The notes under the pieces are model-generated. The model was not told the origin of the DNA and made no database searches. It was given only the letters and a program-made list of their open reading frames with translations. A DNA stretch of 64,000 nucleotides from Patescibacteria group bacterium (GTDB lineage: Bacteria; Patescibacteriota; Patescibacteriia; JAHIZJ01): contig JAQTMH010000003.1 in assembly GCA_028714495.1 (NCBI GenBank), forward strand, positions 136,496 through 200,495, given 5' to 3'. How positions within the stretch are numbered: the first letter of the stretch is position 1; every line of letters starts with the position of its first letter. Both the position numbers and the translations under genes were made by a program. Positions 1 through 64,000 of the stretch are shown one piece after another.

Positions 1-1006
1 TGATGCCCTCTTTTAAGAGCTTGGGATTCGTGCAATAGAGATCGTCGCCGATGAGAGTGACTTTTCCGCCTAGTTTTTTGGTCATTTTCTGCCAGCCCTC
101 CCAGTCGTCTTCCCGCAATCCGTCTTCCAAAAGTTTAAGCGGATATTCATTGCTCCAGCGGTCGTAGAGATCGATTAGCTTGTCGGTATCGAAGGCCGAG
201 TCTTCAACTTCGACGAAATAGGTATTGCGTTCGCGATCATAAAAAGTGTTGGCTCCGGCATCAATGCCCAAGTAAATATCCTTGCCCGGCTTATATTTGC
301 AGTTTTTAATAGCTTGCATAATCCATTCGATCGCGTCAATGCTGGAATTGATATCCGGCGCGTAGCCGCCTTCATTGCCAACATCCGTATCTAACCCCTC
401 GCGCCGTAAAATGTCTTTTAAAGCGTGAAAGATTTCCACGCCCAGGCGGATGCGTTCTCTCGCTGTATCAGGCGAACTGGGAATAATCCAGAATTCCTGA
501 AAATCGAGATTTGTGTCAGCGTGCTTGCCGCCGTTAAAAAGGTTCATGACAGGCGTCGGCAGCGGGAAATCCTTGGAGTTCGGATTGCTGGAAAGTTTGC
601 GCAGATACTGGTAAAGAGGCAATTTCAGCGATTTGGTGGCGGCGCGTAAAACTCCCATCGAGACCGCCAAAATAGCGTTAGCGCCCAGCTTTGATTTATT
701 CTCGGTTCCATCCAGGTCAATAAGTTTTTTATCAATCTCGCGCTGGTTTAAAGCGTCCAGACCTTTTATTTCCTTGCTGATCAAATTGTTTATGTTGGCG
801 CAGGCTTTTTGGACGCCCAGGCCGTTAAAACGCTTTGGGTCATTGTCGCGAAGCTCAACCGCCTCTTTCTTGCCTTTTGAAGCGCCGGCCGGAACCGAGG
901 CGCGACCCCTGACTCCGTTTTCCAGATAGACTCTCACCTCGACTGTCGGATCACCGCGGGAATCTAGAATTTCTCGGGCAATCACTGATTCAATTTTGGA
1001 CGACAT
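1..1006 (-). CDS. eno: enolase (phosphopyruvate hydratase), 3'-truncated by window edge
   Basis: Reverse complement from 1006 translates MSSKIESVIAREILDSRGDPTVEVRVYLENGVRGRASVPAGASKGKKEAVELRD..., the classic enolase N-terminus. The ORF runs off the window start, so it is absent from the ORF track. Confidence 0.85.
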   Translation of the reverse strand, partial: MSSKIESVIAREILDSRGDPTVEVRVYLENGVRGRASVPAGASKGKKEAVELRDNDPKRFNGLGVQKACANINNLISKEIKGLDALNQREIDKKLIDLDGTENKSKLGANAILAVSMGVLRAATKSLKLPLYQYLRKLSSNPNSKDFPLPTPVMNLFNGGKHADTNLDFQEFWIIPSSPDTARERIRLGVEIFHALKDILRREGLDTDVGNEGGYAPDINSSIDAIEWIMQAIKNCKYKPGKDIYLGIDAGANTFYDRERNTYFVEVEDSAFDTDKLIDLYDRWSNEYPLKLLEDGLREDDWEGWQKMTKKLGGKVTLIGDDLYCTNPKLLKEGI

Positions 1007-1028
1007 TTATTTCTTCCTTGTCTTAATA

Positions 1029-2210
1029 TTATTTTTTTGATAAATATTTCAAACCTGGTAATTTTTCTCCGGCTAAATAATCGAGCATCGCGCCGCCGCC
1101 GGTTGAGACAAAATCTATCTGGTTCAGAACACCCGCTTCCTCAACCGCTGAAATGGTGTCTCCGCCTCCGATAATCGTCTCACCCCGCGTTTTCGCCACT
1201 GCTTGAGCGATATCTTTGGTCCCGCGGCTGAATTGCGGCAATTCGAAATAACCCATCGGGCCGCTCCAGAGAACGGTTTTCGCCCGAGCGATGATTGACT
1301 GATAAAGCCTGGCCGTGTCTGGTCCGATGTCGAGAATACGATCGTCTTGGCTGACCCGGCCGACTGGCTTGAGCTGGGTTCTGGCCCGAGGCAACAGGCT
1401 CTTGGCCGTGACAACGTCGACGGGGATTTTCAGCTTGAGGTCGGTAATTTTCAGCTGGCGGATGGCTTTGACCATTTTTGGCTCCACTTTGGATTTTCCC
1501 ACCTGGATGCCCTTTACCTGCAAAATGGTATTGGCTGACACGCCACCCAGCAGAACATAATCCGCCTGGCGCAATAAAATCTTCAGCAGCATCAGCTTAT
1601 CTTCAATCTTCGCTCCGCCGATAATCGCCACAAACGGCCGACGGGGAGATTTCATCATTCTCTGGAGAGTCGTGATTTCATTTTCAACCAGGAAGCCGGA
1701 CACAGCCGGCAGGAAGCGTGGCGGCCCGACGATTGAAGCCACGTCGCGGTGGGCCTGAGCAAAAGCGTCAAAAACCCAGATTTCACCCAGACTGCTCAAA
1801 GCCTTGATGAAGCGCTTATCTTTCGTCTCCTCCTCGGGATGAAAACGAACATTCTCAAGCATGACAATATCCTTTGGCTTCATCACTCTCACGGCTTTTT
1901 GGACCTTAGGTCCGACACAATCATCGAGTTTCTTAACTGGGTGTCTCAGGAGCTGCCCCAGTCTTTTGGCCACCGGATCAAGCCGGTATTTGGCCACCCT
2001 TTTCCCGTCTGGCCGGCCGCACCAGGTTAAAATTACTATTCGGCAATTCTGTTTTAAAAGGTACTGTAGGGTTGGCAGGGTGGCCTGTATCCTGGTATCG
2101 TCGTGGACAATAAACTTACCTCCCTGCCTGCGCAATGGGACATCATAAGCCGGCCGGTATAATACCAGCTTGTTTTTCAGGCGAAAAGTCCGCAGGTTTT
2201 TTATCTTCAC
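1029..2210 (-). CDS. pgk: phosphoglycerate kinase
   Basis: 393 aa with a PGK-like N-domain (RxDxNVP-like region) and GGGA..YL in the C-terminal half. It is adjacent to eno in a glycolytic pair. Confidence 0.88.
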   Translation of the reverse strand: MKIKNLRTFRLKNKLVLYRPAYDVPLRRQGGKFIVHDDTRIQATLPTLQYLLKQNCRIVILTWCGRPDGKRVAKYRLDPVAKRLGQLLRHPVKKLDDCVGPKVQKAVRVMKPKDIVMLENVRFHPEEETKDKRFIKALSSLGEIWVFDAFAQAHRDVASIVGPPRFLPAVSGFLVENEITTLQRMMKSPRRPFVAIIGGAKIEDKLMLLKILLRQADYVLLGGVSANTILQVKGIQVGKSKVEPKMVKAIRQLKITDLKLKIPVDVVTAKSLLPRARTQLKPVGRVSQDDRILDIGPDTARLYQSIIARAKTVLWSGPMGYFELPQFSRGTKDIAQAVAKTRGETIIGGGDTISAVEEAGVLNQIDFVSTGGGAMLDYLAGEKLPGLKYLSKK

Positions 2211-2290
2211 GAGATATATTATACCATAAATTACCGGGAAATGAAAAATGCCCGCTGGGAGGCATTTTTACCGTGCCTTTGAAAAACCTT

Positions 2291-3193
2291 TTATAAATGC
2301 TTTTTCAGAAAGGCCGCTATCCTATCTTTAAACTCCTGCCGGTAGCTCAAGAAAAGCGTATCATGGGTGCCTGGCACAATCCATAGCTCGGCTCCTTCGC
2401 TAATCGCGTTGGCGTAAATCTCCCTGGCGCCATCAGCCACGCCCCCCGGATCGTCTTCCCCGGCCATAAGCAAAACTGGCGCGGTGGTCAATTTGATGCT
2501 CTCAGCCGGCGCCACATCGGCTGGATTCGTCTGGATCAGAAAGCGTGCCCAGAGGCCGGTCAGCCAGGCGAGAGGCTTTTGAAAAATCCAATACCGGGAA
2601 TAAAGGTTTTCTACCTCGCGAGACAAATGGGCATAGGGGCTATCGGCAATAATCACCTTTATGTCGGCGGTAATCGCCGCGGCCATGATTCCGGCGCTCG
2701 CGCCCATTGAGAAACCATAAACAGCCACCCTGGTAATGTCAACGTCCGGCCGCCTCTTCAAATATTCGATCGCGCCCAGAACATCTTTGGTTTCTTTGTT
2801 GCCAAAGGTCGTGTTTTTGCCGCTGCTCGCGCCGTGCGCTCTGAAATCGAACAAAAATAAATTATAGTCATTGGCTAAAAAATAGCTCCAATCGAGCGAT
2901 TGTGACTTCGACAGACCGAGACCATGGAGAACGATGACTGTCGGCGAAGGCTTTTCCGGTACCTTATTTTTTGCCGGAATAAACCAGCCCTTGAGCGCTA
3001 TGTTGTCAGTACTGGTAAAACTAACGTTTTCGTACTCCAATGTCGTATGAGATGGATTACGATCATCAATCACCGTTGTCGGGTGGATATTCGTGTAATA
3101 TACGTAGAAAGTAATCGCCAACGAACAAACCACCACGATTATAACCAAATCACGGACAAGCTTTCGAATCAATACTGTTAGAGTAAAAATCAT
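2291..3193 (-). CDS. alpha/beta-hydrolase fold protein with N-terminal TM anchor
   Basis: VLHGLGLSKSQ..FDFRAHGASSG..GFSMGASAG contains the nucleophile-elbow GxSxG of alpha/beta hydrolases (dienelactone hydrolase/S9-like). Confidence 0.6.
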   Translation of the reverse strand: MIFTLTVLIRKLVRDLVIIVVVCSLAITFYVYYTNIHPTTVIDDRNPSHTTLEYENVSFTSTDNIALKGWFIPAKNKVPEKPSPTVIVLHGLGLSKSQSLDWSYFLANDYNLFLFDFRAHGASSGKNTTFGNKETKDVLGAIEYLKRRPDVDITRVAVYGFSMGASAGIMAAAITADIKVIIADSPYAHLSREVENLYSRYWIFQKPLAWLTGLWARFLIQTNPADVAPAESIKLTTAPVLLMAGEDDPGGVADGAREIYANAISEGAELWIVPGTHDTLFLSYRQEFKDRIAAFLKKHL

Positions 3194-3296
3194 TGTACTA
3201 TTATTATAGCACTATTCGGCAGAATAAAAAAAGGGGTAATCTATCACCCATACTACTTGATAAAAACTGCCCGTACTAAATACATTGCTATCTTAT

Positions 3297-3830
3297 TTAA
3301 CGGCTTTTCTTTTTCCTACCCTTTTCCGCTTCTTCTCGGAGTGTCGACTCTATTTCGCTCCAATCATTGCATGTTCGACGGCGACGATGACGAGATCGTA
3401 GTTTAAAACCATTCCACATCGGGTCATAGGAAATCCATCGTTGTGAAACAGGCTGGCGAATCTCGAGCCAGGCGTGCGTTCGCCAACGCCCTTGGTGAAA
3501 TATCCTACCATCAACCATCCGCACTTCAATACCCATCCGTCGAAGACAGGCCACGGCGACAGCTACAATACTTCCGCATGTCCTAAGCCGCCGCCGGATT
3601 ATCTCCGAAACCGGCAGACAGCGCGAGAGATAGGTGTTTGTAGTCGTTGCGACATACTGTCTTCCAGGACTGAACTCTTTATGGATATTCAAGAAAAGTG
3701 CTGGAATTTGCTCCTTCGCTGAAAGTTTGTTCAAGCCCCGCGTTACCCGAGAATAGAAGCGATTTGGGAGCGAAGTACTATATAGTTTATTAAATTTTTT
3801 TATTCGGCTCACAAACGTATTATATAACAA
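3297..3830 (-). CDS. transglutaminase-like cysteine protease domain protein
   Basis: Core motif GTCGSIVAVAVACLRRMGIEVRMVDG...HAWLEI...WISYDP matches the Cys/His/Asp transglutaminase-like core. Basic C-terminal tail. Confidence 0.5.
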   Translation of the reverse strand: MLYNTFVSRIKKFNKLYSTSLPNRFYSRVTRGLNKLSAKEQIPALFLNIHKEFSPGRQYVATTTNTYLSRCLPVSEIIRRRLRTCGSIVAVAVACLRRMGIEVRMVDGRIFHQGRWRTHAWLEIRQPVSQRWISYDPMWNGFKLRSRHRRRRTCNDWSEIESTLREEAEKGRKKKSR

Positions 3831-3868
3831 AAATACAGCTAATATGGATATCGAATCCGGTGGATCTT

Positions 3869-4399
3869 TTATAAGCTACCATTTGGAATCGAATCAATAA
3901 ATACTGAACGCGTTCCTTGTCCATATTTTGTCATTATTTTAAAAGCATCATATGGCCGACCAAGGTATTCGGCAGAATATCCATTGCTTGCGGCGAGGCC
4001 GGGAGTTACATAATAAGCTTCACCATTGGCATGTGGACGTAGCAATATCCGTCCTTGGATATAAGGATATAACCTTGAATCAACTACGCGATATACCTGC
4101 CAGATATCATTTACCTGTTTCAAGCCGGTATGGAAACTATCTTCTGATATTCCTAATGACAATCGCCTCATTATCTCAAAAGCCTGCGCCGGTCTGCCTA
4201 GATAGTACTTGTGTCCCTGGTAAATATAATACGCTTCTCCATTGCGCTCTACGTCGAGAAGGATATTCCCTTCATAATCGGCAATGCTTGCTTGCGCGGG
4301 TTTGAAACCTAATCCTGCAAATATGCCTAAGATGATAACTAAAATGATAATTACTTGTTTCATGGTTTTAATGGATAATATAGTAAACTTCCTACCCAT
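3869..4399 (-). CDS. secreted protein with internal duplicated domain (hypothetical)
   Basis: Signal peptide/TM at N-terminus. Two copies of GEAYY(I/V)..G..Y.AEYLGRP..AF(E/K)IM. Confidence 0.45.
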   Translation of the reverse strand: MGRKFTILSIKTMKQVIIILVIILGIFAGLGFKPAQASIADYEGNILLDVERNGEAYYIYQGHKYYLGRPAQAFEIMRRLSLGISEDSFHTGLKQVNDIWQVYRVVDSRLYPYIQGRILLRPHANGEAYYVTPGLAASNGYSAEYLGRPYDAFKIMTKYGQGTRSVFIDSIPNGSL

Positions 4400-4423
4400 C
4401 AGGTAGATCCAACAGAGTCGGGT

Positions 4424-5041
4424 TCAATAGAATTTAATCGATTGTAACGTTTGATCAATTAAATTAACAGCGTTCTGAAACTCGATTGAATCAGGTTTAT
4501 CATTTTCAATAAAGGCTCGCGCCTCCCAAGAGTTATCGCCTTCAAGGATATAGTATGTGATCGAGGAGGTTTTATAAGCATTTTTATCATTTACAATCCA
4601 TAACCTTCTCCCGCTCCAATTATTTTTTTCTACAAGCGTATTCGATCGGATTATTTCATCTTCCGTATTTGCATTAATCCACTCATCAAGGGATAAATTA
4701 TTAGGATATTTGGTGTTTTTATATATGCTCACTTTGATCAACGGTTCATTTAGTTGTTGTCCAGAAATTTCATCAATTCTACTAGTACGTTCCTGGGATG
4801 TGAACTCAAGGGCAGTTAATAACGGACCGACGGAATAGTAAGGAATCCAGGAGCTCGGATATTCCATTTGTATTCCATATTCCGCAGCGTTAAATGTTTT
4901 CCATATTAGGGTGCTACTATTTGTGTTCGCTGGATTATTTTTTGTGTCTGATGGCCAGAACAATATAACACCGCAAATAACAATAATTACGGCGCCGATG
5001 GTAATTACTAATAATTTATTTCGTGTAATCATAATTGTCAA
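4424..5041 (-). CDS. membrane-anchored hypothetical protein
   Basis: N-terminal TM helix followed by a soluble domain. No recognisable motif. Confidence 0.4.
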   Translation of the reverse strand: MTIMITRNKLLVITIGAVIIVICGVILFWPSDTKNNPANTNSSTLIWKTFNAAEYGIQMEYPSSWIPYYSVGPLLTALEFTSQERTSRIDEISGQQLNEPLIKVSIYKNTKYPNNLSLDEWINANTEDEIIRSNTLVEKNNWSGRRLWIVNDKNAYKTSSITYYILEGDNSWEARAFIENDKPDSIEFQNAVNLIDQTLQSIKFY

Positions 5042-5051
5042 AAAACCGAAA

Positions 5052-5630
5052 TCAGTCTTTTAACTTAACACTATTAACTATATCATCAAATTTTGCATCG
5101 CAATTCTGAAAATCAGCACTGTCAATATTTTCGACTTTAATGAGGGAATAAAAATAGTAAATTGAATCGCCTTTTTCAAAATAGTAACTGGCAATAAAGT
5201 CCTTAAATTCATTTCCTTTGTTTTGTATTAACTGCCGGATTGCCGATTGTCCAGCTACGAAGGAATCTTTTCGTGCAATTTCATTCTGCGTATTTGAATG
5301 CCCGACAATCCAATCACGAAGTGACAGTTTTTCTGGATTTGGTTGAACTGATAAAATTACCTCACAAGCCAGGGTTTCTACATTATTCGTTATTACTTTT
5401 TCAAAGCTCTCTAGGTCTACATAATCGCCTGTTTCACTCGGCCATATTGACCAATTAGAAGGGTACTCAAAGGTAAAATAATCGCCCTTTGTAAAAGCGG
5501 TATATCCGCTATTTGTTTGACTGTTTTTGTTAATGGGTATTGATTTGTCTGAATCATTTTTATTCTGTTGCAATGAGCAGCCGAAAGTGACAAAAGGGAC
5601 TAGAATAACCAATAGTAATATTTTTTTCAT
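5052..5630 (-). CDS. putative lipoprotein (hypothetical)
   Basis: Signal peptide with lipobox-like TFGC. Confidence 0.4.
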   Translation of the reverse strand: MKKILLLVILVPFVTFGCSLQQNKNDSDKSIPINKNSQTNSGYTAFTKGDYFTFEYPSNWSIWPSETGDYVDLESFEKVITNNVETLACEVILSVQPNPEKLSLRDWIVGHSNTQNEIARKDSFVAGQSAIRQLIQNKGNEFKDFIASYYFEKGDSIYYFYSLIKVENIDSADFQNCDAKFDDIVNSVKLKD

Positions 5631-5697
5631 TGTGGCACGGGGTTAATTAATTAGATGTATATTCGATAGATATAGAATAGCATTTTTGTGAAATAGT

Positions 5698-5726
5698 GGG
5701 GAGAGTAAAAAACTTTACTCTCCCCC
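5698..5726 (-). terminator. hairpin downstream of hydrolase paralog A
   Basis: GGGGAGAGTAAA..TTTACTCTCCCC, a 12-bp stem directly after the stop at 5735. Confidence 0.45.
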
Positions 5727-5734
5727 GAACGTTG

Positions 5735-6481
5735 TTAGGGGCACGTTGTCCGACCCTTGGGACAAGGAACATAGGAATTGCCCGAGCAATAGCGGCCATT
5801 GTGCACGATAGTGGCTCCTCCGGAAATGCCATCCAGTCGAACGCTCACGTTGTTCCTCCAGATCGAGAAGTGGATGTGTGGAGGTGACGTGGGACCAGAG
5901 CTCCCCGCTAACCCGATTAGCGTACCCTGTAACAAATTGTCGCCAGGGGAGATAAATGCGTTCGGGTCGCAGGCCAAATGGGCTACGATCGACTTGTAAC
6001 CGTTGCGATGATCCATCACTACGCACCAACCATATCCTGTCATCTGGCCAGCGAAGAGCACTATTCCTCTAGCCGGTGCAAGCACATAACTACCGGTAGT
6101 TACCCCACCATCATCCCTGACCAGGTCGACGGAATAGTAACCGGCTCTAGGGTAATTCCAATTCTGATGCTTACCACACCCATAGGTGCAGATGGCCTTC
6201 CAGATCTCACCGTGCCAGTAGTCATTATAAATCCCGGCAAAGGGAAACTTGAAGTCGCTGATCGACTGAGGCCAGGTTGAGGGCGTACCCAATGTGATAG
6301 GATCGCCCGGGTTACCCACCTCCCCAATTCCATCATCCTGATTCACGACAACCGGATTCTCCCCCTCCCCACTACAGCCCGCGAGGACGATCAGGCCGAG
6401 CGTGAGAATCGCCAGGATTGGCGGGGCGATAGACCAGAAATACTTCATCTTCTTCACCTTCCTTTCATTGAGAAACACCAA
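5735..6481 (-). CDS. secreted lipoprotein, M23/LytM-like peptidase domain (paralog A)
   Basis: N-terminal MKYFWSIAPPILAILTLGLIVLAGCS signal peptide with lipobox. C-terminal GSSGPTSPPHIHFSIW resembles the M23 HxH zinc motif. Shares its leader and signal peptide with genes at 7244 and 18851. Confidence 0.55.
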   Translation of the reverse strand: MVFLNERKVKKMKYFWSIAPPILAILTLGLIVLAGCSGEGENPVVVNQDDGIGEVGNPGDPITLGTPSTWPQSISDFKFPFAGIYNDYWHGEIWKAICTYGCGKHQNWNYPRAGYYSVDLVRDDGGVTTGSYVLAPARGIVLFAGQMTGYGWCVVMDHRNGYKSIVAHLACDPNAFISPGDNLLQGTLIGLAGSSGPTSPPHIHFSIWRNNVSVRLDGISGGATIVHNGRYCSGNSYVPCPKGRTTCP

Positions 6482-6600
6482 AGACTCCTAGATTCTCCAG
6501 GAACAGAAAAACAGGGACTTGTGGATCACCTCCTTCCATTGTTGATGTGTCAAAGAACAAAAAACGAGCTACAATGCCCGTCTCATTGTTTTTTTGTCTT
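6482..6600 (-). promoter_or_regulatory. conserved 5' leader of hydrolase paralog family (copy A)
   Basis: Near-identical to upstream regions of genes at 8023 and 19555. mRNA sense contains TTGACA...GGAAGGAGGTGATCCAC (complementary to the 16S 3' end) about 40 nt upstream of a second, proximal SD. Confidence 0.5.
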
Positions 6601-6603
6601 TAT

Positions 6604-7161
6604 TTACAATAACCTGAAGGACGTCAGCATAGTGTTGTATGTTTTAGAAAAGTCAGCTGCCGCACTGCTGGTTTTTTGCACGTTATACGTAAACTCCATT
6701 ATTTTATTATTCGCTAATGAAGTATAAGCGCCACATTGATTAGCTGGTTGGGTCTTTGAACAAACAAGAAGCCAGTTGAAGTCACCGATTGTTTTCGTCT
6801 CTTTGGTGATTTCAGTAGGGTAAAAATCACGCAGGGTGCTCTCAAAATACTGTTCAACGGAAACACTGGGATTTTCAAGTGTTTCAATTGTCAAATCAAA
6901 GTAAGGTGAAGTATCCGGCCCGGTAAATGGGTAATTTTCTAAAGTAAACTGAAATGGTCCGCTGGTTGGCACGACATCGTCTTGAAACTTTTCACCGGTG
7001 TTAAGATAAATTGCTTCAGCAGGCAAAGTGAACCTGAAATCGTTGCTGGTATCTTTGTATACAATTTTTCCGGTTGATTTTCTGTATTCAAAAAGAATTA
7101 CAGATGTGGCTATTATTACCAAAATAATGACTAAATAGATTATCCATGTTTTTTTATTCAT
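6604..7161 (-). CDS. membrane-anchored hypothetical protein
   Basis: N-terminal TM helix. 185 aa. Confidence 0.4.
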   Translation of the reverse strand: MNKKTWIIYLVIILVIIATSVILFEYRKSTGKIVYKDTSNDFRFTLPAEAIYLNTGEKFQDDVVPTSGPFQFTLENYPFTGPDTSPYFDLTIETLENPSVSVEQYFESTLRDFYPTEITKETKTIGDFNWLLVCSKTQPANQCGAYTSLANNKIMEFTYNVQKTSSAAADFSKTYNTMLTSFRLL

Positions 7162-7208
7162 ATAATGATTTTAGCTTATTATTATAAATTTGTTAATTAG
7201 TAATAGAT

Positions 7209-7236
7209 GGGGAGAGAAGATGGCGCCTCTCTCCCC
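7209..7236 (-). terminator. hairpin downstream of hydrolase paralog B
   Basis: GGGGAGAG-aagatggcgcct-CTCTCCCC. Confidence 0.45.
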
Positions 7237-7243
7237 GATTGGC

Positions 7244-8023
7244 CTAATAGCACTGGATCTCCGGACCATTCTGATCCATCAGTGTTGGACTTGCCCAGGG
7301 ATTGTAAGCCTTGAAGCCATAGTTGGCGAGTTGCTCCCAGGTATAGAGGTGCCTGGAAATAGCGAAATTCCCGTTGCCACTTACCCAATTGGCGTCGACT
7401 ACGTCAAGCCCGTAGGAATAGACGACTACCACGATGGCGGTATGAGGCATTGCGCTTTGTAGTATCCAACCCGGCTGAGCCTGGTGGACATCTTCCAGGG
7501 CGTATCCTGTGCCAGAACGCGGCAGCACCAGATGTTTCCCGTTCCCCCAGCCATAGGATGAGCGGTAGAGAACCAGATTGGCAAAGAAACGACAGTAACC
7601 CCCACGATGACAATCTTTCCAGTTGCCATCCCAGTCCTTGAGACGAGCGATGCCACCAGCCCCACCACGGGCGGTACAGCTTCCGATCCACCACGCCACC
7701 CGCCTGTCAGCACCCCGATCCGACTCGACGTAGTTCCAGTCAGACATGGCACTGCCATGGTAGGATACCGTGGAACCACCACTGCGTGACTGATTGAGCG
7801 CATAAAATGCTTCACTCACGATTCTGTCACCCCAGTACTGAGCTAGGGGAATGCCGTGAGTATCCTCGATGTCGTCGTAAGCCGAAGAATCAGGCTGAAG
7901 TGTCTCCTGATCACTACAGCCCGCGAGGACGATCAGGCCGAGTGTGAGAACTGCCAGGATTGGCGGAGCGATTGACCAGAAATACTTCATTTCGTTTACC
8001 CCTCTTTCTCTGAAAAACGCCAA
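7244..8023 (-). CDS. secreted lipoprotein, CHAP/NlpC-P60-like amidase domain (paralog B)
   Basis: Same signal peptide MKYFWSIAPPILAVLTLGLIVLAGCS as paralog A. Mature part has Cys (KDCHRGGYCRFF) and His (PHTAIVVVVY) spaced as in CHAP-type amidases. Confidence 0.5.
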   Translation of the reverse strand: MAFFRERGVNEMKYFWSIAPPILAVLTLGLIVLAGCSDQETLQPDSSAYDDIEDTHGIPLAQYWGDRIVSEAFYALNQSRSGGSTVSYHGSAMSDWNYVESDRGADRRVAWWIGSCTARGGAGGIARLKDWDGNWKDCHRGGYCRFFANLVLYRSSYGWGNGKHLVLPRSGTGYALEDVHQAQPGWILQSAMPHTAIVVVVYSYGLDVVDANWVSGNGNFAISRHLYTWEQLANYGFKAYNPWASPTLMDQNGPEIQCY

Positions 8024-8140
8024 AGACTCTTAGATTCGCCAGGAACAGAAAAACATAGATTTGTGGATCACCTCCTTCCTATTTGGGTTGTAATGAACAA
8101 AAAAAGAGTCCAGGAAAGCCCGTCTCTTTCTATGTTTAGA

Positions 8141-8178
8141 ATAACCCCTTGAAAATAGGCGTCAAGGGAGGGTTATCC
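8141..8178. promoter_or_regulatory. conserved imperfect palindrome upstream of paralog B (also upstream of paralog C)
   Basis: ATAACCCCTTGA-aaataggcg-TCAAGGGAGGGTTAT. In mRNA sense it embeds TTGACG-N16-TATTCT. Same element at 19878-19916. Confidence 0.4.
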
Positions 8179-8232
8179 ACAATGTTCCTTTTGACATATT
8201 GTATACTATAGCTAAATAAATAACTGAAAATT

Positions 8233-8739
8233 ATGCCCCGATTCCAAAAAGTAACTCAAACAACACTCATTGCGGGTTTCGGTGTTATCATGCTGCTTGT
8301 CCTCGGCTACATTGTATATCAAGACCAATTTGCCCGATTCGATGTACAGCATCTTAAAGCTGATCCAAATTTTACATATACTGACACATTATCGTGTCGT
8401 GTCGAATATTCTACATTTAAGAAGATAGGCGAAGCGTTGATGGACATTTACGCCGAAAGGGATTTTACACTGTCAAACCTGAATACTGATCAGCCAAAGT
8501 TGCGAATAAGTAACTTTGAGCTTGCGTTGAAAAAAATACGTGAGAGTAATAATGCCATAACACTTCAAACAGAGCCCCTCGCACCTGACGATACTTCAAT
8601 ACAAACGATACAAGTACTCAAAGACAGGGGTACATTCGTAAGGGCATATATGGGTACTAGCCAGTACTTTGGCGCTCGTGAAAAATATTTCCCTGATTTA
8701 TTCCAAAATATTATCGCCCAAAAAGGCCGATGCAAATAA
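8233..8739 (+). CDS. membrane-anchored hypothetical protein
   Basis: N-terminal TM helix. 168 aa. The only plus-strand ORF in this part of the window. Confidence 0.4.
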   Translation: MPRFQKVTQTTLIAGFGVIMLLVLGYIVYQDQFARFDVQHLKADPNFTYTDTLSCRVEYSTFKKIGEALMDIYAERDFTLSNLNTDQPKLRISNFELALKKIRESNNAITLQTEPLAPDDTSIQTIQVLKDRGTFVRAYMGTSQYFGAREKYFPDLFQNIIAQKGRCK

Positions 8740-8965
8740 TAGAGACGTAAAGAACCGCATCCTATGTCCGCCCTTTGCGAAGTCTGCGTTAGGAAAAATA
8801 GGTGAAGAGGAGCGGTGCCCCGACTGAAGGGCGGGGCAGGCGATCCCGTTGTTTGAATCCCGCCCTGTACCAAAAATAACTTTTCAGGGCGGGATAAGTT
8901 CGGGTCGCCAGCGACGATGAGACCATTTTTCCCGCTGACGGAGCACTGGGCGGCGCTTCTTTTCT

Positions 8966-8995
8966 GCGACTTTTCTTGGCGCCAAGAAAAGTCGC
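8966..8995. terminator. perfect 30-bp palindrome between convergent genes
   Basis: GCGACTTTTCTTGGC|GCCAAGAAAAGTCGC, just past the histidine kinase stop. Probably a bidirectional terminator. Confidence 0.5.
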
Positions 8996-9003
8996 GAAAG
9001 CAT

Positions 9004-11799
9004 CTACTTCATAGGCAGTGTGAATATAAAAGTGCTACCTTTCCCCAATCCTTCACTTTCCACCCATATTTGCCCGCCATGGGCATCCACGATGCGCTTG
9101 GCAATGTATAAACCTAATCCAGAGCCGTCGGGCTGGACCTGGGCAATCCCCTCGCCCCGGACAAATTTTGTAAAAAGGCGCTTGGCTTCTTCTTTCGGGA
9201 TGCCGCGGCCAGTGTCTTTTACTGACACAGTAACCTCGTTGTCAGTCTTTTCAATCGCCACGGTGATTTTCCCTTTCTCCGTGTATTTGATCGCGTTATC
9301 AACGAGGTTCAAGACCACATCCTTAAGCTTGTCCGCGTCAATTGTGATCAGAGGCAATTTTTTGGCCGGTTTCCGATATTCCACTTTAAGTTTTTTCTCC
9401 TCGGCCAGTTTGATTACTTCGTTGATTTCAGCCGCTATCAAATCTTCGAGCTGGGCCGGCTTCAGATCGAGAATAAATTTACCCGCTTCGATCTTCGTGA
9501 TATTGAGAAAGAGATTGACCATTCTCACCATCCGCCTCGAGGCGTCGAGCACTTGCTTCAAAATATTCAATTTCTCCTCATCCACCTTGCCGAAATCGCC
9601 GTCCACGATCATCGAAAGCCAGCCCATGATGCCGGTCAGAGGCGTCCGCAGCTGGTGCGAGGCGATCGAGATAAAATCGTTCTTCGCTTCGTCAAGCTGT
9701 TTCAAGTGCTCATTGGCTTTGCCTAGCTCGACATTAGCCTGACGCAGTTCCTCGACCAATTTCAAATTCCGGCTGACTATGCCCATTTGGTCAGCCAGAG
9801 CCTCCATCATCTGGATCTCATCCTCAGACACTGCTTTCTTGGCTTTTTGCAGGACGAAGACGATGCAGCCGATTATCTCCTTCTCGGAGAAAATCGGCGT
9901 GGCCACTATGGTCTTGGCTCCGACCAGCTTTTGCATGGCGAAGCAAACCGGCTTCGGGATTGGCGGGCTTAGAAAATCGGAGAGATTTTCGCTGATCTGG
10001 ATATTGCCCGAACGCATGGCTTCAGTGGCCAGATCCTTGTCCTTCATTGTCCCGCTGAATTCCTCCAGTTTCTTCGGCAAAAGTTTTATCGCGGCCTGGG
10101 TTATCCTAGTCGAGGTGATCGCGGCTGGATGGGTTGTATTGCCATCGCCTTTTAAAATAATCACTCCGCCGATATAGCCCAGCTCGCCTGAAATGCCGTC
10201 AGCTATCGCCTGCGTGACTTTCTTGAAATCCAGGGACCGGGTGATGATATTGCCGATATTCTGAAGGGCGGAAAGATAGATATTGCGGTTTTTCAGCTCG
10301 ACATTGGCGAGTTGGAGATTGGCTGTGGCTTTTTCCACCTCCACTTTCATTTTCTCGCTGAACAATTTAACCTCATCATAGAGCCGCGACTTCTCGATTG
10401 CCGATCCCATCAAGGGGCTCAAAACTTCCAGCAGTTTTAAATCGTTCCCACTGTACACGTCACCGGAGCGTTTCTGGCCAAGCACATAGAGACCAGTAAC
10501 TTCGCCCTCAAGCATGATCGGAGCAATGACAGACGCGCCTGTGGCTTTTACTTCAACCAGGGATTTCTCCAGCTGTTTACGCTCGCGCTCATTGGCCGTG
10601 TCAGAGACCTTCCGCTCTAATTCCTCGAGCACTACCACTTTCTTGGTTTTCTGGATGAACTTGGCGACCGAGCCGTTCGCGTCGACGCGCGCATTAATAT
10701 TGTTAGTATTTCTATCGCGCCGTTTGCTATATGATTGTTTGTTCTTAGTCAGCAGAAGGATATCCGCGCTCTTTATTTTCAGTATCTCGGCAAGCTTCCA
10801 CTCTACGGATGTAAGCAAATCATCGATTTCTATCTTCACGCTAACCATCTCGGTCATTTTCTGGGTGGCTTCAGTGTAATCCACCTCACCTTTGAAGAAT
10901 ACGGCATCGGTAATCTTACCAAGGAGCCGCTTTAATGGATCAAAGCCAAAAACGATTATGAGCGATACAAGGATGGTCGCTAAATATCCTGATCCGCCGA
11001 GCTGTTGAATGAATAGACCTGTAAGGAAAGTAGCAGAGGTGAATGCTAGGGTAGTGAAAAGGATAAGAATAAAATAGATGATGGAACGGGAGATAACGAG
11101 ACGTATGTCAAGGAGGCGATGACGTATAATCGCATAAGCTGTAAAACCTAAAAATATTATAATTGATTGAATTCCATAAATGCTAAATTCCTGCTTTCCA
11201 AAAATGGGTAATATAATATTTGTAATCACCGCGATCCCAGCAGAAATAGTTAATCCAAAAAATAAATATTTTACTTGTTGTTTAACTATACCGCTACTTT
11301 TTCGATAGGTTCGAATTATATTGTTTAGCGCAATTATTATAAAAGTAGCAAAATAAAATATCCACGGAAGATAAGATGGACCATATACAAATTCTGTACC
11401 CCACGGATGGATGCGTACCCCCTTTACCAATAAATTGACCGGAAGAGTGCTTAGCAATATCAGTATTGGTAAGCCAATAAATAGTTTTTTCTTTTTTGAA
11501 AGATCAACTTTATTTGGAAAGATATAACTAAAATATAATAATAGCGCTGGTATAAATATCGGCCCAATAAATACTAATTTACTTATTTGAGCTGCAATAT
11601 TTTCATCACTCGTATGATCGACAAGATATGTAAATAATATCCAAATATCAATTACGATCACTAAATACCCAAATGATATACGAACCTTACTACCCTTTGA
11701 TTTAATTATTATAAACACACCAATTAAGCCACATAAAAACAACACAAAAAAGGTAATTATTGTGGAAATATTGAGAGGAATATTAAACATTTTGTTCAA
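9004..11799 (-). CDS. sensor histidine kinase with N-terminal 7TM receptor domain and GAF domains
   Basis: N-terminal ~230 aa has seven hydrophobic helices and is homologous to the 7TM-only proteins at 13326, 14009 and 15381 (FIGPIFIPALLLYFSYIFP). H-box ISIASHQLRTPLTGI; HATPase motifs DNAIKYT, DTGRGIP, GSGLGLYIAKRIVDAHGG. Confidence 0.85.
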   Translation of the reverse strand: MNKMFNIPLNISTIITFFVLFLCGLIGVFIIIKSKGSKVRISFGYLVIVIDIWILFTYLVDHTSDENIAAQISKLVFIGPIFIPALLLYFSYIFPNKVDLSKKKKLFIGLPILILLSTLPVNLLVKGVRIHPWGTEFVYGPSYLPWIFYFATFIIIALNNIIRTYRKSSGIVKQQVKYLFFGLTISAGIAVITNIILPIFGKQEFSIYGIQSIIIFLGFTAYAIIRHRLLDIRLVISRSIIYFILILFTTLAFTSATFLTGLFIQQLGGSGYLATILVSLIIVFGFDPLKRLLGKITDAVFFKGEVDYTEATQKMTEMVSVKIEIDDLLTSVEWKLAEILKIKSADILLLTKNKQSYSKRRDRNTNNINARVDANGSVAKFIQKTKKVVVLEELERKVSDTANERERKQLEKSLVEVKATGASVIAPIMLEGEVTGLYVLGQKRSGDVYSGNDLKLLEVLSPLMGSAIEKSRLYDEVKLFSEKMKVEVEKATANLQLANVELKNRNIYLSALQNIGNIITRSLDFKKVTQAIADGISGELGYIGGVIILKGDGNTTHPAAITSTRITQAAIKLLPKKLEEFSGTMKDKDLATEAMRSGNIQISENLSDFLSPPIPKPVCFAMQKLVGAKTIVATPIFSEKEIIGCIVFVLQKAKKAVSEDEIQMMEALADQMGIVSRNLKLVEELRQANVELGKANEHLKQLDEAKNDFISIASHQLRTPLTGIMGWLSMIVDGDFGKVDEEKLNILKQVLDASRRMVRMVNLFLNITKIEAGKFILDLKPAQLEDLIAAEINEVIKLAEEKKLKVEYRKPAKKLPLITIDADKLKDVVLNLVDNAIKYTEKGKITVAIEKTDNEVTVSVKDTGRGIPKEEAKRLFTKFVRGEGIAQVQPDGSGLGLYIAKRIVDAHGGQIWVESEGLGKGSTFIFTLPMK

Positions 11800-12556
11800 T
11801 AATATTCATTACATCAATATGTAAATATTTTGGAGAAATAATATTTTTTTTATTTTGAATTATTCTGATCATTAAGGTAACGATAACGGCCGCATTCATG
11901 TATGATGCGATACCTAATTGTGGTGAAAAGCCACGTTTATCAAGCGCCATAAATATTTGTTTCAATTTAGGCACAAGGTATCTTGGTGGTTTAAAGTGTA
12001 GAGAATTTAATAAGTGTCTATAAAGATCCTCATTTGAACCCAGTTTTTTTGATCCAACAAGTATATCTTTCATAGTGGAAGAGTTTTTATTAAAAAGAAT
12101 GATAACGTTTCCAAAACCTACATTAAATGGAACAATTACTGATTTACCTTTTTTGATTGCTCTATCTGTCAATTCAACAAATACCCTCCCATAGTCAAGT
12201 GTGTTTATTATTATATCAGAACATGCAATGAGTGTGTCTATGTCTTTTGTGTTTATCCTTTTTGCGATTACTTTTATTTTGCTTTTTTCATTAATATATT
12301 TTATTTTTTTGCTTAAGGATATCGCTTTATTCTTTCCAAGGTCACTTTTAATAAATGTCTGTCTATTTAGATTACTAACCGCCACTTTATCACCATCTAC
12401 CAAGATGAAATTATTGAATCCAGTCCTGGCCGCAAGTATTGATATGTTACTTCCAACTCCACATCCTGCAAAAGCAAGCCTCACTTTTTTTATTTTATCT
12501 TGTATATTAAACGGAATATAAACCATGTTTCTGCTTACAATATCTCTATATTTCAT
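11783..12556 (-). CDS. ThiF/MoeB/E1-like adenylyltransferase (no Zn CxxC, no peptide-clamp domain)
   Basis: Rossmann FAGCGVGSN plus DGDKVAVSNLNRQ. 257 aa. Overlaps the HK start by 17 nt. Confidence 0.75.
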   Translation of the reverse strand: MKYRDIVSRNMVYIPFNIQDKIKKVRLAFAGCGVGSNISILAARTGFNNFILVDGDKVAVSNLNRQTFIKSDLGKNKAISLSKKIKYINEKSKIKVIAKRINTKDIDTLIACSDIIINTLDYGRVFVELTDRAIKKGKSVIVPFNVGFGNVIILFNKNSSTMKDILVGSKKLGSNEDLYRHLLNSLHFKPPRYLVPKLKQIFMALDKRGFSPQLGIASYMNAAVIVTLMIRIIQNKKNIISPKYLHIDVMNIIEQNV

Positions 12557-12578
12557 TTTATGTATGAATGATAATAAT

Positions 12579-13268
12579 TTAATGTATTGAATAATTTCGC
12601 TCTAATCCATTATATATCAATATTCCATTTACTATATATTTGTATAAAGCTGGATTGTGTATTTTTAAATTTTCTTCCATCTCTGCAATATCCATTATGT
12701 AAGGCGAAGTTAAGCCTTGATATACTGATTGCGGACCGATTTTTTTAAAAGGGAAACCAATTTTTTTTAATACAGGGAATAATTTATCATCTAAAACACT
12801 ATATACTTGTGTAATATCATTATGTTTTGAATATGCATATAGACCTTTAATCTGTGCTAAAAGTAGAAACTTTCGACGATATTTATTTGCTACTATTAAG
12901 CGCGAGATCTCCGCAAGACGGTCTCTATTACTTACCGGCACCTGTAATCCAATATTAAAATGTTTTTCTATTGGTAATCCTATTTCTGAATTCAGAATGA
13001 ATCTTACTGTGGCAGCTATTTCATTATCACTTTTATGGCGCAAAATAAAATGGATTGACTTGCTATCATATTCGTCTTTTTCTAACTCATTCGGATAATC
13101 TTCTTTATTTAAATAATTATATTCTAAGCAATATACTTGGTATCTTATTTTGTAAATTTCTTTGAGTTCTTCTGGCGAATCTGTAGTATAGAAATTGAAG
13201 TTTCTGTGAAACATTTTCTGAAAATACCAAAACTCAATTGACCTTTGCAATTTACTTAAAAAATACAT
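12579..13268 (-). CDS. LuxI/FeeM-like GNAT N-acyltransferase (N-acyl amino acid synthase-like)
   Basis: LKEIYKIRYQVYCLEYNYL ... EKDEYDSKSIHFIL...ATVRFIL follows the pattern of Acetyltransf_5/FeeM/autoinducer-synthase-like proteins (RxxVF..E, E.DxFD, hydrophobic-R-hydrophobic). Confidence 0.5.
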   Translation of the reverse strand: MYFLSKLQRSIEFWYFQKMFHRNFNFYTTDSPEELKEIYKIRYQVYCLEYNYLNKEDYPNELEKDEYDSKSIHFILRHKSDNEIAATVRFILNSEIGLPIEKHFNIGLQVPVSNRDRLAEISRLIVANKYRRKFLLLAQIKGLYAYSKHNDITQVYSVLDDKLFPVLKKIGFPFKKIGPQSVYQGLTSPYIMDIAEMEENLKIHNPALYKYIVNGILIYNGLERNYSIH

Positions 13269-13325
13269 ATCCGTTTATTTAATATAGTCGTGTTATTTGT
13301 ATATCTATGATAAAGTATTATGCAG

Positions 13326-14003
13326 TCATTTCTTCAACGCAACTCCCGCAATCATAACTGCCACAACACCAGCGAATATTGGAGAGTACGCCATATTAAA
13401 CGATAAATTAATAAGAGGCAAGATTCGATCAATAACCAGCCCTATTATACCACTTATTCCAATTATTATTGTTACAAAGGCAACTTGCTTTTTCTGCTGT
13501 GGAGTAACGATTTTTATCTTTTTTAATAATAAATACAACGACAAGAAAAAATATATCGATGAGACTGTAAATAACGCCCAGAACGCATTGCCCGGTTCTA
13601 TTCCAACAAATCCGCCATGTACAACAACGGCATCAATAAAACTAGGATGGGATATAATAATTGGCAAGACAATAAAAATTGATCCAAATATTAACAAACG
13701 GCGCACAAGTTGGGACATAAGAGTCGGCAATGGATAATAGATAGCCAGCTCTAGCAGACTAACGAAGCTTGCTGTTCCTGAAAAAAACGCGGCTCTGGCA
13801 AAAATCATCTTTGATGCTTCGGTAATCGGAGTCATGAGCAGTCCGACAAAGAAAGACATTAACGAAAAACCGAGCAACATGCCGCACAGCGCGTATATCG
13901 ACTGCGATTTCTGATATCGAAAATAAATGTAAAACATGACCATCAACTCAATGATAGACAGTAGCCATAGAATTATTGTGTTTGTTTCCGTAATATTATT
14001 CAT
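13326..14003 (-). CDS. stand-alone 7TM receptor-domain protein (HK 7TM paralog)
   Basis: 225 aa, seven predicted helices. Similarity to the HK N-terminus. Confidence 0.5.
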   Translation of the reverse strand: MNNITETNTIILWLLSIIELMVMFYIYFRYQKSQSIYALCGMLLGFSLMSFFVGLLMTPITEASKMIFARAAFFSGTASFVSLLELAIYYPLPTLMSQLVRRLLIFGSIFIVLPIIISHPSFIDAVVVHGGFVGIEPGNAFWALFTVSSIYFFLSLYLLLKKIKIVTPQQKKQVAFVTIIIGISGIIGLVIDRILPLINLSFNMAYSPIFAGVVAVMIAGVALKK

Positions 14004-14008
14004 CGGTT

Positions 14009-14689
14009 TTATACCACCTTCTTCTTAAACGCCACATAGGCCGTAAACCCAAGCCATACAACCGACAATTCCGCTCCGGTAAACTCCATCCACGCCGGCC
14101 GTCCAGAGCCGGCCATCGGAATAATCATGTCCGTAATCATGTTGGCAACGAATGGAATCAATATGCTAATTATTACATATTTCAATTGCCATCTGTGCAT
14201 GCCATTTGACCGTCGGTATTTTTTGATTAACGAGAAAAGCGTCCATAAGAAGAATAAAGCGAAAAAAGCCACATAAAGAGGAAATAATTTACCATATTCC
14301 AAGATTGTTAAATCACTAGTTCTCTGTACTCCGATAATTATACTATCAGTCAAAAAAAATAGCGGAGCGAATGCCACTGCCGGCACTAGCACTATCACCT
14401 TTCGCCACAATCCGGTCTGAAAAAGGCGGTACGGAAAAACCCACGAGAAATAAAGGACACTTGAAGCAATTAGTACGCCAGCGAAATACGCCATCCGATA
14501 CCAGAGAGCGGATTCAGTGTCTGTATTAATTGCAATAAAACTATTGGCTAAAATCCAGATTGTTACTCCAGTGGCTGTAAAAAGAAAAGAAATATTGACG
14601 GCATTTTTTGGGTCGCGGTTATAGATATAAAAACCGAGCGCCAGGACTATCAATGCGATAACCAGCAATATTATTCCGTGAATAATCAT
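14009..14689 (-). CDS. stand-alone 7TM receptor-domain protein (HK 7TM paralog)
   Basis: 226 aa. FYIYNRDPKNAVNISFLF...VLYFSWVFPYRLF aligns with the HK N-terminal region. Confidence 0.5.
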   Translation of the reverse strand: MIIHGIILLVIALIVLALGFYIYNRDPKNAVNISFLFTATGVTIWILANSFIAINTDTESALWYRMAYFAGVLIASSVLYFSWVFPYRLFQTGLWRKVIVLVPAVAFAPLFFLTDSIIIGVQRTSDLTILEYGKLFPLYVAFFALFFLWTLFSLIKKYRRSNGMHRWQLKYVIISILIPFVANMITDMIIPMAGSGRPAWMEFTGAELSVVWLGFTAYVAFKKKVV

Positions 14690-14843
14690 CTCACCTCTTT
14701 CTTAAAATAGTATTAGACTTAAATACCTAAAAATTATATTCTAAAACATTGTTCCTCTCAAATTGCGTATATAATTAACACCTGTATTATACAAAATTTC
14801 CACGAAAAGTCAAATGCTTGAAAATATCATAAATAACCCAACA

Positions 14844-15341
14844 TCATGAGAAAAAACGCCGGATGAGGGTAGTATTTATATAGAGGTATGGGTATACTTC
14901 ACCCTCCTTTGCCAGCTTGTGTTTAATCGGGTTGTATTTCAAATATTCTATATACCTAACAAAATCATCCTCATCTCGAATAATGCGGTCATGGAAAGAA
15001 GATTGCCAATAGAATCTCCTACCGGGGGGCAAAGGATGATCATCCTTTGCCCCAGACAACAAGATATTTGCGCTCCTTGATGTGTTGCGCTTAATATTAT
15101 GCATGATTTCAGAAATAGTATATTTGCCTTGCGGTTTAATCATGATGTGGAGATGGTCGGGTATGAATACATAACCAAACAATAAAAACCTCATCCATTC
15201 CTGAGCCAGGTGGATTTTGCACATGCCTAACCGCGCCAGGCCGACATTTTGAAAATAAGGATACTTATCCTTTGTTTTTGTTGTCACAAAATAGACTGCG
15301 TCTTCCAAATAAATCCTTTTTGCAAGATGTTTGTGTAACAT
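14844..15341 (-). CDS. REP-associated tyrosine transposase (IS200/IS605 TnpA-like, HuH)
   Basis: HuH motif IPDHLHIMI. C-terminal RFYWQSSFHDRIIRDEDDFVRYIEYLKYNPIKH is typical of the RAYT/Transposase_17 family. 165 aa. Inserted between 7TM paralogs. Confidence 0.72.
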   Translation of the reverse strand: MLHKHLAKRIYLEDAVYFVTTKTKDKYPYFQNVGLARLGMCKIHLAQEWMRFLLFGYVFIPDHLHIMIKPQGKYTISEIMHNIKRNTSRSANILLSGAKDDHPLPPGRRFYWQSSFHDRIIRDEDDFVRYIEYLKYNPIKHKLAKEGEVYPYLYINTTLIRRFFS

Positions 15342-15380
15342 AAAACAGGGTTTCCATCTCCCTGCTGTCTTTTGTCGCGC

Positions 15381-16841
15381 TTATACTTTCACGCCGATTC
15401 GTTCCAATGCTTCCTTGTACAATATGGCATTTTCCAGAGCATAGGTTGCTTCGCGGGCCAGGTTTTGGAGAAAATCAACATCTTCCTTTGTAAATGGCTC
15501 TTTTGACACTTTCCCGCCAAGCAGGACAATCGCGGACAAGCCCTGGTTCGAGGCTAGTGGTAGAGCTGCTTCAAATTTAACTCTGGCCAATTCATTCTCG
15601 CATGTTTCCAGCCGGCGCTGATCAGCCCCAAAAGCTTCTTGTATTAAATATGGAATTTCTTCACGGATTAGCATTTTCGGATGCTCTTTTAAAAAACTTG
15701 GCAGGGCGCCTTCAGACTGGAAGGAAATTTGGCCATCCAGTGAATCATAGCTCCCCTGTCTTTTGTTCACAATCAGGCAATTAATACCTTCAACCTTTAC
15801 CAGTTTCAAAGTTTCCTCAGAAAGTTCAGCGCAGAATTTTCCAAGGTCAACCGAACCAGCCACGCGCTGTCGTACGTTTTCGATCAGCTGTTTCATGTTC
15901 GGCTCTGTCCGAAAGAAGAGATGGTTGATATTCCGTATAAGCCATTTACGCAATGGGATGAACGTTGTAGCAATGACAAATACTGACGCAAAATTTACAA
16001 ACGCCCTGCTAAAATCGTATTTCTGGACAAGATAATCATTCGCGAGCAGGACAAGATAGCCGTAGATAACTAGCAAGACGACTAACACTAATGTGTGTAC
16101 CAATCCTTTACGCAATACGAAGCGGATGCCCATAAAACGGTGACGTAGCATAGCGTAGGCAACGGTAATTGAGAAAAAAGTAAAACCGACTACTCCAAGT
16201 GAATATAATTTATTGTCTCCCAGAGATGGCAAGATTAAATTAAAAGTTAAAGTGAATGCAGCCCCAACTGTAGTGGCAATTGCTATGTATTTTATTTGAA
16301 TACGTCCGATCCTTGAGTGATTAGTTTTGTAAGTAATATATAAACGCCGCAAACCTAAAGAAATAAATACTACTATATAAAATATATAGCCAAAATAAAG
16401 TTCTCCCGCTTCACTCCGGTATCCATAATTCTCAATATAATGAATATCTTTTAGATTATATTCGGTTGGAACAAACGCTGCAATTATCAGAGAGGGCAAG
16501 AACAATAATACAATTTTCCACCATTTATATTGTATATCCTTTCTTAAGAAGGTGTATGAAAATAATAGAAATAGTGTAGGTATAAATGCGGGCCCGATAA
16601 AAGTTGATCTTGCCCAGGCAAGGGCTGCAGTGTAACCAGCAACAAGATCTGACATAAAGTTAGTCACAGCCCAAATAAAAAGTGAAAGCGAGAGAAGACC
16701 AAAATATATATATGGGGCACGTCTTTTACCTTTAGAAAATAACAAAAAAGTTATCACACCCATCACTACAGCGCAAATCAAAGTCAACCCCTGAGAGGTT
16801 TGAATCTGCCAACTATGATACATTCCTGGATTGATTTCCAT
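15381..16841 (-). CDS. 7TM receptor domain fused to C-terminal GAF domain (no kinase output)
   Basis: N-terminal 7TM homologous to the HK (FIGPAFIPTLFLLFSYTF; AYAMLRHRFMGIRFV). The C-terminal 170 aa are GAF-like. Confidence 0.6.
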   Translation of the reverse strand: MEINPGMYHSWQIQTSQGLTLICAVVMGVITFLLFSKGKRRAPYIYFGLLSLSLFIWAVTNFMSDLVAGYTAALAWARSTFIGPAFIPTLFLLFSYTFLRKDIQYKWWKIVLLFLPSLIIAAFVPTEYNLKDIHYIENYGYRSEAGELYFGYIFYIVVFISLGLRRLYITYKTNHSRIGRIQIKYIAIATTVGAAFTLTFNLILPSLGDNKLYSLGVVGFTFFSITVAYAMLRHRFMGIRFVLRKGLVHTLVLVVLLVIYGYLVLLANDYLVQKYDFSRAFVNFASVFVIATTFIPLRKWLIRNINHLFFRTEPNMKQLIENVRQRVAGSVDLGKFCAELSEETLKLVKVEGINCLIVNKRQGSYDSLDGQISFQSEGALPSFLKEHPKMLIREEIPYLIQEAFGADQRRLETCENELARVKFEAALPLASNQGLSAIVLLGGKVSKEPFTKEDVDFLQNLAREATYALENAILYKEALERIGVKV

Positions 16842-16953
16842 CGCGTTTGTCTTAATTGCTATACAAAATCATACCAAAATCAGCGGAAAAGTCAAATTCC
16901 CACACTAATATATCCCTCTATTGCTTTTTGGTGTGGGTTTATATCAGAATTAT

Positions 16954-18156
16954 CTATTTAAAAACTATATTTGATGATACTGCGTTTAAGTAGTTGGCTA
17001 TCTCTTCGGTAAATTTTTTTATCTCGGTATCTGTAGAATCATACATCTTTTTGGTAAAAGCCTTAAATTCATTTTTTTTGATTGATACTTTTTCTGGAAT
17101 TAGAGCGATAAGAATAATATTATTCATTCCTGAATCATGATTCGTAAAAAAATACACTCTCGCTACTGTCCCAATCTCTCCGTCGCTATCCGAATAATCA
17201 GGAATGAATTGGTGAAAAGCGACGGCTTCATTAACACTGGTTGATGGTACGTCGATATCGATACAATCTGAATATATGTCTTCATTATTCAGAGTACCGC
17301 AGATATTACTTTTACCAATTAGATATTCCTGCAATCGTGAAAGAGTAGGTAAATTAGTGTCACTAATACAATTCGGATCTAAATCATTGCGATAACTTAT
17401 CCAAAACATGTTGCCATTTTTAGTTTGGTGATGGACAAAACCACAATAATATTCAGATTCGTATTCCCGGCTATTTAACTGTTCGAGTTCTGAATCGCTA
17501 ATGCTAAAAAATGAGTCTGGTATTTTTATCAACGCGTTTATATATGGAAGATTTAATAGTTGTTCATCGTTGGAATTTTCTATAGTTACCTTGCTTAAAT
17601 TTAGCGACTGTGACTGAGCATCAAAATAAGCTTCGATTATCTCATCAGCTTCCTGGCATTTAGTAAATACCTGGTAGGAATTTGAATTCTCTGGCGGTAT
17701 CGCGCCAGTACTGCAGACCCCTTTCCACAAAAGCTTGTCTGTATAAGCTCGAAACGGATAGATTGCGCCAGCCACACAAATCGATTGATCATCCTCGTTA
17801 TACGCGAGAAACTGCTCATTGGTCAATTGATTGTAGTTTGGAGTGATTACCAGCTCAAGAGCGTTATTCAACCGAAGAATCTTTTTACTTCCAGCATTTA
17901 TCTGTTCATAAAACTCGGTGAATGCCTGACTGCCGCAATCCCCAGTTCCACCGACAACAACACTGGGATCTTCTTGATAAAGCGACCAATTTTCAATTTG
18001 ACTTTCCAGGCTGCTATTTTTTTCCACGACACGGCTATTTAAAGTAATTTGCTCTGATGGTTTATTTTGGCTGAATATGAATATTAATACCGCGGCAATT
18101 AAGCTCACTGCCAATAACACAACAGCTAGAGTTAAATAAGATTTTTTTGGTAACAT
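16954..18156 (-). CDS. secreted Cys-containing hypothetical protein
   Basis: N-terminal TM/signal anchor. 400 aa. No known motif. Confidence 0.4.
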   Translation of the reverse strand: MLPKKSYLTLAVVLLAVSLIAAVLIFIFSQNKPSEQITLNSRVVEKNSSLESQIENWSLYQEDPSVVVGGTGDCGSQAFTEFYEQINAGSKKILRLNNALELVITPNYNQLTNEQFLAYNEDDQSICVAGAIYPFRAYTDKLLWKGVCSTGAIPPENSNSYQVFTKCQEADEIIEAYFDAQSQSLNLSKVTIENSNDEQLLNLPYINALIKIPDSFFSISDSELEQLNSREYESEYYCGFVHHQTKNGNMFWISYRNDLDPNCISDTNLPTLSRLQEYLIGKSNICGTLNNEDIYSDCIDIDVPSTSVNEAVAFHQFIPDYSDSDGEIGTVARVYFFTNHDSGMNNIILIALIPEKVSIKKNEFKAFTKKMYDSTDTEIKKFTEEIANYLNAVSSNIVFK

Positions 18157-18165
18157 ATTAACGAA

Positions 18166-18759
18166 TTAGTAATCAGTAAATTGAAAAGTTCCTAAAATAT
18201 CATCATATATTGCAGTGTACGAGTTATATTGTTCTGGTTCAGCTATATAACCAACAATTGTGATTAATGTGTTGTCATTGGGGATAAAAGTGGCTATTTG
18301 GTATCCTAGCGCGTTCTCGGTTATTTGCGACGCTTTATGGCCACTGACAGATATTTCTTTTTGATTAATTATATACGGCCTCGATTCTGTTATCTTTCCC
18401 TGAATATATCTATCCGCTTCTTCGTAATTTTTTACTGTATAACTTAATACCTCAATTTTCATCCCGCTGGTTAGCTCATTGTCTTTAGCGCTCAAATCTT
18501 TGGCCCGACTGTCTAGAAATGAAAGAGTTTTCGGATCTGGGTATGGGGCAAGTGACCAATCCCGTGGAACTTTTATTTTATAGCCTTCCTGTTTATTCGT
18601 ATAAACATTATTATCGCCACTTATTCCAATACAAATAATTGAATCATCTACTCTATTTACACAAGGTTCAGCTGGATGATGATATTTTATTCCAATAACA
18701 ATAATCAGAATAAATATTAATACTGCCAATGTAGTGTATAACGTCTTGTTAGTTTTCAT
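18166..18759 (-). CDS. membrane-anchored hypothetical protein
   Basis: N-terminal TM. 197 aa. Confidence 0.4.
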   Translation of the reverse strand: MKTNKTLYTTLAVLIFILIIVIGIKYHHPAEPCVNRVDDSIICIGISGDNNVYTNKQEGYKIKVPRDWSLAPYPDPKTLSFLDSRAKDLSAKDNELTSGMKIEVLSYTVKNYEEADRYIQGKITESRPYIINQKEISVSGHKASQITENALGYQIATFIPNDNTLITIVGYIAEPEQYNSYTAIYDDILGTFQFTDY

Positions 18760-18802
18760 ATAATTACTTGTTATGATTTAAGTATAACTTAAATAATTGA
18801 TG

Positions 18803-18829
18803 GAATAAATAGGGGGAGTAATTATCAAC
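18803..18829 (-). terminator. hairpin downstream of hydrolase paralog C
   Basis: GGGGGAGTA-attatcaac-TACTCCCCC. Confidence 0.45.
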
Positions 18830-18850
18830 TACTCCCCCATTAGACGACTT

Positions 18851-19555
18851 CTACTGCCAGCAGTAAAAGTACGTACCGCAAGTGTACCAATCTGAATCGC
18901 AGAGTATCGGAATGACCGGGTCGCCACCACTGAAATGATCAATATTCTCGTAGGCAGCAAGGTGGAGATGGGGGCCAGTCGAGTATCCGGTATTCCCGAC
19001 CTTTCCAATACGCGTCCTGAAGGTTACGCTCTGGTTGTAGGAAACGGCAACCTCTGATAAGTGTGAGAACCGAAGGGCAACGCGCCGATTGTGGTCATAT
19101 ACCACCACGGTGCCACCATAGCCATGGTTCCATTCACCCGGTGAGATCGCCTGAACTACCCTGCCGTTAATTCCGGCATAAACGTTCTTTCCAGAACAAC
19201 CAGCTTTGGTGAGATCCCGCGCCATGTAATCTGCGCCAGAGTGTGTCCAGCTCCGTGTACCACCGCAAAAGCTACCTGGAGCACCTTTCGTTCTGGGTTC
19301 CTGCCAACCAGTCCAGTGGTTCGGATTCTCCTGGCCAAGCGGCCAGGCCACTGAAAGCCATGCGCCGGCAGCCTGAGGTTGGGGAGAGAAAACGCTATCT
19401 ACCTGTACCTCGGGTTCGAAAGTCGTTTCTAATCCTTCCTCCCCACTACAGCCCGCGAGGACGATCAGGCCGAGTGTGAGAAGCGCCAGGATCGGCGGTC
19501 CAACAGACCAGAAATGCCTCATTTCCTTTGCCTCTCTTTCTTTAAGAAACACCAA
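18851..19555 (-). CDS. secreted lipoprotein, M23 family metallopeptidase (paralog C)
   Basis: Signal peptide MRHFWSVGPPILALLTLGLIVLAGCS. GKVGNTGYSTGPHLHLAAYEN is the canonical M23 motif. Confidence 0.75.
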   Translation of the reverse strand: MVFLKEREAKEMRHFWSVGPPILALLTLGLIVLAGCSGEEGLETTFEPEVQVDSVFSPQPQAAGAWLSVAWPLGQENPNHWTGWQEPRTKGAPGSFCGGTRSWTHSGADYMARDLTKAGCSGKNVYAGINGRVVQAISPGEWNHGYGGTVVVYDHNRRVALRFSHLSEVAVSYNQSVTFRTRIGKVGNTGYSTGPHLHLAAYENIDHFSGGDPVIPILCDSDWYTCGTYFYCWQ

Positions 19556-19652
19556 AGACTCCTAGATCCACCAGGAACAGAAAAACAGAAACTGTTAGAC
19601 CACCTCCTTTCATTCGGTGAAATACGCATTTGGGATCTAAGGATCACCCATG

Positions 19653-19676
19653 CCCCGAACCAAACGTGGTTCGGGG
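19653..19676. repeat. REP-like hairpin CCCCGAACC-aaacgt-GGTTCGGGG
   Basis: 9-bp stem with a 6-nt loop. Family member. Confidence 0.5.
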
Positions 19677-19724
19677 TCCTTTCATCGCTGATGTGTCAAA
19701 GAACAAAAAACGACGGAAAACTTG

Positions 19725-19748
19725 CCCAGCACCCTATGTGGTGCTGGG
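19725..19748. repeat. REP-like hairpin CCCAGCACC-ctatgt-GGTGCTGGG
   Basis: 9-bp stem with a 6-nt loop. Confidence 0.5.
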
Positions 19749-19826
19749 TTACCCAATACTCTGTGAAGTACTAGGAACGTCCCGTCGTCGTTGATTTACT
19801 GATATAAATAAAACGAGCTGTGTTTA

Positions 19827-19850
19827 CCCTGCACCCATCGTGGTGCGGGG
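19827..19850. repeat. REP-like hairpin CCCTGCACC-catcgt-GGTGCGGGG
   Basis: 8-9-bp stem with a 6-nt loop. Confidence 0.5.
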
Positions 19851-20014
19851 GAAAGCCCGTCTCTTTCTATCTACAGAATAACTCCTTGAAAATAGGTGTC
19901 AAGGGAGGGTTATCCACTGACAAAAAATTGGCGGTTAAGCGCAGGCCCCAAAATGTTGTTTTAATTTTAATAAATAAAAAAGGGGCGCGAACTTGTGTCC
20001 GTGCCCGCTTGTGG

Positions 20015-23000
20015 TTAATGGACGATGATGAGTCTCTTCTCTGCCGGGTAGTTATCCGCCCGGATTTTCACGAAATAGATGCCGCTTGGCACCACTGAGC
20101 CGTCAGAGTTTCTGCCATTCCAGATGATGGCGTGCGGACCCTGGGCCAGCGGTTCATCAAGCAAACTCTTCACTTTTCGGCCGGTGATATCAAATACGTC
20201 AACTCGAACCGGCGACTCTTTCTCCAGGGTAAATGAGACTGTGACGGGAGCGCTTGAATTCGCCGGATTGGGCGAAAGCATAAGTCCCGTGCCGACAATC
20301 GAAGCAGCCAGAGACTGCCTTCCCAGCCACGCGTTTTTCGCCCAGACCGAGTTTGGCGACTTACCGGCAAAGATATAGAGAGTGTCAGCCTCATTGGGCG
20401 TTGTCACGGTGAAAAGCTCGCCAATCTGATGGTCAATCAGCCGGCCAAGATTGAAGTCCTTCCACAGATGGAACTTCCCTGTCCGCCTGTTGCCGACAGC
20501 CACGGTTACCCGACAGGGCGTATCAGCTGAGAGGACGATGTTCAGTTTATACGCTTCACTCCGAGTTAGGGTAAAGCCGCCTTGTTTCAGCTCATAGTCG
20601 TACCAATTCGTTCCGCCGTTGACTAAGAGCCAGCCGTTATTGTTCTCCATCCGGAAATCCGCCCAGCGAAGTTGTGGATACCTCGCCAGCCAGCAAGCTC
20701 CGGGTGTCGAGAAATCGCCGTTTCCGAGGAAGCTTCCTTCATCGCGTTCGCAAGCGATCGGCACGGGCAGTGTCTGTTTCCACCGGACGCTCACATCCTT
20801 GAGCCAGACCGAACGGTCAACCCAGCCCAGGTAGAAAGTAAGCCGGCCATTGGGATCAGTGACATTGGACCTGAACGGCAGAGTAAGGCGTCGTTCAGTC
20901 GAAGTGAGTGGTACTTCTTCCCAGAGCACGTGGTTGCCGCGCGAATCCTCGAGCGAAACCACTACAGTTCCCGGATCGTTGGTTACTCCCGTGAAAACCA
21001 CCTCGAGATCGCTGTTGGCGGTCAGGTAGACCCAGTCCTGTGAGAGTTTGACCTCGTACCATTCATGCGGTCCATTGATGTGGCCTTCAAACAGGCCGTT
21101 GAAGTTGGTGACAACATAGGGCAGGTTGGGATGTTCCACAGTCCAGCAACTCTGGCCGTCGAACTGACCGTTGCCGATGAAACTGCCTGAATCGTCGCCT
21201 GAGCAAACTGGTTGCGGAGGCGGGGTTTCGGCATAACGTACAACAACATCCTTGAGCCAGACCGAACGGTCAACCCAGCCCAGGTAGAAAGTAAGCCGGC
21301 CATTGGGATCAGTGACATTGGACCTGAACGGCAGAGTAAGGCGTCGTTCAGTCGAAGTGAGTGGTACTTCTTCCCAGAGCACGTGGTTGCCGCGCGAATC
21401 CTCGAGCGAAACCACTACAGTTCCCGGATCGTTGGTTACTCCCGTGAAAACCACCTCGAGATCGCTGTTGGCGGTCAGGTAGACCCAGTCCTGTGAGAGT
21501 TTGACCTCGTACCATTCATGCGGTCCATTGATGTGGCCTTCAAACAGGCCGTTGAAGTTGGTGACAACATAGGGCAGGTTGGGATGTTCCACAGTCCAGC
21601 AACTCTGGCCGTCGAACTGACCGTTGCCGATGAAACTGTTGGGGTCGTCTGAGGAACACTCTTCGGGACCACCATAGCCGCCGCCCTCACCTTCTTCACC
21701 ACAGGGGGGAAGTTCCTGTATCTCGTCGACTCGGTTGTTGCGCCAGATAAAACGGTATGTCACATCACGTCCGCGGTGATAGAAATCGATCGCCCCCAGC
21801 CCATCAATTACATACTCGTCTCGTGTCGGGCAACCAAATTCAGCAGGTCCACCGTGACTTAGGTAGTAATCAAGGAAGCCGGTCCTGACGCAGTAGGCCT
21901 CATTGGTAGCGCAGGCATTGCCGTCGCCATTGTTCGGATCGTACATGACCATAACCAGCCCAAAAGCGGCGTGGTCGAAAAACTGGACATCGTAGCCATT
22001 CCACTGGTGAACGTGCGCCGGATGCCAGTCGTATTGGATGGCATGGCCAAGCCACTGTGAACCGCCGTTGCGGTTGAAGCAATCGACAAAGCGGTAACTG
22101 ATGTTATTGTCGTTGCGCCATCCGTCGGCAAACCAACCTGGAGCGCAAGACCCAGGAGGATACGGCCTAAGGTATGGATTGTATCCATCCCAGAGACGTT
22201 CTCCTCGCACGTACTCCTGCACAGATGAGACGTTAGCGATGCCGTAGGTATTCTGGTAGTAACCCCGTCGTTCCGGAGGCACATAACGCTCATCATTGAT
22301 TGGCATGCCTTCGGGCGAAGTTGGACCGCCACGTTGGGCCCAGCCCTTCTGATTGTAGTCAGATCGGCTGTTTTCCCAGAAGTCATTCCGGACAGTGTAC
22401 GCGTGAGTTGCTCCGCCGTAGACATCCAGCAAGATACCGCAGTTGCCAAATTCTCCTCCGCCGAAGTTCTTGCACAGACAGTTGGTCGGCACATGATTGT
22501 CGCCGTAGACCGGCCGCTCGCCTTCGGGGTGATAGAAATGGATGTCCCACTGGAGACGGCCGTACTTGCGGTCGCCGCCGTTTGAGTTGTACTCATCATT
22601 GAAGAGCGAGGCATAGTCGCCTGGTCGATAGGCCGGGTTGCGAAGCCAGCCTTGGACCGCATAGCTACCCCGTGAACTCATAGTCAGCTTGCCGTCCTGG
22701 CCGCGCTGAAGCGTATGCGTAAACCTTCCTGTCACGCTCCAGTTTTGCTCGACATTGCCGACTTCGTAGAGTCCGCTATCATCAATCTTGTTCACCCAGT
22801 CCACTAGCGCCACATGACCGTGTCCACCGCCAGAGTAGCAAAGGATGTCGCCGTGCTTGGGCAATTCCTGGGTTCCACTATTCTCATAGGCCACCAAGCC
22901 TTTGGTTCTGGCCGAACCGTAGTATTCATCGCCATCGCCGCTCCAATCCGAATGCTTGTGCACCCGATTTACCAGTTCAACACAGTGGTATTGACTTCCG

Positions 23001-23176
23001 TAATCTGTCATATTTCCGCACCCCAGACATCCATGTGTACACCCGTGATAGTACCCATTGTAACACACGTTTTCGTTGTCGAATGTCGTCAATACGTCAC
23101 CGCACTCAAGAGCCGAGGATTGCGCTTGGCAAAAAATGCCAAGGCACAACATAGCGAACAGAATCCTGAATGACAT
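20015..23176 (-). CDS. giant secreted cell-wall hydrolase: N-terminal CHAP domain, three CBM4/9-like modules (two identical), C-terminal beta-sandwich sorting-type domain
   Basis: Signal peptide. CHAP Cys (YHCVELVNRV) and His (GGGHGHVALVDWV). 151-aa module CSGDDSGSFIGNGQFDGQSCWTVEH...WLKDV repeated exactly. C-terminal ...VTVSFTLEKESPVRVDVFDITGRKVKSLLDEPLAQGPHAIIWNGRNSDGSVVPSGIYFVKIRA resembles Por_Secre_tail/FlgD-Ig-like domains. Confidence 0.62.
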   Translation of the reverse strand: MSFRILFAMLCLGIFCQAQSSALECGDVLTTFDNENVCYNGYYHGCTHGCLGCGNMTDYGSQYHCVELVNRVHKHSDWSGDGDEYYGSARTKGLVAYENSGTQELPKHGDILCYSGGGHGHVALVDWVNKIDDSGLYEVGNVEQNWSVTGRFTHTLQRGQDGKLTMSSRGSYAVQGWLRNPAYRPGDYASLFNDEYNSNGGDRKYGRLQWDIHFYHPEGERPVYGDNHVPTNCLCKNFGGGEFGNCGILLDVYGGATHAYTVRNDFWENSRSDYNQKGWAQRGGPTSPEGMPINDERYVPPERRGYYQNTYGIANVSSVQEYVRGERLWDGYNPYLRPYPPGSCAPGWFADGWRNDNNISYRFVDCFNRNGGSQWLGHAIQYDWHPAHVHQWNGYDVQFFDHAAFGLVMVMYDPNNGDGNACATNEAYCVRTGFLDYYLSHGGPAEFGCPTRDEYVIDGLGAIDFYHRGRDVTYRFIWRNNRVDEIQELPPCGEEGEGGGYGGPEECSSDDPNSFIGNGQFDGQSCWTVEHPNLPYVVTNFNGLFEGHINGPHEWYEVKLSQDWVYLTANSDLEVVFTGVTNDPGTVVVSLEDSRGNHVLWEEVPLTSTERRLTLPFRSNVTDPNGRLTFYLGWVDRSVWLKDVVVRYAETPPPQPVCSGDDSGSFIGNGQFDGQSCWTVEHPNLPYVVTNFNGLFEGHINGPHEWYEVKLSQDWVYLTANSDLEVVFTGVTNDPGTVVVSLEDSRGNHVLWEEVPLTSTERRLTLPFRSNVTDPNGRLTFYLGWVDRSVWLKDVSVRWKQTLPVPIACERDEGSFLGNGDFSTPGACWLARYPQLRWADFRMENNNGWLLVNGGTNWYDYELKQGGFTLTRSEAYKLNIVLSADTPCRVTVAVGNRRTGKFHLWKDFNLGRLIDHQIGELFTVTTPNEADTLYIFAGKSPNSVWAKNAWLGRQSLAASIVGTGLMLSPNPANSSAPVTVSFTLEKESPVRVDVFDITGRKVKSLLDEPLAQGPHAIIWNGRNSDGSVVPSGIYFVKIRADNYPAEKRLIIVH

Positions 23177-23297
23177 GTTACACCTCCGTTTGTCCTTTTT
23201 CGGTTACCGGTCTTGATCTAGCCTCTATGTGTAAGTAGGTCTCGTTTACCTACATTTTTCAATGAACGTTCTGATCTATCTATATGATCATTACTGA

Positions 23298-23933
23298 TCA
23301 ATCAGAAAATTGAATGGTTTCTAGTATTTTGTCAAAGTATCTTGTTACTATATCAGAATCATATGGAATACCACTAACACCAAATATTATGTCGTCCTTC
23401 GGTATACAGACATAAGTGGTATTGTCGTTTTGATGTTCGGGGTAGTTGAATTTTATATATGCACTCTTTATTCCATCAATGGTAATTATCTTCTCTAGTA
23501 AGTAGTTTTTTGGTGAATCCCAATTACGCCCATATTTCGCTTTTTCTTTACACCAGGTTAAGATATCACCACCTTGGTTCTCATCAACAGAACCAATCAG
23601 AATTTCTGGTTGTATAGAAGAGCCTGTTATTTCTTCTGTTAAATACACTCCTAGTCTGTCTTCTGTCATTATTAATTCCGAAGGGTATTTGAATTGAAAG
23701 GCTGGTTTGAATTCTTTAAAAATATATAGTGTTGATTTAGAAGAATCATATGTCGGCCATTTTGAAGTGTCTATGTTTGTGTTAATAACTGAGTTTGTAT
23801 TTGTATTAGATTTATTGTTTCTATTAACTTTTTGACTGCTTATCCACCACACCACTCCTCCAGCCAGCAAAATGACAACAACAATAAAGATAATGGCAAC
23901 TGTTGAAATTCCTTTTTGATTAAGTGTTTTCAT
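23298..23933 (-). CDS. membrane-anchored hypothetical protein
   Basis: N-terminal TM, N/T-rich linker. 211 aa. Confidence 0.4.
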   Translation of the reverse strand: MKTLNQKGISTVAIIFIVVVILLAGGVVWWISSQKVNRNNKSNTNTNSVINTNIDTSKWPTYDSSKSTLYIFKEFKPAFQFKYPSELIMTEDRLGVYLTEEITGSSIQPEILIGSVDENQGGDILTWCKEKAKYGRNWDSPKNYLLEKIITIDGIKSAYIKFNYPEHQNDNTTYVCIPKDDIIFGVSGIPYDSDIVTRYFDKILETIQFSD

Positions 23934-24165
23934 TGGTTATTCTCCCTGCTTAATAAATAAACGACGGCAACTCCCTTGGGTCCCGTCTTACCCTTTTTGG
24001 CTAAGGTTATTGGATTGTCTGGATTTTTTCGATGCATATAAAATGATATCTCGTTTTATCAGGGCTGTCAAATAATTATAGAGTTTAAACTAACCGCTGG
24101 CAATCGTACAAATGACAGTCCATCAATATTTTTTATGCCGATTTTTGTGCTGTGGATAATCTATA

Positions 24166-24194
24166 TTGACTGCCAACTGCCATCTTGTTATAAC
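24166..24194 (+). promoter_or_regulatory. near-consensus sigma70-type promoter
   Basis: TTGACT-N17-TATAAC, about 25 nt upstream of the tRNA-like gene. Confidence 0.5.
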
Positions 24195-24219
24195 AGGGCT
24201 ATTATCTTTTGGTTCTTTC

Positions 24220-24295
24220 GCAACCGTAGCTCAGCCAGGGAGAGCACCCAACAACAACAAAAGGGATGTCCCGGGTTCAAACCCCGGCGGTTGCA
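24220..24295 (+). tRNA. tRNA-like gene with intact acceptor/D/T arms but aberrant anticodon arm (possible pseudo- or non-canonical tRNA)
   Basis: GCAACCG-TA-GCTC-AGCCAGGGA-GAGC-A ... CCGGG-TTCAAAC-CCCGG-CGGTTGC-A pair perfectly. The anticodon arm is CCCAA-CAACAACAA-AAGGG: only 3 G-C pairs, A/A mismatches and a 9-nt CAA-repeat loop. No encoded CCA. Confidence 0.4.
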
Positions 24296-24340
24296 AATGC
24301 GGTCAAACGCGCTTACGGATGGATTTCCGCCAAAGGCGGA

Positions 24341-24364
24341 CCCTGAACTCTATGTAGTTCAGGG
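24341..24364. repeat. REP-like hairpin CCCTGAACT-ctatgt-AGTTCAGGG
   Basis: Same architecture and loop (ctatgt) as the hairpin at 19725. Confidence 0.5.
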
Positions 24365-24395
24365 CAAATCCCGCCGGCGTCAAGAGATCCTTCTA

Positions 24396-24430
24396 GACTC
24401 TTCGTTCAACGAAACGTAGAGTCTTTTTTT
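24396..24430 (+). terminator. rho-independent terminator
   Basis: GACTCTTCGTT..AACGAAACGTAGAGTC hairpin followed by TTTTTTT. Confidence 0.6.
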
Positions 24431-24485
24431 ACTTTCGAGGTAGGCCCATTTTTTAAAAAACAAGGGTGAAAATTATATATATCAC

Positions 24486-24499
24486 CTTATCGCGATAAG
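24486..24499. promoter_or_regulatory. 14-bp palindrome CTTATCGCGATAAG (copy 1, inside 20-bp direct repeat)
   Basis: Overlaps the arsR stop codon. Part of the 20-bp repeat tatcaccttatcgcgataag. Confidence 0.5.
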
Positions 24500-24780
24500 T
24501 TTTTCCTGTTTATTATTGACTCTGTGTCTATTCCGTCCGCGATACTGAAATTCACCTCAGCGCCAACGCGTTTGCCAACTATCAGACCAGAACGGAACAA
24601 TAATTGCATATGACGTGATACGGCAGACTGACAGATTCCTAGTTCTTTGACTATTTCCATGCCGGTGCGTTTACTTAATGACAATAACTCAAGTATTTTA
24701 AGACGCCGTTCGTTTCCCAACGCTCGGTAAATCAAGGCGGTTTTTCGTAAATAAGGATGGGTATACATAAAAACGGGCAT
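24487..24780 (-). CDS. ArsR/SmtB-family HTH transcriptional regulator
   Basis: 97 aa. LGNERRLKILELL...MEIVKELGICQSAVSRHMQLLFRSGLI is a winged-helix ArsR-like HTH. Confidence 0.65.
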   Translation of the reverse strand: MPVFMYTHPYLRKTALIYRALGNERRLKILELLSLSKRTGMEIVKELGICQSAVSRHMQLLFRSGLIVGKRVGAEVNFSIADGIDTESIINRKNLSR

Positions 24781-24848
24781 AATATCCCGTCAAATTGATC
24801 ATATTACTTTTACAATCAATGGTCAAGTTATGTCTTGTTGTCTATCAC

Positions 24849-24862
24849 CTTATCGCGATAAG
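24849..24862. promoter_or_regulatory. 14-bp palindrome CTTATCGCGATAAG (copy 2, putative operator)
   Basis: About 70 nt upstream of the arsR start. Identical 20-bp context to copy 1. Confidence 0.5.
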
Positions 24863-24880
24863 CTAAATACTACGTTCCGC

Positions 24881-26686
24881 CTATTCCACCACCGCCTTTA
24901 TCCGCCTCACGCCGGCTGAAGAAGCTTCTTCTTTGAGAATTTTGAATTTACCCACCAGCTTAGTGTTTGACACGTGCGGCCCGCCGCAGATTTCTTTTGA
25001 AAAATCGCCGATCAAATATATCGAAACCTTGTCTCCGTATTTTTCACCGAATAAGCCAATGGCTCCGATTTTTCGCGCTTCCTCGATCGGCAAGATTCTC
25101 TTTTCCACGGGTATGCCAGCCGCGATTTTTTCATTTACAATTTCTTCGATTCGGCGCAATTCGTCACTCATAACTTTCTTCGGGTAGGTGAAATCGAAAC
25201 GCAATCGTTCGTCAGTAATATTGCTCCCTTTTTGCCCAACGCCATCGCCCAGAACTTCCCTAAGCGCCTGATGGAGCAAATGCGTGGCCGTGTGCATCTT
25301 TATCACCCGCTCGCTGTGATCAGCTAGGCCACCGGCGAATTTCTTTTCCGCGCCTTGCCGGGAAAGCTCCCGGTGGGCTATTTCCGCTTCGCGCCATTCC
25401 TCGTCGTTCAGAGTCACGCTGTGGCGCTGAAGCTCCTCTTCAATCAACTCCTTGGGGAATCCGTAAGTCTGATACAAGTCAAAAGCGACCTTGCCCGGAA
25501 AAGCCCCGCGCTCTTTCAGGCTAAGTTCCTTCTGCATTATTCTCAAGCCCTGATTCAGCGTCTGGGCGAATTTTTCTTTCTCATTTTTCAGGTTTTCGAA
25601 AATGAAATCCCTTTTTTCAACCAAATGGGGGTAGGTCTGGCCGTAAATCTGGATTACCTTTTCGGCCAAGGGCGCAAAAATATCATCGGTAATGCCCAAT
25701 TGCAGACTGTAGCGGTAAGCCCGGCGGATCAGCCGGCGTACGATATAGCCGCGTTCCACGTTTGATGGCTGAATCCCATCGGCAATAATGAAAACCGCGG
25801 CTTTAACGTGATCAGCCACGACGCGTTCGGCCATTGTGTCTTTAATTTGCGACAGGTTATTAATTATAGTAATAAGCGGCTCGAAAAGCTCGGTCTGATA
25901 TACCGAGTCCAAACCGTTAATCACCTGAAGCGTCCGCTCAATGCCCATTCCCGTATCAACATTTCTCTGGTCAAGCGGCAAAAACTTGCCCTCGGCTGTT
26001 TTGTTGTATTCCATAAAAACATCGTTCCAGATTTCGACGAACCGGCCGCAGCCGCAGTTGGGCTCGCACTCGTCGCCACGGCCCAGCGAACACCCTTTGC
26101 CCGTATCATAAAACATTTCGGTATCGGGACCGCACGGTCCGGTTTGTCCGGCCGGCCCCCACCAATTATCCTTCTTGCCGTAGAAATATATCCGCTCTTT
26201 CGGGACGCCAACCGATTCCCAAATGCCGGCTGATTCTTCATCCCGCGCCGCGTCTTCGTCGCCACCAAAAACCGACACGCTCATCCGCTCCGGATCCAAG
26301 CCCAGCCATTTTTTGTCAGTCAAGAACTCCCAGCTCCATTCAATCGCCTCGGTTTTAAAATAATCGCCGAGCGACCAATTTCCCAGCATCTCAAAAAACG
26401 TCAGATGGTGGTCGTCGCCGACTAAATCAATATCGCTGGTCCGCAGGCAGCGCTGATAATCTACCAGACGGGTGCCGGCCGGATGGTCCTCGCCCATCAA
26501 AAACGGCACCAGCGGATGCATGCCGGCCGTGGTAAATAAAACCGTCGGATCGTTTTCCGGTACCAGTGAAGCCGAGGGAATGAAAGCGTGTTCCCGGCCA
26601 CGGAAAAATTCTATGTATTTTTGCCTTAATTCTTCAGCTGTCATAAATGTAGTATAGCGGTATTTCAAGCCTGAATCAATTCTCAA
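24881..26686 (-). CDS. alaS: alanine--tRNA ligase, short form (catalytic + editing domains, no C-Ala domain)
   Basis: LFTTAGM, FEMLGNWSLGDYFK, editing-domain HTATHLLHQALREVLG. True start is probably the internal M (MTAEELRQKYIEFF). Confidence 0.85.
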   Translation of the reverse strand: MRIDSGLKYRYTTFMTAEELRQKYIEFFRGREHAFIPSASLVPENDPTVLFTTAGMHPLVPFLMGEDHPAGTRLVDYQRCLRTSDIDLVGDDHHLTFFEMLGNWSLGDYFKTEAIEWSWEFLTDKKWLGLDPERMSVSVFGGDEDAARDEESAGIWESVGVPKERIYFYGKKDNWWGPAGQTGPCGPDTEMFYDTGKGCSLGRGDECEPNCGCGRFVEIWNDVFMEYNKTAEGKFLPLDQRNVDTGMGIERTLQVINGLDSVYQTELFEPLITIINNLSQIKDTMAERVVADHVKAAVFIIADGIQPSNVERGYIVRRLIRRAYRYSLQLGITDDIFAPLAEKVIQIYGQTYPHLVEKRDFIFENLKNEKEKFAQTLNQGLRIMQKELSLKERGAFPGKVAFDLYQTYGFPKELIEEELQRHSVTLNDEEWREAEIAHRELSRQGAEKKFAGGLADHSERVIKMHTATHLLHQALREVLGDGVGQKGSNITDERLRFDFTYPKKVMSDELRRIEEIVNEKIAAGIPVEKRILPIEEARKIGAIGLFGEKYGDKVSIYLIGDFSKEICGGPHVSNTKLVGKFKILKEEASSAGVRRIKAVVE

Positions 26687-26713
26687 TTAAACATTTAACT
26701 AAATACTTAATCA

Positions 26714-27781
26714 TCAGATTATTATTCCTCCGCCAATCAACCTTTTGCCCTGATAGAAAACCGCTGATTGTCCGGGTGTCACTGCTCGTTGAGCTTGCGC
26801 TAAAACAACAATTAAAGCCTGGTGGCGCATTTTTAAAGTTGCCGGGGTGGCTTTTTGCCGATACCGAACCTGAACTTGGCATTTTAAAGGCAGTCTGGGA
26901 ATTTTACCAGAAATAAAATTCGCTTTCTTAACTCTAAAACACGCAACTCGTAACTTTCTATTATCTTCTTTTCCGACAATCAGCTGGTTTGTTTTTAAGT
27001 CTTTTCTAACAACATAAAACGGCCCGCGGCCGCCGATGCCCAGACCAGACCGCTGACCAATAGTATAAAGTGCCAAGCCCCGATGTTGGCCCAATATTTC
27101 TCCCTTGGTTGAGACAATCAACCCGGGTCTGGGCTTCAAATATTTCTTTAGAAATTCTGAATAGCGCCCAGCTGGAATAAAACAGATGTCATTGCTTTCA
27201 GCTCGGTCAGCGGTTGGCAGTTTTAGATTCCGAGCGATTTGGCGGACCCGCGGCTTAGTTAAATCGCCCAGCGGGAAAAGTGACTGCTTCAGTTTGGCTT
27301 GAGTCAAAGTATATAGAAAATAGCTTTGGTCTTTGGCCAAGTCGCGGCCGCGGCCCAGCTCCATTTTGCCCTTGGTGCGCCTTAATTTTACATAGTGGCC
27401 AGTCGCTAAAAAATCAGCGCCTAGCGATTTAGCTTTTTTCAAAAGAAAGTCGAATTTGATAAGCTGGTTGCAGATAACGCAGGGATTCGGTGTTCGGCCA
27501 GCCCTCAACTCTCTCAAAAAATAATCAACCACCGTTTTTCTAAATGACTGGCGGCAATCAACAAGTGTTAATGGAATATTCAAATGAGCGGCCGCTTGCC
27601 TGGCTGAATCCGCCGCTGTATTAATTTGGGGTTTACTGTATCTTTTTTTCTTAAGTGTTTGGTCGCTCCACAGACGCATGAACAAACCGCTGACCTGATA
27701 GCCTTTCTTTTTTAAAAGCGCGGCCGCGACTGACGAATCGACTCCGCCAGACATGGCTACGACGATATGCGATTTTTTCAT
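26714..27781 (-). CDS. mnmA: tRNA-specific 2-thiouridylase
   Basis: MKKSHIVVAMSGGVDSSVAA PP-loop. Conserved Cys residues. Confidence 0.85.
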   Translation of the reverse strand: MKKSHIVVAMSGGVDSSVAAALLKKKGYQVSGLFMRLWSDQTLKKKRYSKPQINTAADSARQAAAHLNIPLTLVDCRQSFRKTVVDYFLRELRAGRTPNPCVICNQLIKFDFLLKKAKSLGADFLATGHYVKLRRTKGKMELGRGRDLAKDQSYFLYTLTQAKLKQSLFPLGDLTKPRVRQIARNLKLPTADRAESNDICFIPAGRYSEFLKKYLKPRPGLIVSTKGEILGQHRGLALYTIGQRSGLGIGGRGPFYVVRKDLKTNQLIVGKEDNRKLRVACFRVKKANFISGKIPRLPLKCQVQVRYRQKATPATLKMRHQALIVVLAQAQRAVTPGQSAVFYQGKRLIGGGIII

Positions 27782-28845
27782 AGAGTCTCAATTTCCTTCA
27801 GAAGCCGAGGGAGGATTTCCGCCTCTGGCACCGTAGCAATGATTTTGCCTTTCTTAAAAATAATCCCCTGGCCAATCGTCCCAGCCACGCCGATGTCAGC
27901 CTCCCTGGCCTCGCCCGGACCGTTGACCGGACAGCCCATGACAGCGATGGTAATCGGCTTGGTGATCCGGGCCGTAGCCGCGTCAATCTTTTTGGCCAGA
28001 CCGATCAAATCTATTTGCGTCCGGCCGCAGGTCGGGCAGCTGATAATCGTCCGACCATGCTCTCGCAGCCTCAAAGATTTCAAAATCTCCCAGGCTACCC
28101 TCACTTCTTCGACCGGGTCCCCGGTGAGCGAAACCCTGATCGTATCGCCTATTCCCTCGTTCAACAAAATCGCCAGGCCAGCCGTTGATTTTATCGTCCC
28201 AGTCCACGGCAAACCAGCCTCAGTCACGCCCAGGTGCTGGGGATAGTCAACCTTTCGCGAGAGCAAGCGATGGGCTTGAGTCATGGTCAGAACGTCAGTG
28301 GCCTTGAGAGAAATCACGATATCGTGAAAATCAAGCTCCTCGAGAATTTTTATTTCGCGTAGCGCAGCCTCAACCATGCCAGCTGGCGTCGGACCGTTGT
28401 TCTTTTTCAAGATATCGGCTGGGATTGAACCGCTGTTGACGCCGATTCGGATCGGGACGTGCTTGGCTCGAGCTGCTTTGACAACCGCCTCAACCCGGTC
28501 CCGGGCTCCAATATTGCCAGGATTGATCCTTATTTTATCGACGCCCTGCTTAATTGCCTCAAGGGCCAGCCGGAAATCAAAATGGATATCCGCCACGAGC
28601 GGAAGCGATATTGCCTGCTTGATTCTGCCCAATACCCGGGCCGCGGCCATGTCTAAAACCGCCACCCGGATTATTTCGCAGCCAGCCCGCTCCAAATTTT
28701 TTATTTGATTAATCGTCGCGTCAACATCATGGGTATCGGTCTTGCACATTGACTGGATAGCGATCGGGTTTGACCCGCCGATTTTCACGCGTCCAATTTT
28801 CACCACCTTGGTATGCCGACGCTTGATTTGAGATAAATGAGTCAT
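27778..28845 (-). CDS. ispG: 4-hydroxy-3-methylbut-2-en-1-yl diphosphate synthase
   Basis: IQSMCKTDT, GcpE-family TIM barrel, C-terminal CPxCGR 4Fe-4S motif (ISCPTCGRT). Overlaps mnmA by 4 nt. Confidence 0.85.
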   Translation of the reverse strand: MTHLSQIKRRHTKVVKIGRVKIGGSNPIAIQSMCKTDTHDVDATINQIKNLERAGCEIIRVAVLDMAAARVLGRIKQAISLPLVADIHFDFRLALEAIKQGVDKIRINPGNIGARDRVEAVVKAARAKHVPIRIGVNSGSIPADILKKNNGPTPAGMVEAALREIKILEELDFHDIVISLKATDVLTMTQAHRLLSRKVDYPQHLGVTEAGLPWTGTIKSTAGLAILLNEGIGDTIRVSLTGDPVEEVRVAWEILKSLRLREHGRTIISCPTCGRTQIDLIGLAKKIDAATARITKPITIAVMGCPVNGPGEAREADIGVAGTIGQGIIFKKGKIIATVPEAEILPRLLKEIETL

Positions 28846-28930
28846 GTCTTCTTTATATACGATTATTCACGAAAAATCAAATATCTGCTATTCTCTAAGT
28901 ACTAAAATTTTACCGTATCAAATAACCTAT

Positions 28931-29749
28931 ATGATAAAGATTATCCGCGCCAAGACTATGGGCTTTTGCTTCGGCGTCAAACGAGCCGTGGAAATGGCCG
29001 AGTCGCATCCTGGCCGCCTCAATACCCTTGGTCCCTTAATCCACAATCCCCAGGAGGTAAATCGCCTGGCCCAGCTCGGTAAAACCCCGATTGATGATTT
29101 GAGCCAAGCCAGCGAAAAAATCATCCTCATCCGCGCCCACGGCTTGCCCGATTTTATAATCAAACGGGCAATCAAGCTGGGTTTGAAAGTGGTAGACGCG
29201 ACCTGCCCTTTTGTCAAAAAGGCTCAGGCTCTAAGCCAGCGCCTGGAAAAAGACGGCTATCAAGTTGTAATCATCGGGGAGAAGATCCACCCGGAAATTA
29301 TCGGCCTGGTCGGCAACCTGAAAAACCCGATCGTAGTCGAAACTCTCGAGGAAGCCAAAAGCTTGGGTCAGTTCAAAAAACTGGGCGTCATCGCCCAAAC
29401 CACTTCGAATACCCGGCTGGTGGAAGAAATATCCGTGGAGCTGAAAAAACACGCTCCCGAAGTAAAGATCGCGGAGACGATCTGCCAAGCGACTGAAGAG
29501 CATCAGCAGGCCGCGCGCGAACTGGCTCCGCGGGTAGACGTCATGATCGTGGTTGGCGGAAAATCAAGCGGCAACACCCGCCGGCTCTATCAAATTTGCA
29601 TAGAATACGTACCCGCTTATCATATTGAAACCGCTCGTGAGCTTAAGCCGGAGTGGTTTAAAAACATAAAATCCGCCGGAATTACGGCTGGCGCTTCAAC
29701 GCCTGACTGGGTGATTTCCGAGGTGGAGAAAACAATCTCTGGCATATAA
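28931..29749 (+). CDS. ispH: 4-hydroxy-3-methylbut-2-enyl diphosphate reductase
   Basis: MIKIIRAKTMGFCFGVKRAV. LytB family. Start chosen at the internal ATG 28931 rather than the track start 28844. Confidence 0.85.
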   Translation: MIKIIRAKTMGFCFGVKRAVEMAESHPGRLNTLGPLIHNPQEVNRLAQLGKTPIDDLSQASEKIILIRAHGLPDFIIKRAIKLGLKVVDATCPFVKKAQALSQRLEKDGYQVVIIGEKIHPEIIGLVGNLKNPIVVETLEEAKSLGQFKKLGVIAQTTSNTRLVEEISVELKKHAPEVKIAETICQATEEHQQAARELAPRVDVMIVVGGKSSGNTRRLYQICIEYVPAYHIETARELKPEWFKNIKSAGITAGASTPDWVISEVEKTISGI

Positions 29750-29802
29750 TAGGCGGCGCGACCGGCTCAGCCCCACGAAAGACGTATTTAAATGGTCTCG
29801 AA

Positions 29803-30027
29803 TTATTCGAGCCCCCCTTCTTTTACGTATTCAGACAGCATGTATTCAAGTTTCTCGTGGGCTTGTTTGGAATCAAAGTCATCGGGCAACAATCCTTCAC
29901 TTTGCTTCTCTTCCAATACCTCATCGATTAATGATTCCCAGGTATCGCGTTGGAATGATCCCTGTGTCTCCATCCGCGAAATAATTTCTTTTAAAGCTTC
30001 GTCAAGTGTAAAGTCGAGGTTTTCCAT
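29803..30027 (-). CDS. small acidic hypothetical protein
   Basis: 74 aa, highly acidic. No motif. Confidence 0.3.
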   Translation of the reverse strand: MENLDFTLDEALKEIISRMETQGSFQRDTWESLIDEVLEEKQSEGLLPDDFDSKQAHEKLEYMLSEYVKEGGLE

Positions 30028-30155
30028 AGTAATTTTGATTTGATTTCGTTAGTTAGAGGTACAATCAAAATATATCAACCAAAAGGTTATTGGTCAATAC
30101 CTAAAATAAAAAGGCCTCGGACTATTTCTAGCTCAAGGCCTTGTTTCAGACAGAA

Positions 30156-32168
30156 CTATTCAACTGTGACGCTCTTCGCCAGATTGCGGGGTTGATCGAT
30201 CGGACAGCCGCGCATCTCAGCGATATGGTAAGCCAGAAGCTGGAGATGAATGCTGGCCAGAACTGGAGTAAGCATGGCCAGGGTTTTAGGAATCCAAAGG
30301 ATTCGCTCAACCTTGCCTCCGCAGCGAAGCTCTTCTGGATTTGAGTCACCCTCGCTGGCGATAAGAATCACGCGACCCTTACGCGCAGCCACTTCTTCGA
30401 TGTTGGAAATGACCCGCGCATATGTTTCTTCGTCCTCACCTTTTTCTGGAACAATCACTACCACCGGCATTCGCTTGTCAATAAGCGCGATCGATCCATG
30501 CTTCATCTCGCCCGCCGCATAACCATCGGCATGCACATAGCTGATCTCTTTGAGCTTCAGCGCCCCCTCCAAAGCCGCATGGAAATTGTATCCCCGGCCG
30601 AGATAGAGAGCGTTTGAGGCGCCAATCAGTCTCATGAGCCAACTGACGGAGCGCGGAGTGCGCGACTGAGCCAGATACTTGAAACAACGGCAAAGCCAAC
30701 GTGACCGACACGCGAACTGAAACGCGATGTCCCGCGCATGCTTTGCGTCAGCCACTACCCGCTCCATCTGCGCGGGCAAGGCTAGAAGTGCATTAGCGAT
30801 CTCCTGGCGACGGGTGTCGGTTACCCACGCGGGATTACGCAGTTCCACGAGCTTTAGGGTAAAAAGCGCCAGCGCGACAATCTGGGCCGTAAAAGCCTTG
30901 GTCGATGCCACCCCGATCTCCGGACCGACGTGGAGATAAACTCCTGAATCGGCCACGCGCGAGAGCGTTGAACCCACGACATTACTGATGTTCCAGACTA
31001 TGGCCCCCTGTCTCTTGGCCTTTCTGGCGGCCTCAATCGTGTCCTTGGTCTCGCCTGACTGAGAGATGGTGATCACCAGAGTACGGTTGTTAATCGGCGT
31101 GAAGCCCGTTATGAATTCCGAGGCGTAGACCACCTTAACCGGCAAACCAAGCAGTGCCTCAAGCATGCGCTCGCCGATCAAACCAGCGTGCCAGGAAGTA
31201 CCGCAGGCAGTGATGACAACCCGTTCGAGGTGATTCTGCAGGAAGTCGCCGATCGTCATTGACCGGCCGCCGATCTCGATCTTGGTCCTCAAACCACCTA
31301 GATGAACGCGCGGCTCAGGACCATCAATAACCCGTCCGGTCAAGGTGTTCGTAATCACTGTCGGCTGTTCGAGAATTTCCTTCAGCATGAAGTGCTTTTG
31401 GCCGCCCTTGGCTATCGCATCCAGGCTGATCCTCAGTTCAACCAACTCACGCTCAACCTGCTGGTTGGCCAGCGTCCGGTGATCGTAGGAATCGGCTGTC
31501 AAAATCACCATCTCATCATCTTCGAGAAATAGCGTCTTCTTCGCTGTACCGACAAAGGCTAGGCGGTCAGAAGCGACAAAGGTACAACCCTCGCCCACGC
31601 CGACTACCAACGGACTGCCGTGACAAGCGGCAACCAGCTGGCCAGTGCCTCTCTTCAAAAGGACAACGATAGCATAGGCTCCTTTGACCAGGGCGTGCGT
31701 CCTCTGTATCGCGGTAACCAGATCATCTCCGTGCTCCAGAAACTTTCCGATGAGCACGGCCAAGACTTCAGTGTCTGTCTCAGAGACAAACTCCCGGCCT
31801 TCTTGCCTCAATCTCTCCCGCAGAACACTCGCGTTATCGATGATTCCGTTGTGGACGAGAGCAATCTGCGCCATCCTATTCGGTTGATCCGTGTGCGGGT
31901 GGGCGTTAATGTCAGAAGGCGGGCCATGAGTAGCCCAGCGGGTGTGTGCTATACCGACGCATCCCTTAACCGGAATGCCATTCAATGCTCTGTCCAGGTC
32001 CGCAACCTTGCCTTGTGTCTTGACAACACGAATACAGCCATCTTCTTCAAGCCAAGCCATGCCTGCCGAATCATAGCCTCGGTACTCCATCCTTTCGAGC
32101 CCGCCGATCAGAATGCGCCTCAGCTGGTCAGATCCAGGGTTGCCGACAAAACCTATAATGCCACACAT
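30156..32168 (-). CDS. glmS: glutamine--fructose-6-phosphate aminotransferase (with atypical ~20-aa insert)
   Basis: MCGIIGFVG Ntn start. SIS domains. C-terminal LKLKEISYVHADGYAAGEMKHG...TVE. Confidence 0.85.
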   Translation of the reverse strand: MCGIIGFVGNPGSDQLRRILIGGLERMEYRGYDSAGMAWLEEDGCIRVVKTQGKVADLDRALNGIPVKGCVGIAHTRWATHGPPSDINAHPHTDQPNRMAQIALVHNGIIDNASVLRERLRQEGREFVSETDTEVLAVLIGKFLEHGDDLVTAIQRTHALVKGAYAIVVLLKRGTGQLVAACHGSPLVVGVGEGCTFVASDRLAFVGTAKKTLFLEDDEMVILTADSYDHRTLANQQVERELVELRISLDAIAKGGQKHFMLKEILEQPTVITNTLTGRVIDGPEPRVHLGGLRTKIEIGGRSMTIGDFLQNHLERVVITACGTSWHAGLIGERMLEALLGLPVKVVYASEFITGFTPINNRTLVITISQSGETKDTIEAARKAKRQGAIVWNISNVVGSTLSRVADSGVYLHVGPEIGVASTKAFTAQIVALALFTLKLVELRNPAWVTDTRRQEIANALLALPAQMERVVADAKHARDIAFQFACRSRWLCRCFKYLAQSRTPRSVSWLMRLIGASNALYLGRGYNFHAALEGALKLKEISYVHADGYAAGEMKHGSIALIDKRMPVVVIVPEKGEDEETYARVISNIEEVAARKGRVILIASEGDSNPEELRCGGKVERILWIPKTLAMLTPVLASIHLQLLAYHIAEMRGCPIDQPRNLAKSVTVE

Positions 32169-32398
32169 CTTTTCTGCCTCCTTATAGCGTAATAACGCCG
32201 TTTTTTGTGATTTTCAAGGTTCAAAGCGAATAGATAAAGGTTAATCCTGGCTAATTCATTTGTCAAATTATTTTGTCATACAATATACTAATATCAACTA
32301 TTTGTGCTATTTTAAGGCTTTTCATCGTTATTATTTGTCAATATATTTTCTACAATAATAAAATAATGGTTCATTCGAAAACCATTATTATTGACTTA

Positions 32399-33503
32399 TT
32401 ATTTTGCCCTATCTACTGTTTGCTTTAAATAAGCCTCTATAAAACCATCAATTTTGCCATCAAGCACGCCCTGGGTGTCACTGGTCTCGTGTTTTGTCCG
32501 ATGGTCTTTAACCATCTGGTAGGGCTGGAGTACGTAGGAGCGGATCTGATTACCCCATTCAGCCGAAGCATACTCCCCTCTCAATTTCTGTTTCTCAACC
32601 TGTTGCTCCTTTTCAGCCAGGGCGTGAAGCTTGCTTTTCAGTATCTTCAGGGCCGTGGCTTTATTTTGGGTTTGGGACCGCTCGTTCTGGCAAGTAACCA
32701 TGATCTTGGTCGGCAGATGAACAATCCGGATAGCCGAATAAGTGGTATTTACGCTCTGGCCGCCATGGCCGGACGAAAGAAAGGTGTCAATGCGTAAATC
32801 TTTCGGGTCAATTTCAACCTCTTCGACTTCTTCCAAGACCGGCAGAACCTCAACCAGGGCAAACGAGGTGTGTCTCTGATGGTCAGCGTCAAAAGGCGAG
32901 AGCCTGACTAGGCGGTGAACTCCGGCTTCGGCTTTTAAATAACCGTAGGCGTAGCGGCCGAGCACTTCGAAGGTTACGCTCTTTATGCCGGCTTCCTCTC
33001 CTATCGATTTATCCAAGATCCGGACTACCCAGCCTCGGCGCTCGCAAAAACGCAAATACATTCGCAAGAGCATGGCAGCCCAGTCCTGCGCCTCAACTCC
33101 GCCAGTGCCTGAATGTATGGCTACAATCGTGTCCCGCTGATCGTATTTGCCGCCGAGCAACAGAAAAAACTCCAGCTGGGAAAATTTCTTTTCCAGCTTT
33201 TTAGTCTGGCTCTCAATTTCCGATTTCAGATCGGATGAACCGTCTTCTTCAACCTCACCGGCTAAATCAATCAACTCGTTAACTTGGCTTTCGATGTTCT
33301 CCCAAGTACTGATCTCCTCGGCTAATTCGGTTATCCGCCGGTTGACCTCTCTAGCTCGATCTTGATCACGCCAAAACTCAGGCTCGCTGGCTTCATACTC
33401 TAGGGCCTTTAGTCCCGTTTTGCTCCGGTCCAGGTCAAAGTAACCTCCGCGTCTTGGAGATTTTCTCCTTCAGGCTGGTTAACCGTTGAGTTAGTTCTTT
33501 CAT
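32399..33503 (-). CDS. prfB: peptide chain release factor 2 (requires programmed +1 frameshift)
   Basis: GGQ motif SGHGGQSVNTT. The upstream ORF fragment MKELTQRLTSLKEKISKTRRLL ends at CTT TGA C, preceded by GGAGG. Confidence 0.8.
33431..33446 (-). promoter_or_regulatory. prfB +1 programmed frameshift site
   Basis: mRNA sense ...GGAGGUUACUUUGACCUG: internal SD, CUU slippery codon, in-frame UGA followed by C. Confidence 0.75.
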
Positions 33504-33510
33504 TGGGAAT

Positions 33511-34794
33511 TTATTGAGCGCTGGCTGTATATTTTTCAAGCTGAATGGTTATTTCTTTAGTCTGACCGTCATGCAACACCTTAAGGCTGATCTCATCTCC
33601 AACCTTAAACCGTTTCATCATTTTTGACAAGGTGTTATCCTCATCTATCTTCTGACCGTTGATCTCCAGAACTATGTCGTTCTCTTCCAAGCCCGCTTTA
33701 TCGGCTGGGCTGCCCGGGACAATGGCTAATTCGTTGTTGGCACCTCGAATAATCAAAGCGCCGTAATCAACTGACAAATTATTAGCCTGGGACAGCTCGG
33801 AGTTAATAATTTGATAGCGAATGCCCAAATAGGGGCGCACCACCTTGCCTGTTTGCTCAACGCTTTCGAGAACCGGCTTAACCACGTTCATCGGAATAGC
33901 GAAACCGATTAATTGGCCTTCTTGGCTGACCGCCGTATTAATGCCGACTACCTGGCCGGATAAATTTATCAGTGGGCCGCCTGAATTGCCGGGGTTTATG
34001 GCGGCGTCAGTCTGAATTACTTCCTCAATTGTTTCAGTCTGGCTCCCTCCGGTACCAGCTGTGATCGTCCGACCGATACCGCTGACTATGCCTTTCGTAA
34101 CGGTATTGGGATACTCACTTAGGGTATTACCGATAGCAATAACCGTCTGACCGATCTTCAGGCTGTCGGAATCTCCCAAATCAACATAGGGCAAGTCCTT
34201 AGCTTCGATCCGCATAAAAGCAATGTCGTTAAAAGGGTCAACATCAACCAGGGTGGCGTCATACTGTTTACCCTCGTTGGTGATAAAGGTATATTCAGCC
34301 TGGCTGACATTGATGACATGCTTATTGGTCAGGATCAACCCATCGCTTGATACGATAAAGCCGGTCCCAGCCGCCACCTGCTGCACGCCCTGAGCTTGGT
34401 CAGTCTGTTGACCAAAAAATATATCGAAGGGCGAGGGGTTGGACAGACTGTAAAGCTTGCTCAAATCCTGCTTCACGATAATGCTCCCGACTGCCGGAGT
34501 TACTTTAGTTACCGTGTCAATCGTTTCCGACTCTTCTTCAACTGTGACGGTTGATTTTAGCGAATCCGAATTGTTGTTGGCATTGCTTGGCGCCTCTGAA
34601 TTGCTCTGGTTTAGGAAGGTCTTCTTTAACCAGGGTCCGAGTGAGTCCGAAACGGTCGCGCCGGTAATCGCCCCAACCAAGCCGCCTGTGATTCCGCCGA
34701 CCAGAAAGCTGATAAGCAAAACCGAGCTGACGATTTTTTGAGGCTGCTTCTTAACTTCTTCCATATTTTTCTCCCTGTTATTTATTAGGTCCAA
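33511..34794 (-). CDS. htrA: HtrA/DegP-family serine protease with PDZ domain
   Basis: N-terminal TM, trypsin-like domain with GNSGGPLINLSGQVVGINTA, C-terminal PDZ. Confidence 0.8.
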   Translation of the reverse strand: MDLINNREKNMEEVKKQPQKIVSSVLLISFLVGGITGGLVGAITGATVSDSLGPWLKKTFLNQSNSEAPSNANNNSDSLKSTVTVEEESETIDTVTKVTPAVGSIIVKQDLSKLYSLSNPSPFDIFFGQQTDQAQGVQQVAAGTGFIVSSDGLILTNKHVINVSQAEYTFITNEGKQYDATLVDVDPFNDIAFMRIEAKDLPYVDLGDSDSLKIGQTVIAIGNTLSEYPNTVTKGIVSGIGRTITAGTGGSQTETIEEVIQTDAAINPGNSGGPLINLSGQVVGINTAVSQEGQLIGFAIPMNVVKPVLESVEQTGKVVRPYLGIRYQIINSELSQANNLSVDYGALIIRGANNELAIVPGSPADKAGLEENDIVLEINGQKIDEDNTLSKMMKRFKVGDEISLKVLHDGQTKEITIQLEKYTASAQ

Positions 34795-34856
34795 AGTTCA
34801 TTATAAAAAAGGTCGCCGTTCATATCAAGGGGGGCCTTATTTTACGCCAGCTAATT

Positions 34857-35207
34857 TTACGGCGCCCTGGTTTTAATCACTTGGCAATTCGGCGTCAATT
34901 CAACAAAGGCATGGGCTGTTCCGTTCCGATAAGCCAAGCATTGATTCTGTGCTTCATCATCCACGGTCAGCCGCGGATCATGGGCAATATCACAAACCCA
35001 GTCGTCTATTATCTCTTCCGATAAGCAGGGCCCATTGACTAAATCACGGCCCTGATCCTTGGCTTGCTGACAAAGCTTTTGGCAGGCCGAAACGGCCTGT
35101 TCGGTAATTTTAGTTGTAGCTGATTTCGGCCCGCAACCCAAAACTACAATTAATCCACAAATCAACACCAAAAATATTTTGATTTTGACCAACACTATAA
35201 TATCCAA
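34857..35207 (-). CDS. small secreted Cys-rich hypothetical protein
   Basis: Signal peptide. 8 Cys in the mature ~90 aa. Confidence 0.35.
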   Translation of the reverse strand: MDIIVLVKIKIFLVLICGLIVVLGCGPKSATTKITEQAVSACQKLCQQAKDQGRDLVNGPCLSEEIIDDWVCDIAHDPRLTVDDEAQNQCLAYRNGTAHAFVELTPNCQVIKTRAP

Positions 35208-35232
35208 TAATAGATCTTGATAGGTCCGACGC

Positions 35233-36453
35233 CTACATCATCTTCTTCCTGATGAAGGCGGGTATTTCAAGCTCTTCCTCTTCTTTAGTTTTTTTCACCG
35301 GCTCAATCTCTTCCTTGGACAATTGCTCGCGTCGAGGCTCGGTCGTTACTGACGCTGGCCGGGGAAACGCGCTGGCCGGCGTTTTAAAACGTTCTTCCTT
35401 GGCAAAAGGAAAGGCTGTCTCCGCCTTAATCTTTTTCGCCCGCTTCTCACCGAAGCCTGTGGCGATAACCGTTATCCTGACCTCATCCTTTAGATTGTCG
35501 TCAATCACCGAGCCGAAGATAATCTTAGCGTTTGGATCGGCTGAGCTGGTGATAATCTTGGCTGCTTCATTAAGTTCATACATGCTCAAATTCGAACCGC
35601 CTGTAACGGTAAAGAGTATGCCTTTGGCGCCCTCAATCGACATCTCCAAGAGCGGGCTTTCAATTGCCGCCTTAGCCGCTTCAACCGCCCGACTCTCGCC
35701 CGTGCCCCGGCCAATGCCCATCAGGGCTGAGCCGGCGTTTTGCATTATCGCTTTGACATCGGCAAAATCCACATTGACCAAGCCCGGCACCGTAATCAAA
35801 TCGGAAATTCCCTGAACGCCCTGCCTCAAAATATCGTCAACAATCCCAAAGGCTTCAATCAGAGAGGTTTTTTTATCAATAATCTGAAGCAAGCGATCAT
35901 TGGGAATGGTGATTATCGTATCAACCTTTTCAACCAGCTGAGCCAAGCCGTTTTCGGCAATCCGGCGGCGCTCATCGCCTTCAAAAGCAAACGGCTTAGT
36001 CACCACCGCTACGGTCAAAGCTCCGACATCCTTGGCAATATCCGCCACTACGGGCGCTGAACCTGTGCCGGTGCCGCCACCCAAGCCGCAGGTCAGAAAA
36101 ACCATGTCGGAGCCTTTCAGATTATCATAGATTTCATCCTGATTTTCCTCGGCGGCTTTCTGGCCCAGCTCCATGTCCATCCCGGCGCCTAAGCCTCGGG
36201 TGGTCGTCTTGCCGATTTGAATTTTGGTATGGGCCTGGTTGTGATGAAGGGCCTGCGCGTCAGTATTGATGACGACAAACTCAACGCCTCGGATTTTCGA
36301 AGAAATCATCCGGTTGACGGCTGAACCGCCGCTTCCGCCCAAACCAATAACTTTGATTTTGGCGAAAGTTTCTATTGCTGGTTTAACTTCCATGAATTTA
36401 TTTCCTCGTGTGAGACTCGGCCCCTCGGAGTCCCGTTTTAGCTTATTTTTCAT
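35233..36453 (-). CDS. ftsZ: cell division GTPase FtsZ
   Basis: [13 protein letters not shown] and [13 protein letters not shown] tubulin signature. Real start is probably MEVKPAIE (about 36393). Confidence 0.9.
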
Positions 36454-36513
36454 AAAACGCTTTTTTCATCAGAGTTAATCAACTTTACCACGCCTGCCGC
36501 CCCACGGTCAACT

Positions 36514-37758
36514 TCAGGGCATGAGCGATTTAAACCATTTTTTCATCCGGTCCCTAACCTGGTTGACAGTCGAAAATCCCGGGCCGGCAAAACGATGGCT
36601 GCCTCGCCCCAGGGCTTGGGCACCCCAGACCAAAAGGCCAATCGCCGTGGTATAGGCCGGGTCAGAAATTTTATCAATTGAGGTGACGATTTCCCTGGGG
36701 AATCCGATTGAGCTCGGTAGCTTGCAAATGCGCTTGGCTATTTCAGCTACGCCGGGCATCTTGGCGCCACCGCCGGTTATGACTATCCCGGCCGGCAGCA
36801 AACCGCTGCGATCGATTTTTTTGAGCTCCTTGTCAACTAGATCAAAAATTTCCTCGACCCGAGCCTCGGTGATTTCCACGATATGTTTGCGCGGGACTAC
36901 CGTTGATTCATTTGAAGATATGTCTGAAAGGTCTATTTCATCGCGCTTGTTAACTTCCTCGACCAAACAAGAGCCGTATTCAACTTTCACCTGTTCGGCC
37001 ACTTCGATCGAGGTCCGCAACCCTATGGCAATGTCATTCGTAATGTGGCCGCTGCCGACGGGTAAAACCGCCGTATGGACTACATCGCCCTCTTCAAAAA
37101 CCGCCAAGCTGGTAGTCGAGCCGCCGATGTTCACCAGAGCAACGCCCAGTTCTTTCTGGCGCCTGGTCAAAACCGCTTCAGCTCCAGCCAAGACTCCCAA
37201 AATTAAATCATCGATGTCCAGTCCGGTTCGATATATGCACTTGGTGATATTTTTTATCTGGCTCGAAAGGCCCTGAATAATCTGAGCGTCAACTTCGAGG
37301 CGAATCCCGGTCATGCCCACCGGGTCTTTAACGCCCGTTTGGTTATCCACCGAGAAGCTGCGGGGAATTACGTGAAGGGTTTCGTAGTTTGGCGGTGTCG
37401 CTACGGCCTGGGCGGCTTCAATCACCCGCTCAACGTCGTCTTCCTTAATTTCACCGTCCGCCTTTGAAACCGCTACCACCCCATGGCTTTGTAAAGAGTG
37501 TATGTGCGAGCCGCTAATGCCAACGTAGGCGTGCTCGACCGGCAAACCAGTCATCCGCTCGGCCTTTTCCAAGGCGCCGGAGATGCTTGATACGGTATCT
37601 TCAATACTGCTGATCACGCCTTTGGTTATACCCTCGGATGGATTCTCGGCTACTCCAAGAATTTGGATTCTTTCATCGCCTTCGATTTTCTGACCAACTA
37701 CGATTCGGATCAGGTTCGAACCGAGATCCAACCCGGTTATAATTTCTTCACGCGCCAT
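36514..37758 (-). CDS. ftsA: cell division protein FtsA
   Basis: Actin-like ATPase. MAREEIITGLDLGSNLIRIVV. Adjacent to ftsZ. Confidence 0.85.
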   Translation of the reverse strand: MAREEIITGLDLGSNLIRIVVGQKIEGDERIQILGVAENPSEGITKGVISSIEDTVSSISGALEKAERMTGLPVEHAYVGISGSHIHSLQSHGVVAVSKADGEIKEDDVERVIEAAQAVATPPNYETLHVIPRSFSVDNQTGVKDPVGMTGIRLEVDAQIIQGLSSQIKNITKCIYRTGLDIDDLILGVLAGAEAVLTRRQKELGVALVNIGGSTTSLAVFEEGDVVHTAVLPVGSGHITNDIAIGLRTSIEVAEQVKVEYGSCLVEEVNKRDEIDLSDISSNESTVVPRKHIVEITEARVEEIFDLVDKELKKIDRSGLLPAGIVITGGGAKMPGVAEIAKRICKLPSSIGFPREIVTSIDKISDPAYTTAIGLLVWGAQALGRGSHRFAGPGFSTVNQVRDRMKKWFKSLMP

Positions 37759-37820
37759 AGGTTTCTTGCTTATTAGTTCCTTAGAGAATTATACTAAATT
37801 TTTGCCAAATTGACAAATAG

Positions 37821-38186
37821 TCAGGGAAAGACGTGCGGCCAAAAGATGATCAGGCCAATCACCAGGGCGGCGAATGAAACTACCAGGACCGCGGCAGCCA
37901 TTAAATCCTTAACAATTTGGACGTAAAAATGAATTCGCGGCTTCAAAACATCAATGATTTTTTCCACGGCTGTATTTATTATTTCCAGAACCAGCACCAA
38001 GGCAACTACTAAAATTACTATCACTGTTTCCCAGGTCTCTAAGGGGAAGATCAGCAATAAGGCGACTACGGCGGCCGCGGCTAGAATATGAATCTGGAAC
38101 GTGCGTTCCCGCCTCACCACGTACCACACTCCCCTGCCGGCATATCCGAAACTTCGAAATATATTGTACAACTTATTTAACGGCAT
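37821..38186 (-). CDS. dgkA: diacylglycerol/undecaprenol kinase family protein
   Basis: Three TM helices. EIINTAVEKIID motif. Confidence 0.65.
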   Translation of the reverse strand: MPLNKLYNIFRSFGYAGRGVWYVVRRERTFQIHILAAAAVVALLLIFPLETWETVIVILVVALVLVLEIINTAVEKIIDVLKPRIHFYVQIVKDLMAAAVLVVSFAALVIGLIIFWPHVFP

Positions 38187-38634
38187 TTTCTTTTTTTAAA
38201 ATTTTTTGGCTGACTGTTTCCATTTTTTCCCTCTCGCTCTTCCGGGAGTGACTGTAATCCAGGAGATGAAGCAAGCTGTGCAAGGCGTGGTATTTCACAG
38301 ACCAGGAGTAAGCCAGGTTGTTTTTATGAGCGAACTTTCTTATTTCCGGCAAACAGAGAAATATCTCGCCCAAAAAATCCTTTTTCTGGGCCCCGAAAGC
38401 TTTTTTTATTGAAAACGGCGATCTGAAACAAAAAGACAAGGTAGTGGTGGGATGATTTTTTTGCCGGTAAGCGCGATTTAGCTTCTGCATTCTGCTGGCC
38501 GAGAGCAGAACCACTGAGATTTCGGTCCGGGGTGGAATTTTTAAATAGCGACTGGCTGGCTTCAGCACGGCTTTGATCAAATGCTTTTCTTTGTCTGGCT
38601 GGCCGGCGGCTAAGGTGCTAATTTCAACTTTCAT
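38173..38634 (-). CDS. ybeY: rRNA maturation endoribonuclease YbeY
   Basis: HALHSLLHLLDYSH zinc-binding motif. Confidence 0.7.
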   Translation of the reverse strand: MKVEISTLAAGQPDKEKHLIKAVLKPASRYLKIPPRTEISVVLLSASRMQKLNRAYRQKNHPTTTLSFCFRSPFSIKKAFGAQKKDFLGEIFLCLPEIRKFAHKNNLAYSWSVKYHALHSLLHLLDYSHSRKSEREKMETVSQKILKKENAVK

Positions 38635-38648
38635 GGGACAATTATAGG

Positions 38649-40331
38649 CTACCTTAGGTTGGGGTCGACGGATTCATTATTCAGTAAAGCTGGCCCGGCT
38701 ATCGGACTTGAATCACTATTCGCTTCCGAGTTTGTTTGGGTGTTAGTATTGGCATTTAAATTACTATTGGTGTTGCTGTTCGCGTTGGTATTGGAATTTA
38801 CATTGCTGTCAGTCCCCGGGCCTTTGGGCACATCAGTTAGCGTGAAGTTCTTGACCATCATTTGGAAGGTCGAGAGAAAACTGGCTTCGGTTCGATTACC
38901 AATATTGTAGGTGATAATATAGATCACATTTTCCTTGCCGAGATAGTAAGTCATCTGATCAAGGCTGCGGACTCCCACCAAACTGCCAATTACGATCTCA
39001 TCAATGGCCGTCGGATCAATACTTGGCGAATAGGTTAGATACCACTGCTTCGGCGAGAGCCGCTCGGGGTTATCTTCAACAATAATCTCTATGAATTCAC
39101 TCGTATCAGCTGAAAAAGTCACGTTCGAACCATCAGCCATGGCGTTGCGTACCAGCCAAGTCGTGGGATAAAGGACTCGATAATTATAAAGTTGACTGTC
39201 AAAAATCTTCACCAGACCCGACGCCTCCAGCCGAGCGCCTCCTGCCGCCAAAGGGTTATAGCCGCCAATCAGTTCGGCTCCGTCTAGATAGCTGTCTCCG
39301 TCCGTGTCAGGCTTGGCTGGATCAGTTCCGTACATCACTTCTTCGGTATTGGTCAAATCATCACCATCATCGTCGTCGCTGCCGACCGGAGGATTGATAT
39401 TTATATTGGCATTGGTATTTACATTGACATTCTGGTTGAGATTGGTATTCGAATTAGCGTTCGTATTAATATTTACGTTTTGGTTTTTGTTGGTCGGGGT
39501 TGGGCGATCAGTGTTATATTTCTTTATTCTCACCAGGAACTTATCGGCCCAATCTTCAATCTCATTCCACTTTGTCAATACACCCTGTCGAATTTCAATC
39601 TTGATTGATCCGTAAACATATTCCCAGTAAAAACCCAATTCGATCAGGGAGACTTCTTTGTTTACGTAAAGATACGAATCATCACCGACCGCGTCGTGGT
39701 TATTGAAGTCACCCTCATCTTGCTTAACCAACTGGTTTTTTTCTTCTTTTTTTGCTTCAAAAACCGCTAGGGCGTCACTGGCTGAATTGGTTTCATAGGC
39801 TGACACAGTGATAATAATATTATTTTTGTCTGTTTCTTCATAAGTAATGTATTTCCTGGCTAAATCCACGGCCACTTCTGACTCCGTCGTTGAATCTAGG
39901 CTGGCGTCTGACTCCTGATATTTTTCATAAGCCTGCCCCAGATCAGCTTTATTCAGAAGAACGTCAGTTAATTCTTCATACTTTTCGACATTGGTATTAG
40001 CGTTGGTGTTGGCGTTTTGGTTGACGGTGTTGGTATTCTGGTTCGCGGTATTGGTGTTTTGATTGGCGGTATTGGTATTATCGTTCGTCTTGATAATCCG
40101 ATTGAATAAGAATATGGCGGCCAATATTAAAAGCGCTACCACCACCAGTATAATAATATATATCAGCCAGTGGTCTTTTTTACCGTCCCGGCCGTGGCGC
40201 GTTAAAAATTTATCCGGCATGGTTCGGATTTCTTCGGTTTTTACTTCAGCTTCAATCAGAGGATTTGCCAGAGGTGACTTTTCCGTCGCCTCATCTTTCG
40301 TCTTGGTCTTTTTTTTGCCTAGTCCAAACAT
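38649..40331 (-). CDS. membrane-anchored surface protein with Asn/Thr-rich low-complexity tracts and TSP3-like Ca-binding repeats
   Basis: N-terminal TM. NTNTANQNTNTANQN repeats. DTDGDSYLDGAELIGGYNP. Confidence 0.5.
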   Translation of the reverse strand: MFGLGKKKTKTKDEATEKSPLANPLIEAEVKTEEIRTMPDKFLTRHGRDGKKDHWLIYIIILVVVALLILAAIFLFNRIIKTNDNTNTANQNTNTANQNTNTVNQNANTNANTNVEKYEELTDVLLNKADLGQAYEKYQESDASLDSTTESEVAVDLARKYITYEETDKNNIIITVSAYETNSASDALAVFEAKKEEKNQLVKQDEGDFNNHDAVGDDSYLYVNKEVSLIELGFYWEYVYGSIKIEIRQGVLTKWNEIEDWADKFLVRIKKYNTDRPTPTNKNQNVNINTNANSNTNLNQNVNVNTNANININPPVGSDDDDGDDLTNTEEVMYGTDPAKPDTDGDSYLDGAELIGGYNPLAAGGARLEASGLVKIFDSQLYNYRVLYPTTWLVRNAMADGSNVTFSADTSEFIEIIVEDNPERLSPKQWYLTYSPSIDPTAIDEIVIGSLVGVRSLDQMTYYLGKENVIYIITYNIGNRTEASFLSTFQMMVKNFTLTDVPKGPGTDSNVNSNTNANSNTNSNLNANTNTQTNSEANSDSSPIAGPALLNNESVDPNLR

Positions 40332-40333
40332 TC

Positions 40334-40981
40334 TTAGGAAGTTGTATTAATTGCTTTATTAATATCAAAATCAAATAATTTTCCCTCACCGGCTGGATTA
40401 TATCCGTTGGTTACTTCATCACCATCACTCCGGCCATCTTTGTCAGTATCGGAATCGAGAGGATTGCTTTTATAGATATTAACCTCTTGATAATCGGAAA
40501 GTCCGTCGCCGTCCGTATCGCTTGACTCTTCATCGGTGCCTAACTTTTTTTCCTCATCATTGGTCAGGCCGTCACGATCTAAGTCATTGCTCGGCGGATT
40601 AGCCGTGTTAGTATTGGTGGCCGTGGCGTTTCGGTTTGAGTTGGCGTTGCTTGAGGTATTTGTGTTTTGGTTTGTATTCACAGACTGGTTTGAGTTGGCG
40701 TTTGTCTGGTTTGTATTTACCGGCGTGGAATTGTTCTGATTATCATTTTTCTGGTTCTGCCACCAGAAATATCCGACGGCCAATAAACCTATTATGACCG
40801 CGACTCCAACGATAATTATAAGGTATTTCGGACCGCTTGACAAAGACGATTTCGGCGGCCGAGAGACCGGTGCTTGGTAAGGTGCCCGTTTCGAAACTGA
40901 CTGGCTGGCCTTGCTTCCCTTAGGAGTCGGCTCAACCTCGGCAAAGATATCTTCAGCTGATTTTTTATCTGAGTTTGCCAT
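40334..40981 (-). CDS. membrane-anchored surface protein with N-rich tract and TSP3-like repeats
   Basis: DLDRDGLTNDEE, DTDGDGLSDYQE, DSDTDKDGRSDGDE. Confidence 0.5.
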   Translation of the reverse strand: MANSDKKSAEDIFAEVEPTPKGSKASQSVSKRAPYQAPVSRPPKSSLSSGPKYLIIIVGVAVIIGLLAVGYFWWQNQKNDNQNNSTPVNTNQTNANSNQSVNTNQNTNTSSNANSNRNATATNTNTANPPSNDLDRDGLTNDEEKKLGTDEESSDTDGDGLSDYQEVNIYKSNPLDSDTDKDGRSDGDEVTNGYNPAGEGKLFDFDINKAINTTS

Positions 40982-40991
40982 ATTTTCGACT

Positions 40992-43900
40992 TTAAGGAGT
41001 TATTGTTTCAAGATAATTGAAGCAGTCGCATTGGGAAAATTCCGTATCCGAACAGGGATTGGCGCTGGCGTTAGCCCAATTACCCTGGCCGGTATATTCA
41101 AAATTACAATACAGCTCGACTGAACCGGGATCGTTTGGATTCGCGCCTGGAATGAATTTATACATTAAAATATTTGAAGTCGGCCGACACATGAATTTTC
41201 CTCCCTCATCGCCGTATTCACCAACCGCTTCCTCCTCATCCCAACAAGTCGATTGATCAAAGCCTGCGGCCGTCGGGCAAAAATCGACATTAAAGGCATT
41301 CAGGGGGTCAACCGGCAGGCTCTTGCCCAGCTGATTGCCTAAAGTCGCTTGCCAGGACGGCCAAGCGCTGGTCGAGCGCTCAGGCAAGTAACTGCCGACT
41401 TCAAGTTTTGGATATTTTAAATTGGCTCCATAATATTTATTAATGATCTCCCTTAAATCGTGAAGTCTCCCAATCCGGCTCATGTCCTTGGCCAGCAGCT
41501 CTTTGTCAGCTAAATCCAGATTGATATTGAAACGCAGATTCTTGACCATTTCCCGATAAATATCCTTCGTTATATCGCCGGCTTTATCGTCATAAGAAAT
41601 AATGTACATATTCGCGTAGAGACTGCCTCCGGATAAATTGGTAGCGCCGACGTAGGTCGAACGGCCGATCCGGATTGACGGATAACTGTCGGTTTTTTCT
41701 TCATTGATATTGTCCGCAGTTTCATTAGGCAAGGTTTTTTTAAACCAAAGTTCGGGTGAATATTTGTCTACGTTGGGCATTATCCGCACACCGATAGCGT
41801 CCTCTAGCACGGTGCACGGTTTTTCAGCCGGGCAGATTTCCGGGTTCACGCTGCAATCAGTCGAAGTTCCAGCGCACACTTTAAGGCCGGTAAAGAATAC
41901 TTCGCCTAAAACACCTGGCACGTCAGCGGCCGGGACAACCGAGGTAAAAGCCGGCAAACCCCCATCCAGGCAATACCAGGTTGAATAATTCAATTCATTG
42001 TCCGCGTAAGGCCAATTTTCTATGGGCCAGGGGTTTTCGCAAAGCTTGACTTCAACAGTTGATTTGCCGATTACGGTTTTTTCTTTGCCGGGAGTGGTTA
42101 CCGTGGCCGTCGCGTCCACATATGTTTCGCCGTTTTTATTATCAACCGTGCCGGTTTCTTGGTTAGTGGTACTCCCTGGTATCCCGATAATCGAAGCGTC
42201 CTCTGACTGCCAGCCCCAGGTCCATTCATAAACTGACGGGATCGGATCGATCGGCTGAGTATGGTAATAAGCCTGGGCGAGGTATTCTTGGGCCGTATCT
42301 TTTTGAGTAAATAAATGATAATTCGGATCAATTAGCACTTTGGTGATCTCACAGACATTATCGCTATCCGCTGTCGTAAATTGCCACGCCTCATCACCCG
42401 CCATACTGATGCCGTCTTGATTGAGCACGCCGCTGGCGCCTCCAGTCACTTTGACGTGATAAGTCGCGTTCCTCAACAGCAGACCGGGGTGGTAGCGAAA
42501 TGATTTGTTTCCATTGTAATAAGTGAATGTCCCGTCAACGTAATTACCCTGGCACACGTTGTTTTCGCACACGCCGGATTTACAATCCGTATTGTCCGCG
42601 CATGCCTCGCCGTCAGCCGCTGCCCCAACAACTATTTCAAACGTGGTGTTGTTGATTGTGCTTTGCCTCATTGCCTGGCTGAAGGTTACATCGATAATCG
42701 AATTGCGGCAGATATCCGCACCCGTGGGAATCCGAGTAACAATCGTCGGCCGGTCCACGCATTGGCAAGAATTATCGCAGGCCTGGGCACCGCAAGCAGT
42801 CGCGTTTGGATCACAGGTCCATTCATCTAAACTGCAACCAAAGTTAGGCAGTGGTTTGCAATAGCAGTCCCCGGGATCACATTCTTGCGGCGCAGTACAG
42901 GCCGCATTGTCAGGCTCGCAGGTAGGAGTTTCCGGGGTACTGTCGCAAGGAGTGGCTTCGGCGCATAAACACGTGTCGTTGTCACAGTAATTGCCTTCGG
43001 CGCAAGCCGAGGGATTTGCTTGACATCCAAGAACACCAGGCTCGCCATCACAGGATTCGCCTGGACCGCCGCCTAAACAATCCTCCGGAGTAGAACACTG
43101 GTTGGCTCCCGCGCCGGCGACAATAATACAATCAACTCCGTTACATTCCGAATGAGTATTACTGCCTGTGCAATCTCCTGGCACAGAACATTCATCAGCT
43201 CCCGATCCTGAAACTGTTATACATTCATCACCCGCGCAAGCGGCGTGTTCGTCATCAGAGTCGCAATCACCCGGAGCAGTGCACTGATTTGAACCTGCAC
43301 CGGCGACTACAATACAATCACCACCCGAACATTCTGAATGAGTATCACCTGACCCCGTACAGTCGCCTGGACCGGAACATTCATCAGCTCCCGATCCTGA
43401 GGCTGTAATACAGTCTCCGCCAGCGCAAGCAGCGTGTTCGTCATCACCGCTGCCATTACAAGGCTTTTCGAACATTAAGCCATTGCTGTAACCATTGTTA
43501 TACACTTTTACGATAGGGCTTCCGTCACTGACTGCCGGCACCTGGCTGGTAATTGAAGTATCAGACCAAGCTGAAGTAGCGGCCACGGTTGTATCGAAAT
43601 AAACCCGGCCCGGAGCTGAACCAAAACCGCTACCGTCTAAATCCACCGAATCGCCTTCACTCCCGCAAGTAGGGTCCAAGCCGCACAGGGTCGGGCCAGT
43701 CACATTGGATATGGTGAAATATGAATAAATATTTGAGCGTTTAGCCCCGCTGGTTTCTACCTGGACCCAAACATCATCGCCGACATTAAAACCCTCTGGC
43801 ACGGAAATAATTATCTGATCATCCTTCCACCAATCAACGCAGTTTGTCGGCTGACCCTGGATGTTAGCTCCGCCAGGCTTTCTGAACCACACCGTGCCAT

Positions 43901-45434
43901 TCGTACCGCCGAAATTCTCGCCCGAAATGGTTATCGCCCTGCCTGGCGCGCCCTCAGACGGATCCAAAGAAATAATGCGTGGGGCCCTAACATCTAAATT
44001 CTTGGTATTGCTGCCCACACCGCCGACCATTACCTGAACTGGTCCGTCAGCCGCGCCATTAGTCAGACCGCTGGCAGCAGGAATTTGGACTTTTATCTCC
44101 GTATTGGTCCACGAACTGAAACATGGCGCGTCCGGTAAAAATTCAGCGCTGAGGCAGTGACTGTCAGCGTTCGTTCCATCAAAGAAATTTACATCTTGAA
44201 TATTATTGGTAAAGTTGATGCCAGTAATCGTCAGGGTAGTTTCATAATAACCCGAGGAATCCATCGAAGTTATTGTCGGCGGGCAATTGCTATCAGTGCC
44301 GGTAGTAAACGACCAAGTGTAGGAATCACCGCCGGTTCCGTCCCGGTTGCCATCCAGCGGATTGCCGCAGGTATCGGCAATCGGATCGGCTGATTGGTCG
44401 GAGCTCTTGAGAGTGACGGTATAAGTAGTATTCGGATTAAGCGGCTGATTGGCATAAAACGTTATAGTTCGGTCATTGACTACGTCAAAATTGGTTAACT
44501 GTAAATCAGTTGGCTCTAGCGGCGCAATCGCCACATTATCAAGTTTAAGAGTCGAGACGTCCATTGGTTCGCTGAAAATAGCTGAAAGCGGGGTGGTTAA
44601 ACAAACACCAGTCGCTCCCGGCTCCGGCCAAACACTCCCATCGGGAACAAACGGCGGCACACTGTCTGATTGATCGCTGGTTGTAAATGACCAAAATTCC
44701 GGAGTTAATTCATCGCTGTCATAGCTGAGAATCGTACTCGGCATGTCTACCGAGTATGCTGTCAGGGGCTGTAATTCAGCGCTTGGTTTAAATTGGACTA
44801 CTCTATTACCATGGGCGTCTGGATCGGTAAATTCAAATTCTCCCGGGACCAATCCCCCATTTGTCAAGGTCATATTATTCCTGGCTGATTCTTCGTTGAC
44901 GGCTTTATTAAACTTAGCCTGGACCATGGCGCAAAGAGGAATGCCTTCGCCAGTTGGCGAGTGCCACTTAACATAAAACTCCGAGCCTCCGGGATCTGGA
45001 CCGGGTGGATCTTCGTTGGGACCGCCGCCGCCATTATTATTGTTGCCGTTCAGCACTCCCACGACGACAAACTGGACGATCGCCCAAGACAACATGATAA
45101 TCACTAATCCGATGACCGCGCCTAAAATAACCTTTTTGGCTTTTTTTATCCTCTCCTCGTTGCCCGCCGCTGTCATCCACAAAATACCGCCGTAGATAAT
45201 AATAATGACAGCCGCCAGGGCCAAAAATCCCAGCGCCCATTTGACAATGGTTACTATCTGCTGGTCCAATGGCTGATCAGAATAGCCTATTTGATTGCCA
45301 TAATTGGTCGCGATATCAACCGCCTGCGCGACTGGCTGTCCCAGCCCTCCGGTTAATAAACAAAATAAAAAAATCCCTCCGGCTGCAAAAGCCACCAGGC
45401 CACCTCGCCAAAAATATTTTCGCGTATTTTTCAT
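40992..45434 (-). CDS. giant (1480 aa) surface protein: VirB2/TrbC-like two-helix N-terminus, Ig-like domains, Cys-rich EGF-like repeats
   Basis: N-terminus has a signal peptide followed by two hydrophobic helices. Repeats C.GGDCI..SG.GA.EC..PGDC. Confidence 0.5.
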   Translation of the reverse strand: MKNTRKYFWRGGLVAFAAGGIFLFCLLTGGLGQPVAQAVDIATNYGNQIGYSDQPLDQQIVTIVKWALGFLALAAVIIIIYGGILWMTAAGNEERIKKAKKVILGAVIGLVIIMLSWAIVQFVVVGVLNGNNNNGGGGPNEDPPGPDPGGSEFYVKWHSPTGEGIPLCAMVQAKFNKAVNEESARNNMTLTNGGLVPGEFEFTDPDAHGNRVVQFKPSAELQPLTAYSVDMPSTILSYDSDELTPEFWSFTTSDQSDSVPPFVPDGSVWPEPGATGVCLTTPLSAIFSEPMDVSTLKLDNVAIAPLEPTDLQLTNFDVVNDRTITFYANQPLNPNTTYTVTLKSSDQSADPIADTCGNPLDGNRDGTGGDSYTWSFTTGTDSNCPPTITSMDSSGYYETTLTITGINFTNNIQDVNFFDGTNADSHCLSAEFLPDAPCFSSWTNTEIKVQIPAASGLTNGAADGPVQVMVGGVGSNTKNLDVRAPRIISLDPSEGAPGRAITISGENFGGTNGTVWFRKPGGANIQGQPTNCVDWWKDDQIIISVPEGFNVGDDVWVQVETSGAKRSNIYSYFTISNVTGPTLCGLDPTCGSEGDSVDLDGSGFGSAPGRVYFDTTVAATSAWSDTSITSQVPAVSDGSPIVKVYNNGYSNGLMFEKPCNGSGDDEHAACAGGDCITASGSGADECSGPGDCTGSGDTHSECSGGDCIVVAGAGSNQCTAPGDCDSDDEHAACAGDECITVSGSGADECSVPGDCTGSNTHSECNGVDCIIVAGAGANQCSTPEDCLGGGPGESCDGEPGVLGCQANPSACAEGNYCDNDTCLCAEATPCDSTPETPTCEPDNAACTAPQECDPGDCYCKPLPNFGCSLDEWTCDPNATACGAQACDNSCQCVDRPTIVTRIPTGADICRNSIIDVTFSQAMRQSTINNTTFEIVVGAAADGEACADNTDCKSGVCENNVCQGNYVDGTFTYYNGNKSFRYHPGLLLRNATYHVKVTGGASGVLNQDGISMAGDEAWQFTTADSDNVCEITKVLIDPNYHLFTQKDTAQEYLAQAYYHTQPIDPIPSVYEWTWGWQSEDASIIGIPGSTTNQETGTVDNKNGETYVDATATVTTPGKEKTVIGKSTVEVKLCENPWPIENWPYADNELNYSTWYCLDGGLPAFTSVVPAADVPGVLGEVFFTGLKVCAGTSTDCSVNPEICPAEKPCTVLEDAIGVRIMPNVDKYSPELWFKKTLPNETADNINEEKTDSYPSIRIGRSTYVGATNLSGGSLYANMYIISYDDKAGDITKDIYREMVKNLRFNINLDLADKELLAKDMSRIGRLHDLREIINKYYGANLKYPKLEVGSYLPERSTSAWPSWQATLGNQLGKSLPVDPLNAFNVDFCPTAAGFDQSTCWDEEEAVGEYGDEGGKFMCRPTSNILMYKFIPGANPNDPGSVELYCNFEYTGQGNWANASANPCSDTEFSQCDCFNYLETITP

Positions 45435-45964
45435 AAGCTTTTTGGCTTGCTTGAATCGCCCATGATATCTTTTACCACCTGGCTGACTACTTTGCCCGGA
45501 GCGGCCGACCCGATTTTTTTCATGGTTTCGCCCATCACCTGGCCGTAATTTACTCCGGCTGAACCGCCCTTGTCATCAATGACTTTCTGGACTACCGCTC
45601 TGATCTCGTCGGCGGTCATTTCCGGCGGCAGAAAACTTTTGATGATCTCTACTTCTTGCTGCTCTTTATCGGCCAATTCATTCCGGCCGCCCCGGCGAAA
45701 CGCTTCAATCGATTCCTGCCGTTTATTCAGTTCGCGCCTTAATATTTTAACCATCGTGTCATCATCAATGGTTTCACTCCGATGATCAATTTCGTAGTTT
45801 TTCAGCGCGGCCAAAACCAACCGCAGCGTGGAAATAACTATCTCCTGCTTCTGCTTTTGCGCTGTTTTTAACTTTTTTTCGATTTCGCTTCGAATTGGCA
45901 CGATGCTGGCCTTTCTCAAATCATTTTTTTGAGCCGCGATATGTCCGATAACCCTGACGCTCAA
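45431..45964 (-). CDS. GatB/YqeY-domain protein
   Basis: ISTLRLVLAALKNYEID and a C-terminal region typical of YqeY. Start uncertain; overlaps rpsU. Confidence 0.6.
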   Translation of the reverse strand: MSVRVIGHIAAQKNDLRKASIVPIRSEIEKKLKTAQKQKQEIVISTLRLVLAALKNYEIDHRSETIDDDTMVKILRRELNKRQESIEAFRRGGRNELADKEQQEVEIIKSFLPPEMTADEIRAVVQKVIDDKGGSAGVNYGQVMGETMKKIGSAAPGKVVSQVVKDIMGDSSKPKSL

Positions 45965-46220
45965 GCCATTCGTCGAGCTTGCCGATTTTCTTCAGATATT
46001 CTCTTTGCTCTCTGATGCCCTTCCGTCTGATGGCGTCTTCCTTAGCCTGACGCTTGGTTTTCGGCGGCTCATAAAACCGTCGCTTTTTTGCACGTATTAA
46101 TAGACCGCTTTGTTGTACTTTGCGCGTAAAACGCCGGATTAAACTCTCGCCCGATTCACCATCTTTCCGACGCACTTCAACCACATAATTCACCTCCCCC
46201 TTGAGAAACCCTCCTGTCAT
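45921..46220 (-). CDS. rpsU: 30S ribosomal protein S21 (with C-terminal extension)
   Basis: VEVRRKDGESGESLIRRFTRKVQQSGLLIRAKKRRFYEPPKTKRQAK matches the S21 consensus. Confidence 0.6.
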   Translation of the reverse strand: MTGGFLKGEVNYVVEVRRKDGESGESLIRRFTRKVQQSGLLIRAKKRRFYEPPKTKRQAKEDAIRRKGIREQREYLKKIGKLDEWLERQGYRTYRGSKK

Positions 46221-46281
46221 TATTTGACGAGGGGTTGTTAATAATTGTTGTATTTTAATATACCACGGAATTTGCTTCCGG

Positions 46282-46644
46282 TCAAATTTTCGAAATGTCG
46301 GTATAATTCGACCCAGCCAATATATGAAAGTGCAGGTGTGGGACGAGTTGACCGGCCTTGAGACCGTTGTTGAGAACCAGTTTAAAGCCCTCAGTAATAC
46401 CCAAATCCTTGGCCAACAGCCTCACCCGGTAAAGCAGCTTGCCCATTAACCCGGCATCGCTTGATTCAAGACTGGCTAGGGTGGCTATGTGCTTTTTCGG
46501 TATTATTAAAACGTGAATATCGGCTTTTGGCTTGATGTCGTAAAAGGCGAATAAATCTTCATCTTCAAAGACAATCTTGGCCGGCAGCTGCTTAGCCGCG
46601 ATCTGGCAAAAGACGCAGTTGTTATTATAGCTTGATTTCTTCAT
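46282..46644 (-). CDS. HIT-family nucleotide hydrolase
   Basis: HVLIIPKKH ... PHLHFHILAG histidine triad. Confidence 0.75.
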   Translation of the reverse strand: MKKSSYNNNCVFCQIAAKQLPAKIVFEDEDLFAFYDIKPKADIHVLIIPKKHIATLASLESSDAGLMGKLLYRVRLLAKDLGITEGFKLVLNNGLKAGQLVPHLHFHILAGSNYTDISKI

Positions 46645-47989
46645 TGCTAATGTCGGTTCGGATTATTTTCACGCCGTTGTTTTGATTGACTTTGGAAAGG
46701 CGCTTGCGCAATTCCGGAATGATTTTTTCGTAATTTATCACCTCCTGGGTGCCGCTTTCCATGTCGCGCATGAGGATCGTGCCGTCGATATTTTCCTTTT
46801 GTCCCAGGATTAAGGCAATCTTGATATTCAGGCGATTGGCAATTTCGAGCTGCGGTTTGATGCCATCCTTGGCAAAGCTCTCGGCCACGGTAAAACCTTC
46901 GCGCCGCAAATTCTCATAGAGTTTCAACGCTTTTTTTCGCGACACGTCTCCCAGCTGGGCCAAATATACCTGGGGCGTCTCCAGTCCCGGGACAAATATT
47001 TCTTTCTCCTTCAAAAGGGAGATCGTGCGTTCAATCCCGACCGCGAATCCGCAGGCTGGAGTCGGCCGTCCGCCTAAAAGTTCGCTTAAACCATCATAGC
47101 GGCCACCTCCGCCCAAGGCGTTCTGGCGGCCTTCTGATTTACCGCTTGGCCAGATTTCAAAAGTGGTCCGCGAATAATAATCCAGGCCGCGGATTATCCT
47201 CGGATTCAGATTGTAGGGTAATTCAAGCTCGTCCAAGTATTCCAGGACTTGGGTAAAATGTTTATTGTCCTCTTCGTCCAGATAATCGATAATTTGCGGG
47301 GCATCCAGCGACAGTTCGACGCAATTCGGGTTTTTGCAGTCGAGCACCCTTAAAGGATTTTTTAGCAGGCGCTTCTTGCAATCGTCGCAGAGCTGGTTGC
47401 GCTTAGGCTTGTAATATTCGGCTAACTCTTTCTTATACCGCTCACGGCTCTGGCTGTTGCCCAGGCTATTTATCTGAATGTCAATCGCCAGACCGAGCTC
47501 TTTAAAGAAATTGTAAGCGAGTAAAATCAACTGGGCGTCGGTAATCGCCTGACTATCGCCGAGGGTTTCGAAGCCAAATTGATGGAACTCGCGCTGGCGG
47601 CCGGCCTGGGGCCGTTCCCGCCGGAACATCGAGCCGTAATAAAAAAGTTTTACCGGCTGCGGCTGGTTGATCATCCCGTGCTCGTTGAAAGCCCGAACAA
47701 TCGAGGCCGTGGCTTCAGGCCGTAGCACCAGAGCCTCACCGCCCTGATCCGTGAAAGTAAACATTTCTTTTTCGACTATATCAGTACCTTCACCGATGGA
47801 CCGGACAAAAAGATTTTGCTGCTCAACAATCGGCGTTTCGATATATTGGAAGCTGTAATCGCGGGCTAATTCGAAAACTTTTCGGCGGATCAATTCCCAA
47901 TACCGGGTTTCTTGGGGCAAAATGTCTTTCATGCCCCGGACGATATGATGGAGATCAAATTTGGCTTTTATCTCAACCTTTTTTTGCAT
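46625..47989 (-). CDS. hisS: histidine--tRNA ligase (with Cys4 zinc-ribbon insertion)
   Basis: Class II motifs. Insertion LCDDCKKR...DCKNPNC. Confidence 0.85.
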   Translation of the reverse strand: MQKKVEIKAKFDLHHIVRGMKDILPQETRYWELIRRKVFELARDYSFQYIETPIVEQQNLFVRSIGEGTDIVEKEMFTFTDQGGEALVLRPEATASIVRAFNEHGMINQPQPVKLFYYGSMFRRERPQAGRQREFHQFGFETLGDSQAITDAQLILLAYNFFKELGLAIDIQINSLGNSQSRERYKKELAEYYKPKRNQLCDDCKKRLLKNPLRVLDCKNPNCVELSLDAPQIIDYLDEEDNKHFTQVLEYLDELELPYNLNPRIIRGLDYYSRTTFEIWPSGKSEGRQNALGGGGRYDGLSELLGGRPTPACGFAVGIERTISLLKEKEIFVPGLETPQVYLAQLGDVSRKKALKLYENLRREGFTVAESFAKDGIKPQLEIANRLNIKIALILGQKENIDGTILMRDMESGTQEVINYEKIIPELRKRLSKVNQNNGVKIIRTDISNEEIKL

Positions 47990-48010
47990 AGCAAAGTTTA
48001 TTATAGAAAA

Positions 48011-48652
48011 TTACAGGCCATAATCGGGATTATGAAAGACCCTCCATTTGTTAAATGGCCAGGCCCTCACCCAAGTTCGGCCAATGATGTATTTCTTGTC
48101 AATCGGCCCGATGCGGCGGGAATCAAGGCTTTGTTCCCGATTATCGCCCATGACATAATATTCATTAGGGCTTAAGGTGACCTGGTCGCTGCCCGCGGTT
48201 AAAACGTCAGTATCAAGGTAGTCTCTTTCGTCAAGAGCCTGGCCCTTGGGATTACTATCGTTATAAATAATAACCCGCCCATTGCGAATTTCCACTTTTT
48301 CGCCGGGCAAGCCAATAACCCGCTTGATAAAAAATTGGGAGGGATTCTGGGGGTAACGGAAAACGATGATATCGCCCCGGGCTGGCTTTTCGAAACGGTA
48401 AGTGATTTCATCAATCACCAGATATTCATTATCGTAAAAACTCGGTTCCATTGACGCGCCCTTTACGTAAAAAGGTTGGATCAAAAAATATCTCACCGGA
48501 ATAATTATCGCCAATGAGATAACAATGACTTTGACAATTTCCAGAATAAAGGTGCCGGTTGATTTTATGAATCCGCTGGCTTTGCCTTCGGGATCATCGG
48601 CGGGAAGATAAGTGCCCTGGCGAGGCTTATTGATTTTGTCTAGGAATGTCAT
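48011..48652 (-). CDS. lepB: signal peptidase I
   Basis: KGASMEPSF (Ser nucleophile), GDNREQSLDSRRIGPI (box E). Confidence 0.8.
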   Translation of the reverse strand: MTFLDKINKPRQGTYLPADDPEGKASGFIKSTGTFILEIVKVIVISLAIIIPVRYFLIQPFYVKGASMEPSFYDNEYLVIDEITYRFEKPARGDIIVFRYPQNPSQFFIKRVIGLPGEKVEIRNGRVIIYNDSNPKGQALDERDYLDTDVLTAGSDQVTLSPNEYYVMGDNREQSLDSRRIGPIDKKYIIGRTWVRAWPFNKWRVFHNPDYGL

Positions 48653-48703
48653 GTTTTTTATTCAACTTAATTTAATAAATCTTTTAACTCGATTTTGGCA
48701 CCA

Positions 48704-48724
48704 TAACCACTGAGCTATACGAGC
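48704..48724 (-). other. 21-nt fragment identical to a tRNA 5' end (acceptor + D arm): GCTCGTATAGCTCAGTGGTTA
   Basis: The rest of the tRNA is absent locally. Confidence 0.3.
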
Positions 48725-48740
48725 GTGGCTAGTAGATTAT

Positions 48741-48934
48741 TAATTAACGCCCCCTGCCCCGCATCGAACGACTTCGAGTTTGCCGAGAAGGAGTTCTGGT
48801 GCGGGGTAACCCCCGCCCGAGGCGGGTCCGCCTTTGGCGGAAGCTGAGTCCCGGTGTCCCGATCGCTTGCGCGTCGGGAATCGGGATCCCGATTGCGGCG
48901 TTAGCCGCACGTCGGGACTAATCGTTATAGAATC
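48741..48934 (-). other. GC-rich, hairpin-dense structured RNA region (unclassified ncRNA or REP/BIME-like cluster) in tRNA trailer
   Basis: Local GC is far above the window average. Nested stems: GTCCCGA...TCGGGAC, ATCGGGATCCCGAT, CCGCCAAAGGCGG, CCCGCCtcGGGCGGG. No ORF support. Confidence 0.3.
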
Positions 48935-49119
48935 TGGTGGACGATGGAGGACTTGAACCTCCGACCTCACGAACCCGCCTGCCAAAGCTGGTGGGCGGCA
49001 CAAGACTCGAACTTGTGACTTCTATCGTGTGAGGATAGCGCTCTAACCAACTGAGCTAGCCGCCCACCAGCGGCGGGCAGGTGTGAATCGTGCGCTCTAA
49101 CCAACTGAGCTAATCGTCC
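48935..49119 (-). tRNA. tRNA-Val(CAC) split at anticodon-loop position 37/38 by a 108-nt insert that contains another tRNA
   Basis: 5' part GGACGAT-TA-GCTC-AGTTGGTTA-GAGC-G-CACGA-TTCACA (49082-49119). 3' part T-TCGTG-AGGTC-GGAGG-TTCAAGT-CCTCC-ATCGTCC-A-CCA (48935-48973). All four stems are Watson-Crick perfect. The insert ends pair (CCTGCCCGCC / GGCAGGCGGG). Confidence 0.55.
48989..49065 (-). tRNA. tRNA-Val(CAC), complete, CCA encoded
   Basis: GGGCGGC-TA-GCTC-AGTTGGTTA-GAGC-G-CTATC-CTCACAC-GATAG-AAGTC-ACAAG-TTCGAGT-CTTGT-GCCGCCC-A-CCA. Canonical cloverleaf, A73. Confidence 0.8.
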
Positions 49120-49274
49120 ATACTTGCAGGTGAGCGCTCCCCGTTCTGGACCAAAAGAATAAACAAATATTTTATCAAAACTTTTCTTTTTTGCTAATAT
49201 TCGCAAAAAGTGACTCAATTATAACACATCAAAAATAAAAAAGCAAACGCTTTATTTATGCTTTATCCGTCTAT

Positions 49275-52200
49275 TTATGAAATGGTAATAGTCAGAGTGC
49301 CGGAATAAGTGCCGCCTAGCCTTAAATTCAGACTGCTGATCGTCAAAGTCGGTTCGGTATAATACTTGCCCATACCGAACGTGGGATTCGCCGGACAACC
49401 GCTGCCCGTACAAGCGTCAGCATCAACAATCGTTATACTGCTTTCCGGATCCATAGCCCCACCCGCGCCCGCGCACACACCAGCGCTTGGACAAGAACCG
49501 ATTTCCGCGCCGTATAAAGCATTTACCGTACCAGTACTCCAGCTGATATCGCCGGCCCGGATTAAATCATTGTTAAAATAACTATAGCCGTCATAGTCGC
49601 CAACGCCTGAAGTGACCTGATAGACAGTAAAAAACTGATTGCGGTTAATTCGAGGGGGAGTCTGCGCCTGGATTGTTCCGGCCTCCGCGTCCAGGGGCGT
49701 CGTGGCAACACTATCCCAAGCTGAGCCGTCGTATTCATAATAACTTAAAGATTTGTTGCCCATTTCATCGTCGGCAAAAAATACCCAGACGCTGGTATTA
49801 TCAGTCGTGATTGACGGTTTGTCGTCAGTAATATCGAAGTTAATTGTCGTCGCATCGCTCCATGAGCCGTTGTAACTTCGATACATTAATTGATAAGCGT
49901 TGTAGGCAAGATGCAATTTATCCGCTGTATCGCTTGTTGCCGAGTACCGGTCGGTCGGCAGTGATACATCAATCATGGCTCCGCCCGCCCAGGCCGAGCC
50001 ATTAAAATTATCCCAAGACAACCCCGTATCTTCGTCAATGTAAAATAACGCGACATTGTCGCTATTGCGCAGAACTAATGAAGGATCGTCAGTATCACTT
50101 TCTACGCTCCGGGAGATGGAAAAACCGCCTCCGGTATTTCGATAAACAGCCGTTATATTAGCTGGTGATAATAGATTGGTACCTTTTACCGCTACCATAA
50201 TATCGCCGTCAGATTCGACAACGATTGAACATTCTTCATACCCATAGGTAAAAGTATTACCCACTACTTCGGTGGCTGACCCAATTGTCCATTGGCTGCC
50301 TGATTTGGTAAGCAACCGGTAATTAATATCATCTCCCTGTTCATAACACAGGTGAATATTATCGCTTGAATCTATATACATCGAAGGAATGCTGCTTGCC
50401 TCACCGACATAGGTTGGAGATCCGGTAATCGCCTCTGACCAGGTTGCCCCCTTATTTGAGCTCTTTAAAAATTCCACGCGCGCTCCATCATTGTAAGCAA
50501 AAACGATGACCGTATCCGTTGTTTTTACGGTATTTCGGATATGCGACGCTGGAAAGAGATCCGAGGAAATATTAGTCCATGGCGCGCCAGTGGTTTCTGA
50601 GCGCAGATGTTCAATAACGGCGGTCGTTGACCAGCCCACGCCCGTACCCCGATCATCCCAGGTATTCAGCTCTTGATCGTTCGATAAGAGCATCTGTTTG
50701 GAATTTGTGCCGGTTCCGCCGAGAGTATAATCACTTAAGGCCAAGGTGGCGGTCGTGGAAATACTCAAAGAATACGAACTTGAGGTGGTCAGCTGCGGGT
50801 AGGTAAAGTCGCCCGAGGCATTTATTGCCACGGCCTGGCTATTAACCGTATCATAGGCGCGGAAATAGTAAGTAGTATTGGCCGTCGGATCATAACCCCA
50901 AATAGTAAATTCAAACTCTGTTTCCGTACTGGCTGTAAAATCAAATGTCGAGGCGGAGCTGGCTTCATTATACGTGCCGCTCGTATCAGAGTCTGATAAC
51001 ACCCGGCTGGCAATACCACCATCATCAGTGGCGTTGTCGCCGTTGTAATAACACCAAGCGCCTGACACACAGCTCGTCGTGCCGACATCAGTGGCGCCTG
51101 AAAAGATGTTACTGGTATCATATTGAATCTTAAAACGGATATTTTGCTCAGCCGCGCCGCCGATTTCCGCAATGGTCAGACGCATTTTGATCGGCTCTTT
51201 TTTCCCAATTTTATCAGGCGGAATCGTGTTTTCAGCGGCATACGGATAGACCGGCGTGGCCGTGTCTTCATCGCCGTACAGGCGCCAATTTTGAGAACGC
51301 GGGGTGAATATCTTATCAACAGTAAACCGGAAAGTCATGTCTTGGTTATCTAAATACGTCCAGTTGGCGTCGCTAGTACAAGTTGTTGTGCAGGAGCCAT
51401 TACGAGAACTCGTACCGTTATAGGTAATAGCGTTGTATTCTGCGCTGTTTGTCGAGGTAATTCCATAAGCCCGGTAAGAACAGGCGGTTGTCGCTGCCGA
51501 ATAGAAATACACTCGATAGGTCTGCCCACCATACAGGTTTATCGGGCTGGATAAGGTTGCGTCCCACCATCTAGCTGTTCCGGTAACAGTCCCAGCGGCT
51601 ACCAGGGTACCTGAGGCTAATTGAGTATCGCTGCTGTCCCGGATGTCATAAAGCAAATCAGCGCTCGGATTGCCGCAGCTTAAGCCAAGCTTAAACGTAT
51701 ACAGCCCGATTGTGGTAACTGTCCGGCCCACATCATACATGACGAATTTCTCACCATAGTTATAGGTCGTACCCGCATTTGTGTAAATATTATACAAAGT
51801 TGCTGTGTCAGACGGATCACCTTCATCAGTCGCGCTGGTATAATCAAGAAAATACACAGGCTGGGCGCCCTGATCCGCCCAGCTCGCGCCATTGTACCAC
51901 TCGGTATTAGAGGCAGTATCAGCTGTGTCGCGATAGGGAATCCGTTGATTTCTGATGGCGGTACGACGTATGGCAATGAGGTTGCCTACGCCAATTGTCC
52001 CTGACTGATATTGAACCACGATATGATAGACTGTTCCGGCGACAAGGGTCGGCCTGCCAGTACTGGCAAGTGTGTACGTGTTCCAGCCAGTGGAAGTAGG
52101 CGCGACATCCACATACGATGAGGTGCTCGAACCAGAAAGCCAGGTGCCAGAAGGGTTACCGCTCGAATCTGATTGAATTCCAAAACGGTAGGTCGGCGAA

Positions 52201-53846
52201 GAGCTTACCGTCTGAAGATATATTCGGAACGCGCTTAACTCGCCGCCTGATTGGTCGGTAAAAGAAAGGCCAGCCCGAAGGGTAGAGCCATTCAAACTAC
52301 CCATGGTGACTGCACCGCTCGTGACAAATTGGCTGCCCCAGTAGTCATACGCGCTCCAAACTACCTCCAAATAGGGGTCGCTATTCACACCGGTGTAATC
52401 GGTTGTGCGCATATTCACATAAGCCCATTGACCACTCCCAACACCGTCACCCCACGTATTCCGCAATTCAAAATCCGTATCTCCAGTTTTGCTTACGTAG
52501 CTATCCGGCGTGGGTATGGAAAACGCCTTCCAGCCCGTTGTTTCCGCCCAATCGAGTGTCCCCCGACTTGACCCAACAGCACCCCAATCACCAGAGGTCA
52601 GAGAAGCCCCGATTTGATTCACACCTATATAGTACTCAACATCCCAGACACTAATGCTTGCTCTATCGTTGTATGAGTCTGCGTAGGTATTAATGGTTGA
52701 TGAGGTAATAGTGATTGCATCGTCCAGCCCCGAGGTGTCAAAACTTAAATATGACCGATATTCGTAACCAACTCCGCCAACACAAGCCACCTGTTTGGTA
52801 AGACCGATGTCGGAAAGATTCGATGTGGTGTAAACAGAGTAATCATCAACATCCCCATCACAATAGTGTATACTGCCATCAACCGCCGTGGTCGAATAAA
52901 AGAAGATTTGCGGGTCGAGAGCCACCTCGCCAGCTGCTGGCAGGCCGGAAATAAGAATATCCCTTTCCTGCCGCTCGACCGTGTAACCGCTCCAGATTAA
53001 ATCGTCAAAGCTGACTTCGATTTTATTATCAATAATCGCGCTCAGATGGGACAGTTTTCCGTCTGTAGTCTCTTCCTGAAAATCAACGGACAAGCCGGTT
53101 TCAATCGTATAGCCTGACTGGGCGATTGACAGGCTATTATTGAATTTATTCGTCCACTTGGTGAAGCGCCTCTGGCTGTCAAAAACAGTCTGGTAATTCA
53201 CCTGGCTCGCTTGGGTAGCTGACAGGTCGCCAATCCTGACCTTTTGCCCGTTTTGGACGATAAATGGCCTCAAGTCGAATTGCTTTCCCAGGTAGGAAAA
53301 TCTCAGGCGGCCATCAAGGTATTCTTCGTTCATTATTTCGTTGAAGTCCTTCCACTCGCCCGCCACCTTCTCGAAGCGCTTGCTTCTGGAACAGCGCATG
53401 GTTTGCTGGCCATCGGGCGGGCCGGCTATTTCGCAAGTCTCACTGACAATCTCATCGCCCTTGTCATCAAGCGGACTAGTAAATTCTCCCTCGTTATTTG
53501 ACTCCGGGCTGGCTGGCTGGACTTCTTCATTGGTCTCTAGCTCAACCTCTGGGCCGATGTTCAGATCGTCCTTCTGAACCACTGATCCCGGGTTTTCCGG
53601 ATTCGCTAAAAAATCGCCCAGTGATGCTTGCGACGTATTCAGGGAAAAAAACAAGCACATTAGGACGACTAAAACCGCTTTCCCAATATTAAATATTTTC
53701 CTCCGTATCATTTGCCTTTTCACAAGTTCGCGTATTTTAATTCCAATCCCGAGATGGAGTTTTCGTTTATTGGCCGTTGCTGTTTTGGTTGGCCGCCGCC
53801 GGTTCTTTGTTTTCGCCCGACCGCAGGCGGTAGAAAACGAAATCAT
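49275..53846 (-). CDS. giant (about 1480-1520 aa) secreted protein with S/T/G-rich beta-rich region and C-terminal BNR/Asp-box-like repeats
   Basis: Signal peptide MIRRKIFNIGKAVLVVLMCLFF; probable start near 53711. SSNKGATWSEA, YNGSWSDATT and YDGSAWDSVATT are SxDxGxTW-like. Confidence 0.5.
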   Translation of the reverse strand: MISFSTACGRAKTKNRRRPTKTATANKRKLHLGIGIKIRELVKRQMIRRKIFNIGKAVLVVLMCLFFSLNTSQASLGDFLANPENPGSVVQKDDLNIGPEVELETNEEVQPASPESNNEGEFTSPLDDKGDEIVSETCEIAGPPDGQQTMRCSRSKRFEKVAGEWKDFNEIMNEEYLDGRLRFSYLGKQFDLRPFIVQNGQKVRIGDLSATQASQVNYQTVFDSQRRFTKWTNKFNNSLSIAQSGYTIETGLSVDFQEETTDGKLSHLSAIIDNKIEVSFDDLIWSGYTVERQERDILISGLPAAGEVALDPQIFFYSTTAVDGSIHYCDGDVDDYSVYTTSNLSDIGLTKQVACVGGVGYEYRSYLSFDTSGLDDAITITSSTINTYADSYNDRASISVWDVEYYIGVNQIGASLTSGDWGAVGSSRGTLDWAETTGWKAFSIPTPDSYVSKTGDTDFELRNTWGDGVGSGQWAYVNMRTTDYTGVNSDPYLEVVWSAYDYWGSQFVTSGAVTMGSLNGSTLRAGLSFTDQSGGELSAFRIYLQTVSSSPTYRFGIQSDSSGNPSGTWLSGSSTSSYVDVAPTSTGWNTYTLASTGRPTLVAGTVYHIVVQYQSGTIGVGNLIAIRRTAIRNQRIPYRDTADTASNTEWYNGASWADQGAQPVYFLDYTSATDEGDPSDTATLYNIYTNAGTTYNYGEKFVMYDVGRTVTTIGLYTFKLGLSCGNPSADLLYDIRDSSDTQLASGTLVAAGTVTGTARWWDATLSSPINLYGGQTYRVYFYSAATTACSYRAYGITSTNSAEYNAITYNGTSSRNGSCTTTCTSDANWTYLDNQDMTFRFTVDKIFTPRSQNWRLYGDEDTATPVYPYAAENTIPPDKIGKKEPIKMRLTIAEIGGAAEQNIRFKIQYDTSNIFSGATDVGTTSCVSGAWCYYNGDNATDDGGIASRVLSDSDTSGTYNEASSASTFDFTASTETEFEFTIWGYDPTANTTYYFRAYDTVNSQAVAINASGDFTYPQLTTSSSYSLSISTTATLALSDYTLGGTGTNSKQMLLSNDQELNTWDDRGTGVGWSTTAVIEHLRSETTGAPWTNISSDLFPASHIRNTVKTTDTVIVFAYNDGARVEFLKSSNKGATWSEAITGSPTYVGEASSIPSMYIDSSDNIHLCYEQGDDINYRLLTKSGSQWTIGSATEVVGNTFTYGYEECSIVVESDGDIMVAVKGTNLLSPANITAVYRNTGGGFSISRSVESDTDDPSLVLRNSDNVALFYIDEDTGLSWDNFNGSAWAGGAMIDVSLPTDRYSATSDTADKLHLAYNAYQLMYRSYNGSWSDATTINFDITDDKPSITTDNTSVWVFFADDEMGNKSLSYYEYDGSAWDSVATTPLDAEAGTIQAQTPPRINRNQFFTVYQVTSGVGDYDGYSYFNNDLIRAGDISWSTGTVNALYGAEIGSCPSAGVCAGAGGAMDPESSITIVDADACTGSGCPANPTFGMGKYYTEPTLTISSLNLRLGGTYSGTLTITIS

Positions 53847-55509
53847 CGACTCTCACGCCCTCGGGATCGCTGCGATTTTCCAATACGCTGGTCAATTCAT
53901 ACATCTTGCCCTCGGCGTCTGATATATATCCATAGTAGTAATCAGGATGCTTCGGGTCGACTAAAACAGTCGTGAGATGGCCTTTGTCCACCAGTTCGGT
54001 TTGAAATATGTTTTTTTCGTCAATCGTCCGGCTACGCTCGGGGGAAATTGGATAATGACCCTCAGTCTGGTAATACCTTTCCACCGCCGCTTGGATAGCT
54101 TTCAAGTCTTCTTTGCGCTTGTCGTCTACCCTGGTTCGCTCGCTTAAGACTATATTAAGCCTTTCATCGTCGGCCTTTTGTTTCTCTTGGGCGGCTTGAA
54201 CCCGTTTTTTATCGGCTTCTTTCTTATGCCACTGCCAATAGCCGATAGCTCCGCCAATGACAACAATAACGGCTAGAATAATCAAAATATTTTTTCTACT
54301 GCCGAAGAACGATTTCACGAAAGAAAGCCAAAGATTCTCCCGGGGGATGAGCAGCTGCTGGCCGATGGTCACCTGGTAGGGCGCTTTCAAGCGGTTTACC
54401 CGGACGAGCAATTTCCATCTGACCCGATAATTCGCGGCGATGCTTTCGATTGTCTCGCCCTCAGCCACTACATGAACCTGCATTTTTGATTTCTCTTTGG
54501 CCACTATCAGCTGGAAAAACAGCCGGAACAGAATTATCAGTACGATAATGATCGCCAGCAGGATCAGCAATGGGTAGGGAATTATCCAGAAAGAGATCGT
54601 CCGGCTTATCGGCGAACCGCCGGCGTAGGTCACGTCAACCGTCGTGGTGAACCGGCCGATAAAAGGCGGATTTGTCCAATCAACCGGTATCATCGTTTCT
54701 TTGCCTGGTATCACCATGCCCATGCCTTTTTGTTCGGTAGTATAAATCGTCCGGCCGAAGATGTTTTTAATTTTCAACTGGCCAATTGGTTCGGCTCGGA
54801 CATTGCCGGAATTTTTGAAAACAATCGTATAGCGCACAGCCGGCTTCAAGCCGAGGAATGATAAAACTCGATCAAACGGAATTATTTCCGTCTGAAAATT
54901 TAAACGACTCACTAGCAAATGGCGGAAGTCCTTGATTTCCAGCTGGCGCTTGATTTCTCCGGGGATGGTAACATACATCCTGACGCCGACCCGAGTGACA
55001 ATCTCGACTCCGGTACCGCCTCCATAGGCGGGTTTTTCCCTTATTTCCTCCATCACGATCGCGCCAAAATGTTCTCCGACATCAACGCCTTCTTTCGGTA
55101 CCGTTACCACGAATGGTATGGTCACTTCTTGGCCAGCCGGCACCTCGACTGTATCCTGGCTCATTTTCACCCAACTGCCCACGTCCTTGTGCTGGAAATT
55201 CTTAGCCAAGGGCGCGAACGCGCCGTCCGAGGTAGTTTCAGCGTCAACAGCATAGACTTGAAACTTGAGTAGTTCGTCAGAATGATTGCTGATAATTGCC
55301 GCGTCTTCCTTTGATTCCCCAGGCTTCAAATCATAAATAAACCAGGACGCGGCCGGCCCGGAGCTGCCCTGGGGATTAGCCGGCGCAATGCCGCGCTGTC
55401 CGACCTCCAGGGCCTGGGCTTCTGGTCCATGGCTGAAAATAAAAATGGCGGCTGTAAAAAATATCAACCCTCCAAATATCAGCTTTTTATTCATTTTTTG
55501 GCCAGGCAT
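53767..55509 (-). CDS. bitopic membrane protein with LysM domain and C-terminal pseudopilin-like motif
   Basis: Signal peptide. Two TM helices. LysM VHVVAEGETIESIAANYRV...LLIP. C-terminal AIQAAVERYYQTEGHYP. Confidence 0.5.
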   Translation of the reverse strand: MPGQKMNKKLIFGGLIFFTAAIFIFSHGPEAQALEVGQRGIAPANPQGSSGPAASWFIYDLKPGESKEDAAIISNHSDELLKFQVYAVDAETTSDGAFAPLAKNFQHKDVGSWVKMSQDTVEVPAGQEVTIPFVVTVPKEGVDVGEHFGAIVMEEIREKPAYGGGTGVEIVTRVGVRMYVTIPGEIKRQLEIKDFRHLLVSRLNFQTEIIPFDRVLSFLGLKPAVRYTIVFKNSGNVRAEPIGQLKIKNIFGRTIYTTEQKGMGMVIPGKETMIPVDWTNPPFIGRFTTTVDVTYAGGSPISRTISFWIIPYPLLILLAIIIVLIILFRLFFQLIVAKEKSKMQVHVVAEGETIESIAANYRVRWKLLVRVNRLKAPYQVTIGQQLLIPRENLWLSFVKSFFGSRKNILIILAVIVVIGGAIGYWQWHKKEADKKRVQAAQEKQKADDERLNIVLSERTRVDDKRKEDLKAIQAAVERYYQTEGHYPISPERSRTIDEKNIFQTELVDKGHLTTVLVDPKHPDYYYGYISDAEGKMYELTSVLENRSDPEGVRVDDFVFYRLRSGENKEPAAANQNSNGQ

Positions 55510-56252
55510 AGAATTGAGATTCCAAAAGGAAAATTAAATTTTTTAAGTAAATACGCTTCTAAATGCAACAAACTGATAAAGAAAGAATTGAGCCACTTGG
55601 GTAAAATAACATATGAGGTGGCTGGACGACGGTTTGCTCCGAAGCTCGTGACCAGCCGGTAGAGCACCATCGGCAGCGAAAGAAAGGTGATGCAATAGCT
55701 CCGTTTCTTCATTTGAAAGCCGGCGCGTGAGAGTTTCCGATGCATTTCCGACAAAAGGTACCGCCGCTTGTGGTGGAGAGCTTCATCGTGCCCTGACCAC
55801 AGGAATTGATAAGCCGGAGCCAGGATAAATACCAGGCCGCCTGGTTTCAGTATCCGGTATATCCTGCGGAGGACCGCTTCATCATTACCCAAATGCTCCA
55901 AAAGATCAAAGGCCGTCACCAGGTCATAGGTATTGTCGGGCAATTCCAGCTTTTCAACATCGGCCAATTCAACGTTGGCAAACCCCCTTTTTTTACAGAA
56001 CTCGAGGGCGGCCGGAGAGCTGTCTATCCCCTTCACTATACCAAATTTTTGCAATATTTCAAAGTTTATGCCGGTGCCGCAGCCGAGATCAAGGATTTGG
56101 ACTGGCTTTGATGATTTTGGGATATGCTTTTTCAGGAGCAATTCGATGATCCGACGCCGTCCCTGATGCCACCAATAGCTCGATTCCAGCTCATACATTC
56201 TTTGGTATTCATCTAGCCTCATTCCTGTGAACCTCGTCGGACAATAATGCAA
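55491..56252 (-). CDS. class I SAM-dependent methyltransferase
   Basis: ILDLGCGTGINFEIL motif I; post-I acidic residue; LKPGGLVFI motif. Confidence 0.7.
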   Translation of the reverse strand: MHYCPTRFTGMRLDEYQRMYELESSYWWHQGRRRIIELLLKKHIPKSSKPVQILDLGCGTGINFEILQKFGIVKGIDSSPAALEFCKKRGFANVELADVEKLELPDNTYDLVTAFDLLEHLGNDEAVLRRIYRILKPGGLVFILAPAYQFLWSGHDEALHHKRRYLLSEMHRKLSRAGFQMKKRSYCITFLSLPMVLYRLVTSFGANRRPATSYVILPKWLNSFFISLLHLEAYLLKKFNFPFGISILCLAKK

Positions 56253-57772
56253 ATCATCTCGTCACGATAGACCTCTTGCCAGTTTTCGCTCCGACGCAGA
56301 GCTTCGGCGATGGCCAGATTGCATCGGAAAAAGGTCCAATCAATCTTATATTTATCGATTAGCTCCAGATAGCCGGTTTTGAGCTGGCCGATAATCTCCC
56401 AGTCTGTGTAAATATTTTTGCCCTGGTACTCCCAGATAGCCATGCGTCCGTCTATGAAAACCTTTTTCTGCGGGTAGTTCCAGACGAGATAGCCGCCGTA
56501 ATTATATTCGTTAAGCATTTCTCCCTTCAGCGGGTGTTTGAGAAGATACTGGACGGCTTCGTAGGGATATTGCCCTTTGTTTGACATCTTAGCCGGATCA
56601 ATGCCGAATTCCAGTAAACCGGAAATCTGCTGGCGGATTACCAGGGCTAAGGCAAGCAAAAACAAAAACAAGATGAAGCGGCGGCGCAAAAGCTTCAGTA
56701 GGGTATCGCCAGTCAACACTTGGGCGATCAATACCCAAAAGGGCGTAATCGCTATCATCAGAAGCGGCATGTGCCGCCAGCTAGAAAGTCCGATATAGAA
56801 AAATACCCCGGTGATAATCAAATGGGTAAAATCAATTTTCTTGAGCGAGAAAAGAAGTAGGATGCCGAAAAGGACAAGGTAGATAGTCAGCTGAAGGCTC
56901 ATTCGGTGCCCAAATTGCACTGGGTTCCACTCAGCAATACTTTGCCTGACTAGGGCCGAGCCAACCGTATTGATCATGGTGTAATACACTTCGTAATAAA
57001 TTCTCAGCCCGTACGGATTAACTAAAGTGGCCGCGCCGCTGACTAATCCTATGATCATTATTTTGACTAGGCTGGCTTTTTCTAAAACCTTAAACTGATA
57101 TTGTCTTTTCCTTATTTTTTCAAAGGCCCATTTCCCTACGCGTCGAAATAGCTCAACGCCGAAAAATAGTGCCAGAGCGAATAGTCCCAAAGAAAAACCG
57201 CCGTGGAGATTAACCCAAACCAGGAAAATCAGCGGCAGATAATAAATCCCCCGGCTTTTCTGATTAAGCCTGAAACGATATAGAAAATAAAAAACCAAAC
57301 CCAGCCCAAGCATGCTGATAACCTGCGGCCTTGGTCCGATGATTGGCAGACTGACCAAAAGAGCCAGCAAGGCGGCTAAGAGCTGGTACTCCTTCCTGGC
57401 CGGGAAACTCCGACCGGCAAAGTAAAAAGCTAGAGTTGAAAACACGGCAAATACCGCGGACATAGCAATCGGCCCGGCAACCGCGCCCAAACTATTTAAG
57501 CCATATAGCATCAGGTCGCTGAGCCACTCGTGAGCGATCCAGGGATACTCGGGGAAAGAATGGGAAAATGGGTCAGTCGTTGCCACTGCCTTATGCTGCC
57601 AGATATACTCCCCGGAGCGCAGGTGCCAGCCTAAATCAGGGTCAAGAGGCACTCTCATCCCGAGGAAAAAAATAATGCCAATAACCGCGATAAGAAAGAG
57701 ATTTCTTCGATTTAAAAATTTTTTTATTGCCTGGATGTTCATACAAGATATATTATAGCAAAAATATGCCAA
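56219..57772 (-). CDS. polytopic membrane protein, putative GT-C-type glycosyltransferase
   Basis: About 12 TM helices. Periplasmic-loop motif DPDLGWHLRSG...HEWLSD. Confidence 0.35.
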   Translation of the reverse strand: MAYFCYNISCMNIQAIKKFLNRRNLFLIAVIGIIFFLGMRVPLDPDLGWHLRSGEYIWQHKAVATTDPFSHSFPEYPWIAHEWLSDLMLYGLNSLGAVAGPIAMSAVFAVFSTLAFYFAGRSFPARKEYQLLAALLALLVSLPIIGPRPQVISMLGLGLVFYFLYRFRLNQKSRGIYYLPLIFLVWVNLHGGFSLGLFALALFFGVELFRRVGKWAFEKIRKRQYQFKVLEKASLVKIMIIGLVSGAATLVNPYGLRIYYEVYYTMINTVGSALVRQSIAEWNPVQFGHRMSLQLTIYLVLFGILLLFSLKKIDFTHLIITGVFFYIGLSSWRHMPLLMIAITPFWVLIAQVLTGDTLLKLLRRRFILFLFLLALALVIRQQISGLLEFGIDPAKMSNKGQYPYEAVQYLLKHPLKGEMLNEYNYGGYLVWNYPQKKVFIDGRMAIWEYQGKNIYTDWEIIGQLKTGYLELIDKYKIDWTFFRCNLAIAEALRRSENWQEVYRDEMICIIVRRGSQE

Positions 57773-57827
57773 ATCAAAAAACTGCCCAGGGTTAGCTAGG
57801 GCAGCTCTTGGTTGTATGTCTTTTTGA

Positions 57828-58418
57828 CTAGGCGACGGTTAAAGTCATGGTGGCCGAGAAATTACCAGCCGGATCCTCGGCACCTACTATGAAGTTCAAA
57901 AGCGTGTTGTCAATCTGATAGGCGCCTTTACCGTTGCTGGCTGTGGCAGTCATTAGGTTTCTGGCGGCGTTCAAATACTGATCGGCAGTTCCAGCAGTTA
58001 CGCCAGTGGCGGAAGCGCCGTTCAAAGGCGTAATCTGTCCCGGTGTCCATTTCAAGCTGTTGTTAAGAGTAATCTGTATATTAGCATCAGTTACGTCTTT
58101 AAAGTTCTCGATCGAGCTGGTAGTGGCTGACCAGCCAGCGCCAGAACCACGGTAATCAGTTACTTTAACATTGTTGAAATTCACTGCTGAATTGACGGCC
58201 GTACCAGCATTGACGTTGGCAAAAGAGATATTGGAGTTTTGGGCGGTGATATCGAGCGAGCCGGCCACGATGTTTTGGTAGAGCTCGGAGTTAGCCGTAT
58301 TGGCCGCGCGGGAAATTTCCATTGAACCAAACATCATCGCCAGCACCGCAAAAATTATCAGAGTGCTGAATATTTTTTGCTTAATTCCTTTTGCCTTGTT
58401 TTTGTTTAGATTATCCAT
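57828..58418 (-). CDS. TasA/camelysin-like secreted protein (tandem paralog 1)
   Basis: The signal anchor then N.VAGSLDI resembles SipW-cognate signal-peptide proteins. C-terminal MTLTVA. Confidence 0.4.
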   Translation of the reverse strand: MDNLNKNKAKGIKQKIFSTLIIFAVLAMMFGSMEISRAANTANSELYQNIVAGSLDITAQNSNISFANVNAGTAVNSAVNFNNVKVTDYRGSGAGWSATTSSIENFKDVTDANIQITLNNSLKWTPGQITPLNGASATGVTAGTADQYLNAARNLMTATASNGKGAYQIDNTLLNFIVGAEDPAGNFSATMTLTVA

Positions 58419-58436
58419 CGCTTTGTTACGGTCTTA

Positions 58437-59021
58437 TTATGCCACGGTTAAGGTCAGAGTGGCCGTATAATTGCCGGCCAAATCCGCGGCGTCCAATTCG
58501 AAGTTCAAAATCGTGTTGTCAATCTGATAGGCGCCCTTACCATTGCTGGCTGAGGCAGTTATCAGGTTACGCGTAGTATTTAAATAGACATCATCGGTTC
58601 CAGCGGATACCCCGGTGGCCGAGGCGCCGTTTAAAGCCGAAATATCACCCGGCGACCACTTTAAGCTGTTATTGAGAGTAATCTGTTTGTTAACATTTCC
58701 GACATCCGCGAAATTCTCAATCGAACCAGTGGTGGCTGACCAGCCAGCGCCAGAACCACGGTAATCAGTAACTTTGATATTATTGACGTTCATCCGCGAA
58801 TTGAAGTTTGTACCGGCATTGACGTTGTTGAATGAGACATTGGAGTTTTGGGCGCTGATGTCGAGCGAGCCGGCCACGATGTTTTGGTAGAGCTCGGAGT
58901 TAGCCGTATTGGCCGCGCGGGAAACTTCCATCGAGCCAAAAATCATTCCCAGCACGAAAAAGATGATAAGGGTGCTGAAGATTTTTTGCTGAATGATTTT
59001 GATTTTTTTTGATAAGCTCAT
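58437..59021 (-). CDS. TasA/camelysin-like secreted protein (tandem paralog 2)
   Basis: About 70% identical to paralog 1. Confidence 0.4.
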   Translation of the reverse strand: MSLSKKIKIIQQKIFSTLIIFFVLGMIFGSMEVSRAANTANSELYQNIVAGSLDISAQNSNVSFNNVNAGTNFNSRMNVNNIKVTDYRGSGAGWSATTGSIENFADVGNVNKQITLNNSLKWSPGDISALNGASATGVSAGTDDVYLNTTRNLITASASNGKGAYQIDNTILNFELDAADLAGNYTATLTLTVA

Positions 59022-59039
59022 GAGAGTATAGAAACTTCT

Positions 59040-59618
59040 TTAGGCTACTGTTAAAGTCATGGTGGCCGCGTAATTACCAGACGGATCAGCCGCCTCGACC
59101 TCGAAGTTCAAAAGCGTATTATCAATCTGATAGGCGCCCAATCCATTACTAGCAGTAGCTGTCATCAAATTGCGAGTAGTGTTTAAATAGACACCGTCAG
59201 TTCCAGCCGTGACGCCAGTGATAGTAGAACCGTTCAGGTTGGTAATATCACCCGGCGACCACTTCAGGCTGCTATTGAGAGTAATCTGGACATTGGTATC
59301 CGTAGAATCAACAAAGTTTTCAATCGATCCGGTGGTGGCGGCCCAGCCGGCGCCGGTGCCGCGGTAATCGGTTACCTTCACGTTGTTAAAGTTCATCAGT
59401 GAATTAGCGGCCGTACCAGCATTCGTGTTGTTGAAAGAGATGTTTGAGTTCTGGGCGGCGATATCTAAAGATCCGGTGACGATGTTTTGGTAGAGTTCGG
59501 AATTAGCCGTATTGGCCGCCCGCGACACCTCCATTGAGGCATAGATCATGAACAGGGCGAAGAATACTACAATGACACCAAATATCTCCTCTTTAATTAG
59601 ATGAATTTTGTTTTTCAT
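59040..59618 (-). CDS. TasA/camelysin-like secreted protein (tandem paralog 3)
   Basis: Paralog with the same motifs. Confidence 0.4.
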   Translation of the reverse strand: MKNKIHLIKEEIFGVIVVFFALFMIYASMEVSRAANTANSELYQNIVTGSLDIAAQNSNISFNNTNAGTAANSLMNFNNVKVTDYRGTGAGWAATTGSIENFVDSTDTNVQITLNSSLKWSPGDITNLNGSTITGVTAGTDGVYLNTTRNLMTATASNGLGAYQIDNTLLNFEVEAADPSGNYAATMTLTVA

Positions 59619-59816
59619 TTTCGTAACTTTTATTTTTGTTTTTATGGCCCTAGATAAGCAAAAACACTTCCCAAAAGCAAGTGTTTTTCGATCTTCCTGA
59701 AATTGGCCTATTTTGATGTTTCTTTAGATACTTTTGTTTTTTGGGGGGTTTTGGTGTTTTTGCCTAGAAAGAGCCATACCTTACATTACTAAGTATATCG
59801 CATTTTTTACTATTTG

Positions 59817-61613
59817 TCAAGATTTGTTTGTAGTATAATCCTTGACTAAGCGCTGTAAATATTTTCTAAACAAGATTAACAGGATTCCGATCGCCAGTGA
59901 TAGATAGGCGATGACAATCGCTAGCCACCTTATTTTAGTATTATTGAACTCTATTGATAATGTATGAATACCTTCCGGCACCGAGACCTGCATTGTTCCG
60001 AGATTATTATCTATTTGGGGAACAATTCCCTGCCCATCAAGTTCAATGGTCCAGCCCGGAAACCAAAGCAGGTTTATTTTTATTTCGGAATCAGCCTGGA
60101 CATTTAGCTGATAAACATAGCTTTGCGTTTTCGCGCTTGAGACAGAAATCTGGGCTTGGCCTTTAATTACCTCCAGCTTATCAGGAAATTTAATCGAGGC
60201 GTTGATATCTTTATTCAAATCTTGGCTATATTGAGCCAAAATCTTTTTCAGCATTTCTTCCAAATCAACTATTCTGGTCTGGGTTGAAAAAAATCCCGGC
60301 ATCTCGGAAAAGAAAAATATTTGGATTGTCTTCTGGCCTGAAGTAACCGCCTCCTTGATTTCAATCTGACGCTCTCTGAATGGCTGGTAATCTTGATCAA
60401 CTAAGACCCTCAGATACTTAACCGGATAGCTGTAGGAAAAATTCAGCAATAAAGTTAGAAGAATCAAACCCAAGGATAAAAAAATCGGTGAAAAATATTT
60501 GTGAACACTTTTATGATACAAAACAATCACTCCACCGAGAACCGCCGTGACTAAGTTTACGAGCGAAAGCCAGCGCCAGGGAAATTGAAAATAATGCAAA
60601 AAATAGATCCGATCCCAGAGGAAGCGACTCAAATAACTCGACATAAATACAGCCGCCACGAAAATTACCAGCCAGAACCAAATCTTTCGACCATAGTTGG
60701 AACGTTGGCCTGGTGCTTCAAGCAAGACGTAAAGTGCGAGCGCGATAACCGCCAATCCAGTCAGCCCAATTAAAAAAATATAATTTTTCCATTCGGTTGA
60801 AATCAGCTGAATCAGATTAATAAAATTTTCTGTGTAGTTCCAATTGCCTGTGAAGTTCAATTGCAGATTTATATATTTCTTTTCAACTAGAGCGGGTAGC
60901 CAAAACCAGGCAGACAAGCCCGCACCAATAATCGCCGTACCGAGTGAAAAGAAAATTACTCTCCAGCGACGCCAAGCGATTATCAAAAGATAGGCGCCGG
61001 CTATGGGAATAAAAATTATGCTCAAAACGTTGTGCGAGAGCATTAGAGCCGCCGTAGCAATCGCCAAAGTCAGTAGATGTCTCAAGCGCAGCGTCGCCGC
61101 AAAACGGTTTAAGCTAAAAAGAATCAGGGGCCACCAAGCCATAGCCAGAAGCTCGGCAAAAGACCCGCGGAGATAAATGCCGCCCAAATGATACGGCGAC
61201 CAGGTAAAAAGCGTTGCCGAAAGCAAGGCGGCCCAGTTGTTTTTCCAAAGCGCGCGGCTAAAAAGATACATAAAAATATAACCCAGGACCACCGACAGGA
61301 TAATTGTGGCTTTGACTGAACTTATCAGACTAAAACCAACCAAATGAAATCCTTCAGCCAGATAATAAAAGCCTGGCTGGATAAAATTGAATACTGGCGA
61401 ACCATAACCAGCCCAGACATTCGGCGCCCAGCGCGGCAATAAATAGCCGTCTTTTATCCCCTGATCAAATTCAGACAGCCAATTCATGTAGAGATTCCGA
61501 TCGTGGTTGTCGGGAAAACCCGAGTGGAATAATGCCGCGAGAGAAAAATACAAGACCAGTCCACTGATGATGAAGAGGATGGCTGATTTATAATATTTCC
61601 TAATCCGACTCAT
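59817..61613 (-). CDS. polytopic membrane protein with periplasmic C-terminal domain, putative GT-C/YfhO-like glycosyltransferase
   Basis: About 13 TM helices followed by a soluble domain and a C-terminal TM. Confidence 0.35.
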   Translation of the reverse strand: MSRIRKYYKSAILFIISGLVLYFSLAALFHSGFPDNHDRNLYMNWLSEFDQGIKDGYLLPRWAPNVWAGYGSPVFNFIQPGFYYLAEGFHLVGFSLISSVKATIILSVVLGYIFMYLFSRALWKNNWAALLSATLFTWSPYHLGGIYLRGSFAELLAMAWWPLILFSLNRFAATLRLRHLLTLAIATAALMLSHNVLSIIFIPIAGAYLLIIAWRRWRVIFFSLGTAIIGAGLSAWFWLPALVEKKYINLQLNFTGNWNYTENFINLIQLISTEWKNYIFLIGLTGLAVIALALYVLLEAPGQRSNYGRKIWFWLVIFVAAVFMSSYLSRFLWDRIYFLHYFQFPWRWLSLVNLVTAVLGGVIVLYHKSVHKYFSPIFLSLGLILLTLLLNFSYSYPVKYLRVLVDQDYQPFRERQIEIKEAVTSGQKTIQIFFFSEMPGFFSTQTRIVDLEEMLKKILAQYSQDLNKDINASIKFPDKLEVIKGQAQISVSSAKTQSYVYQLNVQADSEIKINLLWFPGWTIELDGQGIVPQIDNNLGTMQVSVPEGIHTLSIEFNNTKIRWLAIVIAYLSLAIGILLILFRKYLQRLVKDYTTNKS

Positions 61614-61652
61614 ATACGATATAATAACAACATAATACTCTGGCGGTGTTTT

Positions 61653-63971
61653 ATGAAAATAAGAATATACTTCGGCGTTTTTCTCACCGGCGCCTCGATA
61701 TTAATGCTCGAGGTCGTCCTGACGCGGATTCTGTCCGTAATCGTATTGTACCACTTCGCCTTCCTGGTTGTCTCGTTGGCCCTTCTGTCTCTCGGCGCGA
61801 GCGGGATCGTTCTCCACTTGTTCCCGAGGTTCTTTCCTAGAGAAAAAATTTTTACCCGGCTCTCTCAAAGCGCCCTCATTTATTCTCTTTCAATCACTGT
61901 CTTTATCGTTCTGGTCTCTCTCGGCGACCTAGAAAACCCTTATCTCGTGCTCGGTCTTTGCCTTATTCCCTTCTTCTTCGGCGGGCTCGTTTTGTCATTA
62001 GCACTCTCCTCTTTTTCTGAACACATCAGCCGATTGTATTTCGCCGATCTTCTCGGCTCGGGCGTGGGCTGTCTTGCCGTTATCGGCCTGATGAATATCC
62101 TTCCGGCCCCAAGCGTCGTGTTCATTATCTCCGTACTCTCAGCCGGCGCGGCCTGGTTTTTTCGTTCTTCTGAACCGATCCCTGCTTCTCGGTGCGGCCG
62201 TCTGGCGCTCGGTTTGGCGATTGGCTCGCTGGCCTTAGCCCTGCTGAACACGGCCACACCAATAATAACCGTGGACTATGCTCGCGCCTTAATGGAACCC
62301 GAGGTGAATCAACACGTGGAATATGAAAAATGGAATGCTTTCTCACGGATCGTGGTGTACAATCGAGAAAATCAGAACCTTAAAAAAATCCTAATTGACT
62401 CAGCCGCGACAACCACGATGGTGCGGTTCAGCGGGCGACTCGAGGAAATGGTCATGGTGAAAGACTTGGTTTTTACCTTGCCCTATCATGTGAAAACGTA
62501 TCCTGATGTGCTGGTTTTAGGGCCGGGCGGTGGATCGGATATTATCGCGGCGCTGGCTTTCGGCAGTACCAATATTACCGGCATCGAGATTAATCCAATC
62601 ATTGTTAATGATCTTGTGAAAAAGCAGTATCGTGACTTTACCGGCGATCTGTACCGTTATCCCGGCGTTCACGTGAAAATCGGCGAAGCGCGCAGCGTCC
62701 TAGAACGAGACGTCCAAAAATATGATCTTATACAAAACACCTTCGTCGACACCTGGGCGGCGACGTCAGCTGGCGCTTATGCCCTCTCGGAGAATAATCT
62801 CTATACCGTTGAAGCTTTTAAAACATACTTTAACCATTTAACGCCGCAGGGGGTTTTTTCGATCACCCGCTGGTGGACCGATCAACCCCATGAATCGCTG
62901 CGCCTAATCTCTCTGGCACTCGAGGCCTACGACCAGCTGGGAATAGCCAATCCGGCCGACAATATTATTATTGTCGGACAGCGCGATACTGATGGCCCAG
63001 GACAGCATAAAGCGACATTCCTTTTTAAAAAATCAAACTTTACGCCGGAAGAAATAGAAAAAGCCGCTAAGTTCGCGAATGACCATCAATACCCGATCCT
63101 TTACACTCCCGCCCAGAAAATCGATCCGACCCTCACCGGCTTGATCGAATCACGCGACCGGCGACAATTTCAGCGAACATATGCCGTAGACATCAGTCCG
63201 ACGACGGATAACCGTCCGTACTTCTTCTACATGATGCGCTTCCGAGATTTCTTCAGAGCGGCCGTCAACGATACGCCTTTCTCCGAAATTTACTCAAGCC
63301 CGCGCAATCTCATGAAGGCACTGATTGTGATTGTTGTTTTTCTGCTGGTTATTATCCTCCTGCCCGCCGGATTGATGAGATCGCGCCGAACAGCCTTTCA
63401 GGCGAGTGCCTGGACCGTGGGTTATTTCGTTATTCTGGGCATCGCTTTTATGACAGTCGAGATTTATCTAATGCAGAAATTTGTTTTGTTTCTTGGCCAT
63501 CCAGTCTATGCTCTCGGCGCTGTCCTTTTTATGCTTTTGATATCTAGCGGTTTTGGCAGCGCTTTGACGCAGCACGTCTCGGAACGATCGCAAATAAGAC
63601 GATTGCGCTGGTGCTTGCTCGGCATCGTGCTCATATTAGGACTGTATGCCGCGGCTCTTCCCTCGCTCTTCGCTTCGCTCATCGCTGCCTCCCAAATTTG
63701 GCGTCTAGCCTTTACCCTGGCGGTTATTGCTCCCGTCGGATTATTAATGGGCACCGCTTTCCCGCTGGGCTTGAAGCTTTTCACTAAAAACCAGCCAGGA
63801 CTTGTGCCGTGGCTGTGGGGCATAAATGTTGCCGCTTCGGTACTTGGATCGGTCGTCGCCTTTCTTGTTTCAATTCATGCTGGTTTTGGACAAACCCTAC
63901 TGCTCGGTACTGGTTGCTATCTTTTAGCTTTGCTCATGGCAAGGAAACCGAAATTTTCTTTCGTCTGTTAA
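61653..63971 (+). CDS. fused polytopic membrane protein / spermidine-synthase-like (polyamine aminopropyltransferase fold) domain
   Basis: Central VLVLGPGGGSDIIA..GIEINP..D..D resembles the SpeE GGGDGG..E.D region. Multiple TM helices at both ends. Confidence 0.55.
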   Translation: MKIRIYFGVFLTGASILMLEVVLTRILSVIVLYHFAFLVVSLALLSLGASGIVLHLFPRFFPREKIFTRLSQSALIYSLSITVFIVLVSLGDLENPYLVLGLCLIPFFFGGLVLSLALSSFSEHISRLYFADLLGSGVGCLAVIGLMNILPAPSVVFIISVLSAGAAWFFRSSEPIPASRCGRLALGLAIGSLALALLNTATPIITVDYARALMEPEVNQHVEYEKWNAFSRIVVYNRENQNLKKILIDSAATTTMVRFSGRLEEMVMVKDLVFTLPYHVKTYPDVLVLGPGGGSDIIAALAFGSTNITGIEINPIIVNDLVKKQYRDFTGDLYRYPGVHVKIGEARSVLERDVQKYDLIQNTFVDTWAATSAGAYALSENNLYTVEAFKTYFNHLTPQGVFSITRWWTDQPHESLRLISLALEAYDQLGIANPADNIIIVGQRDTDGPGQHKATFLFKKSNFTPEEIEKAAKFANDHQYPILYTPAQKIDPTLTGLIESRDRRQFQRTYAVDISPTTDNRPYFFYMMRFRDFFRAAVNDTPFSEIYSSPRNLMKALIVIVVFLLVIILLPAGLMRSRRTAFQASAWTVGYFVILGIAFMTVEIYLMQKFVLFLGHPVYALGAVLFMLLISSGFGSALTQHVSERSQIRRLRWCLLGIVLILGLYAAALPSLFASLIAASQIWRLAFTLAVIAPVGLLMGTAFPLGLKLFTKNQPGLVPWLWGINVAASVLGSVVAFLVSIHAGFGQTLLLGTGCYLLALLMARKPKFSFVC

Positions 63972-64000
63972 ACACCAGCGCTATTCCAGATCCGACCAAT

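Follow-up and report, generated by a model that had tools for sequence, protein, structure and literature searches.

A common leader and lipoprotein signal peptide, apparently exchanged between paralogues, on unrelated predicted peptidoglycan hydrolases of a Patescibacterium

The mycoplasma vsp, vlp and vsa loci are characterised by variable bodies that follow a conserved 5' untranslated region and lipoprotein signal. Thus, in M. bovis vsp and M. hyorhinis vlp, a conserved 5' non-coding region and a prolipoprotein signal of approximately 25 amino acids precede divergent mature regions, with intragenic recombination. The Mycoplasma variable lipoprotein loci were reportedly the subject of Lysnyansky et al. 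in 1999 (cited in PMC9630594), and the title of Sung et al. in 2000 is said to name recombination in UHB-flanked genes. In the Erp/UHB family of Borrelia burgdorferi, which includes Elp (OspE/F-like leader peptide), conserved upstream DNA and a leader peptide are carried, as at the locus described here, on unrelated mature proteins. In the tandem lpl cluster of Staphylococcus aureus, a conserved nucleotide block in paralogous lipoprotein genes is a site of homologous recombination, by which the variable parts on either side are reassorted from strain to strain (PMC2568036). The STAB-SD of Bacillus thuringiensis cry3A is an element far inside the 5' UTR that resembles an SD but starts no translation; it pairs with the 16S rRNA 3' end, and the 30S subunit bound there blocks 5'-exonuclease action by RNase J1 (PMC4113751).

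Within the window (i.e., the whole 64-kb stretch of DNA analysed), three genes, here called A, B and C, were found to have in common a front end of approximately 190 bases despite unrelated or very distant enzyme bodies. It is likely that each of these genes forms an expression unit complete in itself, whose product is a secreted peptidoglycan hydrolase anchored in the membrane as a lipoprotein, and that these units have an exchangeable front end and the leader mechanics proposed below. No description of this pattern of front-end exchange was found in the literature for Patescibacteria; it is a known feature of surface lipoproteins in spirochaetes and mycoplasmas. The comparison covered the window strain (win), the sister-strain MAG GCA_028717285.1 (mag), a third genome, GCA_016294925.1, and Logan contigs.

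The shared front end and its cargo

Read from the likely ATG start codons at 6451 (A), 7990 (B) and 19525 (C), which were preferred to the TTG codons of the longest open reading frames, the three genes occupy positions 5735-6451, 7244-7990 and 18851-19525 of the minus strand, on which the other elements of the three units also lie. Common to them is a block of approximately 177-190 nt, made up of a leader of approximately 110 nt and a 26-codon lipoprotein signal peptide. The block was recovered by a three-way alignment as well as by a repeat finder, where it formed family D1 (6364-6540, 7906-8082 and 19438-19614; 177 nt, 85% identity to the reference). The first-pass annotation, which had proposed a single cassette of 5' leader and signal peptide with a third copy at the locus of C, was borne out on both points, and the 31-mer CTCGGCCTGATCGTCCTCGCGGGCTGTAGTG that it had quoted as identical was exact in three of three copies (chance expectation 0). 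Within the window, a 37-nt leader pattern matched the leaders of A, B and C only (chance expectation 0). Identity by segment among A, B and C was, within the signal peptide, 95-97% in its 3' half and 77-92% in its 5' half; in the leader it was 73-94%, short of the identity above 90% that had been expected there. The abrupt drop anticipated past the signal peptide was evident, the mature parts being 41-46% identical at the nucleotide level (i.e., the level of unrelated sequence); similarity carried equally into the mature domains, the outcome that the first-pass annotation had set against its own proposal, was not seen. Similarity among the three genes broke off at the lipobox cysteine, and the end of the block was placed there for this reason.

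Signal peptides of A (MKYFWSIAPPILAILTLGLIVLAGCS, 6374-6451), B (7913-7990) and C (MRHFWSVGPPILALLTLGLIVLAGCS, 19448-19525) were recognised from the alignment and the exact 31-mer and, for A and B, from identity by segment, the LAGC lipobox of A being read from the translation. All copies had the layout MK/MR…ILAILTLGLIVLAGC-S, with a charged n-region, a hydrophobic h-region and a lipobox, and VLAGC-S agrees with the lipobox pattern [LVI][ASTVI][GAS]C. As judged from this LAGC lipobox, the export signal of A, B and C is specifically of the lipoprotein type.

The mature part of A (5735-6373) contained an M23 (LytM-type) metallopeptidase domain (Pfam PF01551, E 1.9e-19, 70.1 bits; M23 matches in the PDB down to E 4.7e-10) and that of C (18851-19447) a second, distant M23 domain (PF01551, E 6.6e-17, 61.9 bits), the gathering cut-off being 28.7 bits. 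The two proteins were 28% identical across 130 residues. The HxH motif was present as PHIHF in A and PHLHL in C, together with the AHL/SHL histidine. At the M23 HxxxD position, which was read by eye (the reference M23 alignments did not reach this motif), YYSVD was found in A and YMARD in C, with no obvious HxxxD in either; a histidine that is kept in homologues lies 10-13 residues upstream of this stretch. By these profile matches A and C are members of Pfam M23, and their peptidase activity is predicted.

Gene B gave no match in Pfam (including CHAP PF05257 and NLPC_P60), NCBIfam or PHROGs, and only spurious armadillo-repeat matches in a PDB profile search. Its mature part (7244-7912) was assigned as a putative CHAP/NlpC-P60-like cysteine peptidase from conserved residues, an AF2 model and fold matches. 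Thus, Cys134, His184, Asp200 and Asn202 were invariant across 28 homologues, and the model (pLDDT 86.6) had a CHAP protein as its top match in BFVD (E 3e-4, prob 1.0), with numerous endolysins ranking next, while the top matches in the PDB were CHAP and NlpC/P60 lysins (E 0.047-0.2, with low TM scores). From its modelled fold and conserved Cys and His, B appears to be CHAP/NlpC-P60-like and of a different fold from A and C. The earlier view that the mature domains of A and B are unrelated agrees with these results, A being a Pfam M23 member and B lacking any Pfam match.

Hairpins of the type GGGGAG…CUCCCC were predicted at the 3' ends of A (GGGGAGAGUAAAG…CUUUACUCUCCCC, 5698-5725, -20.8 kcal/mol, z -5.3), B (7209-7236, -20.8 kcal/mol, z -4.3) and C (18812-18838) and nowhere else in the 64 kb, with energies of -19 to -21 kcal/mol and z of -3.9 to -5.3. 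Each gene ends, as had been claimed, in a terminator-type hairpin, which may serve as terminator or 3' stabiliser.

Promoter-proximal hairpins and the leader

Upstream of the leader, a predicted sigma-70-like promoter box, GGATAAC…TTGAC, was intact ahead of B and C, and its counterpart ahead of A was degenerate. That of B (8138-8178; repeat family D3) read GGATAACCCTCCC-TTGACG(-35)-16 nt-TATTCT(-10) and included an imperfect inverted repeat, and that upstream of C (19875-19915) read TTGACA-16-TATTCT, a match to the conserved consensus; in the B-family homologue L004, promoter hexamers and spacing were identical while the spacer sequence differed. Gene A is without an intact promoter, and co-regulation of all three genes is therefore not established. 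Between promoter and leader, terminator-like hairpins, each a GC-containing stem followed by a U-run, were predicted with energies of -10.9 to -42.2 kcal/mol and z down to -6.2. These were a hairpin ahead of A (GAGACGGGC-AUUGUA-GCUCGUUUU, 6555-6592, -14.0 kcal/mol, z -4.4), T1 of B (AGAAAGAGACGGGCUUUCCUGGACUCUUUUUUU, 8097-8131), a T1 copy with an inner hairpin upstream of C (19806-19868, -25.9 kcal/mol, z -4.4) and T2 of C (AACGACGACGGG…CCGUCGUUUUUU, a three-way junction, 19705-19795, -42.2 kcal/mol, z -6.2). In seven copies of the upstream hairpins, an invariant 5' arm paired with varying yet complementary 3' arms. The promoter box and hairpins were also noted ahead of other genes for secreted products and of homologues in other lineages. 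The expression unit, as read from these predicted elements, thus takes in a promoter box and terminator-like hairpins that the first-pass annotation had missed.

The hairpins themselves would act as attenuators or 5' stabilisers. An attenuation mechanism compatible with the main reading, and adding to it, would be a conditional one, in which a trans-acting factor (an RNA-binding protein of the RAT/BglG type or a promoter-loaded one of the Q type) on an (A)AGACGGG loop blocks T1 and T2 and switches on a regulon of secreted products (i.e., the hydrolases, an M10 protease and a RiPP operon); we regard this as a tentative possibility. The loop belongs to a small hairpin that overlaps the 5' arm of T1 and T2 (ahead of A, the alternative pairing ACAAUG/CAUUGU would place AGACGGG in the loop), and it was closed by five different stems, with closure of at least 4 bp at five of five leader sites compared with 1 of 13 other GACGGG sites (background probability 0.105). 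However, the copies are homologous and the five stems are therefore not independent events, and the small hairpin is weak next to the terminators. Also favouring attenuation, the terminator-like hairpins and U-runs lay within approximately 5 nt of the predicted start, C had three terminators in a row (including that of the upstream gene), the same promoter and T1 preceded both an M10 peptidase and a RiPP precursor with a radical-SAM operon, and T1-like hairpins were present in the 5' UTRs of homologues from other lineages. In both winB and L012, the gene upstream of T1 is divergent; T1 of B therefore cannot terminate an upstream gene, its neighbour (8233-8739) being on the plus strand. In contrast, three of the five window copies (ahead of A, upstream of C and at 23956-23990) had a co-directional gene upstream, so that ordinary termination would suffice at these sites. 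A hairpin so near the 5' end could moreover merely stabilise the mRNA, and a search for an antiterminator gene nearby found none.

The leaders of A (6452-6554), B (7991-8096) and C (19526-19704) follow these hairpins. That of A comprises the true SD AGGTGA (6457-6462), hairpin H2 (6484-6504), a U-rich tract and a complement of the 16S rRNA 3' end (the anti-SD), whereas the leader of C carries an SD-like block, AAGGAGGTGGTCT (19597-19609), and a 72-nt insertion (19615-19686) that contains a hairpin and is flanked by the direct repeat ATGAAAGGA. A perfect anti-SD complement had been claimed for the leader. This claim held for A and B, in which AAGGAGGTGATCC(A) was exact (6522-6535, also written AAGGAGGTGATCCA, and 8064-8077), and failed for C, in which AAGGAGGTGGTCT is the counterpart with two mismatches. 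Similarly, the TTGACACATCAAC portion of the leader string that had been quoted was present in A and C and absent from B. Scored against a canonical 16S tail, which may differ from that of this organism, the perfect complementarity of A and B extended over 14 nt and that of C over 9 nt. The 14-nt run was the longest in 64 kb; ahead of the listed start codons of 46 ORFs, complementarity of at least 6 nt within the preceding 22 nt was seen in 4, with a maximum of 8 nt. The complement, G(A/G)AAGGAGG in the leaders, lies approximately 71-75 nt upstream of the ATG and approximately 56-60 nt upstream of the true SD, rather than approximately 40 nt from the latter as first given. In A-family homologues from other lineages, an SD-like AGAAAG(G/C)GRGGTG was noted approximately 70-115 nt ahead of the ATG. 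The third genome had a degenerate complement (GAAAGGGGGTGAAT) and L004 none; given these copies and the mismatches in C, a strict requirement for the complement is doubtful.

RNAalifold predicted pairing of the true SD into a hairpin, H3. The covariation analysis that had been proposed for the leader gave no significant covariation in the predicted helices. At the Rfam gathering threshold the sole match was a tRNA, the leaders matching no family, and E-value scans of the leaders returned chance matches only, well under gathering scores. The long complement would bind the 16S rRNA 3' end within the 30S subunit with no translation start, and the bound subunit might then be a STAB-SD-type barrier to decay from the 5' end, a standby site for a weak true SD, or both. 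A role as mRNA stabiliser of the STAB-SD type appears at least as plausible as the standby role that was suggested at first. The core GAAAGGAGG is what we take to be the cry3A STAB-SD sequence, reportedly that of Agaisse and Lereclus in 1996.

Alternatively, the upstream SD-like block could be the ribosome-binding site of a small uORF or the relic of an older start site, any effect on the main gene then coming from uORF translation or coupling instead of standby binding or stabilisation. We consider this rather unlikely, since six of eight module copies had no ATG, GTG or TTG at usable spacing and, where uORFs were present, neither their lengths nor their peptides were conserved. Candidates were nevertheless found: L010 and L011, two distant homologues of the A family, have an ATG 3-5 nt past the SD-like block that opens short ORFs, in L009 a TTG lies at 6 nt, and in winB an ATG 14 nt past GGAGG opens 8 codons, although this ATG is lost in magB. 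In the B-family homologues L004 (GAAAGGGGG) and L012 (AAAGGAGA), a purine-rich equivalent stands immediately ahead of the ATG as the actual SD.

Exchange of the module between paralogues

A search for further copies found the module in the sister-strain MAG and in GCA_016294925.1. Between the window and the MAG, the mature regions of A, B and C were 100%, 99.7% and 98.9% identical, whereas identity to the orthologous module fell to 83.8% for A and 79.0% for C. The module of winA was instead 91.6% identical to that of magC and the module of winC 91.6% identical to that of magA, including the 72-nt insertion, which in the sister strain lies in the leader of gene A. The nearest neighbour of a module changed from segment to segment along its length, and conversion tracts are therefore indicated. 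In GCA_016294925.1, the block from promoter through signal peptide was 100% identical on the C orthologue and on P0059, a protein of 343 amino acids that is unrelated to M23 and of unknown fold; this fourth cargo type brings the types carried on the module to four across three genomes. In another lineage, a front end of approximately 395 nt was 100% identical on two tandem B-family paralogues.

These comparisons demonstrate that the leader and signal peptide together form a portable homology block, which is moved whole or in tracts between paralogues by homologous recombination or gene conversion; by such movement, unrelated catalytic domains keep one front end. The suggestion that recombination or gene conversion maintains the common front end was thus upheld by exchanged, mosaic modules on cargo that is 99-100% identical.

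The pairing of module and cargo in the window strain rests on one assembly; the sister arrangement was seen in two assemblies, possibly from one sample. In a separately built Logan contig, the upstream flank of A was joined to the insertion, as in the MAG. Chimeric metagenome assembly across a repeat might produce such a block or such mosaics, identical stretches of 31-45 nt being able to tangle small-k de Bruijn graphs, and the Logan contig L002 does break within the module. We judge an artefact of this kind very unlikely, however: the module was present in three assemblies of three genomes and one Logan contig, the flanks were syntenic, the common run upstream of the insertion was just approximately 25 nt, and a swap limited to the module requires two independent chimeric joins. 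The paralogous copies, moreover, differ by 15-25%, so that reads would tell them apart.

Phase or antigen variation of the Mycoplasma type, switching by site-specific inversion or homopolymer slippage in the conserved 5' region, is highly improbable. The conserved 5' UTR and lipoprotein signal on variable bodies recall vsp, vlp and vsa, and T- and A-runs occur in the leaders; however, every copy had a complete front end in one orientation, homopolymer lengths were equal between strains, no recombinase gene was adjacent (the sole transposase being an IS200-like Y1 element whose ends have no related hairpins) and the cargos are enzymes rather than repeat-rich antigens. Simple recent duplication with a front end slower to diverge and no recombination, for which one might cite that A and C are both M23 peptidases and that signal peptides and regulatory regions may be under purifying selection, can be dismissed as most improbable of all, because B and P0059 are unrelated to M23, A and C proteins are 28% identical while their modules are 80-92% identical in nucleotides, and orthologous modules (79-84%) are more diverged than their orthologous cargo (99-100%) and are segment-wise mosaics of paralogous modules.

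Under the favoured reading of exchangeable expression units, each unit would run from the promoter box through one or two terminator-like hairpins with U-runs, the leader of approximately 110 nt and the 26-codon signal ending in LAGC-S to the cargo and the 3' hairpin. All cargos would be exported and lipid-anchored by one route (Sec, then Lgt and Lsp) and placed under common post-transcriptional control, with B and C probably also under the same promoter/operator. Patescibacteria are known as episymbionts, and the origin of the genome, a Patescibacteria MAG, fits the epibiotic or predatory lifestyle guessed from the sequence beforehand.

Comparison with known systems

The resemblance to lambdoid Q/tR' and to the BglG/SacY RAT-terminator, in which a terminator likewise directly follows the promoter and a small alternative hairpin lies over the terminator 5' arm, is a purely architectural analogy; there was no sequence similarity, and a search of the neighbourhood showed no antiterminator gene of the Q-like or CAT/PRD kind. 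Ribosome standby sites likewise offer the 30S subunit an accessible site upstream of a true ribosome-binding site held in a hairpin (here the predicted H3). Classical standby sites are unstructured flanks, whereas a perfect SD complement was found here, and the pairing of the true SD is a prediction with no significant covariation. As in STAB-SD, an SD-like, 16S-complementary sequence is present in the 5' UTR, and A, B and C, like the cry genes, have a strong 3' stem-loop. In A and B the complementarity is longer than in STAB-SD, at 14 nt, and other copies have a degenerate version of it; no RNase J was detected in the large ORFs of the 64-kb window.

With regard to the block itself, that of lpl lies in the middle of the ORF of paralogues that are homologous throughout, whereas here it consists of 5' UTR and signal peptide on unrelated cargos. 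The Mycoplasma loci form clusters, vary in phase through inversion or a promoter tract, and code for antigens rich in repeats, whereas neither a switch element nor a recombinase was found here. Exchanged, mosaic modules among paralogues, the mark of recombination of the Erp/UHB type, were present at the locus described here. The module has no sequence homology to UHB, its cargo consists of peptidoglycan hydrolases rather than host-binding surface antigens, and it lies in a chromosomal island rather than on cp32 prophage plasmids; further features of the present system are the terminator-like hairpins next to the promoter, the long complement to the anti-SD and the conserved hairpin at the 3' end. 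The evolutionary pattern is of a known kind (Borrelia Erp/UHB and Mycoplasma Vsp), and the regulatory mechanism is one that we infer.

A common front end on three hydrolase genes

Three hydrolase genes on the minus strand of the window, A (ORF 5735-6481, likely ATG at 6451), B (ORF 7244-8023, likely ATG at 7990) and C (ORF 18851-19555, likely ATG at 19525), were found by three-way alignment and with a repeat finder to share a block of approximately 110 nt of leader and the first 26 codons, as the first-pass annotation had claimed. The repeat copies lay at 6364-6540, 7906-8082 and 19438-19614 (177 nt, 85% identity); the 31-mer named in that annotation was exact in 3 of 3 copies (chance expectation 0), and the only matches of a 37-nt leader pattern in the window were these three loci (chance expectation 0). 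The expected identity above 90% over leader and signal peptide was noted for the signal-peptide DNA in its 3' half (95–97%) but not throughout the 5' half (77–92%) or the leader (73–94%). Past TGT-AGT (Cys-Ser), nucleotide identity among A, B and C dropped at once to the level of unrelated sequence (41–46%), in agreement with the sharp loss that had been predicted. The shared N-terminus, MKYFWSIAPPILAILTLGLIVLAGC-S, closes in a canonical lipobox, and the signals of this module (i.e., leader plus 26-codon signal peptide) are thus lipoprotein signals. The terminator-type 3' hairpin reported for each copy was also present, 8–15 nt past each stop codon, as GGGGAG…CUCCCC (-19 to -21 kcal/mol), a type found at only these three places in 64 kb.

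Assignment of A to the M23 family held, A and C both being Pfam M23 peptidases with mature parts 28% identical over 130 residues, whereas that of B to CHAP stood only as a similarity of fold, the protein having no match in Pfam, NCBIfam or PHROG. Cys, His and Asp/Asn residues were invariant in the family of B (28 homologues), and the best fold matches of its confidently predicted AlphaFold model (pLDDT 86.6) were CHAP, NlpC-P60 and endolysin proteins. Support from PDB was weak (best E 0.047) and that from BFVD stronger (CHAP protein, E 3e-4), so that the designation CHAP-like appears reasonable, short of proof.

A foreign (HGT) composition of the hydrolase genes was rejected from their GC content (0.55), which resembles that of core genes (0.49–0.55), the AT-rich neighbours being the outliers, and a REP/RAYT or integron-like cassette from the presence of a sole Y1 transposase without related end hairpins and the lack of any integrase. 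The AT-rich neighbours follow A, B and C on the minus strand (5052-5630, 6604-7161 and 18166-18759, GC 0.34–0.37) and each encodes a membrane-anchored protein or lipoprotein of approximately 190 residues. No BLAST similarity was noted among the three products; the partner of C is kept beside C in a third genome, GCA_016294925.1 (69% amino acid identity). These products may be immunity or partner proteins.

Exchange of the module between paralogues, from comparison of strains and lineages

The protein of gene B was identical to one from Patescibacteria MAG GCA_028717285.1, a sister strain as judged from a contig 91–99% identical to the window. In the third genome, the module was present on the orthologue of C and on a fourth cargo, P0059 (343 aa), with front ends that shared 100% identity over the whole stretch of promoter, leader and signal peptide. 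The mature part of P0059 was unrelated to the other cargos and had no family match, and its single-sequence structure model (pLDDT 32) was too poor for a fold reading.

Comparison of window and sister strain revealed mature coding identities of 100% for A, 99.7% for B and 98.9% for C, as opposed to orthologous module identities of 83.8% for A and 79.0% for C. The module of window A was 91.6% identical to that of sister-strain C, and the module of window C was likewise 91.6% identical to that of sister-strain A, including a 72-nt leader insertion (window 19615-19686, minus strand, in gene C; about 11455-11526 of sister-strain contig L001, in gene A). This insertion is bounded by a direct repeat, ATGAAAGGA, and carries a strong hairpin, CCCCGAACC…GGUUCGGGG, and repeats the SD-like block in part, as GGGTGATCC. 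Segment-wise comparison of identities indicated that the nearest relative shifts along the module; the 5' half of the signal peptide was of the A/B type in sister-strain C and resembled the C of the third genome in window C. Judged from these alignments, such changing nearest relatives are the signature of gene-conversion tracts, and the earlier proposal of recombination or gene conversion, as opposed to duplication, was supported by divergent, mosaic modules on nearly identical mature parts. An assembly artefact behind the mosaics is unlikely, since an error confined to the module would require two chimeric joins. The sister-strain junction was reproduced by a separately built Logan contig, and the pairing of module and cargo in the window strain rests on one assembly.

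The predicted leader copies beyond the window were thus found in the sister strain and third genome, but exact-pattern scans of genome and metagenome contig collections (two patterns per collection) gave 0 matches, the first pattern being too strict in that the sister strain varies inside it. Scans of viral contigs with the promoter-proximal hairpin T1 gave one chance match within a coding region and those with signal-peptide DNA gave none, while a 40-column signal-peptide profile returned nothing, missed known members as well and was hence uninformative. As far as these searches see, the module sequence appears confined to a small clade. The same pattern is nevertheless apparent in a separate lineage, from a tandem pair of B-family paralogues (P0019 and P0013, contig L012) with 100% identical front ends of approximately 395 nt (5850-6245 and 8100-8495) that reach from the upstream boxes across a T1-like hairpin and the SD to about codon 80, and beyond which the genes are approximately 65–70% identical. 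A gene for a product of approximately 400 residues comes next after each.

Gene content in the vicinity also varied between strains. A minus-strand stretch at 9004-16841, rich in signalling genes and unlike the sister strain in content, encodes a 931-aa 7TM/GAF histidine kinase, ThiF, a FeeM/autoinducer-synthase-like acyltransferase, three HisKA_7TM paralogues and an IS200-like Y1 transposase. At 20015-23176 (minus strand) lies the gene for a 1053-aa secreted protein with CHAP and Big/CBM-like domains and a T9SS C-terminal sorting domain (Por_Secre_tail), the latter unexpected in a Patescibacterium, since such cells have no outer membrane; this gene contains an internal direct repeat of 300 nt whose two copies (20793-21092 and 21246-21545) are 100% identical. 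The sister strain carries in its place a RiPP-type cluster (L003 2880-5614), missing from the window strain, in which the gene for a Cys-rich precursor peptide (…GSCNCGGDCNTECGGCNGGS) comes ahead of those for a radical-SAM/SPASM enzyme and a methyltransferase; the hydrolase-type promoter box and T1 precede this cluster.

Promoter-proximal hairpins and the anti-SD complement

A conserved box, GGATAACCCTCCC-TTGAC(G/A)-16 nt-TATTCT, was noted upstream of B and C but not A. Recurrence of its hexamers and spacing, with another spacer, before a B homologue of another species (L004) and of a similar box (-35 TTGACT, -10 TAAAAT) before an A homologue (L009) supports a real promoter, as predicted from the consensus match. 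A TTGACA within the leader was rejected as a promoter, being without a subsequent -10 element and not conserved in B. Repeats of GCCGTCGC / CGACGGCGC occur directly before the G(T)GGATAA box at hydrolase-gene promoters of other Patescibacteria lineages (L004 1-30, L009 14-50, L010 1194-1300, L011 1198-1310 and L012 about 5845-5870), where they may be a transcription-factor site; none were found upstream of window B or C. A further promoter-like site, TTGACA-17-TATCAT (window 23956-24075, minus strand; L003 1900-2030), lies downstream of an alanyl-tRNA-synthetase-like gene (L003 1-1080); past the site come a GGGU-AAGACGGG-ACCC hairpin and a structure resembling a terminator. Synteny between window and sister strain ends there directly after GACGGGAC, with different genes beyond.

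T1, a terminator-like hairpin, sits a few nt past the predicted transcription start. Its 5' arm, AGAAAGAGACGGGCUUUC, did not vary among seven copies (three genomes), while its 3' arms vary yet remain complementary to the 5' arm, each with a U-run behind it. The C and third-genome copies have another structure of this kind, T2 (-42 kcal/mol, z -6.2), gene A carries a T1/T2 hybrid, and promoter box and T1 also precede an M10 peptidase gene of the third genome. That these hairpins are simply terminators of upstream genes is contradicted by window B and L012, in which the upstream neighbour is divergent. A small alternative hairpin with (A)AGACGGG in its loop was closed by five different stems; GACGGG sites with closure of at least 4 bp numbered 5 of 5 in the leader copies, which are homologous to each other, versus 1 of 13 elsewhere (background probability 0.105). 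This pattern is suggestive of a terminator/antiterminator pair. A riboswitch was discounted because copies differ in the inner portion of T1 or lack it, which makes a ligand pocket unlikely. Leader and hairpins had no match to a known Rfam family, and resemblances by eye to guanidine-II (ACGR loop) and c-di-AMP (ydaO) elements failed on closing pairs and consensus, Rfam being silent on both.

The perfect anti-SD complement described approximately 40 nt upstream of the SD was confirmed for leaders A and B, where AAGGAGGTGATCCA (14 nt) was the longest complement in the window to the 16S 3' tail, scored against the canonical tail and not necessarily that of this organism. In C (AAGGAGGTGGTCT) and the third genome (GAAAGGGGGTGAAT) the complementarity is incomplete. 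The block lies 71 nt before the ATG, or about 56–60 nt before a weak true SD. In comparison, the 22 nt before the listed start codons of 46 ORFs lacked any match of 4 nt or longer in 19 cases and showed complementarity of at least 6 nt in four (maximum 8 nt). Few recognisable SDs, together with TATAAT-like boxes 5–12 nt upstream of the start codon of several window ORFs, suggest that many of the mRNAs are leaderless or have short leaders.

In other lineages, too, A-family homologues have an SD-like AGAAAG(G/C)GRGGTG approximately 70–115 nt before the ATG. A conserved uORF was rejected, there being no conserved start codon after the block among the module copies compared. The core of the block, GAAAGGAGG, is what we take to be the STAB-SD sequence of Bacillus thuringiensis cry3A (Agaisse & Lereclus 1996). 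A review describes how the cry3A element blocks RNase J1 through binding of a 30S subunit (PMC4113751). RNAalifold placed the true SD in a hairpin by pairing and predicted weak pairing between the upstream block and a U-tract. The covariation check proposed for the leader lent no support, helices H1–H3 being compatible with all copies and covariation no better than in shuffles. The putative 30S-contact stretch, AAGGAGGTGATCC, could act through STAB-SD-type stabilisation or standby binding.

Significance and known systems

Patescibacteria (CPR) are mostly uncultured episymbionts and, to our knowledge, how they attack or remodel the cell walls of hosts and their own is largely unknown. The locus provides a small set of predicted lipid-anchored peptidoglycan hydrolases with one expression and export front end that is exchanged between genes within populations, and thereby a good handle on the deployment of lytic enzymes by CPR. 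Promoter box, promoter-proximal hairpins and STAB-SD-like block could mark a regulon of secreted products, and these motifs, the transcript-end predictions and the candidate enzymes offer handles for metatranscriptomics and heterologous expression of CPR lysins. A broader interpretation, which we regard as rather improbable, is that the hydrolase front end is the part so far seen of a control system spanning the Patescibacteria, one that combines an antitermination-gated regulon with portable front-end homology. The gate would join GCCGTCGC repeats to a G(T)GGATAA-TTGAC box and to a terminator close to the promoter; the 5' arm of this terminator would alternatively fold into the AGACGGG-loop hairpin, giving conditional antitermination of secreted 'attack' products (M23 and CHAP-like lysins, M10 protease and RiPP). 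The conserved promoter and leader DNA would also serve as portable homology by which new effector domains are inserted behind promoter, leader and lipoprotein signal.

Similar arrangements have been described. The Borrelia Erp/UHB/Elp lipoproteins likewise combine common 5' DNA and a leader peptide with unrelated mature proteins and recombination, and the vsp and vlp loci of Mycoplasma resemble the present pattern of one module on divergent bodies. Similarly, a conserved block serves as recombination site in the lpl cluster of S. aureus (PMC2568036). None of these systems is homologous to the Patescibacteria module. The evolutionary pattern of the module is a further case of a known pattern and no new principle; its leader is unusual in combining promoter-proximal tandem terminator-like hairpins with a 14-nt anti-SD complement.

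Follow-up and report, generated by a model that had tools for sequence, protein, structure and literature searches.

The closest described kind of RNA to the one considered here is tRNA-Other of Bacillus cereus (Ataide 2005; Rogers 2012), a bacterial pseudo-tRNA. tRNA-Other keeps a readable anticodon (Trp, CCA), through which a T-box role was tested; in vitro it reportedly accepts lysine only poorly, and it is reported to be missing from polysomes (PMC3399842). The gene that we describe lies in a 64,000 nt stretch of DNA from a Patescibacteria group bacterium, the whole of which is called the window below. It resembles tRNA-Other as a chromosomal tRNA-derived gene, probably without a role in translation, located at the edge of a strain-variable region and possibly embedded in a longer structured transcript. 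The combination that marks genes of the tRNA-Other type, tRNA ancestry with a structure incompatible with decoding, was found in the window gene. The difference lies in the damage: the window gene has a fully canonical body, and its only destroyed part is the anticodon arm, which a slippage-prone trinucleotide repeat has taken over.

Other known systems share part of these features. The staphylococcal tRNA-Gly used by Fem transferases for the cell wall offers the tRNA shape and a role outside decoding as points of likeness, and M23 and CHAP genes are present near the window gene. However, cell-wall tRNAs are charged with high efficiency and their anticodon arm is normal, whereas no synthetase is expected to recognise the window RNA and no Fem/MurM-type gene was found within ~15 kb on either side. 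The tRNA-like domain of tmRNA also has an acceptor and a T arm and no anticodon. tmRNA has the G3:U70 pair for AlaRS, a tag-peptide reading frame and pseudoknots, whereas in the window gene 3:70 is A:U and the "loop" measures 13 nt; ARAGORN and Rfam gave no tmRNA match, and this candidate was rejected. Frameshift suppressors of the sufD/sufA6 type share an enlarged anticodon loop, but the natural ones have a 5-bp stem, an 8-nt loop, U33 and a four-base anticodon, and the stem, U33 and four-base anticodon are all absent here. Frameshift and quadruplet decoders are recognised by an intact stem and a fixed loop of 8 or 9 nt; the window gene has three pairs and a loop varying by 3 nt. Lastly, ordinary tRNA pseudogenes and fragments at hot spots of recombination or integration recall the damaged operon of the relatives and the adjoining variable region. 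Such pseudogenes typically show scattered decay or truncation, whereas the window gene is damaged in a single arm and has conserved expression signals.

We favour, with a probability of about 0.55, the reading of the gene as a disabled and probably dispensable copy of a tRNA. Such a pseudo-tRNA would have lost its function and would still be expressed.

The tRNA body and the replaced anticodon arm

The features of the locus are listed by position in the window.

24151–24159, + strand: upstream box TGTGGATAA, 6 nt before the -35 hexamer, complement of the DnaA-box consensus TTATCCACA
24166–24194, + strand: promoter, with -35 hexamer TTGACT (24166–24171), a 17-nt spacer and extended -10 TGtTATAAC (hexamer TATAAC, 24189–24194)
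24220–24295, + strand: tRNA-like gene (putative pseudo-tRNA), 76 nt, Rfam tRNA model 46.3 bits, CCA not encoded
24247–24265, + strand: replaced anticodon arm CCCAACAACAACAAAAGGG, 19 nt, 3-bp C-G stem and 13-nt loop
24296–24394, + strand: structured 3' trailer, ~100 nt, a small hairpin (24299–24310) and a Y-shaped element (~24317–24394)
24395–24430, + strand: intrinsic terminator, stem 24395–24424, then seven T
24487–24780, − strand: ArsR-family HTH gene (Pfam HTH_5), convergent with the tRNA-like gene, synteny anchor
24881–26686, − strand: alaS, short form of ~590 aa (Pfam tRNA-synt_2c, tRNA_SAD), synteny anchor

The tRNA-like gene started 25 nt past the -10 hexamer. The acceptor stem was GCAACCG/CGGTTGC with discriminator A, the D stem GCTC/GAGC with loop AGCCAGGGA, the T stem CCGGG/CCCGG with loop TTCAAAC, and the variable loop ATGTC (5 nt), a long variable arm being absent. 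All 16 body base pairs (acceptor 7 bp, D 4 bp, T 5 bp) were Watson-Crick. The tertiary core was canonical throughout (U8, A14, G15:C48, G18, G19, A21, G53:C61, T54, T55, C56, R57, A58), the 9-23-12 and 13-22-46 triples were likewise present, and position 20 was G. The Rfam tRNA model (RF00005) gave 46.3 bits against a gathering score of 29, with E-values of 1e-8 in a local search and 1.1e-6 over the whole window. This match was obtained only with permissive filters, and the gene was missed both by the default-filter Rfam run and by default ARAGORN. In the relaxed-mode ARAGORN check proposed with the original prediction, the gene was found only when introns were permitted, and was called "tRNA-Val(aac) with a 2-nt intron". 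This call is a forced fit, an artefact of the fitting. Taken together, the Rfam score, the full pairing and the canonical tertiary core confirmed the predicted 76-nt tRNA fold with perfect acceptor, D and T arms.

The element was identical in two Logan assemblies and was also present in a second MAG (L003, the sister genome below), so it is not an assembly artefact. The source metagenomes are SRR22315508 and SRR22315509. No match was found in a DNA similarity search of positions 24100–24500 against E. coli genomes, plasmids and phages. A small protein gene in place of an RNA gene was considered together with the artefact, as an ORF of 94 aa (24135–24419, with a QQQQ run) opens on an ATG and spans the region, and a CAA indel stays in frame. 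But this ORF begins upstream of the promoter, the 22-nt insertion of the sister genome shifts the frame of its counterpart, which has a different C-terminus, and the substitutions readable from the two translations alter the amino acid. The frame-shift and the score of the tRNA model refute the ORF as a protein gene, and the absence of any RNA gene can hardly be entertained.

The anticodon arm stands apart from this intact body. The 19 nt that separate the D region from the variable region contained C and A only, with a GGG flank, and the loop was (AAC)3 followed by AAAA. Three C-G pairs were followed by A/A mismatches, and neither U33 nor a defined R37 was found, the canonical 5-bp stem and 7-nt loop with U33 and purine 37 being absent from the gene. 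The arm of 3 bp with A/A mismatches had been described in this way by the original prediction, with a loop of 9 nt; the sequence agrees, and the predicted thermodynamic fold retains just the three C-G pairs, which gives a loop of 13 nt. The proposal that the anticodon arm had been replaced in a tRNA-derived gene was supported, no decay being visible in the rest of the tRNA. An intron-containing tRNA was rejected, as the arm is just 19 nt long and no group I intron match was obtained in Rfam. A bacterial group I intron in an anticodon loop has ~200 nt or more and a group I core, and is flanked by the loop halves.

The sister genome (GCA_028717285.1) has an AlaRS 98% identical to that of the window, and the protein database contained only these two genomes of the genus. 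Its arm measured 16 nt, with one repeat unit fewer and a 10-nt loop. As the arm is 19 or 16 nt long and changes in 3-nt steps, the length of 17 nt is never reached, and this difference between the two genomes leaves no fixed reading geometry. Decoding, quadruplet decoding included, is implausible on these lengths and on the missing U33, and the window RNA would be unable to read codons. The suggestion of a frameshift, quadruplet or otherwise unusual tRNA working on the ribosome may appeal to the perfect body and the expression signals, and to the "tRNA-Val(aac)" that relaxed ARAGORN can force. The 3-bp stem, the loop of 13 nt (10 nt in the sister genome) with neither U33 nor a defined R37, and an arm that differs by 3 nt between genomes with nearly the same AlaRS stand against it. 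The geometry effectively refutes this proposal, to which we attach very little weight.

Charging may be considered in the same manner. AlaRS needs G3:U70 and the Ser and Leu synthetases need a long variable arm, these enzymes being independent of the anticodon, whereas the Thr, Val and Arg enzymes, under established identity rules, depend on anticodon bases. Since the window RNA has neither G3:U70 nor a long variable arm, the Ala, Ser and Leu synthetases should not charge it. Since the anticodon identity bases for ThrRS, ValRS and ArgRS are missing, poor charging, or none, is likely. The tRNA-like RNA is thus probably charged poorly or not at all.

Expression signals, trailer and neighbourhood

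The near-consensus promoter TTGACT-N17-TATAAC, predicted about 25 nt upstream of the gene, was confirmed by the sequence and by its conservation in relatives. A consensus promoter scan did not list it because the -10 hexamer ends in C; its conservation across four related lineages supports it. In a promoter alignment of the window, L003, L004, L006 and L007, the TGTGGATA box was invariant, and TTGAC, the 17-nt spacing and TAwAA were also kept upstream of the orthologous tRNA operons. The window and the sister genome differed at 3 promoter positions. The composite GTGGATAA-N5-7-TTGAC occurred 3 times in the window for 0.03 expected. The TGTGGATAA box thus reads as a component of a recurring promoter type. 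Nearby cell-wall hydrolase genes (M23, CHAP) carry the same promoter box. The perfect DnaA-box sequence had also hinted at a replication origin, which was rejected: only two perfect boxes were found in 64 kb, with no cluster and no skew switch.

The trailer and terminator together folded at -54.5 kcal/mol (z = -5.9 against shuffles). The terminator that had been predicted was clean, but the two-hairpin trailer placed before it was found to be a small hairpin and a branched Y-shaped element, ~100 nt in all. The terminator core G[AG]CTCTTCG...GAG[TC]C and its T run were common to the window, L003, L006, L007 and L094. The claim that the expression signals are intact therefore held, as the promoter box and hexamers are kept upstream of normal tRNAs in related genera and the terminator is homologous to theirs. 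With promoter, body and terminator all intact, the gene most likely still gives rise to a transcript. The RNA would be cut by RNase P at G1, trimmed and given its CCA, and would fold into the normal L-shape with a floppy loop of 10–13 nt in place of the anticodon.

The sister genome showed the same trailer architecture, except that its apical loop had gained a 22-nt hairpin, and the trailer cores differed at 5 of 86 positions, all in loops. Rfam gave no convincing family for the trailer (best match STnc220, E = 0.29), and no homologue was detected outside the sister genome. In L006, the terminator directly followed the tRNA and the trailer was absent; in L007, a structured, tRNA-like element lay between the tRNA and the terminator. 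These observations bear on another explanation, in which the tRNA-like fold is a processing handle that recruits RNase P or 3' enzymes to release or stabilise the trailer RNA, which would then be the functional product. mascRNA/MALAT1 and the tRNA-linked sRNAs have this arrangement. The z-score of the fold, the Y shape kept in the sister genome despite the insertion, the confinement of the core differences to loops and the element of L007 speak for it. But the trailer has neither a homologue outside the genus pair nor an Rfam match under E = 0.29, it is missing in L006, and nowhere does the locus diverge more than in the zone just past the trailer, with ~17 differences in 67 nt around the terminator. 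This explanation seems unlikely to us.

The neighbourhood was chromosomal and ordinary, and the flanking proteins pointed to a Patescibacteria (CPR) MAG. The genes mnmA, ispG, ispH, glmS, a release factor, htrA, ftsZ and ftsA were found on the alaS side. The other side carried the ArsR-type gene and encoded a hypothetical protein of 211 aa, a secreted CHAP/Ig-like protein, histidine kinases, M23 peptidases and an IS200-type transposase. No tRNA-dependent transferase (Fem/MurM-type included) and no reverse transcriptase was found within ~15 kb on either side (9–40 kb of the window). In the protein database, the 211-aa protein and the ArsR protein had no homologues beyond the same two MAGs. Homology between the window and the sister genome stopped ~240 nt upstream of the tRNA-like gene, at the edge of the variable region.

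Operon orthology, block lesions and the sister genome

Related loci were retrieved with alaS as the query. In relatives with an AlaRS identity of 63–71%, a small tRNA operon was located downstream of alaS, on the opposite strand, with the following contents.

L006: Glu, a tRNA with UCA anticodon, Met, Thr(AGT)
L007 and L008: tRNA-Met fragment, Thr(AGT), degenerate Asp-like tRNA
L021: Glu and Thr(CGT)

The order alaS, arsR, convergent tRNA was common to the window and L007, where an uncalled ArsR homologue (53% identity, E = 1e-28) lies between alaS and the tRNA. The last tRNA ahead of the shared terminator was tRNA-Thr(AGT) in L006 and L007. The tRNA-Thr(CGT) near alaS in L021 had the acceptor and T arm of that of L007 and a different terminator. 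The window gene is, by its place in this order and by the shared terminator and promoter, the positional orthologue of the last tRNA of the operon, which is a normal tRNA-Thr in the related genera. In an alignment with the tRNA-Thr orthologues (three sequences), pairing was 100% in the acceptor, D and T helices, where 5 pairs had undergone compensatory changes of both bases, and only 75% in the anticodon helix. The exact acceptor stem GCAACCG with A73 was commonest in tRNA-Arg, not tRNA-Thr, among metagenome tRNAs, so that the ancestral amino-acid identity is not certain, the position indicating Thr. In the lineage of the window, a 17-nt anticodon arm would have been overwritten by the A/C-only (AAC)n tract. 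Replication slippage may shift the length of this tract, which counts three units in the window and two in the sister genome.

Several tRNAs of the operon were damaged in other lineages. In L004, the T loop of a tRNA-Trp contained an inserted hairpin of ~29 nt, and another tRNA combined a ~31-nt hairpin insertion in its D loop with an anticodon loop of 6 nt. L007 contained a truncated 5' fragment of tRNA-Met and the degenerate Asp-like tRNA. The comparison of L094 with L006, whose AlaRS are 92% identical, showed identical or near-identical bodies outside the anticodon arm for 3 of the 4 shared tRNAs. One anticodon arm was completely rewritten, to 16 nt; one anticodon-stem strand was rewritten, with a 20-nt hairpin in the T loop of the same tRNA; one arm was swapped to a CGG anticodon on a Thr-type body, the T arm also differing there; and tRNA-Glu was unchanged (0 of 77 positions). 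Evidently, the lesions of this clade come as blocks in hairpin regions and not as scattered point changes. A perfect body with a destroyed arm is therefore the look of a recently disabled copy. Since block lesions occur in the pristine bodies of the relatives' operon tRNAs, a pristine body is weak evidence of function. The window copy would then be one of several operon tRNAs block-damaged in different lineages, and not a new decoder. On the judgement that the gene was probably not a dead pseudogene, the evidence points both ways: the window copy showed no decay elsewhere, but the orthologous positions hold a normal tRNA-Thr.

More intriguing than the element itself is the fact that, throughout the clade, tRNAs of this operon have had their anticodon arms rewritten again and again. 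The window RNA could be a selected non-decoding tRNA scaffold and part of a clade-wide pattern in which operon bodies remain intact and the anticodon arms are rapidly rewritten; we regard this as doubtful. The rewritten forms, non-reading or re-targeted, would comprise the (AAC)n loop, the 6-nt loops, a GCAA tetraloop, the Thr body with the CGG anticodon and, in a genome with TGA stops, a UCA anticodon.

The sister genome allowed a test of constraint on the tRNA body after the loss of the arm. Not one substitution was found in the 73 shared positions of the body. The non-coding immediate flanks differed by 4.6–7.2%, with 11 differences in the 240 nt of upstream non-coding sequence, and in alaS and mnmA 33 of 399 four-fold sites (8.3%) were changed. 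The probability of the unchanged body was 0.002–0.03, depending on the neutral proxy, with a local divergence that is very uneven: only 1 of 394 positions differed in the arsR block, and the terminator zone was at the opposite extreme. The test is weak because of this unevenness. It hints at purifying selection on the body and leaves a non-decoding function possible.

It is on this point that an exapted tRNA-like RNA has to be weighed, its L-shaped body being under selection for an anticodon-free job. The RNA could serve as an aminoacyl donor outside translation, could act on an enzyme or toxin that binds tRNA, as its decoy or sponge, or could be a regulatory RNA; in the last version, the open A/C-only loop (AAnAAnAA / ARN-type) would be a single-strand binding platform. 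The unchanged body, set against 4.6–8.3% in the neutral proxies, argues for exaptation. So do the 16 Watson-Crick pairs out of 16, the intact tertiary bases and the conserved, apparently strong promoter, as well as the near-identical bodies of L006 and L094, whose anticodon arms differ far more than the leader. On the other side, no partner gene lies within ~15 kb, the neighbours being housekeeping, histidine kinase and peptidase genes, and no anticodon-independent synthetase (Ala, Ser, Leu) is expected to act on this RNA. The length of the loop varies even between two near-identical genomes, and the element is known from one genus only. A 10-nt complementarity of the loop to the 211-aa gene (23875–23884) was considered and rejected as a target, since the gene and the match are both absent from the sister genome. 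We keep exaptation as a tentative alternative.

Distribution and significance of the putative pseudo-tRNA

Tracing of tRNA-shaped genes with the AACAACAA arm was done with the pattern GAGC-N3-7-AACAACAA-N8-24-GGTTCRAANCC. It gave 2 matches in IMG/VR and 9 in 185,579 GTDB species genomes, a collection to which neither MAG of the window's genus belongs. All 11 were chance matches to coding sequence or terminators, with nothing tRNA-like among them. A pattern built on the acceptor stem retrieved 59 loci from metagenomes, mostly canonical tRNA-Arg, five of which had odd anticodon arms. Three of the five (L025, L056 and L073) carried the same 70–71-nt tRNA-like with a conserved leader, which recurs in IMG/VR contigs. 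L056 lies in a prophage, and its region matches Lacticaseibacillus A2-type phages. L074 shares only the anticodon arm of the phage tRNA-like, and L024 belongs to an unrelated array of odd tRNAs. A family of anticodon-less tRNA-likes with the GCAACCG acceptor was therefore rejected, the leader, D loop, variable loop and T arm being unrelated to those of the window element. On the present data, the tRNA-like with the repeat arm is confined to one CPR genus.

We thus return to the disabled tRNA copy. The promoter and the terminator count against it, as they show no decay even though dead DNA does not usually last in the small genomes of CPR bacteria. By its sequence, the element is best described as a pseudo-tRNA and a curiosity, tRNA-derived, with its arm replaced and its signals intact. 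Should it be no more than a disabled tRNA, its main interest is for annotation, as standard tools (ARAGORN, default Rfam) miss such a gene or could force a false anticodon on it. It also indicates that an anticodon arm can be overwritten by a trinucleotide repeat and a perfectly folded tRNA body be left, which would still be transcribed.

A selected scaffold, if true, would imply either a function that depends on the body, for instance that of decoying anticodon-directed nucleases or a partner that binds tRNA, or a directed diversification of the anticodon arm. If the body is truly under selection, the window gene would illustrate cleanly, in a natural setting, how a tRNA scaffold can be recruited to a role other than decoding in CPR bacteria, which are poorly understood, and the related operons would offer a comparative system to learn why only the anticodon arms are rewritten.

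Surroundings of the tRNA-like gene

The divergence between the window and L003, a sister MAG of the same genus (GCA_028717285.1), was uneven around the tRNA-like gene. The features in this neighbourhood, together with the other copies of the promoter type found there, were the following:

Window 19985-23980 and L003 3792-7472: non-homologous stretch upstream of the tRNA-like gene
Window 24151-24159: box of the GTGGATAA-N5-7-TTGAC promoter type, upstream of the tRNA-like gene
Window 8161-8180 and 19898-19917, minus strand: same promoter type
L006 (related Patescibacteria locus) 11452-11471: same promoter type

Upstream of the tRNA-like gene, homology extended for approximately 240 nt and then stopped. 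Beyond this break the window encoded a 211-aa hypothetical protein and a 1053-aa CHAP/Ig/T9SS-tail protein. The proteins encoded there in L003 were a radical-SAM/SPASM enzyme, a methyltransferase and one of 171 aa. No integrase gene was observed. The ArsR-type gene and its spacer to alaS (window 24487-24880) differed from L003 at 1 of 394 nucleotides, and the adjoining DNA diverged by 4-25%. No NCBI gene call was found for this ArsR-type gene, whose sole database record came from Logan, and its counterpart in the related locus L007 was likewise uncalled. Within alaS, the segment 25180-25279 accumulated 21 mismatches to L003 per 100 nt, the other 100-nt stretches of the gene showing 0-7. This segment looks like a recombination patch.

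The 10-mer ACAACAACAA at window 23875-23884 (plus strand) was identical to one in the loop of the tRNA-like gene. It lies inside the 211-aa gene, 370 nt upstream of that loop, and its position on the plus strand therefore makes the mRNA of this gene complementary to the loop. The match was absent from L003 and is probably due to chance.

The GTGGATAA-N5-7-TTGAC arrangement was present in three copies in the window (0.03 expected). Both the tRNA operon and genes of the M23-peptidase type were preceded by this arrangement, which was conserved across genera and may be the site of a common regulator. The box GTGGATAA matches the complement of the DnaA-box consensus exactly; an interpretation as a replication origin was rejected.

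Unusual anticodons and phage tRNA-like genes

Several tRNAs of unusual class or anticodon were observed in related and metagenomic loci, as well as a tRNA-like gene of phages:

L006 8235-8308, minus strand: class-I tRNA with anticodon UCA and U73
L006 8069-8140, L007 and L008 8354-8426, minus strand: tRNA-Thr(AGT), an A34 anticodon
L022 (Kerfeldbacteria MAG) 8761-8833, minus strand: class-I tRNA with anticodon GCT, U73 and a short variable loop
L024 (2.3-kb metagenome contig) 154-590, minus strand: array of unusual tRNAs
L056 (prophage) 6159-6229: 70-71-nt tRNA-like gene, also in L025, L073, L083-L085, L087-L091 and L093
Lactobacillus phage A2, about 38270-38846: region of the phage tRNA-like gene

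A UCA anticodon would read UGA, and TGA stops ended 7 of the 13 genes neighbouring the UCA tRNA of L006. This tRNA is either a natural opal suppressor or a copy with little activity. The tRNA-Thr(AGT) was kept across two genera, with one anticodon-stem mismatch in each of L006, L007 and L008; in bacteria, A34 is unusual except in tRNA-Arg. The GCT tRNA of L022 is classed as tRNA-Ser on the strength of its anticodon and does not possess the long arm of bacterial tRNA-Ser. The L024 array contained a 77-nt tRNA-like sequence in which a UUCG hairpin replaced the anticodon loop. It also comprised a tRNA-Pro of 78 nt and a "tRNA-Met" of 86 nt.

In the prophage tRNA-like gene the anticodon arm was shortened and read GTGGCATAAGCCTAT or TGGCGCTTAGCCA; the leader, ccccatctgacactggg, was conserved. 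The gene was located in L056 between those for the ArpU-like activator and the terminase. The region matched phages of the Lacticaseibacillus casei group, the gene was found again in IMG/VR contigs, and the phage records held no annotation of it.

Hairpins in and beside the orthologous tRNA operon

The tRNA operon convergent to alaS and its vicinity contained the following features:

L006 8040-8480 and L094 4400-4935, both minus strand: tRNA operons compared (AlaRS identity 92%)
L004 about 8068-8290, minus strand: two hairpin-bearing tRNAs (GCA_964594455.1; L005 likewise)
L004 7811-7821, L006 7813-7823 and L007 8276-8286, all minus strand: T-arm-like hairpin, motif GGYTCTAAYCC
L003 3402-3418 and L094 4614-4631: small palindromic hairpin, CCCGGA-loop-TCCGGG

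The GGYTCTAAYCC hairpin, with its unusual loop YTCTAAY, was found only at the syntenic position between alaS and the tRNA operon, had no Rfam family and was absent from the 64-kb window. In L004 and L006 it belongs to a predicted RNA of approximately 200 nt, which has a separate promoter and a hairpin capped by a GCAA tetraloop, and in L007 to a degenerate tRNA-Asp-like element.

GC-rich hairpins were inserted in two tRNAs of the L004 operon. The T loop of tRNA-Trp(CCA) was enlarged by an insertion of ~29 nt, and the second tRNA carried a ~31-nt D-loop insertion and a 6-nt anticodon loop, CTCTAA. Both were only partially detected by Rfam (32.1 and 17.4 bits).

Outside the anticodon arm, the tRNA bodies of L006 and L094 were almost the same; the coverage of L094 was only 3.6x. 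The Thr-type tRNA had the anticodon AGT in L006 and CGG in L094, and its T arm differed too. The U73 (Cys-like) tRNA had the anticodon UCA in L006; in L094 its arm was 16 nt long and its loop, CGCAAA, 6 nt. L094 possessed an additional tRNA-Val. In the tRNA-Met of L094, one stem strand was rewritten and a 20-nt hairpin was present inside the T loop. The CCCGGA-loop-TCCGGG hairpin was inserted into this T loop and, in L003, into the apical loop of a hairpin of the trailer, the structured RNA preceding the terminator. An IS200-type (Y1) transposase gene lies in the window at 14844-15341. Because the same hairpin occurs in both L003 and L094, the sequences suggest the existence of a hairpin element, or of a templated insertion process, that would target the loops of structured-RNA genes.

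What the first reader, a model, noticed from the sequence alone, without database searches (positions are those of the whole stretch)
48935..49119. A complete tRNA-Val(CAC) nested in the anticodon loop of a second, otherwise perfect tRNA-Val(CAC)
On the minus strand, a canonical 77-nt tRNA-Val(CAC) with encoded CCA (48989-49065) is flanked by the 5' half (49082-49119) and 3' half (48935-48973) of another tRNA. Joined, these give flawless acceptor, D, anticodon and T stems, anticodon CAC, A73 and CCA. The split falls between positions 37 and 38, the canonical intron site of archaeal and eukaryal tRNAs. The 108-nt insert begins and ends with complementary segments (CCTGCCCGCC / GGCAGGCGGG) that would extend the anticodon helix. 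Bacterial tRNA introns are normally group I self-splicing introns, which this is not. A tRNA-in-tRNA arrangement therefore suggests an unusual spliceosomal or BHB-like intron, a tRNA-targeting mini-insertion that brought its own replacement tRNA, or a processing-dependent split tRNA. Both copies share an identical D arm, which argues for duplication plus insertion.
Basis: seen in the sequence. Interest (0 to 1): 0.82.

Follow-up and report, generated by a model that had tools for sequence, protein, structure and literature searches.

The report
tRNA-carrying insert splits tRNA-Val gene
In this candidate-phyla-radiation bacterium the normal tRNA-Val(CAC) gene is cut in its anticodon loop by a 108-base palindrome-ended insert that carries its own working tRNA-Val(CAC), and the same kind of insert recurs, sometimes several layers deep, in distant relatives, so it looks like a small mobile element that replaces the gene it breaks rather than an intron.

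Summary
On the minus strand, 49119-49082 and 48973-48935 are the two halves of a flawless tRNA-Val(CAC). This is the ordinary Patescibacteria gene, 75/77 identical to an uninterrupted copy elsewhere. It is split exactly between positions 37 and 38 by 108 nt that hold a second, different tRNA-Val(CAC) at 49065-48989.

It is not a BHB, group I or group II intron. The same architecture occurs in at least seven independent assemblies from three deep Patescibacteria lineages. Each has near-invariant termini, CCTGCCCGCC...GGCAGGCGGG.
- Shells and cargo tRNAs have uncoupled histories.
- One tRNA type is cargo in one genome and shell in another.
- The termini occur in both orientations.
- Cargo-less "solo" copies exist. 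One 36-nt copy sits in frame inside a protein gene, with an empty site in homologues and no target duplication.
- Shells range from pristine to badly decayed, while the innermost tRNA is always intact.

Best reading (about 0.6): a DNA-level palindromic mini-element, like Rickettsia palindromic elements, targets the tRNA-Val anticodon loop and survives because it brings a replacement tRNA. Repeated hits give Russian-doll loci. The mobilising enzyme is unknown, and splicing of the shell is not excluded.

The parts
49218..49226 (-). Extended -10 promoter element TGTTATAAT, preceded by conserved GTTTGCTTTTTTATTTTT. It is the only promoter-like signal upstream of the nest, so it would drive both the shell and the inner tRNA.
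   Evidence: Invariant TGnTATAAT in six syntenic loci (alignment A1); sequence.
49193..49212 (-). Conserved transcript leader CACTTTTTGCGAATATTAGC, function unknown.
   Evidence: Conserved in the window, L002, L006 and L009.
49082..49119 (-). Shell 5' half: positions 1-37 of the resident type A tRNA-Val(CAC) (acceptor, D arm, anticodon stem 5' strand, loop UUCACA).
   Evidence: identical to intact type A genes in L014 and L027.
49072..49081 (-). Left terminus of the insert, CCTGCCCGCC.
   Evidence: The same 10-mer is at the same site in L116, L118, L127, L141 and L271.
49066..49071 (-). Leader GCTGGT, which pairs with A73-CCA-GC of the inner tRNA to give an extended acceptor stem.
   Evidence: fold. 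It covaries with its partner in B-type cassettes of L002, L005 and L011.
48989..49065 (-). Inner (cargo) type B tRNA-Val(CAC) with encoded CCA; the presumed working gene.
   Evidence: ARAGORN; Rfam tRNA 66.8 bits.
48984..48988 (-). Trailer GCTTT (GC closes the extended stem; UUU forms the asymmetric bulge).
   Evidence: The GC-NNN-GGCAGGCGGG pattern is shared by L118, L141, L271 and L002.
48974..48983 (-). Right terminus of the insert, GGCAGGCGGG. It pairs with the left terminus, with a U.G at bp 3 and a C.A at bp 7.
48935..48973 (-). Shell 3' half: positions 38-76 of the type A tRNA-Val(CAC), including CCA.
48740..48930 (-). Field of GC-rich hairpins between the nest and lepB (TCCCGAC..TCGGGA type, TCCGCCAAAGGCGGA, CCCGCCTCGGGCGGG). 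Probably further small palindromic inserts and debris of older shells.
   Evidence: Fold z = -5.2. Four of the 18 GC-rich perfect hairpins in the whole window lie here. A TCCCGAC..GTCGGGA-type hairpin family also occurs in L271.
49131..49144 (-). Possible 5' remnant (ACGGGGA-GC-GCTC-A) of a third, outermost, decayed tRNA shell; low confidence.
   Evidence: Resembles acceptor + D stem by eye. CGGGG pairs with CCCCG at 48806-48802 and encloses the whole region in the 376-nt MFE.
48797..48826 (-). Possible 3' remnant of that outermost shell: hairpin CCCGCCTCGGGCGGG in place of a T arm, then GGTT-ACCCCGC-A-CCA; low confidence.
   Evidence: Same layout as the decayed shells of L009 and L141.
48697..48724 (-). 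Orphan 5' fragment of yet another tRNA-Val type (GCTCGTA-TA-GCTC-AGTGGTTA..), resembling the type C gene of L005 and L013.
48011..48652 (-). lepB (signal peptidase I), the conserved downstream neighbour used as the synteny anchor.

Best explanation
The outer tRNA is the resident, ancestral tRNA-Val(CAC) gene of this Patescibacteria lineage. It was interrupted at the DNA level, exactly between positions 37 and 38. The interrupting sequence is a about 108-nt non-autonomous element with imperfect palindromic termini (CCTGCCCGCC ... GGCAGGCGGG) and a complete tRNA-Val(CAC) as cargo.

An insertion into a presumably sole essential tRNA gene is tolerated only if the element brings a working copy. That would explain why surviving insertions in live genes carry the cargo, while cargo-less 'solo' copies sit in already dead shells or, in frame, in a protein gene.

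The whole unit is transcribed from the single upstream promoter. The termini and the leader/trailer form a long stalk that presents the inner pre-tRNA, which is then matured by the normal RNase P and 3'-end pathway. The outer halves are not rejoined and decay with time.

The cargo tRNA has the same anticodon loop as the target, so it can be hit again. This would give Russian-doll loci and fast turnover of tRNA-Val sequence types.

Shown: the architecture, its recurrence, the uncoupled histories of shell and cargo, both orientations, solo copies with a filled/empty pair and no target duplication, and the absence of intron hallmarks.

Inferred: the DNA-level transposition itself, the enzyme (unknown; a REP-associated Y1 transposase gene at 14844-15341 is only a candidate), non-splicing of the shell, and the processing route.
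For: (1) The shell is the ordinary gene. The spliced sequence is 75/77 identical to uninterrupted tRNA-Val(CAC) next to lepB in other Patescibacteria.

(2) The same nest, at the same 37/38 site and with inserts of 104-112 nt, is in L116, L118 (Kazan-3B-28), L119, L127 (Shapirobacteria), L141 and L271. L271 is an unbiased LepB-anchored sample. Variant forms are in L005 and L013.

(3) The distribution is patchy. Lineages with LepB 50-61% identical to the window have the uninterrupted gene, while lineages at 35-38% are nested.

(4) Histories are uncoupled. L116/L127 inserts are 86.7% identical but their shells 76.7%. Window/L116 shells are 80.5% identical but their inserts 64.1%. Type GGACCCG is cargo in L118 and shell in L127. 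Type B is cargo in the window, stands alone in L011, and is the shell in L005.

(5) The termini are sequence-invariant while every tRNA helix covaries.

(6) The termini occur inverted relative to the tRNAs. L009 matches the reverse complement of the window's right end 15/15, and L119 matches 14/15.

(7) Solo copies exist: 20 nt in the D loop of the L005 shell, 35 nt in L271, 59 nt at 37/38 of a dead type A fragment in L009, and 36 nt in frame in a 495-aa ORF of L116. The last is absent as an exact 12-aa/36-nt gap in seven homologues, with no target duplication.

(8) Shells form a decay series, while the innermost tRNA is always intact.

(9) There is no BHB, group I or group II signal.
Against: No transposase or other mobilising enzyme has been tied to the element. 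The RAYT gene in the window has no flanking copies of the termini and is sporadic in relatives.

Only one copy of the element lies in the 64-kb window. No common target motif is evident between the tRNA site and the ORF site.

The shell in the window is flawless. This fits a recent insertion, but equally fits selection on a spliced product.

Five of the comparison loci were found with a pattern that required CCYGCC after the anticodon loop, so part of the conservation of the left terminus is ascertainment. The right terminus, and L271, L013, L002 and L009, are free of that bias.

Identical termini across very deep lineages with very different cargo imply strong constraint. Host-level selection for RNA processing could supply that instead of mobility. 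No expression data were available.
Confidence: 0.6

Rival explanations
1. It is a true intron of a new bacterial kind. A protein endonuclease recognises the conserved terminal helix and cuts both strands at its base. A ligase such as RtcB rejoins the halves, so one transcript yields two tRNA-Val(CAC) molecules, the spliced outer one and the inner one.
For: The position is the canonical 37/38 site. The shell is flawless in the window, L116, L118 and L271. The terminal helix is sequence-invariant, including a U.G and a C.A pair. Patescibacteria are unusually intron-rich (PMC13011429).
Against: No BHB can be drawn, and both junctions lie at one step of a continuous helix. Shells in L127, L141, L005, L009 and L119 carry lethal defects: a T loop of ATCAGCA, T arms replaced by GC hairpins, a CAT anticodon, and D-loop inserts. 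Every nest keeps an uninterrupted innermost tRNA, and no insert-only tRNA-Val was found. The termini also occur inverted and in a protein-coding gene, where an intron signal makes no sense. No RtcB or EndA lies in the 64-kb window, which is weak evidence only.
Confidence: 0.1
2. The nest is a functional processing scaffold. The terminal helix is a conserved site, for example for RNase III or Mini-III. The outer tRNA-like fold gives RNase P/Z entry points or stability. The shell and termini would then be kept by host selection for expression of the inner tRNA, whatever their origin.
For: Termini are conserved across lineages whose cargo tRNAs are only 62-87% identical. In B-type cassettes without a recognisable shell the stalk is kept by compensatory changes: CCACTTC/GAAGTGG in L005, and leader/trailer covariation in L002, L005 and L011. 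Decayed shells keep acceptor pairing and a hairpin of T-arm length. The junction reads ACCU/GGGU, close to the ACCU/AGGU site reported for Bacillus Mini-III (own recollection, not tested).
Against: Most Patescibacteria express the same tRNA without any of this. L011 has the B tRNA with no termini. Solo copies in a coding region and in dead fragments cannot serve tRNA processing. The inverted orientation changes the RNA, AAA bulge on the 5' strand instead of UUU on the 3' strand.
Confidence: 0.15
3. The arrangement is a scar of ordinary site-specific or homologous recombination at a tRNA integration hot spot. Integrase-borne islands would have come and gone and left tRNA fragments.
For: tRNA genes are classic integration sites. 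The locus holds many tRNA-Val fragments: L006 has an intact tRNA followed by a 5'-truncated type A copy, L074 has a tandem array of 5' halves, and upstream gene content varies between relatives.
Against: No repeated core sequence flanks the insert. The halves rejoin with no duplicated or missing base. The 5' half is not fused to a foreign 3' half as in attL. No integrase lies within the window. Integration scars would not carry the same 10-nt inverted termini in unrelated lineages.
Confidence: 0.07
4. Assembly or binning artefact: a chimeric join of two tRNA-Val alleles.
For: The two copies share a 21-nt D arm. Logan assemblies repeatedly break just upstream of lepB.
Against: The junctions are not at the shared sequence. 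The insert is bounded by its own complementary termini. The same architecture is present in NCBI, JGI, ENA and Logan assemblies of different organisms.
Confidence: 0.01

Closest known systems
Rickettsia palindromic elements and similar small non-autonomous palindromic inserts (MITE, REP/REPIN classes)
   Same: Short hairpin-forming DNA with inverted termini and no coding capacity for its own mobility. It is found in frame inside protein genes with empty sites in homologues, and it also sits in RNA-gene regions. The in-frame behaviour of RPEs is from the MITE review PMC10969869.
   Different: Copy number is very low here: one in 64 kb. No target duplication was seen. The termini are only about 10-15 nt. 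Above all, many copies carry a complete tRNA gene and sit in the anticodon loop of the cognate tRNA gene, which to my knowledge has not been reported for RPE, REP or MITE families.
Integrative elements (phages, islands) that target tRNA genes and carry a replacement piece of the tRNA
   Same: The logic matches: the element disrupts an essential tRNA gene and restores function with its own copy. The anticodon loop is a known sublocation for integration (own knowledge of Williams 2002; not checked here).
   Different: Those elements are kilobases long and encode an integrase. They duplicate an att core and fuse the host 5' part to the element's 3' part. Here a 108-nt insert carries a whole tRNA, leaves both host halves unfused, has no repeat at the junctions, and has no integrase nearby.
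Archaeal BHB tRNA introns, including multi-intron and 'transposed' introns of Thermoproteales and the C/D-box sRNA in the tRNA-Trp intron
   Same: The position is 37/38. Related inserts occur at other tRNA positions in relatives (D loop, T-arm region). A functional RNA can lie inside the intervening sequence (own knowledge).
   Different: There is no bulge-helix-bulge (and the hand test). The organism is bacterial. Insert-bearing copies decay. The termini also occur inverted and outside tRNAs.
Group I introns in Patescibacteria tRNA genes (PMC13011429)
   Same: Same phylum, also in anticodon loops, and also missed by standard tRNA finders.
   Different: Those introns are over 200 nt and self-splicing, follow a U, end in G and match RF00028. 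This insert is 108 nt, follows A37 and matches no intron model.
Split and permuted tRNA genes (Nanoarchaeum, Cyanidioschyzon)
   Same: The 5' and 3' halves are followed and preceded by GC-rich complementary segments that bring the halves together (own knowledge).
   Different: Those halves are the only copy and are joined through a BHB. Here a complete redundant tRNA sits between the halves and no BHB exists.

Membership tests
Archaeal/eukaryal endonuclease-spliced (BHB) tRNA intron | Insert at or near position 37/38 | tested here: met
   The break lies between A37 and U38, fixed by comparison with intact type A genes that have loop TTCACAT.
Archaeal/eukaryal endonuclease-spliced (BHB) tRNA intron | Bulge-helix-bulge: two 3-nt bulges on opposite strands separated by a 4-bp helix, with the splice sites in the bulges | tested here: not met
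   Positions 32-35 (UUCA) cannot pair with intron nt -6..-3 (GGCG). The MFE shows a 5-nt bulge on the 5' strand only, with both junctions at one step of a continuous helix. The result is the same for the 20-nt D-loop insert of L005.
Archaeal/eukaryal endonuclease-spliced (BHB) tRNA intron | Splicing endonuclease (EndA/Sen) and RtcB-type ligase in the genome | not testable with these tools
   None of about 40 ORFs of the 64-kb window matches these families. The rest of the genome is not available.
Archaeal/eukaryal endonuclease-spliced (BHB) tRNA intron | A spliced mature product exists | not testable with these tools
   No RNA data.
Group I intron | 5' exon ends in U (U.G in P1), conserved catalytic core, usually over 200 nt, matches RF00028 | tested here: not met
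   The 5' exon ends in A37 and the insert is 108 nt, 77 of which are a tRNA. There is no Rfam hit at gathering or at E<=1.
Group II intron | Domain V/VI RNA (RF00029) and usually a reverse-transcriptase ORF | tested here: not met
   No Rfam hit; no ORF in the insert.
Tyrosine/serine-integrase element at a tRNA gene | Integrase gene at one end and a repeated att core at both junctions | tested here: not met
   The junctions are TTCACA|CCTGCC and GGCGGG|TTCGTG and share no repeat. No integrase lies in the window.
DDE-transposon-derived MITE | Terminal inverted repeats | tested here: met
   The left end CCTGCCCGCC and the reverse complement of the right end, CCCGCCTGCC, match at 8/10 positions.
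DDE-transposon-derived MITE | Target-site duplication | tested here: not met
   The shell halves rejoin to the exact 77-nt gene. The filled/empty pair L116/L275 shows a clean 36-nt insertion without a repeat.
REP/REPIN with RAYT | A RAYT (Y1 transposase) gene in the genome | tested here: met
   Window 14844-15341(-) matches NF047646 (REP-associated tyrosine transposase) at 106 bits against a cut-off of 80, and PF01797 at 33 bits.
REP/REPIN with RAYT | Many copies of the palindrome in intergenic DNA, and copies flanking the RAYT gene | tested here: not met
   The window holds one copy of the termini. No GC hairpins flank the RAYT gene. RAYT is sporadic in relatives.
Rickettsia-palindromic-element-like selfish palindromes | A hairpin-forming insert found in frame in conserved protein genes, with empty sites in homologues | tested here: met
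   The 36-nt solo copy in the L116 ORF encodes (A)RLQRYAKHCGQ(A). It is present in P0149 and P0150 and absent from seven homologues. The DNA empty site is in L275.
Rickettsia-palindromic-element-like selfish palindromes | Sequence homology to a described RPE family | not tested
   No RPE library was available. The host phylum and the termini differ from what I recall of RPEs.

The most novel reading that the evidence does not exclude
The conserved terminal helix may be the signal of a protein-dependent tRNA splicing or excision system in bacteria that is neither group I/II nor BHB. The nested precursor would then yield two mature tRNA-Val(CAC) molecules, and the excised stalk-plus-tRNA RNA would be the vehicle that reinserts into other tRNA-Val anticodon loops. 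The evidence does not exclude this for the genomes with flawless shells (window, L116, L118, L271).
Probability: 0.08. Interest if true: 0.95.

Novelty: new variant of a known kind. Interest (0 to 1): 0.8.

Why it matters
If the reading holds, this is a small selfish element with an unusual survival trick. It lands in an essential tRNA gene and pays for the damage with its own copy of that gene, so each hit replaces the host's tRNA-Val with a foreign one.

That would explain why closely related Patescibacteria carry tRNA-Val(CAC) genes with quite different acceptor and T stems at the same locus. It would also explain why the locus is littered with tRNA shells.

It matters for annotation: shells are invisible to tRNA finders, and they could be mistaken for introns or split genes. 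It matters for how tRNA identity sets evolve in reduced genomes. It also points to a natural system that inserts DNA precisely, without duplication, at a defined site in a tRNA gene.

It gives a concrete test of whether bacteria outside the group I/II paradigm can splice tRNAs.

Tried and rejected
BHB motif: drawn by hand for the window and for the L005 D-loop insert, and checked against the MFE. It does not form.

Group I, group II or any ribozyme: Rfam at gathering and at E<=1 on the window, and at E<=0.5 on nine related loci, gives only tRNA plus antisense-tRNA look-alikes.

ARAGORN with intron search does not call the outer gene.

In-situ duplication of the resident gene: rejected. The outer copy is the ancestral type A and the inner copy is type B, with different acceptor, anticodon and T stems.

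Integrase att scar: no repeated core and no integrase.

Phage origin: a scan of IMG/VR for CACACCTGCCCGCC returned only chance matches in the rows given.

REP-like abundance: only one copy of the termini in the window. A scan for GC-rich hairpins found 18, clustered after the nest. The match at 63359 is a chance hit inside a gene.

RAYT link: no hairpins flank the gene, and the word-indexed search found few homologues. It is left as an untested candidate.

The metagenome pattern GAGCGNNNNNYTCAYACCYGCC was too loose.

Covariation of shell stems is not used as evidence that the shell functions. The shells are different tRNA-Val genes that were functional before insertion.
Full report
OBSERVATION. 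On the minus strand the sequence reads GGACGATTAGCTCAGTTGGTTAGAGCGCACGATTCACA (49119-49082). Then come 108 nt (49081-48974), then TTCGTGAGGTCGGAGGTTCAAGTCCTCCATCGTCCACCA (48973-48935). ARAGORN and Rfam find only the tRNA-Val(CAC) inside the 108 nt, at 49065-48989, with 66.8 bits. Joining the two flanks gives a 77-nt sequence that ARAGORN calls tRNA-Val(CAC). A scan of species-representative genomes for the 3' part of this outer tRNA returned 17 loci. Twelve of them hold an uninterrupted tRNA-Val(CAC) of this 'type A' in Patescibacteria (Doudnabacteria, Magasanikiibacteriota, Peribacteria, Saccharibacteria) and Actinomycetota, all with anticodon loop TTCACAT or TTCACAC. The L014 copy differs from the window's joined halves at 2 of 77 positions, both in the T loop (own count). 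The break is therefore exactly between 37 and 38, with no base gained or lost. The unit folds as an outer cloverleaf, a stalk and an inner cloverleaf, with z = -5.7 against shuffles.

CONTEXT. The window is from a Patescibacteria (CPR) bacterium. The downstream gene is lepB, followed by hisS, a HIT-family gene, rpsU and yqeY. One conserved extended -10 promoter (TGTTATAAT, 49226-49218) and a conserved leader lie upstream. Nothing promoter-like lies inside the shell, so both tRNAs share a transcript. tRNA-Val(CAC) next to lepB is the rule across the phylum.

NOT A KNOWN INTRON TYPE. A bulge-helix-bulge needs positions 32-35 to pair with the four intron bases before the last two. Here that would be UUCA against GGCG, which does not pair. 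The predicted structure has one 5-nt bulge (UUCAC) and a continuous opposite strand, so both junctions lie at the same step of one helix. The 5' exon ends in A, the insert is 108 nt of which 77 are a tRNA, and no Rfam family other than tRNA matches at any threshold. That rules out group I and group II. [quoted passage not shown] Full-text searches found no report of a tRNA nested in a tRNA.

THE SAME LOCUS IN RELATIVES. Loci anchored on LepB orthologues are unbiased with respect to the tRNA, and they show a very unstable locus.
- L002 (LepB 80% identical) has the type B tRNA with nearly the same termini (CTCGCCCGCC ... GGCAGGCGGA), inside what looks like the last traces of an older shell.
- L005 (76%) has type B as the shell. 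It carries a CAT anticodon, a G.U in the acceptor stem and a 20-nt hairpin CCTGCCTGCCGGTAGGCGGG in its D loop. A third type (C) tRNA-Val(CAC) sits inside its anticodon loop.
- L013 (75%) has type C followed by GCAGGCGGG and the 3' half of yet another shell.
- L011 (74%) has type B alone.
- L006 (72%) has type C followed by a 5'-truncated type A copy.
- L009 (72%) has a fourth type (D), plus a type A fragment with a 59-nt hairpin at the same 37/38 site and a GC hairpin in place of its T arm.
- L271 (62%) has a flawless type D shell. It is split at 37/38 by CCTGCCCGCC-GCAC-[tRNA-Val(CAC)]-GGTGCTCC-GGCAGGCGGG. Upstream lie a type A remnant riddled with hairpins and a 35-nt cargo-less copy of the termini.

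FURTHER NESTS. After filtering it gave five more complete nests, L116, L118, L119, L127 and L141, plus one array of 5' halves, L074. Exact-sequence look-ups place L118 in candidate division Kazan-3B-28 and L127 in Candidatus Shapirobacteria. Insert lengths are 108, 112, 111, 104 and 109 nt. All units fold alike.

WHAT IS CONSERVED AND WHAT IS NOT. In an alignment of six nests, 98.4% of the cells of the proposed structure are paired. All tRNA stems, shell and cargo, show many double changes, while the terminal helix is invariant in sequence. Its U.G at base pair 3 and its C.A at base pair 7 are also kept.
- Caveat 1: the shells are different tRNA-Val genes that were functional before they were hit, so their covariation says nothing about function after insertion.
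- Caveat 2: part of the left terminus was imposed by the search pattern. The right terminus was not, and the window, L271, L013, L002 and L009 were found without the pattern.

EVIDENCE FOR REPEATED, DNA-LEVEL INSERTION.
(a) Distribution is patchy. Lineages with LepB 50-61% identical to the window have the uninterrupted gene, while lineages at 35-38% are nested.
(b) Shell and insert similarities are uncoupled. L116/L127 inserts are 86.7% identical and shells 76.7%. L118/L127 are 83.3% and 69.2%. Window/L116 are 64.1% and 80.5%.
(c) The same tRNA type is cargo in one genome and shell in another. GGACCCG is cargo in L118 and shell in L127. Type B is cargo in the window and shell in L005. For types A, B, D and GGACCCG both uninterrupted and interrupted versions exist.
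(d) The termini occur in both orientations relative to the tRNAs. The L009 insert begins with the exact reverse complement of the window's right end plus its bulge (15/15), and L119 matches 14/15. An RNA splice signal should not be reversible in this way; a palindromic DNA element can be.
(e) Cargo-less copies exist. One of them, 36 nt at L116 1225-1260, lies in frame in a conserved 495-aa ORF and encodes (A)RLQRYAKHCGQ(A). It is shared with an 85%-identical homologue and is missing from seven other homologues. The gap is exactly 12 residues (36 nt) against P0151, whose DNA gives the empty site, and 9-19 residues in the other six. The DNA comparison of the filled and empty sites shows no target duplication. 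This is the behaviour described for Rickettsia palindromic elements (PMC10969869).
(f) Shells form a decay series, while the innermost tRNA is intact in every locus. The shells of the window, L116, L118 and L271 are flawless. L119 has one acceptor mismatch. L127 has a T loop of ATCAGCA. L005, L141 and L009 have inserts, replaced T arms or truncation.
(g) Solo hairpins are seen only in dead shells or, in frame, in the ORF. That is what selection would leave if insert-bearing tRNAs do not function.

MECHANISM, WITH STATUS. Shown: the points above. Inferred: the element inserts as DNA, without duplication, at the 3' end of the anticodon loop (YTCACA|T). Only copies carrying a tRNA-Val(CAC) can survive in a live target. 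The cargo is expressed from the host promoter and released from the stalk by normal pre-tRNA processing. The leader-trailer pairing next to the cargo covaries among B-type cassettes: GCTGGT/ACCAGC, GTCAGT/ACTGAC, GCCAG/CTGGC and CCGGT/ACTGG. The cargo keeps the target loop and can be hit again, which gives layered loci such as L005, L141 and possibly the window itself. In the window, ACGGGGA-GC-GCTC-A at 49144-49131 and a hairpin plus ACCCCGC-A-CCA at 48826-48797 could be a third, old shell (low confidence).

The enzyme is unknown. The window encodes one REP-associated Y1 transposase (NF047646, 106 bits). Enzymes of that class act on imperfect DNA hairpins and leave no duplication. However, the gene is not flanked by the termini and is sporadic in relatives, so this is a lead only. 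No RtcB, EndA, integrase or homing endonuclease was found among about 40 ORFs of the window.

RIVALS. A real, protein-dependent intron remains possible for the genomes with flawless shells, at about 0.1. It does not fit the decayed shells, the reversible termini, the copy in a protein gene or the constant presence of an intact inner tRNA. A processing-scaffold role for the termini and shell, at about 0.15, would explain the strong sequence conservation of the helix and the compensatory changes in shell-less B cassettes. It would not explain the solo copies or the many relatives that do without the structure. Integrase scars (about 0.07) and an assembly artefact (about 0.01) are poorly supported.

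VERDICT. The feature is best filed as a new variant of small palindromic insertion elements. It is distinguished by a tRNA cargo, a cognate-tRNA target and Russian-doll products. I found no description of this in the literature searched.

Noticed in passing
window 24220-24295 (+): A tRNA-like gene scores 46.3 bits with the Rfam tRNA model at relaxed filters but is missed by ARAGORN and by the gathering-mode scan. The acceptor, D and T arms are good. The anticodon arm is replaced by CCCAACAACAACAAAAGGG, which gives no proper stem or anticodon.
   Followed up: partly
window 24325-24343 (+) and 48824-48842 (-): An identical 19-nt GC hairpin, TTCCGCCAAAGGCGGACCC, lies downstream of both the odd tRNA-like gene and the nested tRNA. 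The sequence after it is also loosely similar. It may be a second family of small palindromic inserts or a shared 3' processing or terminator element.
   Followed up: partly
window 14844-15341 (-): A 165-aa REP-associated tyrosine transposase (RAYT; NF047646 at 106 bits, PF01797). It has no flanking GC hairpins and only six homologues by the word-indexed search. A 94-aa, 95%-identical fragment is annotated in an NCBI Patescibacteria MAG.
   Followed up: partly
window 49131-49144 and 48797-48826 (-): Possible third, outermost, decayed tRNA shell enclosing the nest and the hairpin field. The 5' piece looks like acceptor + D stem. The 3' piece looks like a hairpin replacing the T arm, followed by ACCCCGC-A-CCA. 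The two ends pair in the 376-nt MFE.
   Followed up: partly
window 48697-48724 (-): Orphan 5' fragment of another tRNA-Val type (GCTCGTATAGCTCAGTGGTTATGGTGCC), about 45 nt upstream of lepB.
   Followed up: no
L141 1-960: One 2.5-kb contig holds multi-layer nests for both tRNA-Val(CAC) (innermost at 344-417) and tRNA-Val(GAC) (innermost at 658-734). It has other insert families in D loops (after GCTC, or after AGTTGGG), an insert at 36/37 of a GAC shell, and T arms replaced by ACCCCGCCATGGCGGGGT-type hairpins. An approximately 95-110-nt insert at the same D-loop position (after AGTTGGG, before ATAGAGC) is also present in L009 and L012, whose copies resemble each other in sequence.
   Followed up: partly
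L074 (reverse strand) 1835-2090: At least three or four tRNA-Val 5' halves lie in tandem. Each ends at the anticodon loop and is followed by CCCGCCTGACCRCTAAG. The contig ends before any 3' halves. The neighbours are a secretion-tail protein and an XRE/ImmA-like pair, so the host may not be a Patescibacterium.
   Followed up: no
L116 1225-1260: A 36-nt cargo-less copy of the element lies in frame in a conserved hypothetical 495-aa protein. It adds 12 residues that are kept identical in an 85%-identical homologue.
   Followed up: yes
L001, L008, L012, L013, L272, L273 (contig ends): Logan assemblies of several relatives all break 117-370 nt upstream of lepB, inside the tRNA-Val/hairpin region. 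This suggests palindromes or strain-level heterogeneity at the locus.
   Followed up: no
L006 3830-3900 and L012 200-245: A shared structured motif AGGGCGCATGCCCCTTTCCCCAC-hairpin-GTGGGG lies between the tRNA-Val region and lepB, with compensatory changes in the hairpin. It has no Rfam match.
   Followed up: no
window 57828-59618 (-) and 20793-21545: Three tandem paralogous WxL-domain surface protein genes (about 600-nt repeat units, 71-82% identical). Separately, a perfect 300-nt internal repeat lies inside the 1053-aa CHAP/Ig-domain protein gene.
   Followed up: no
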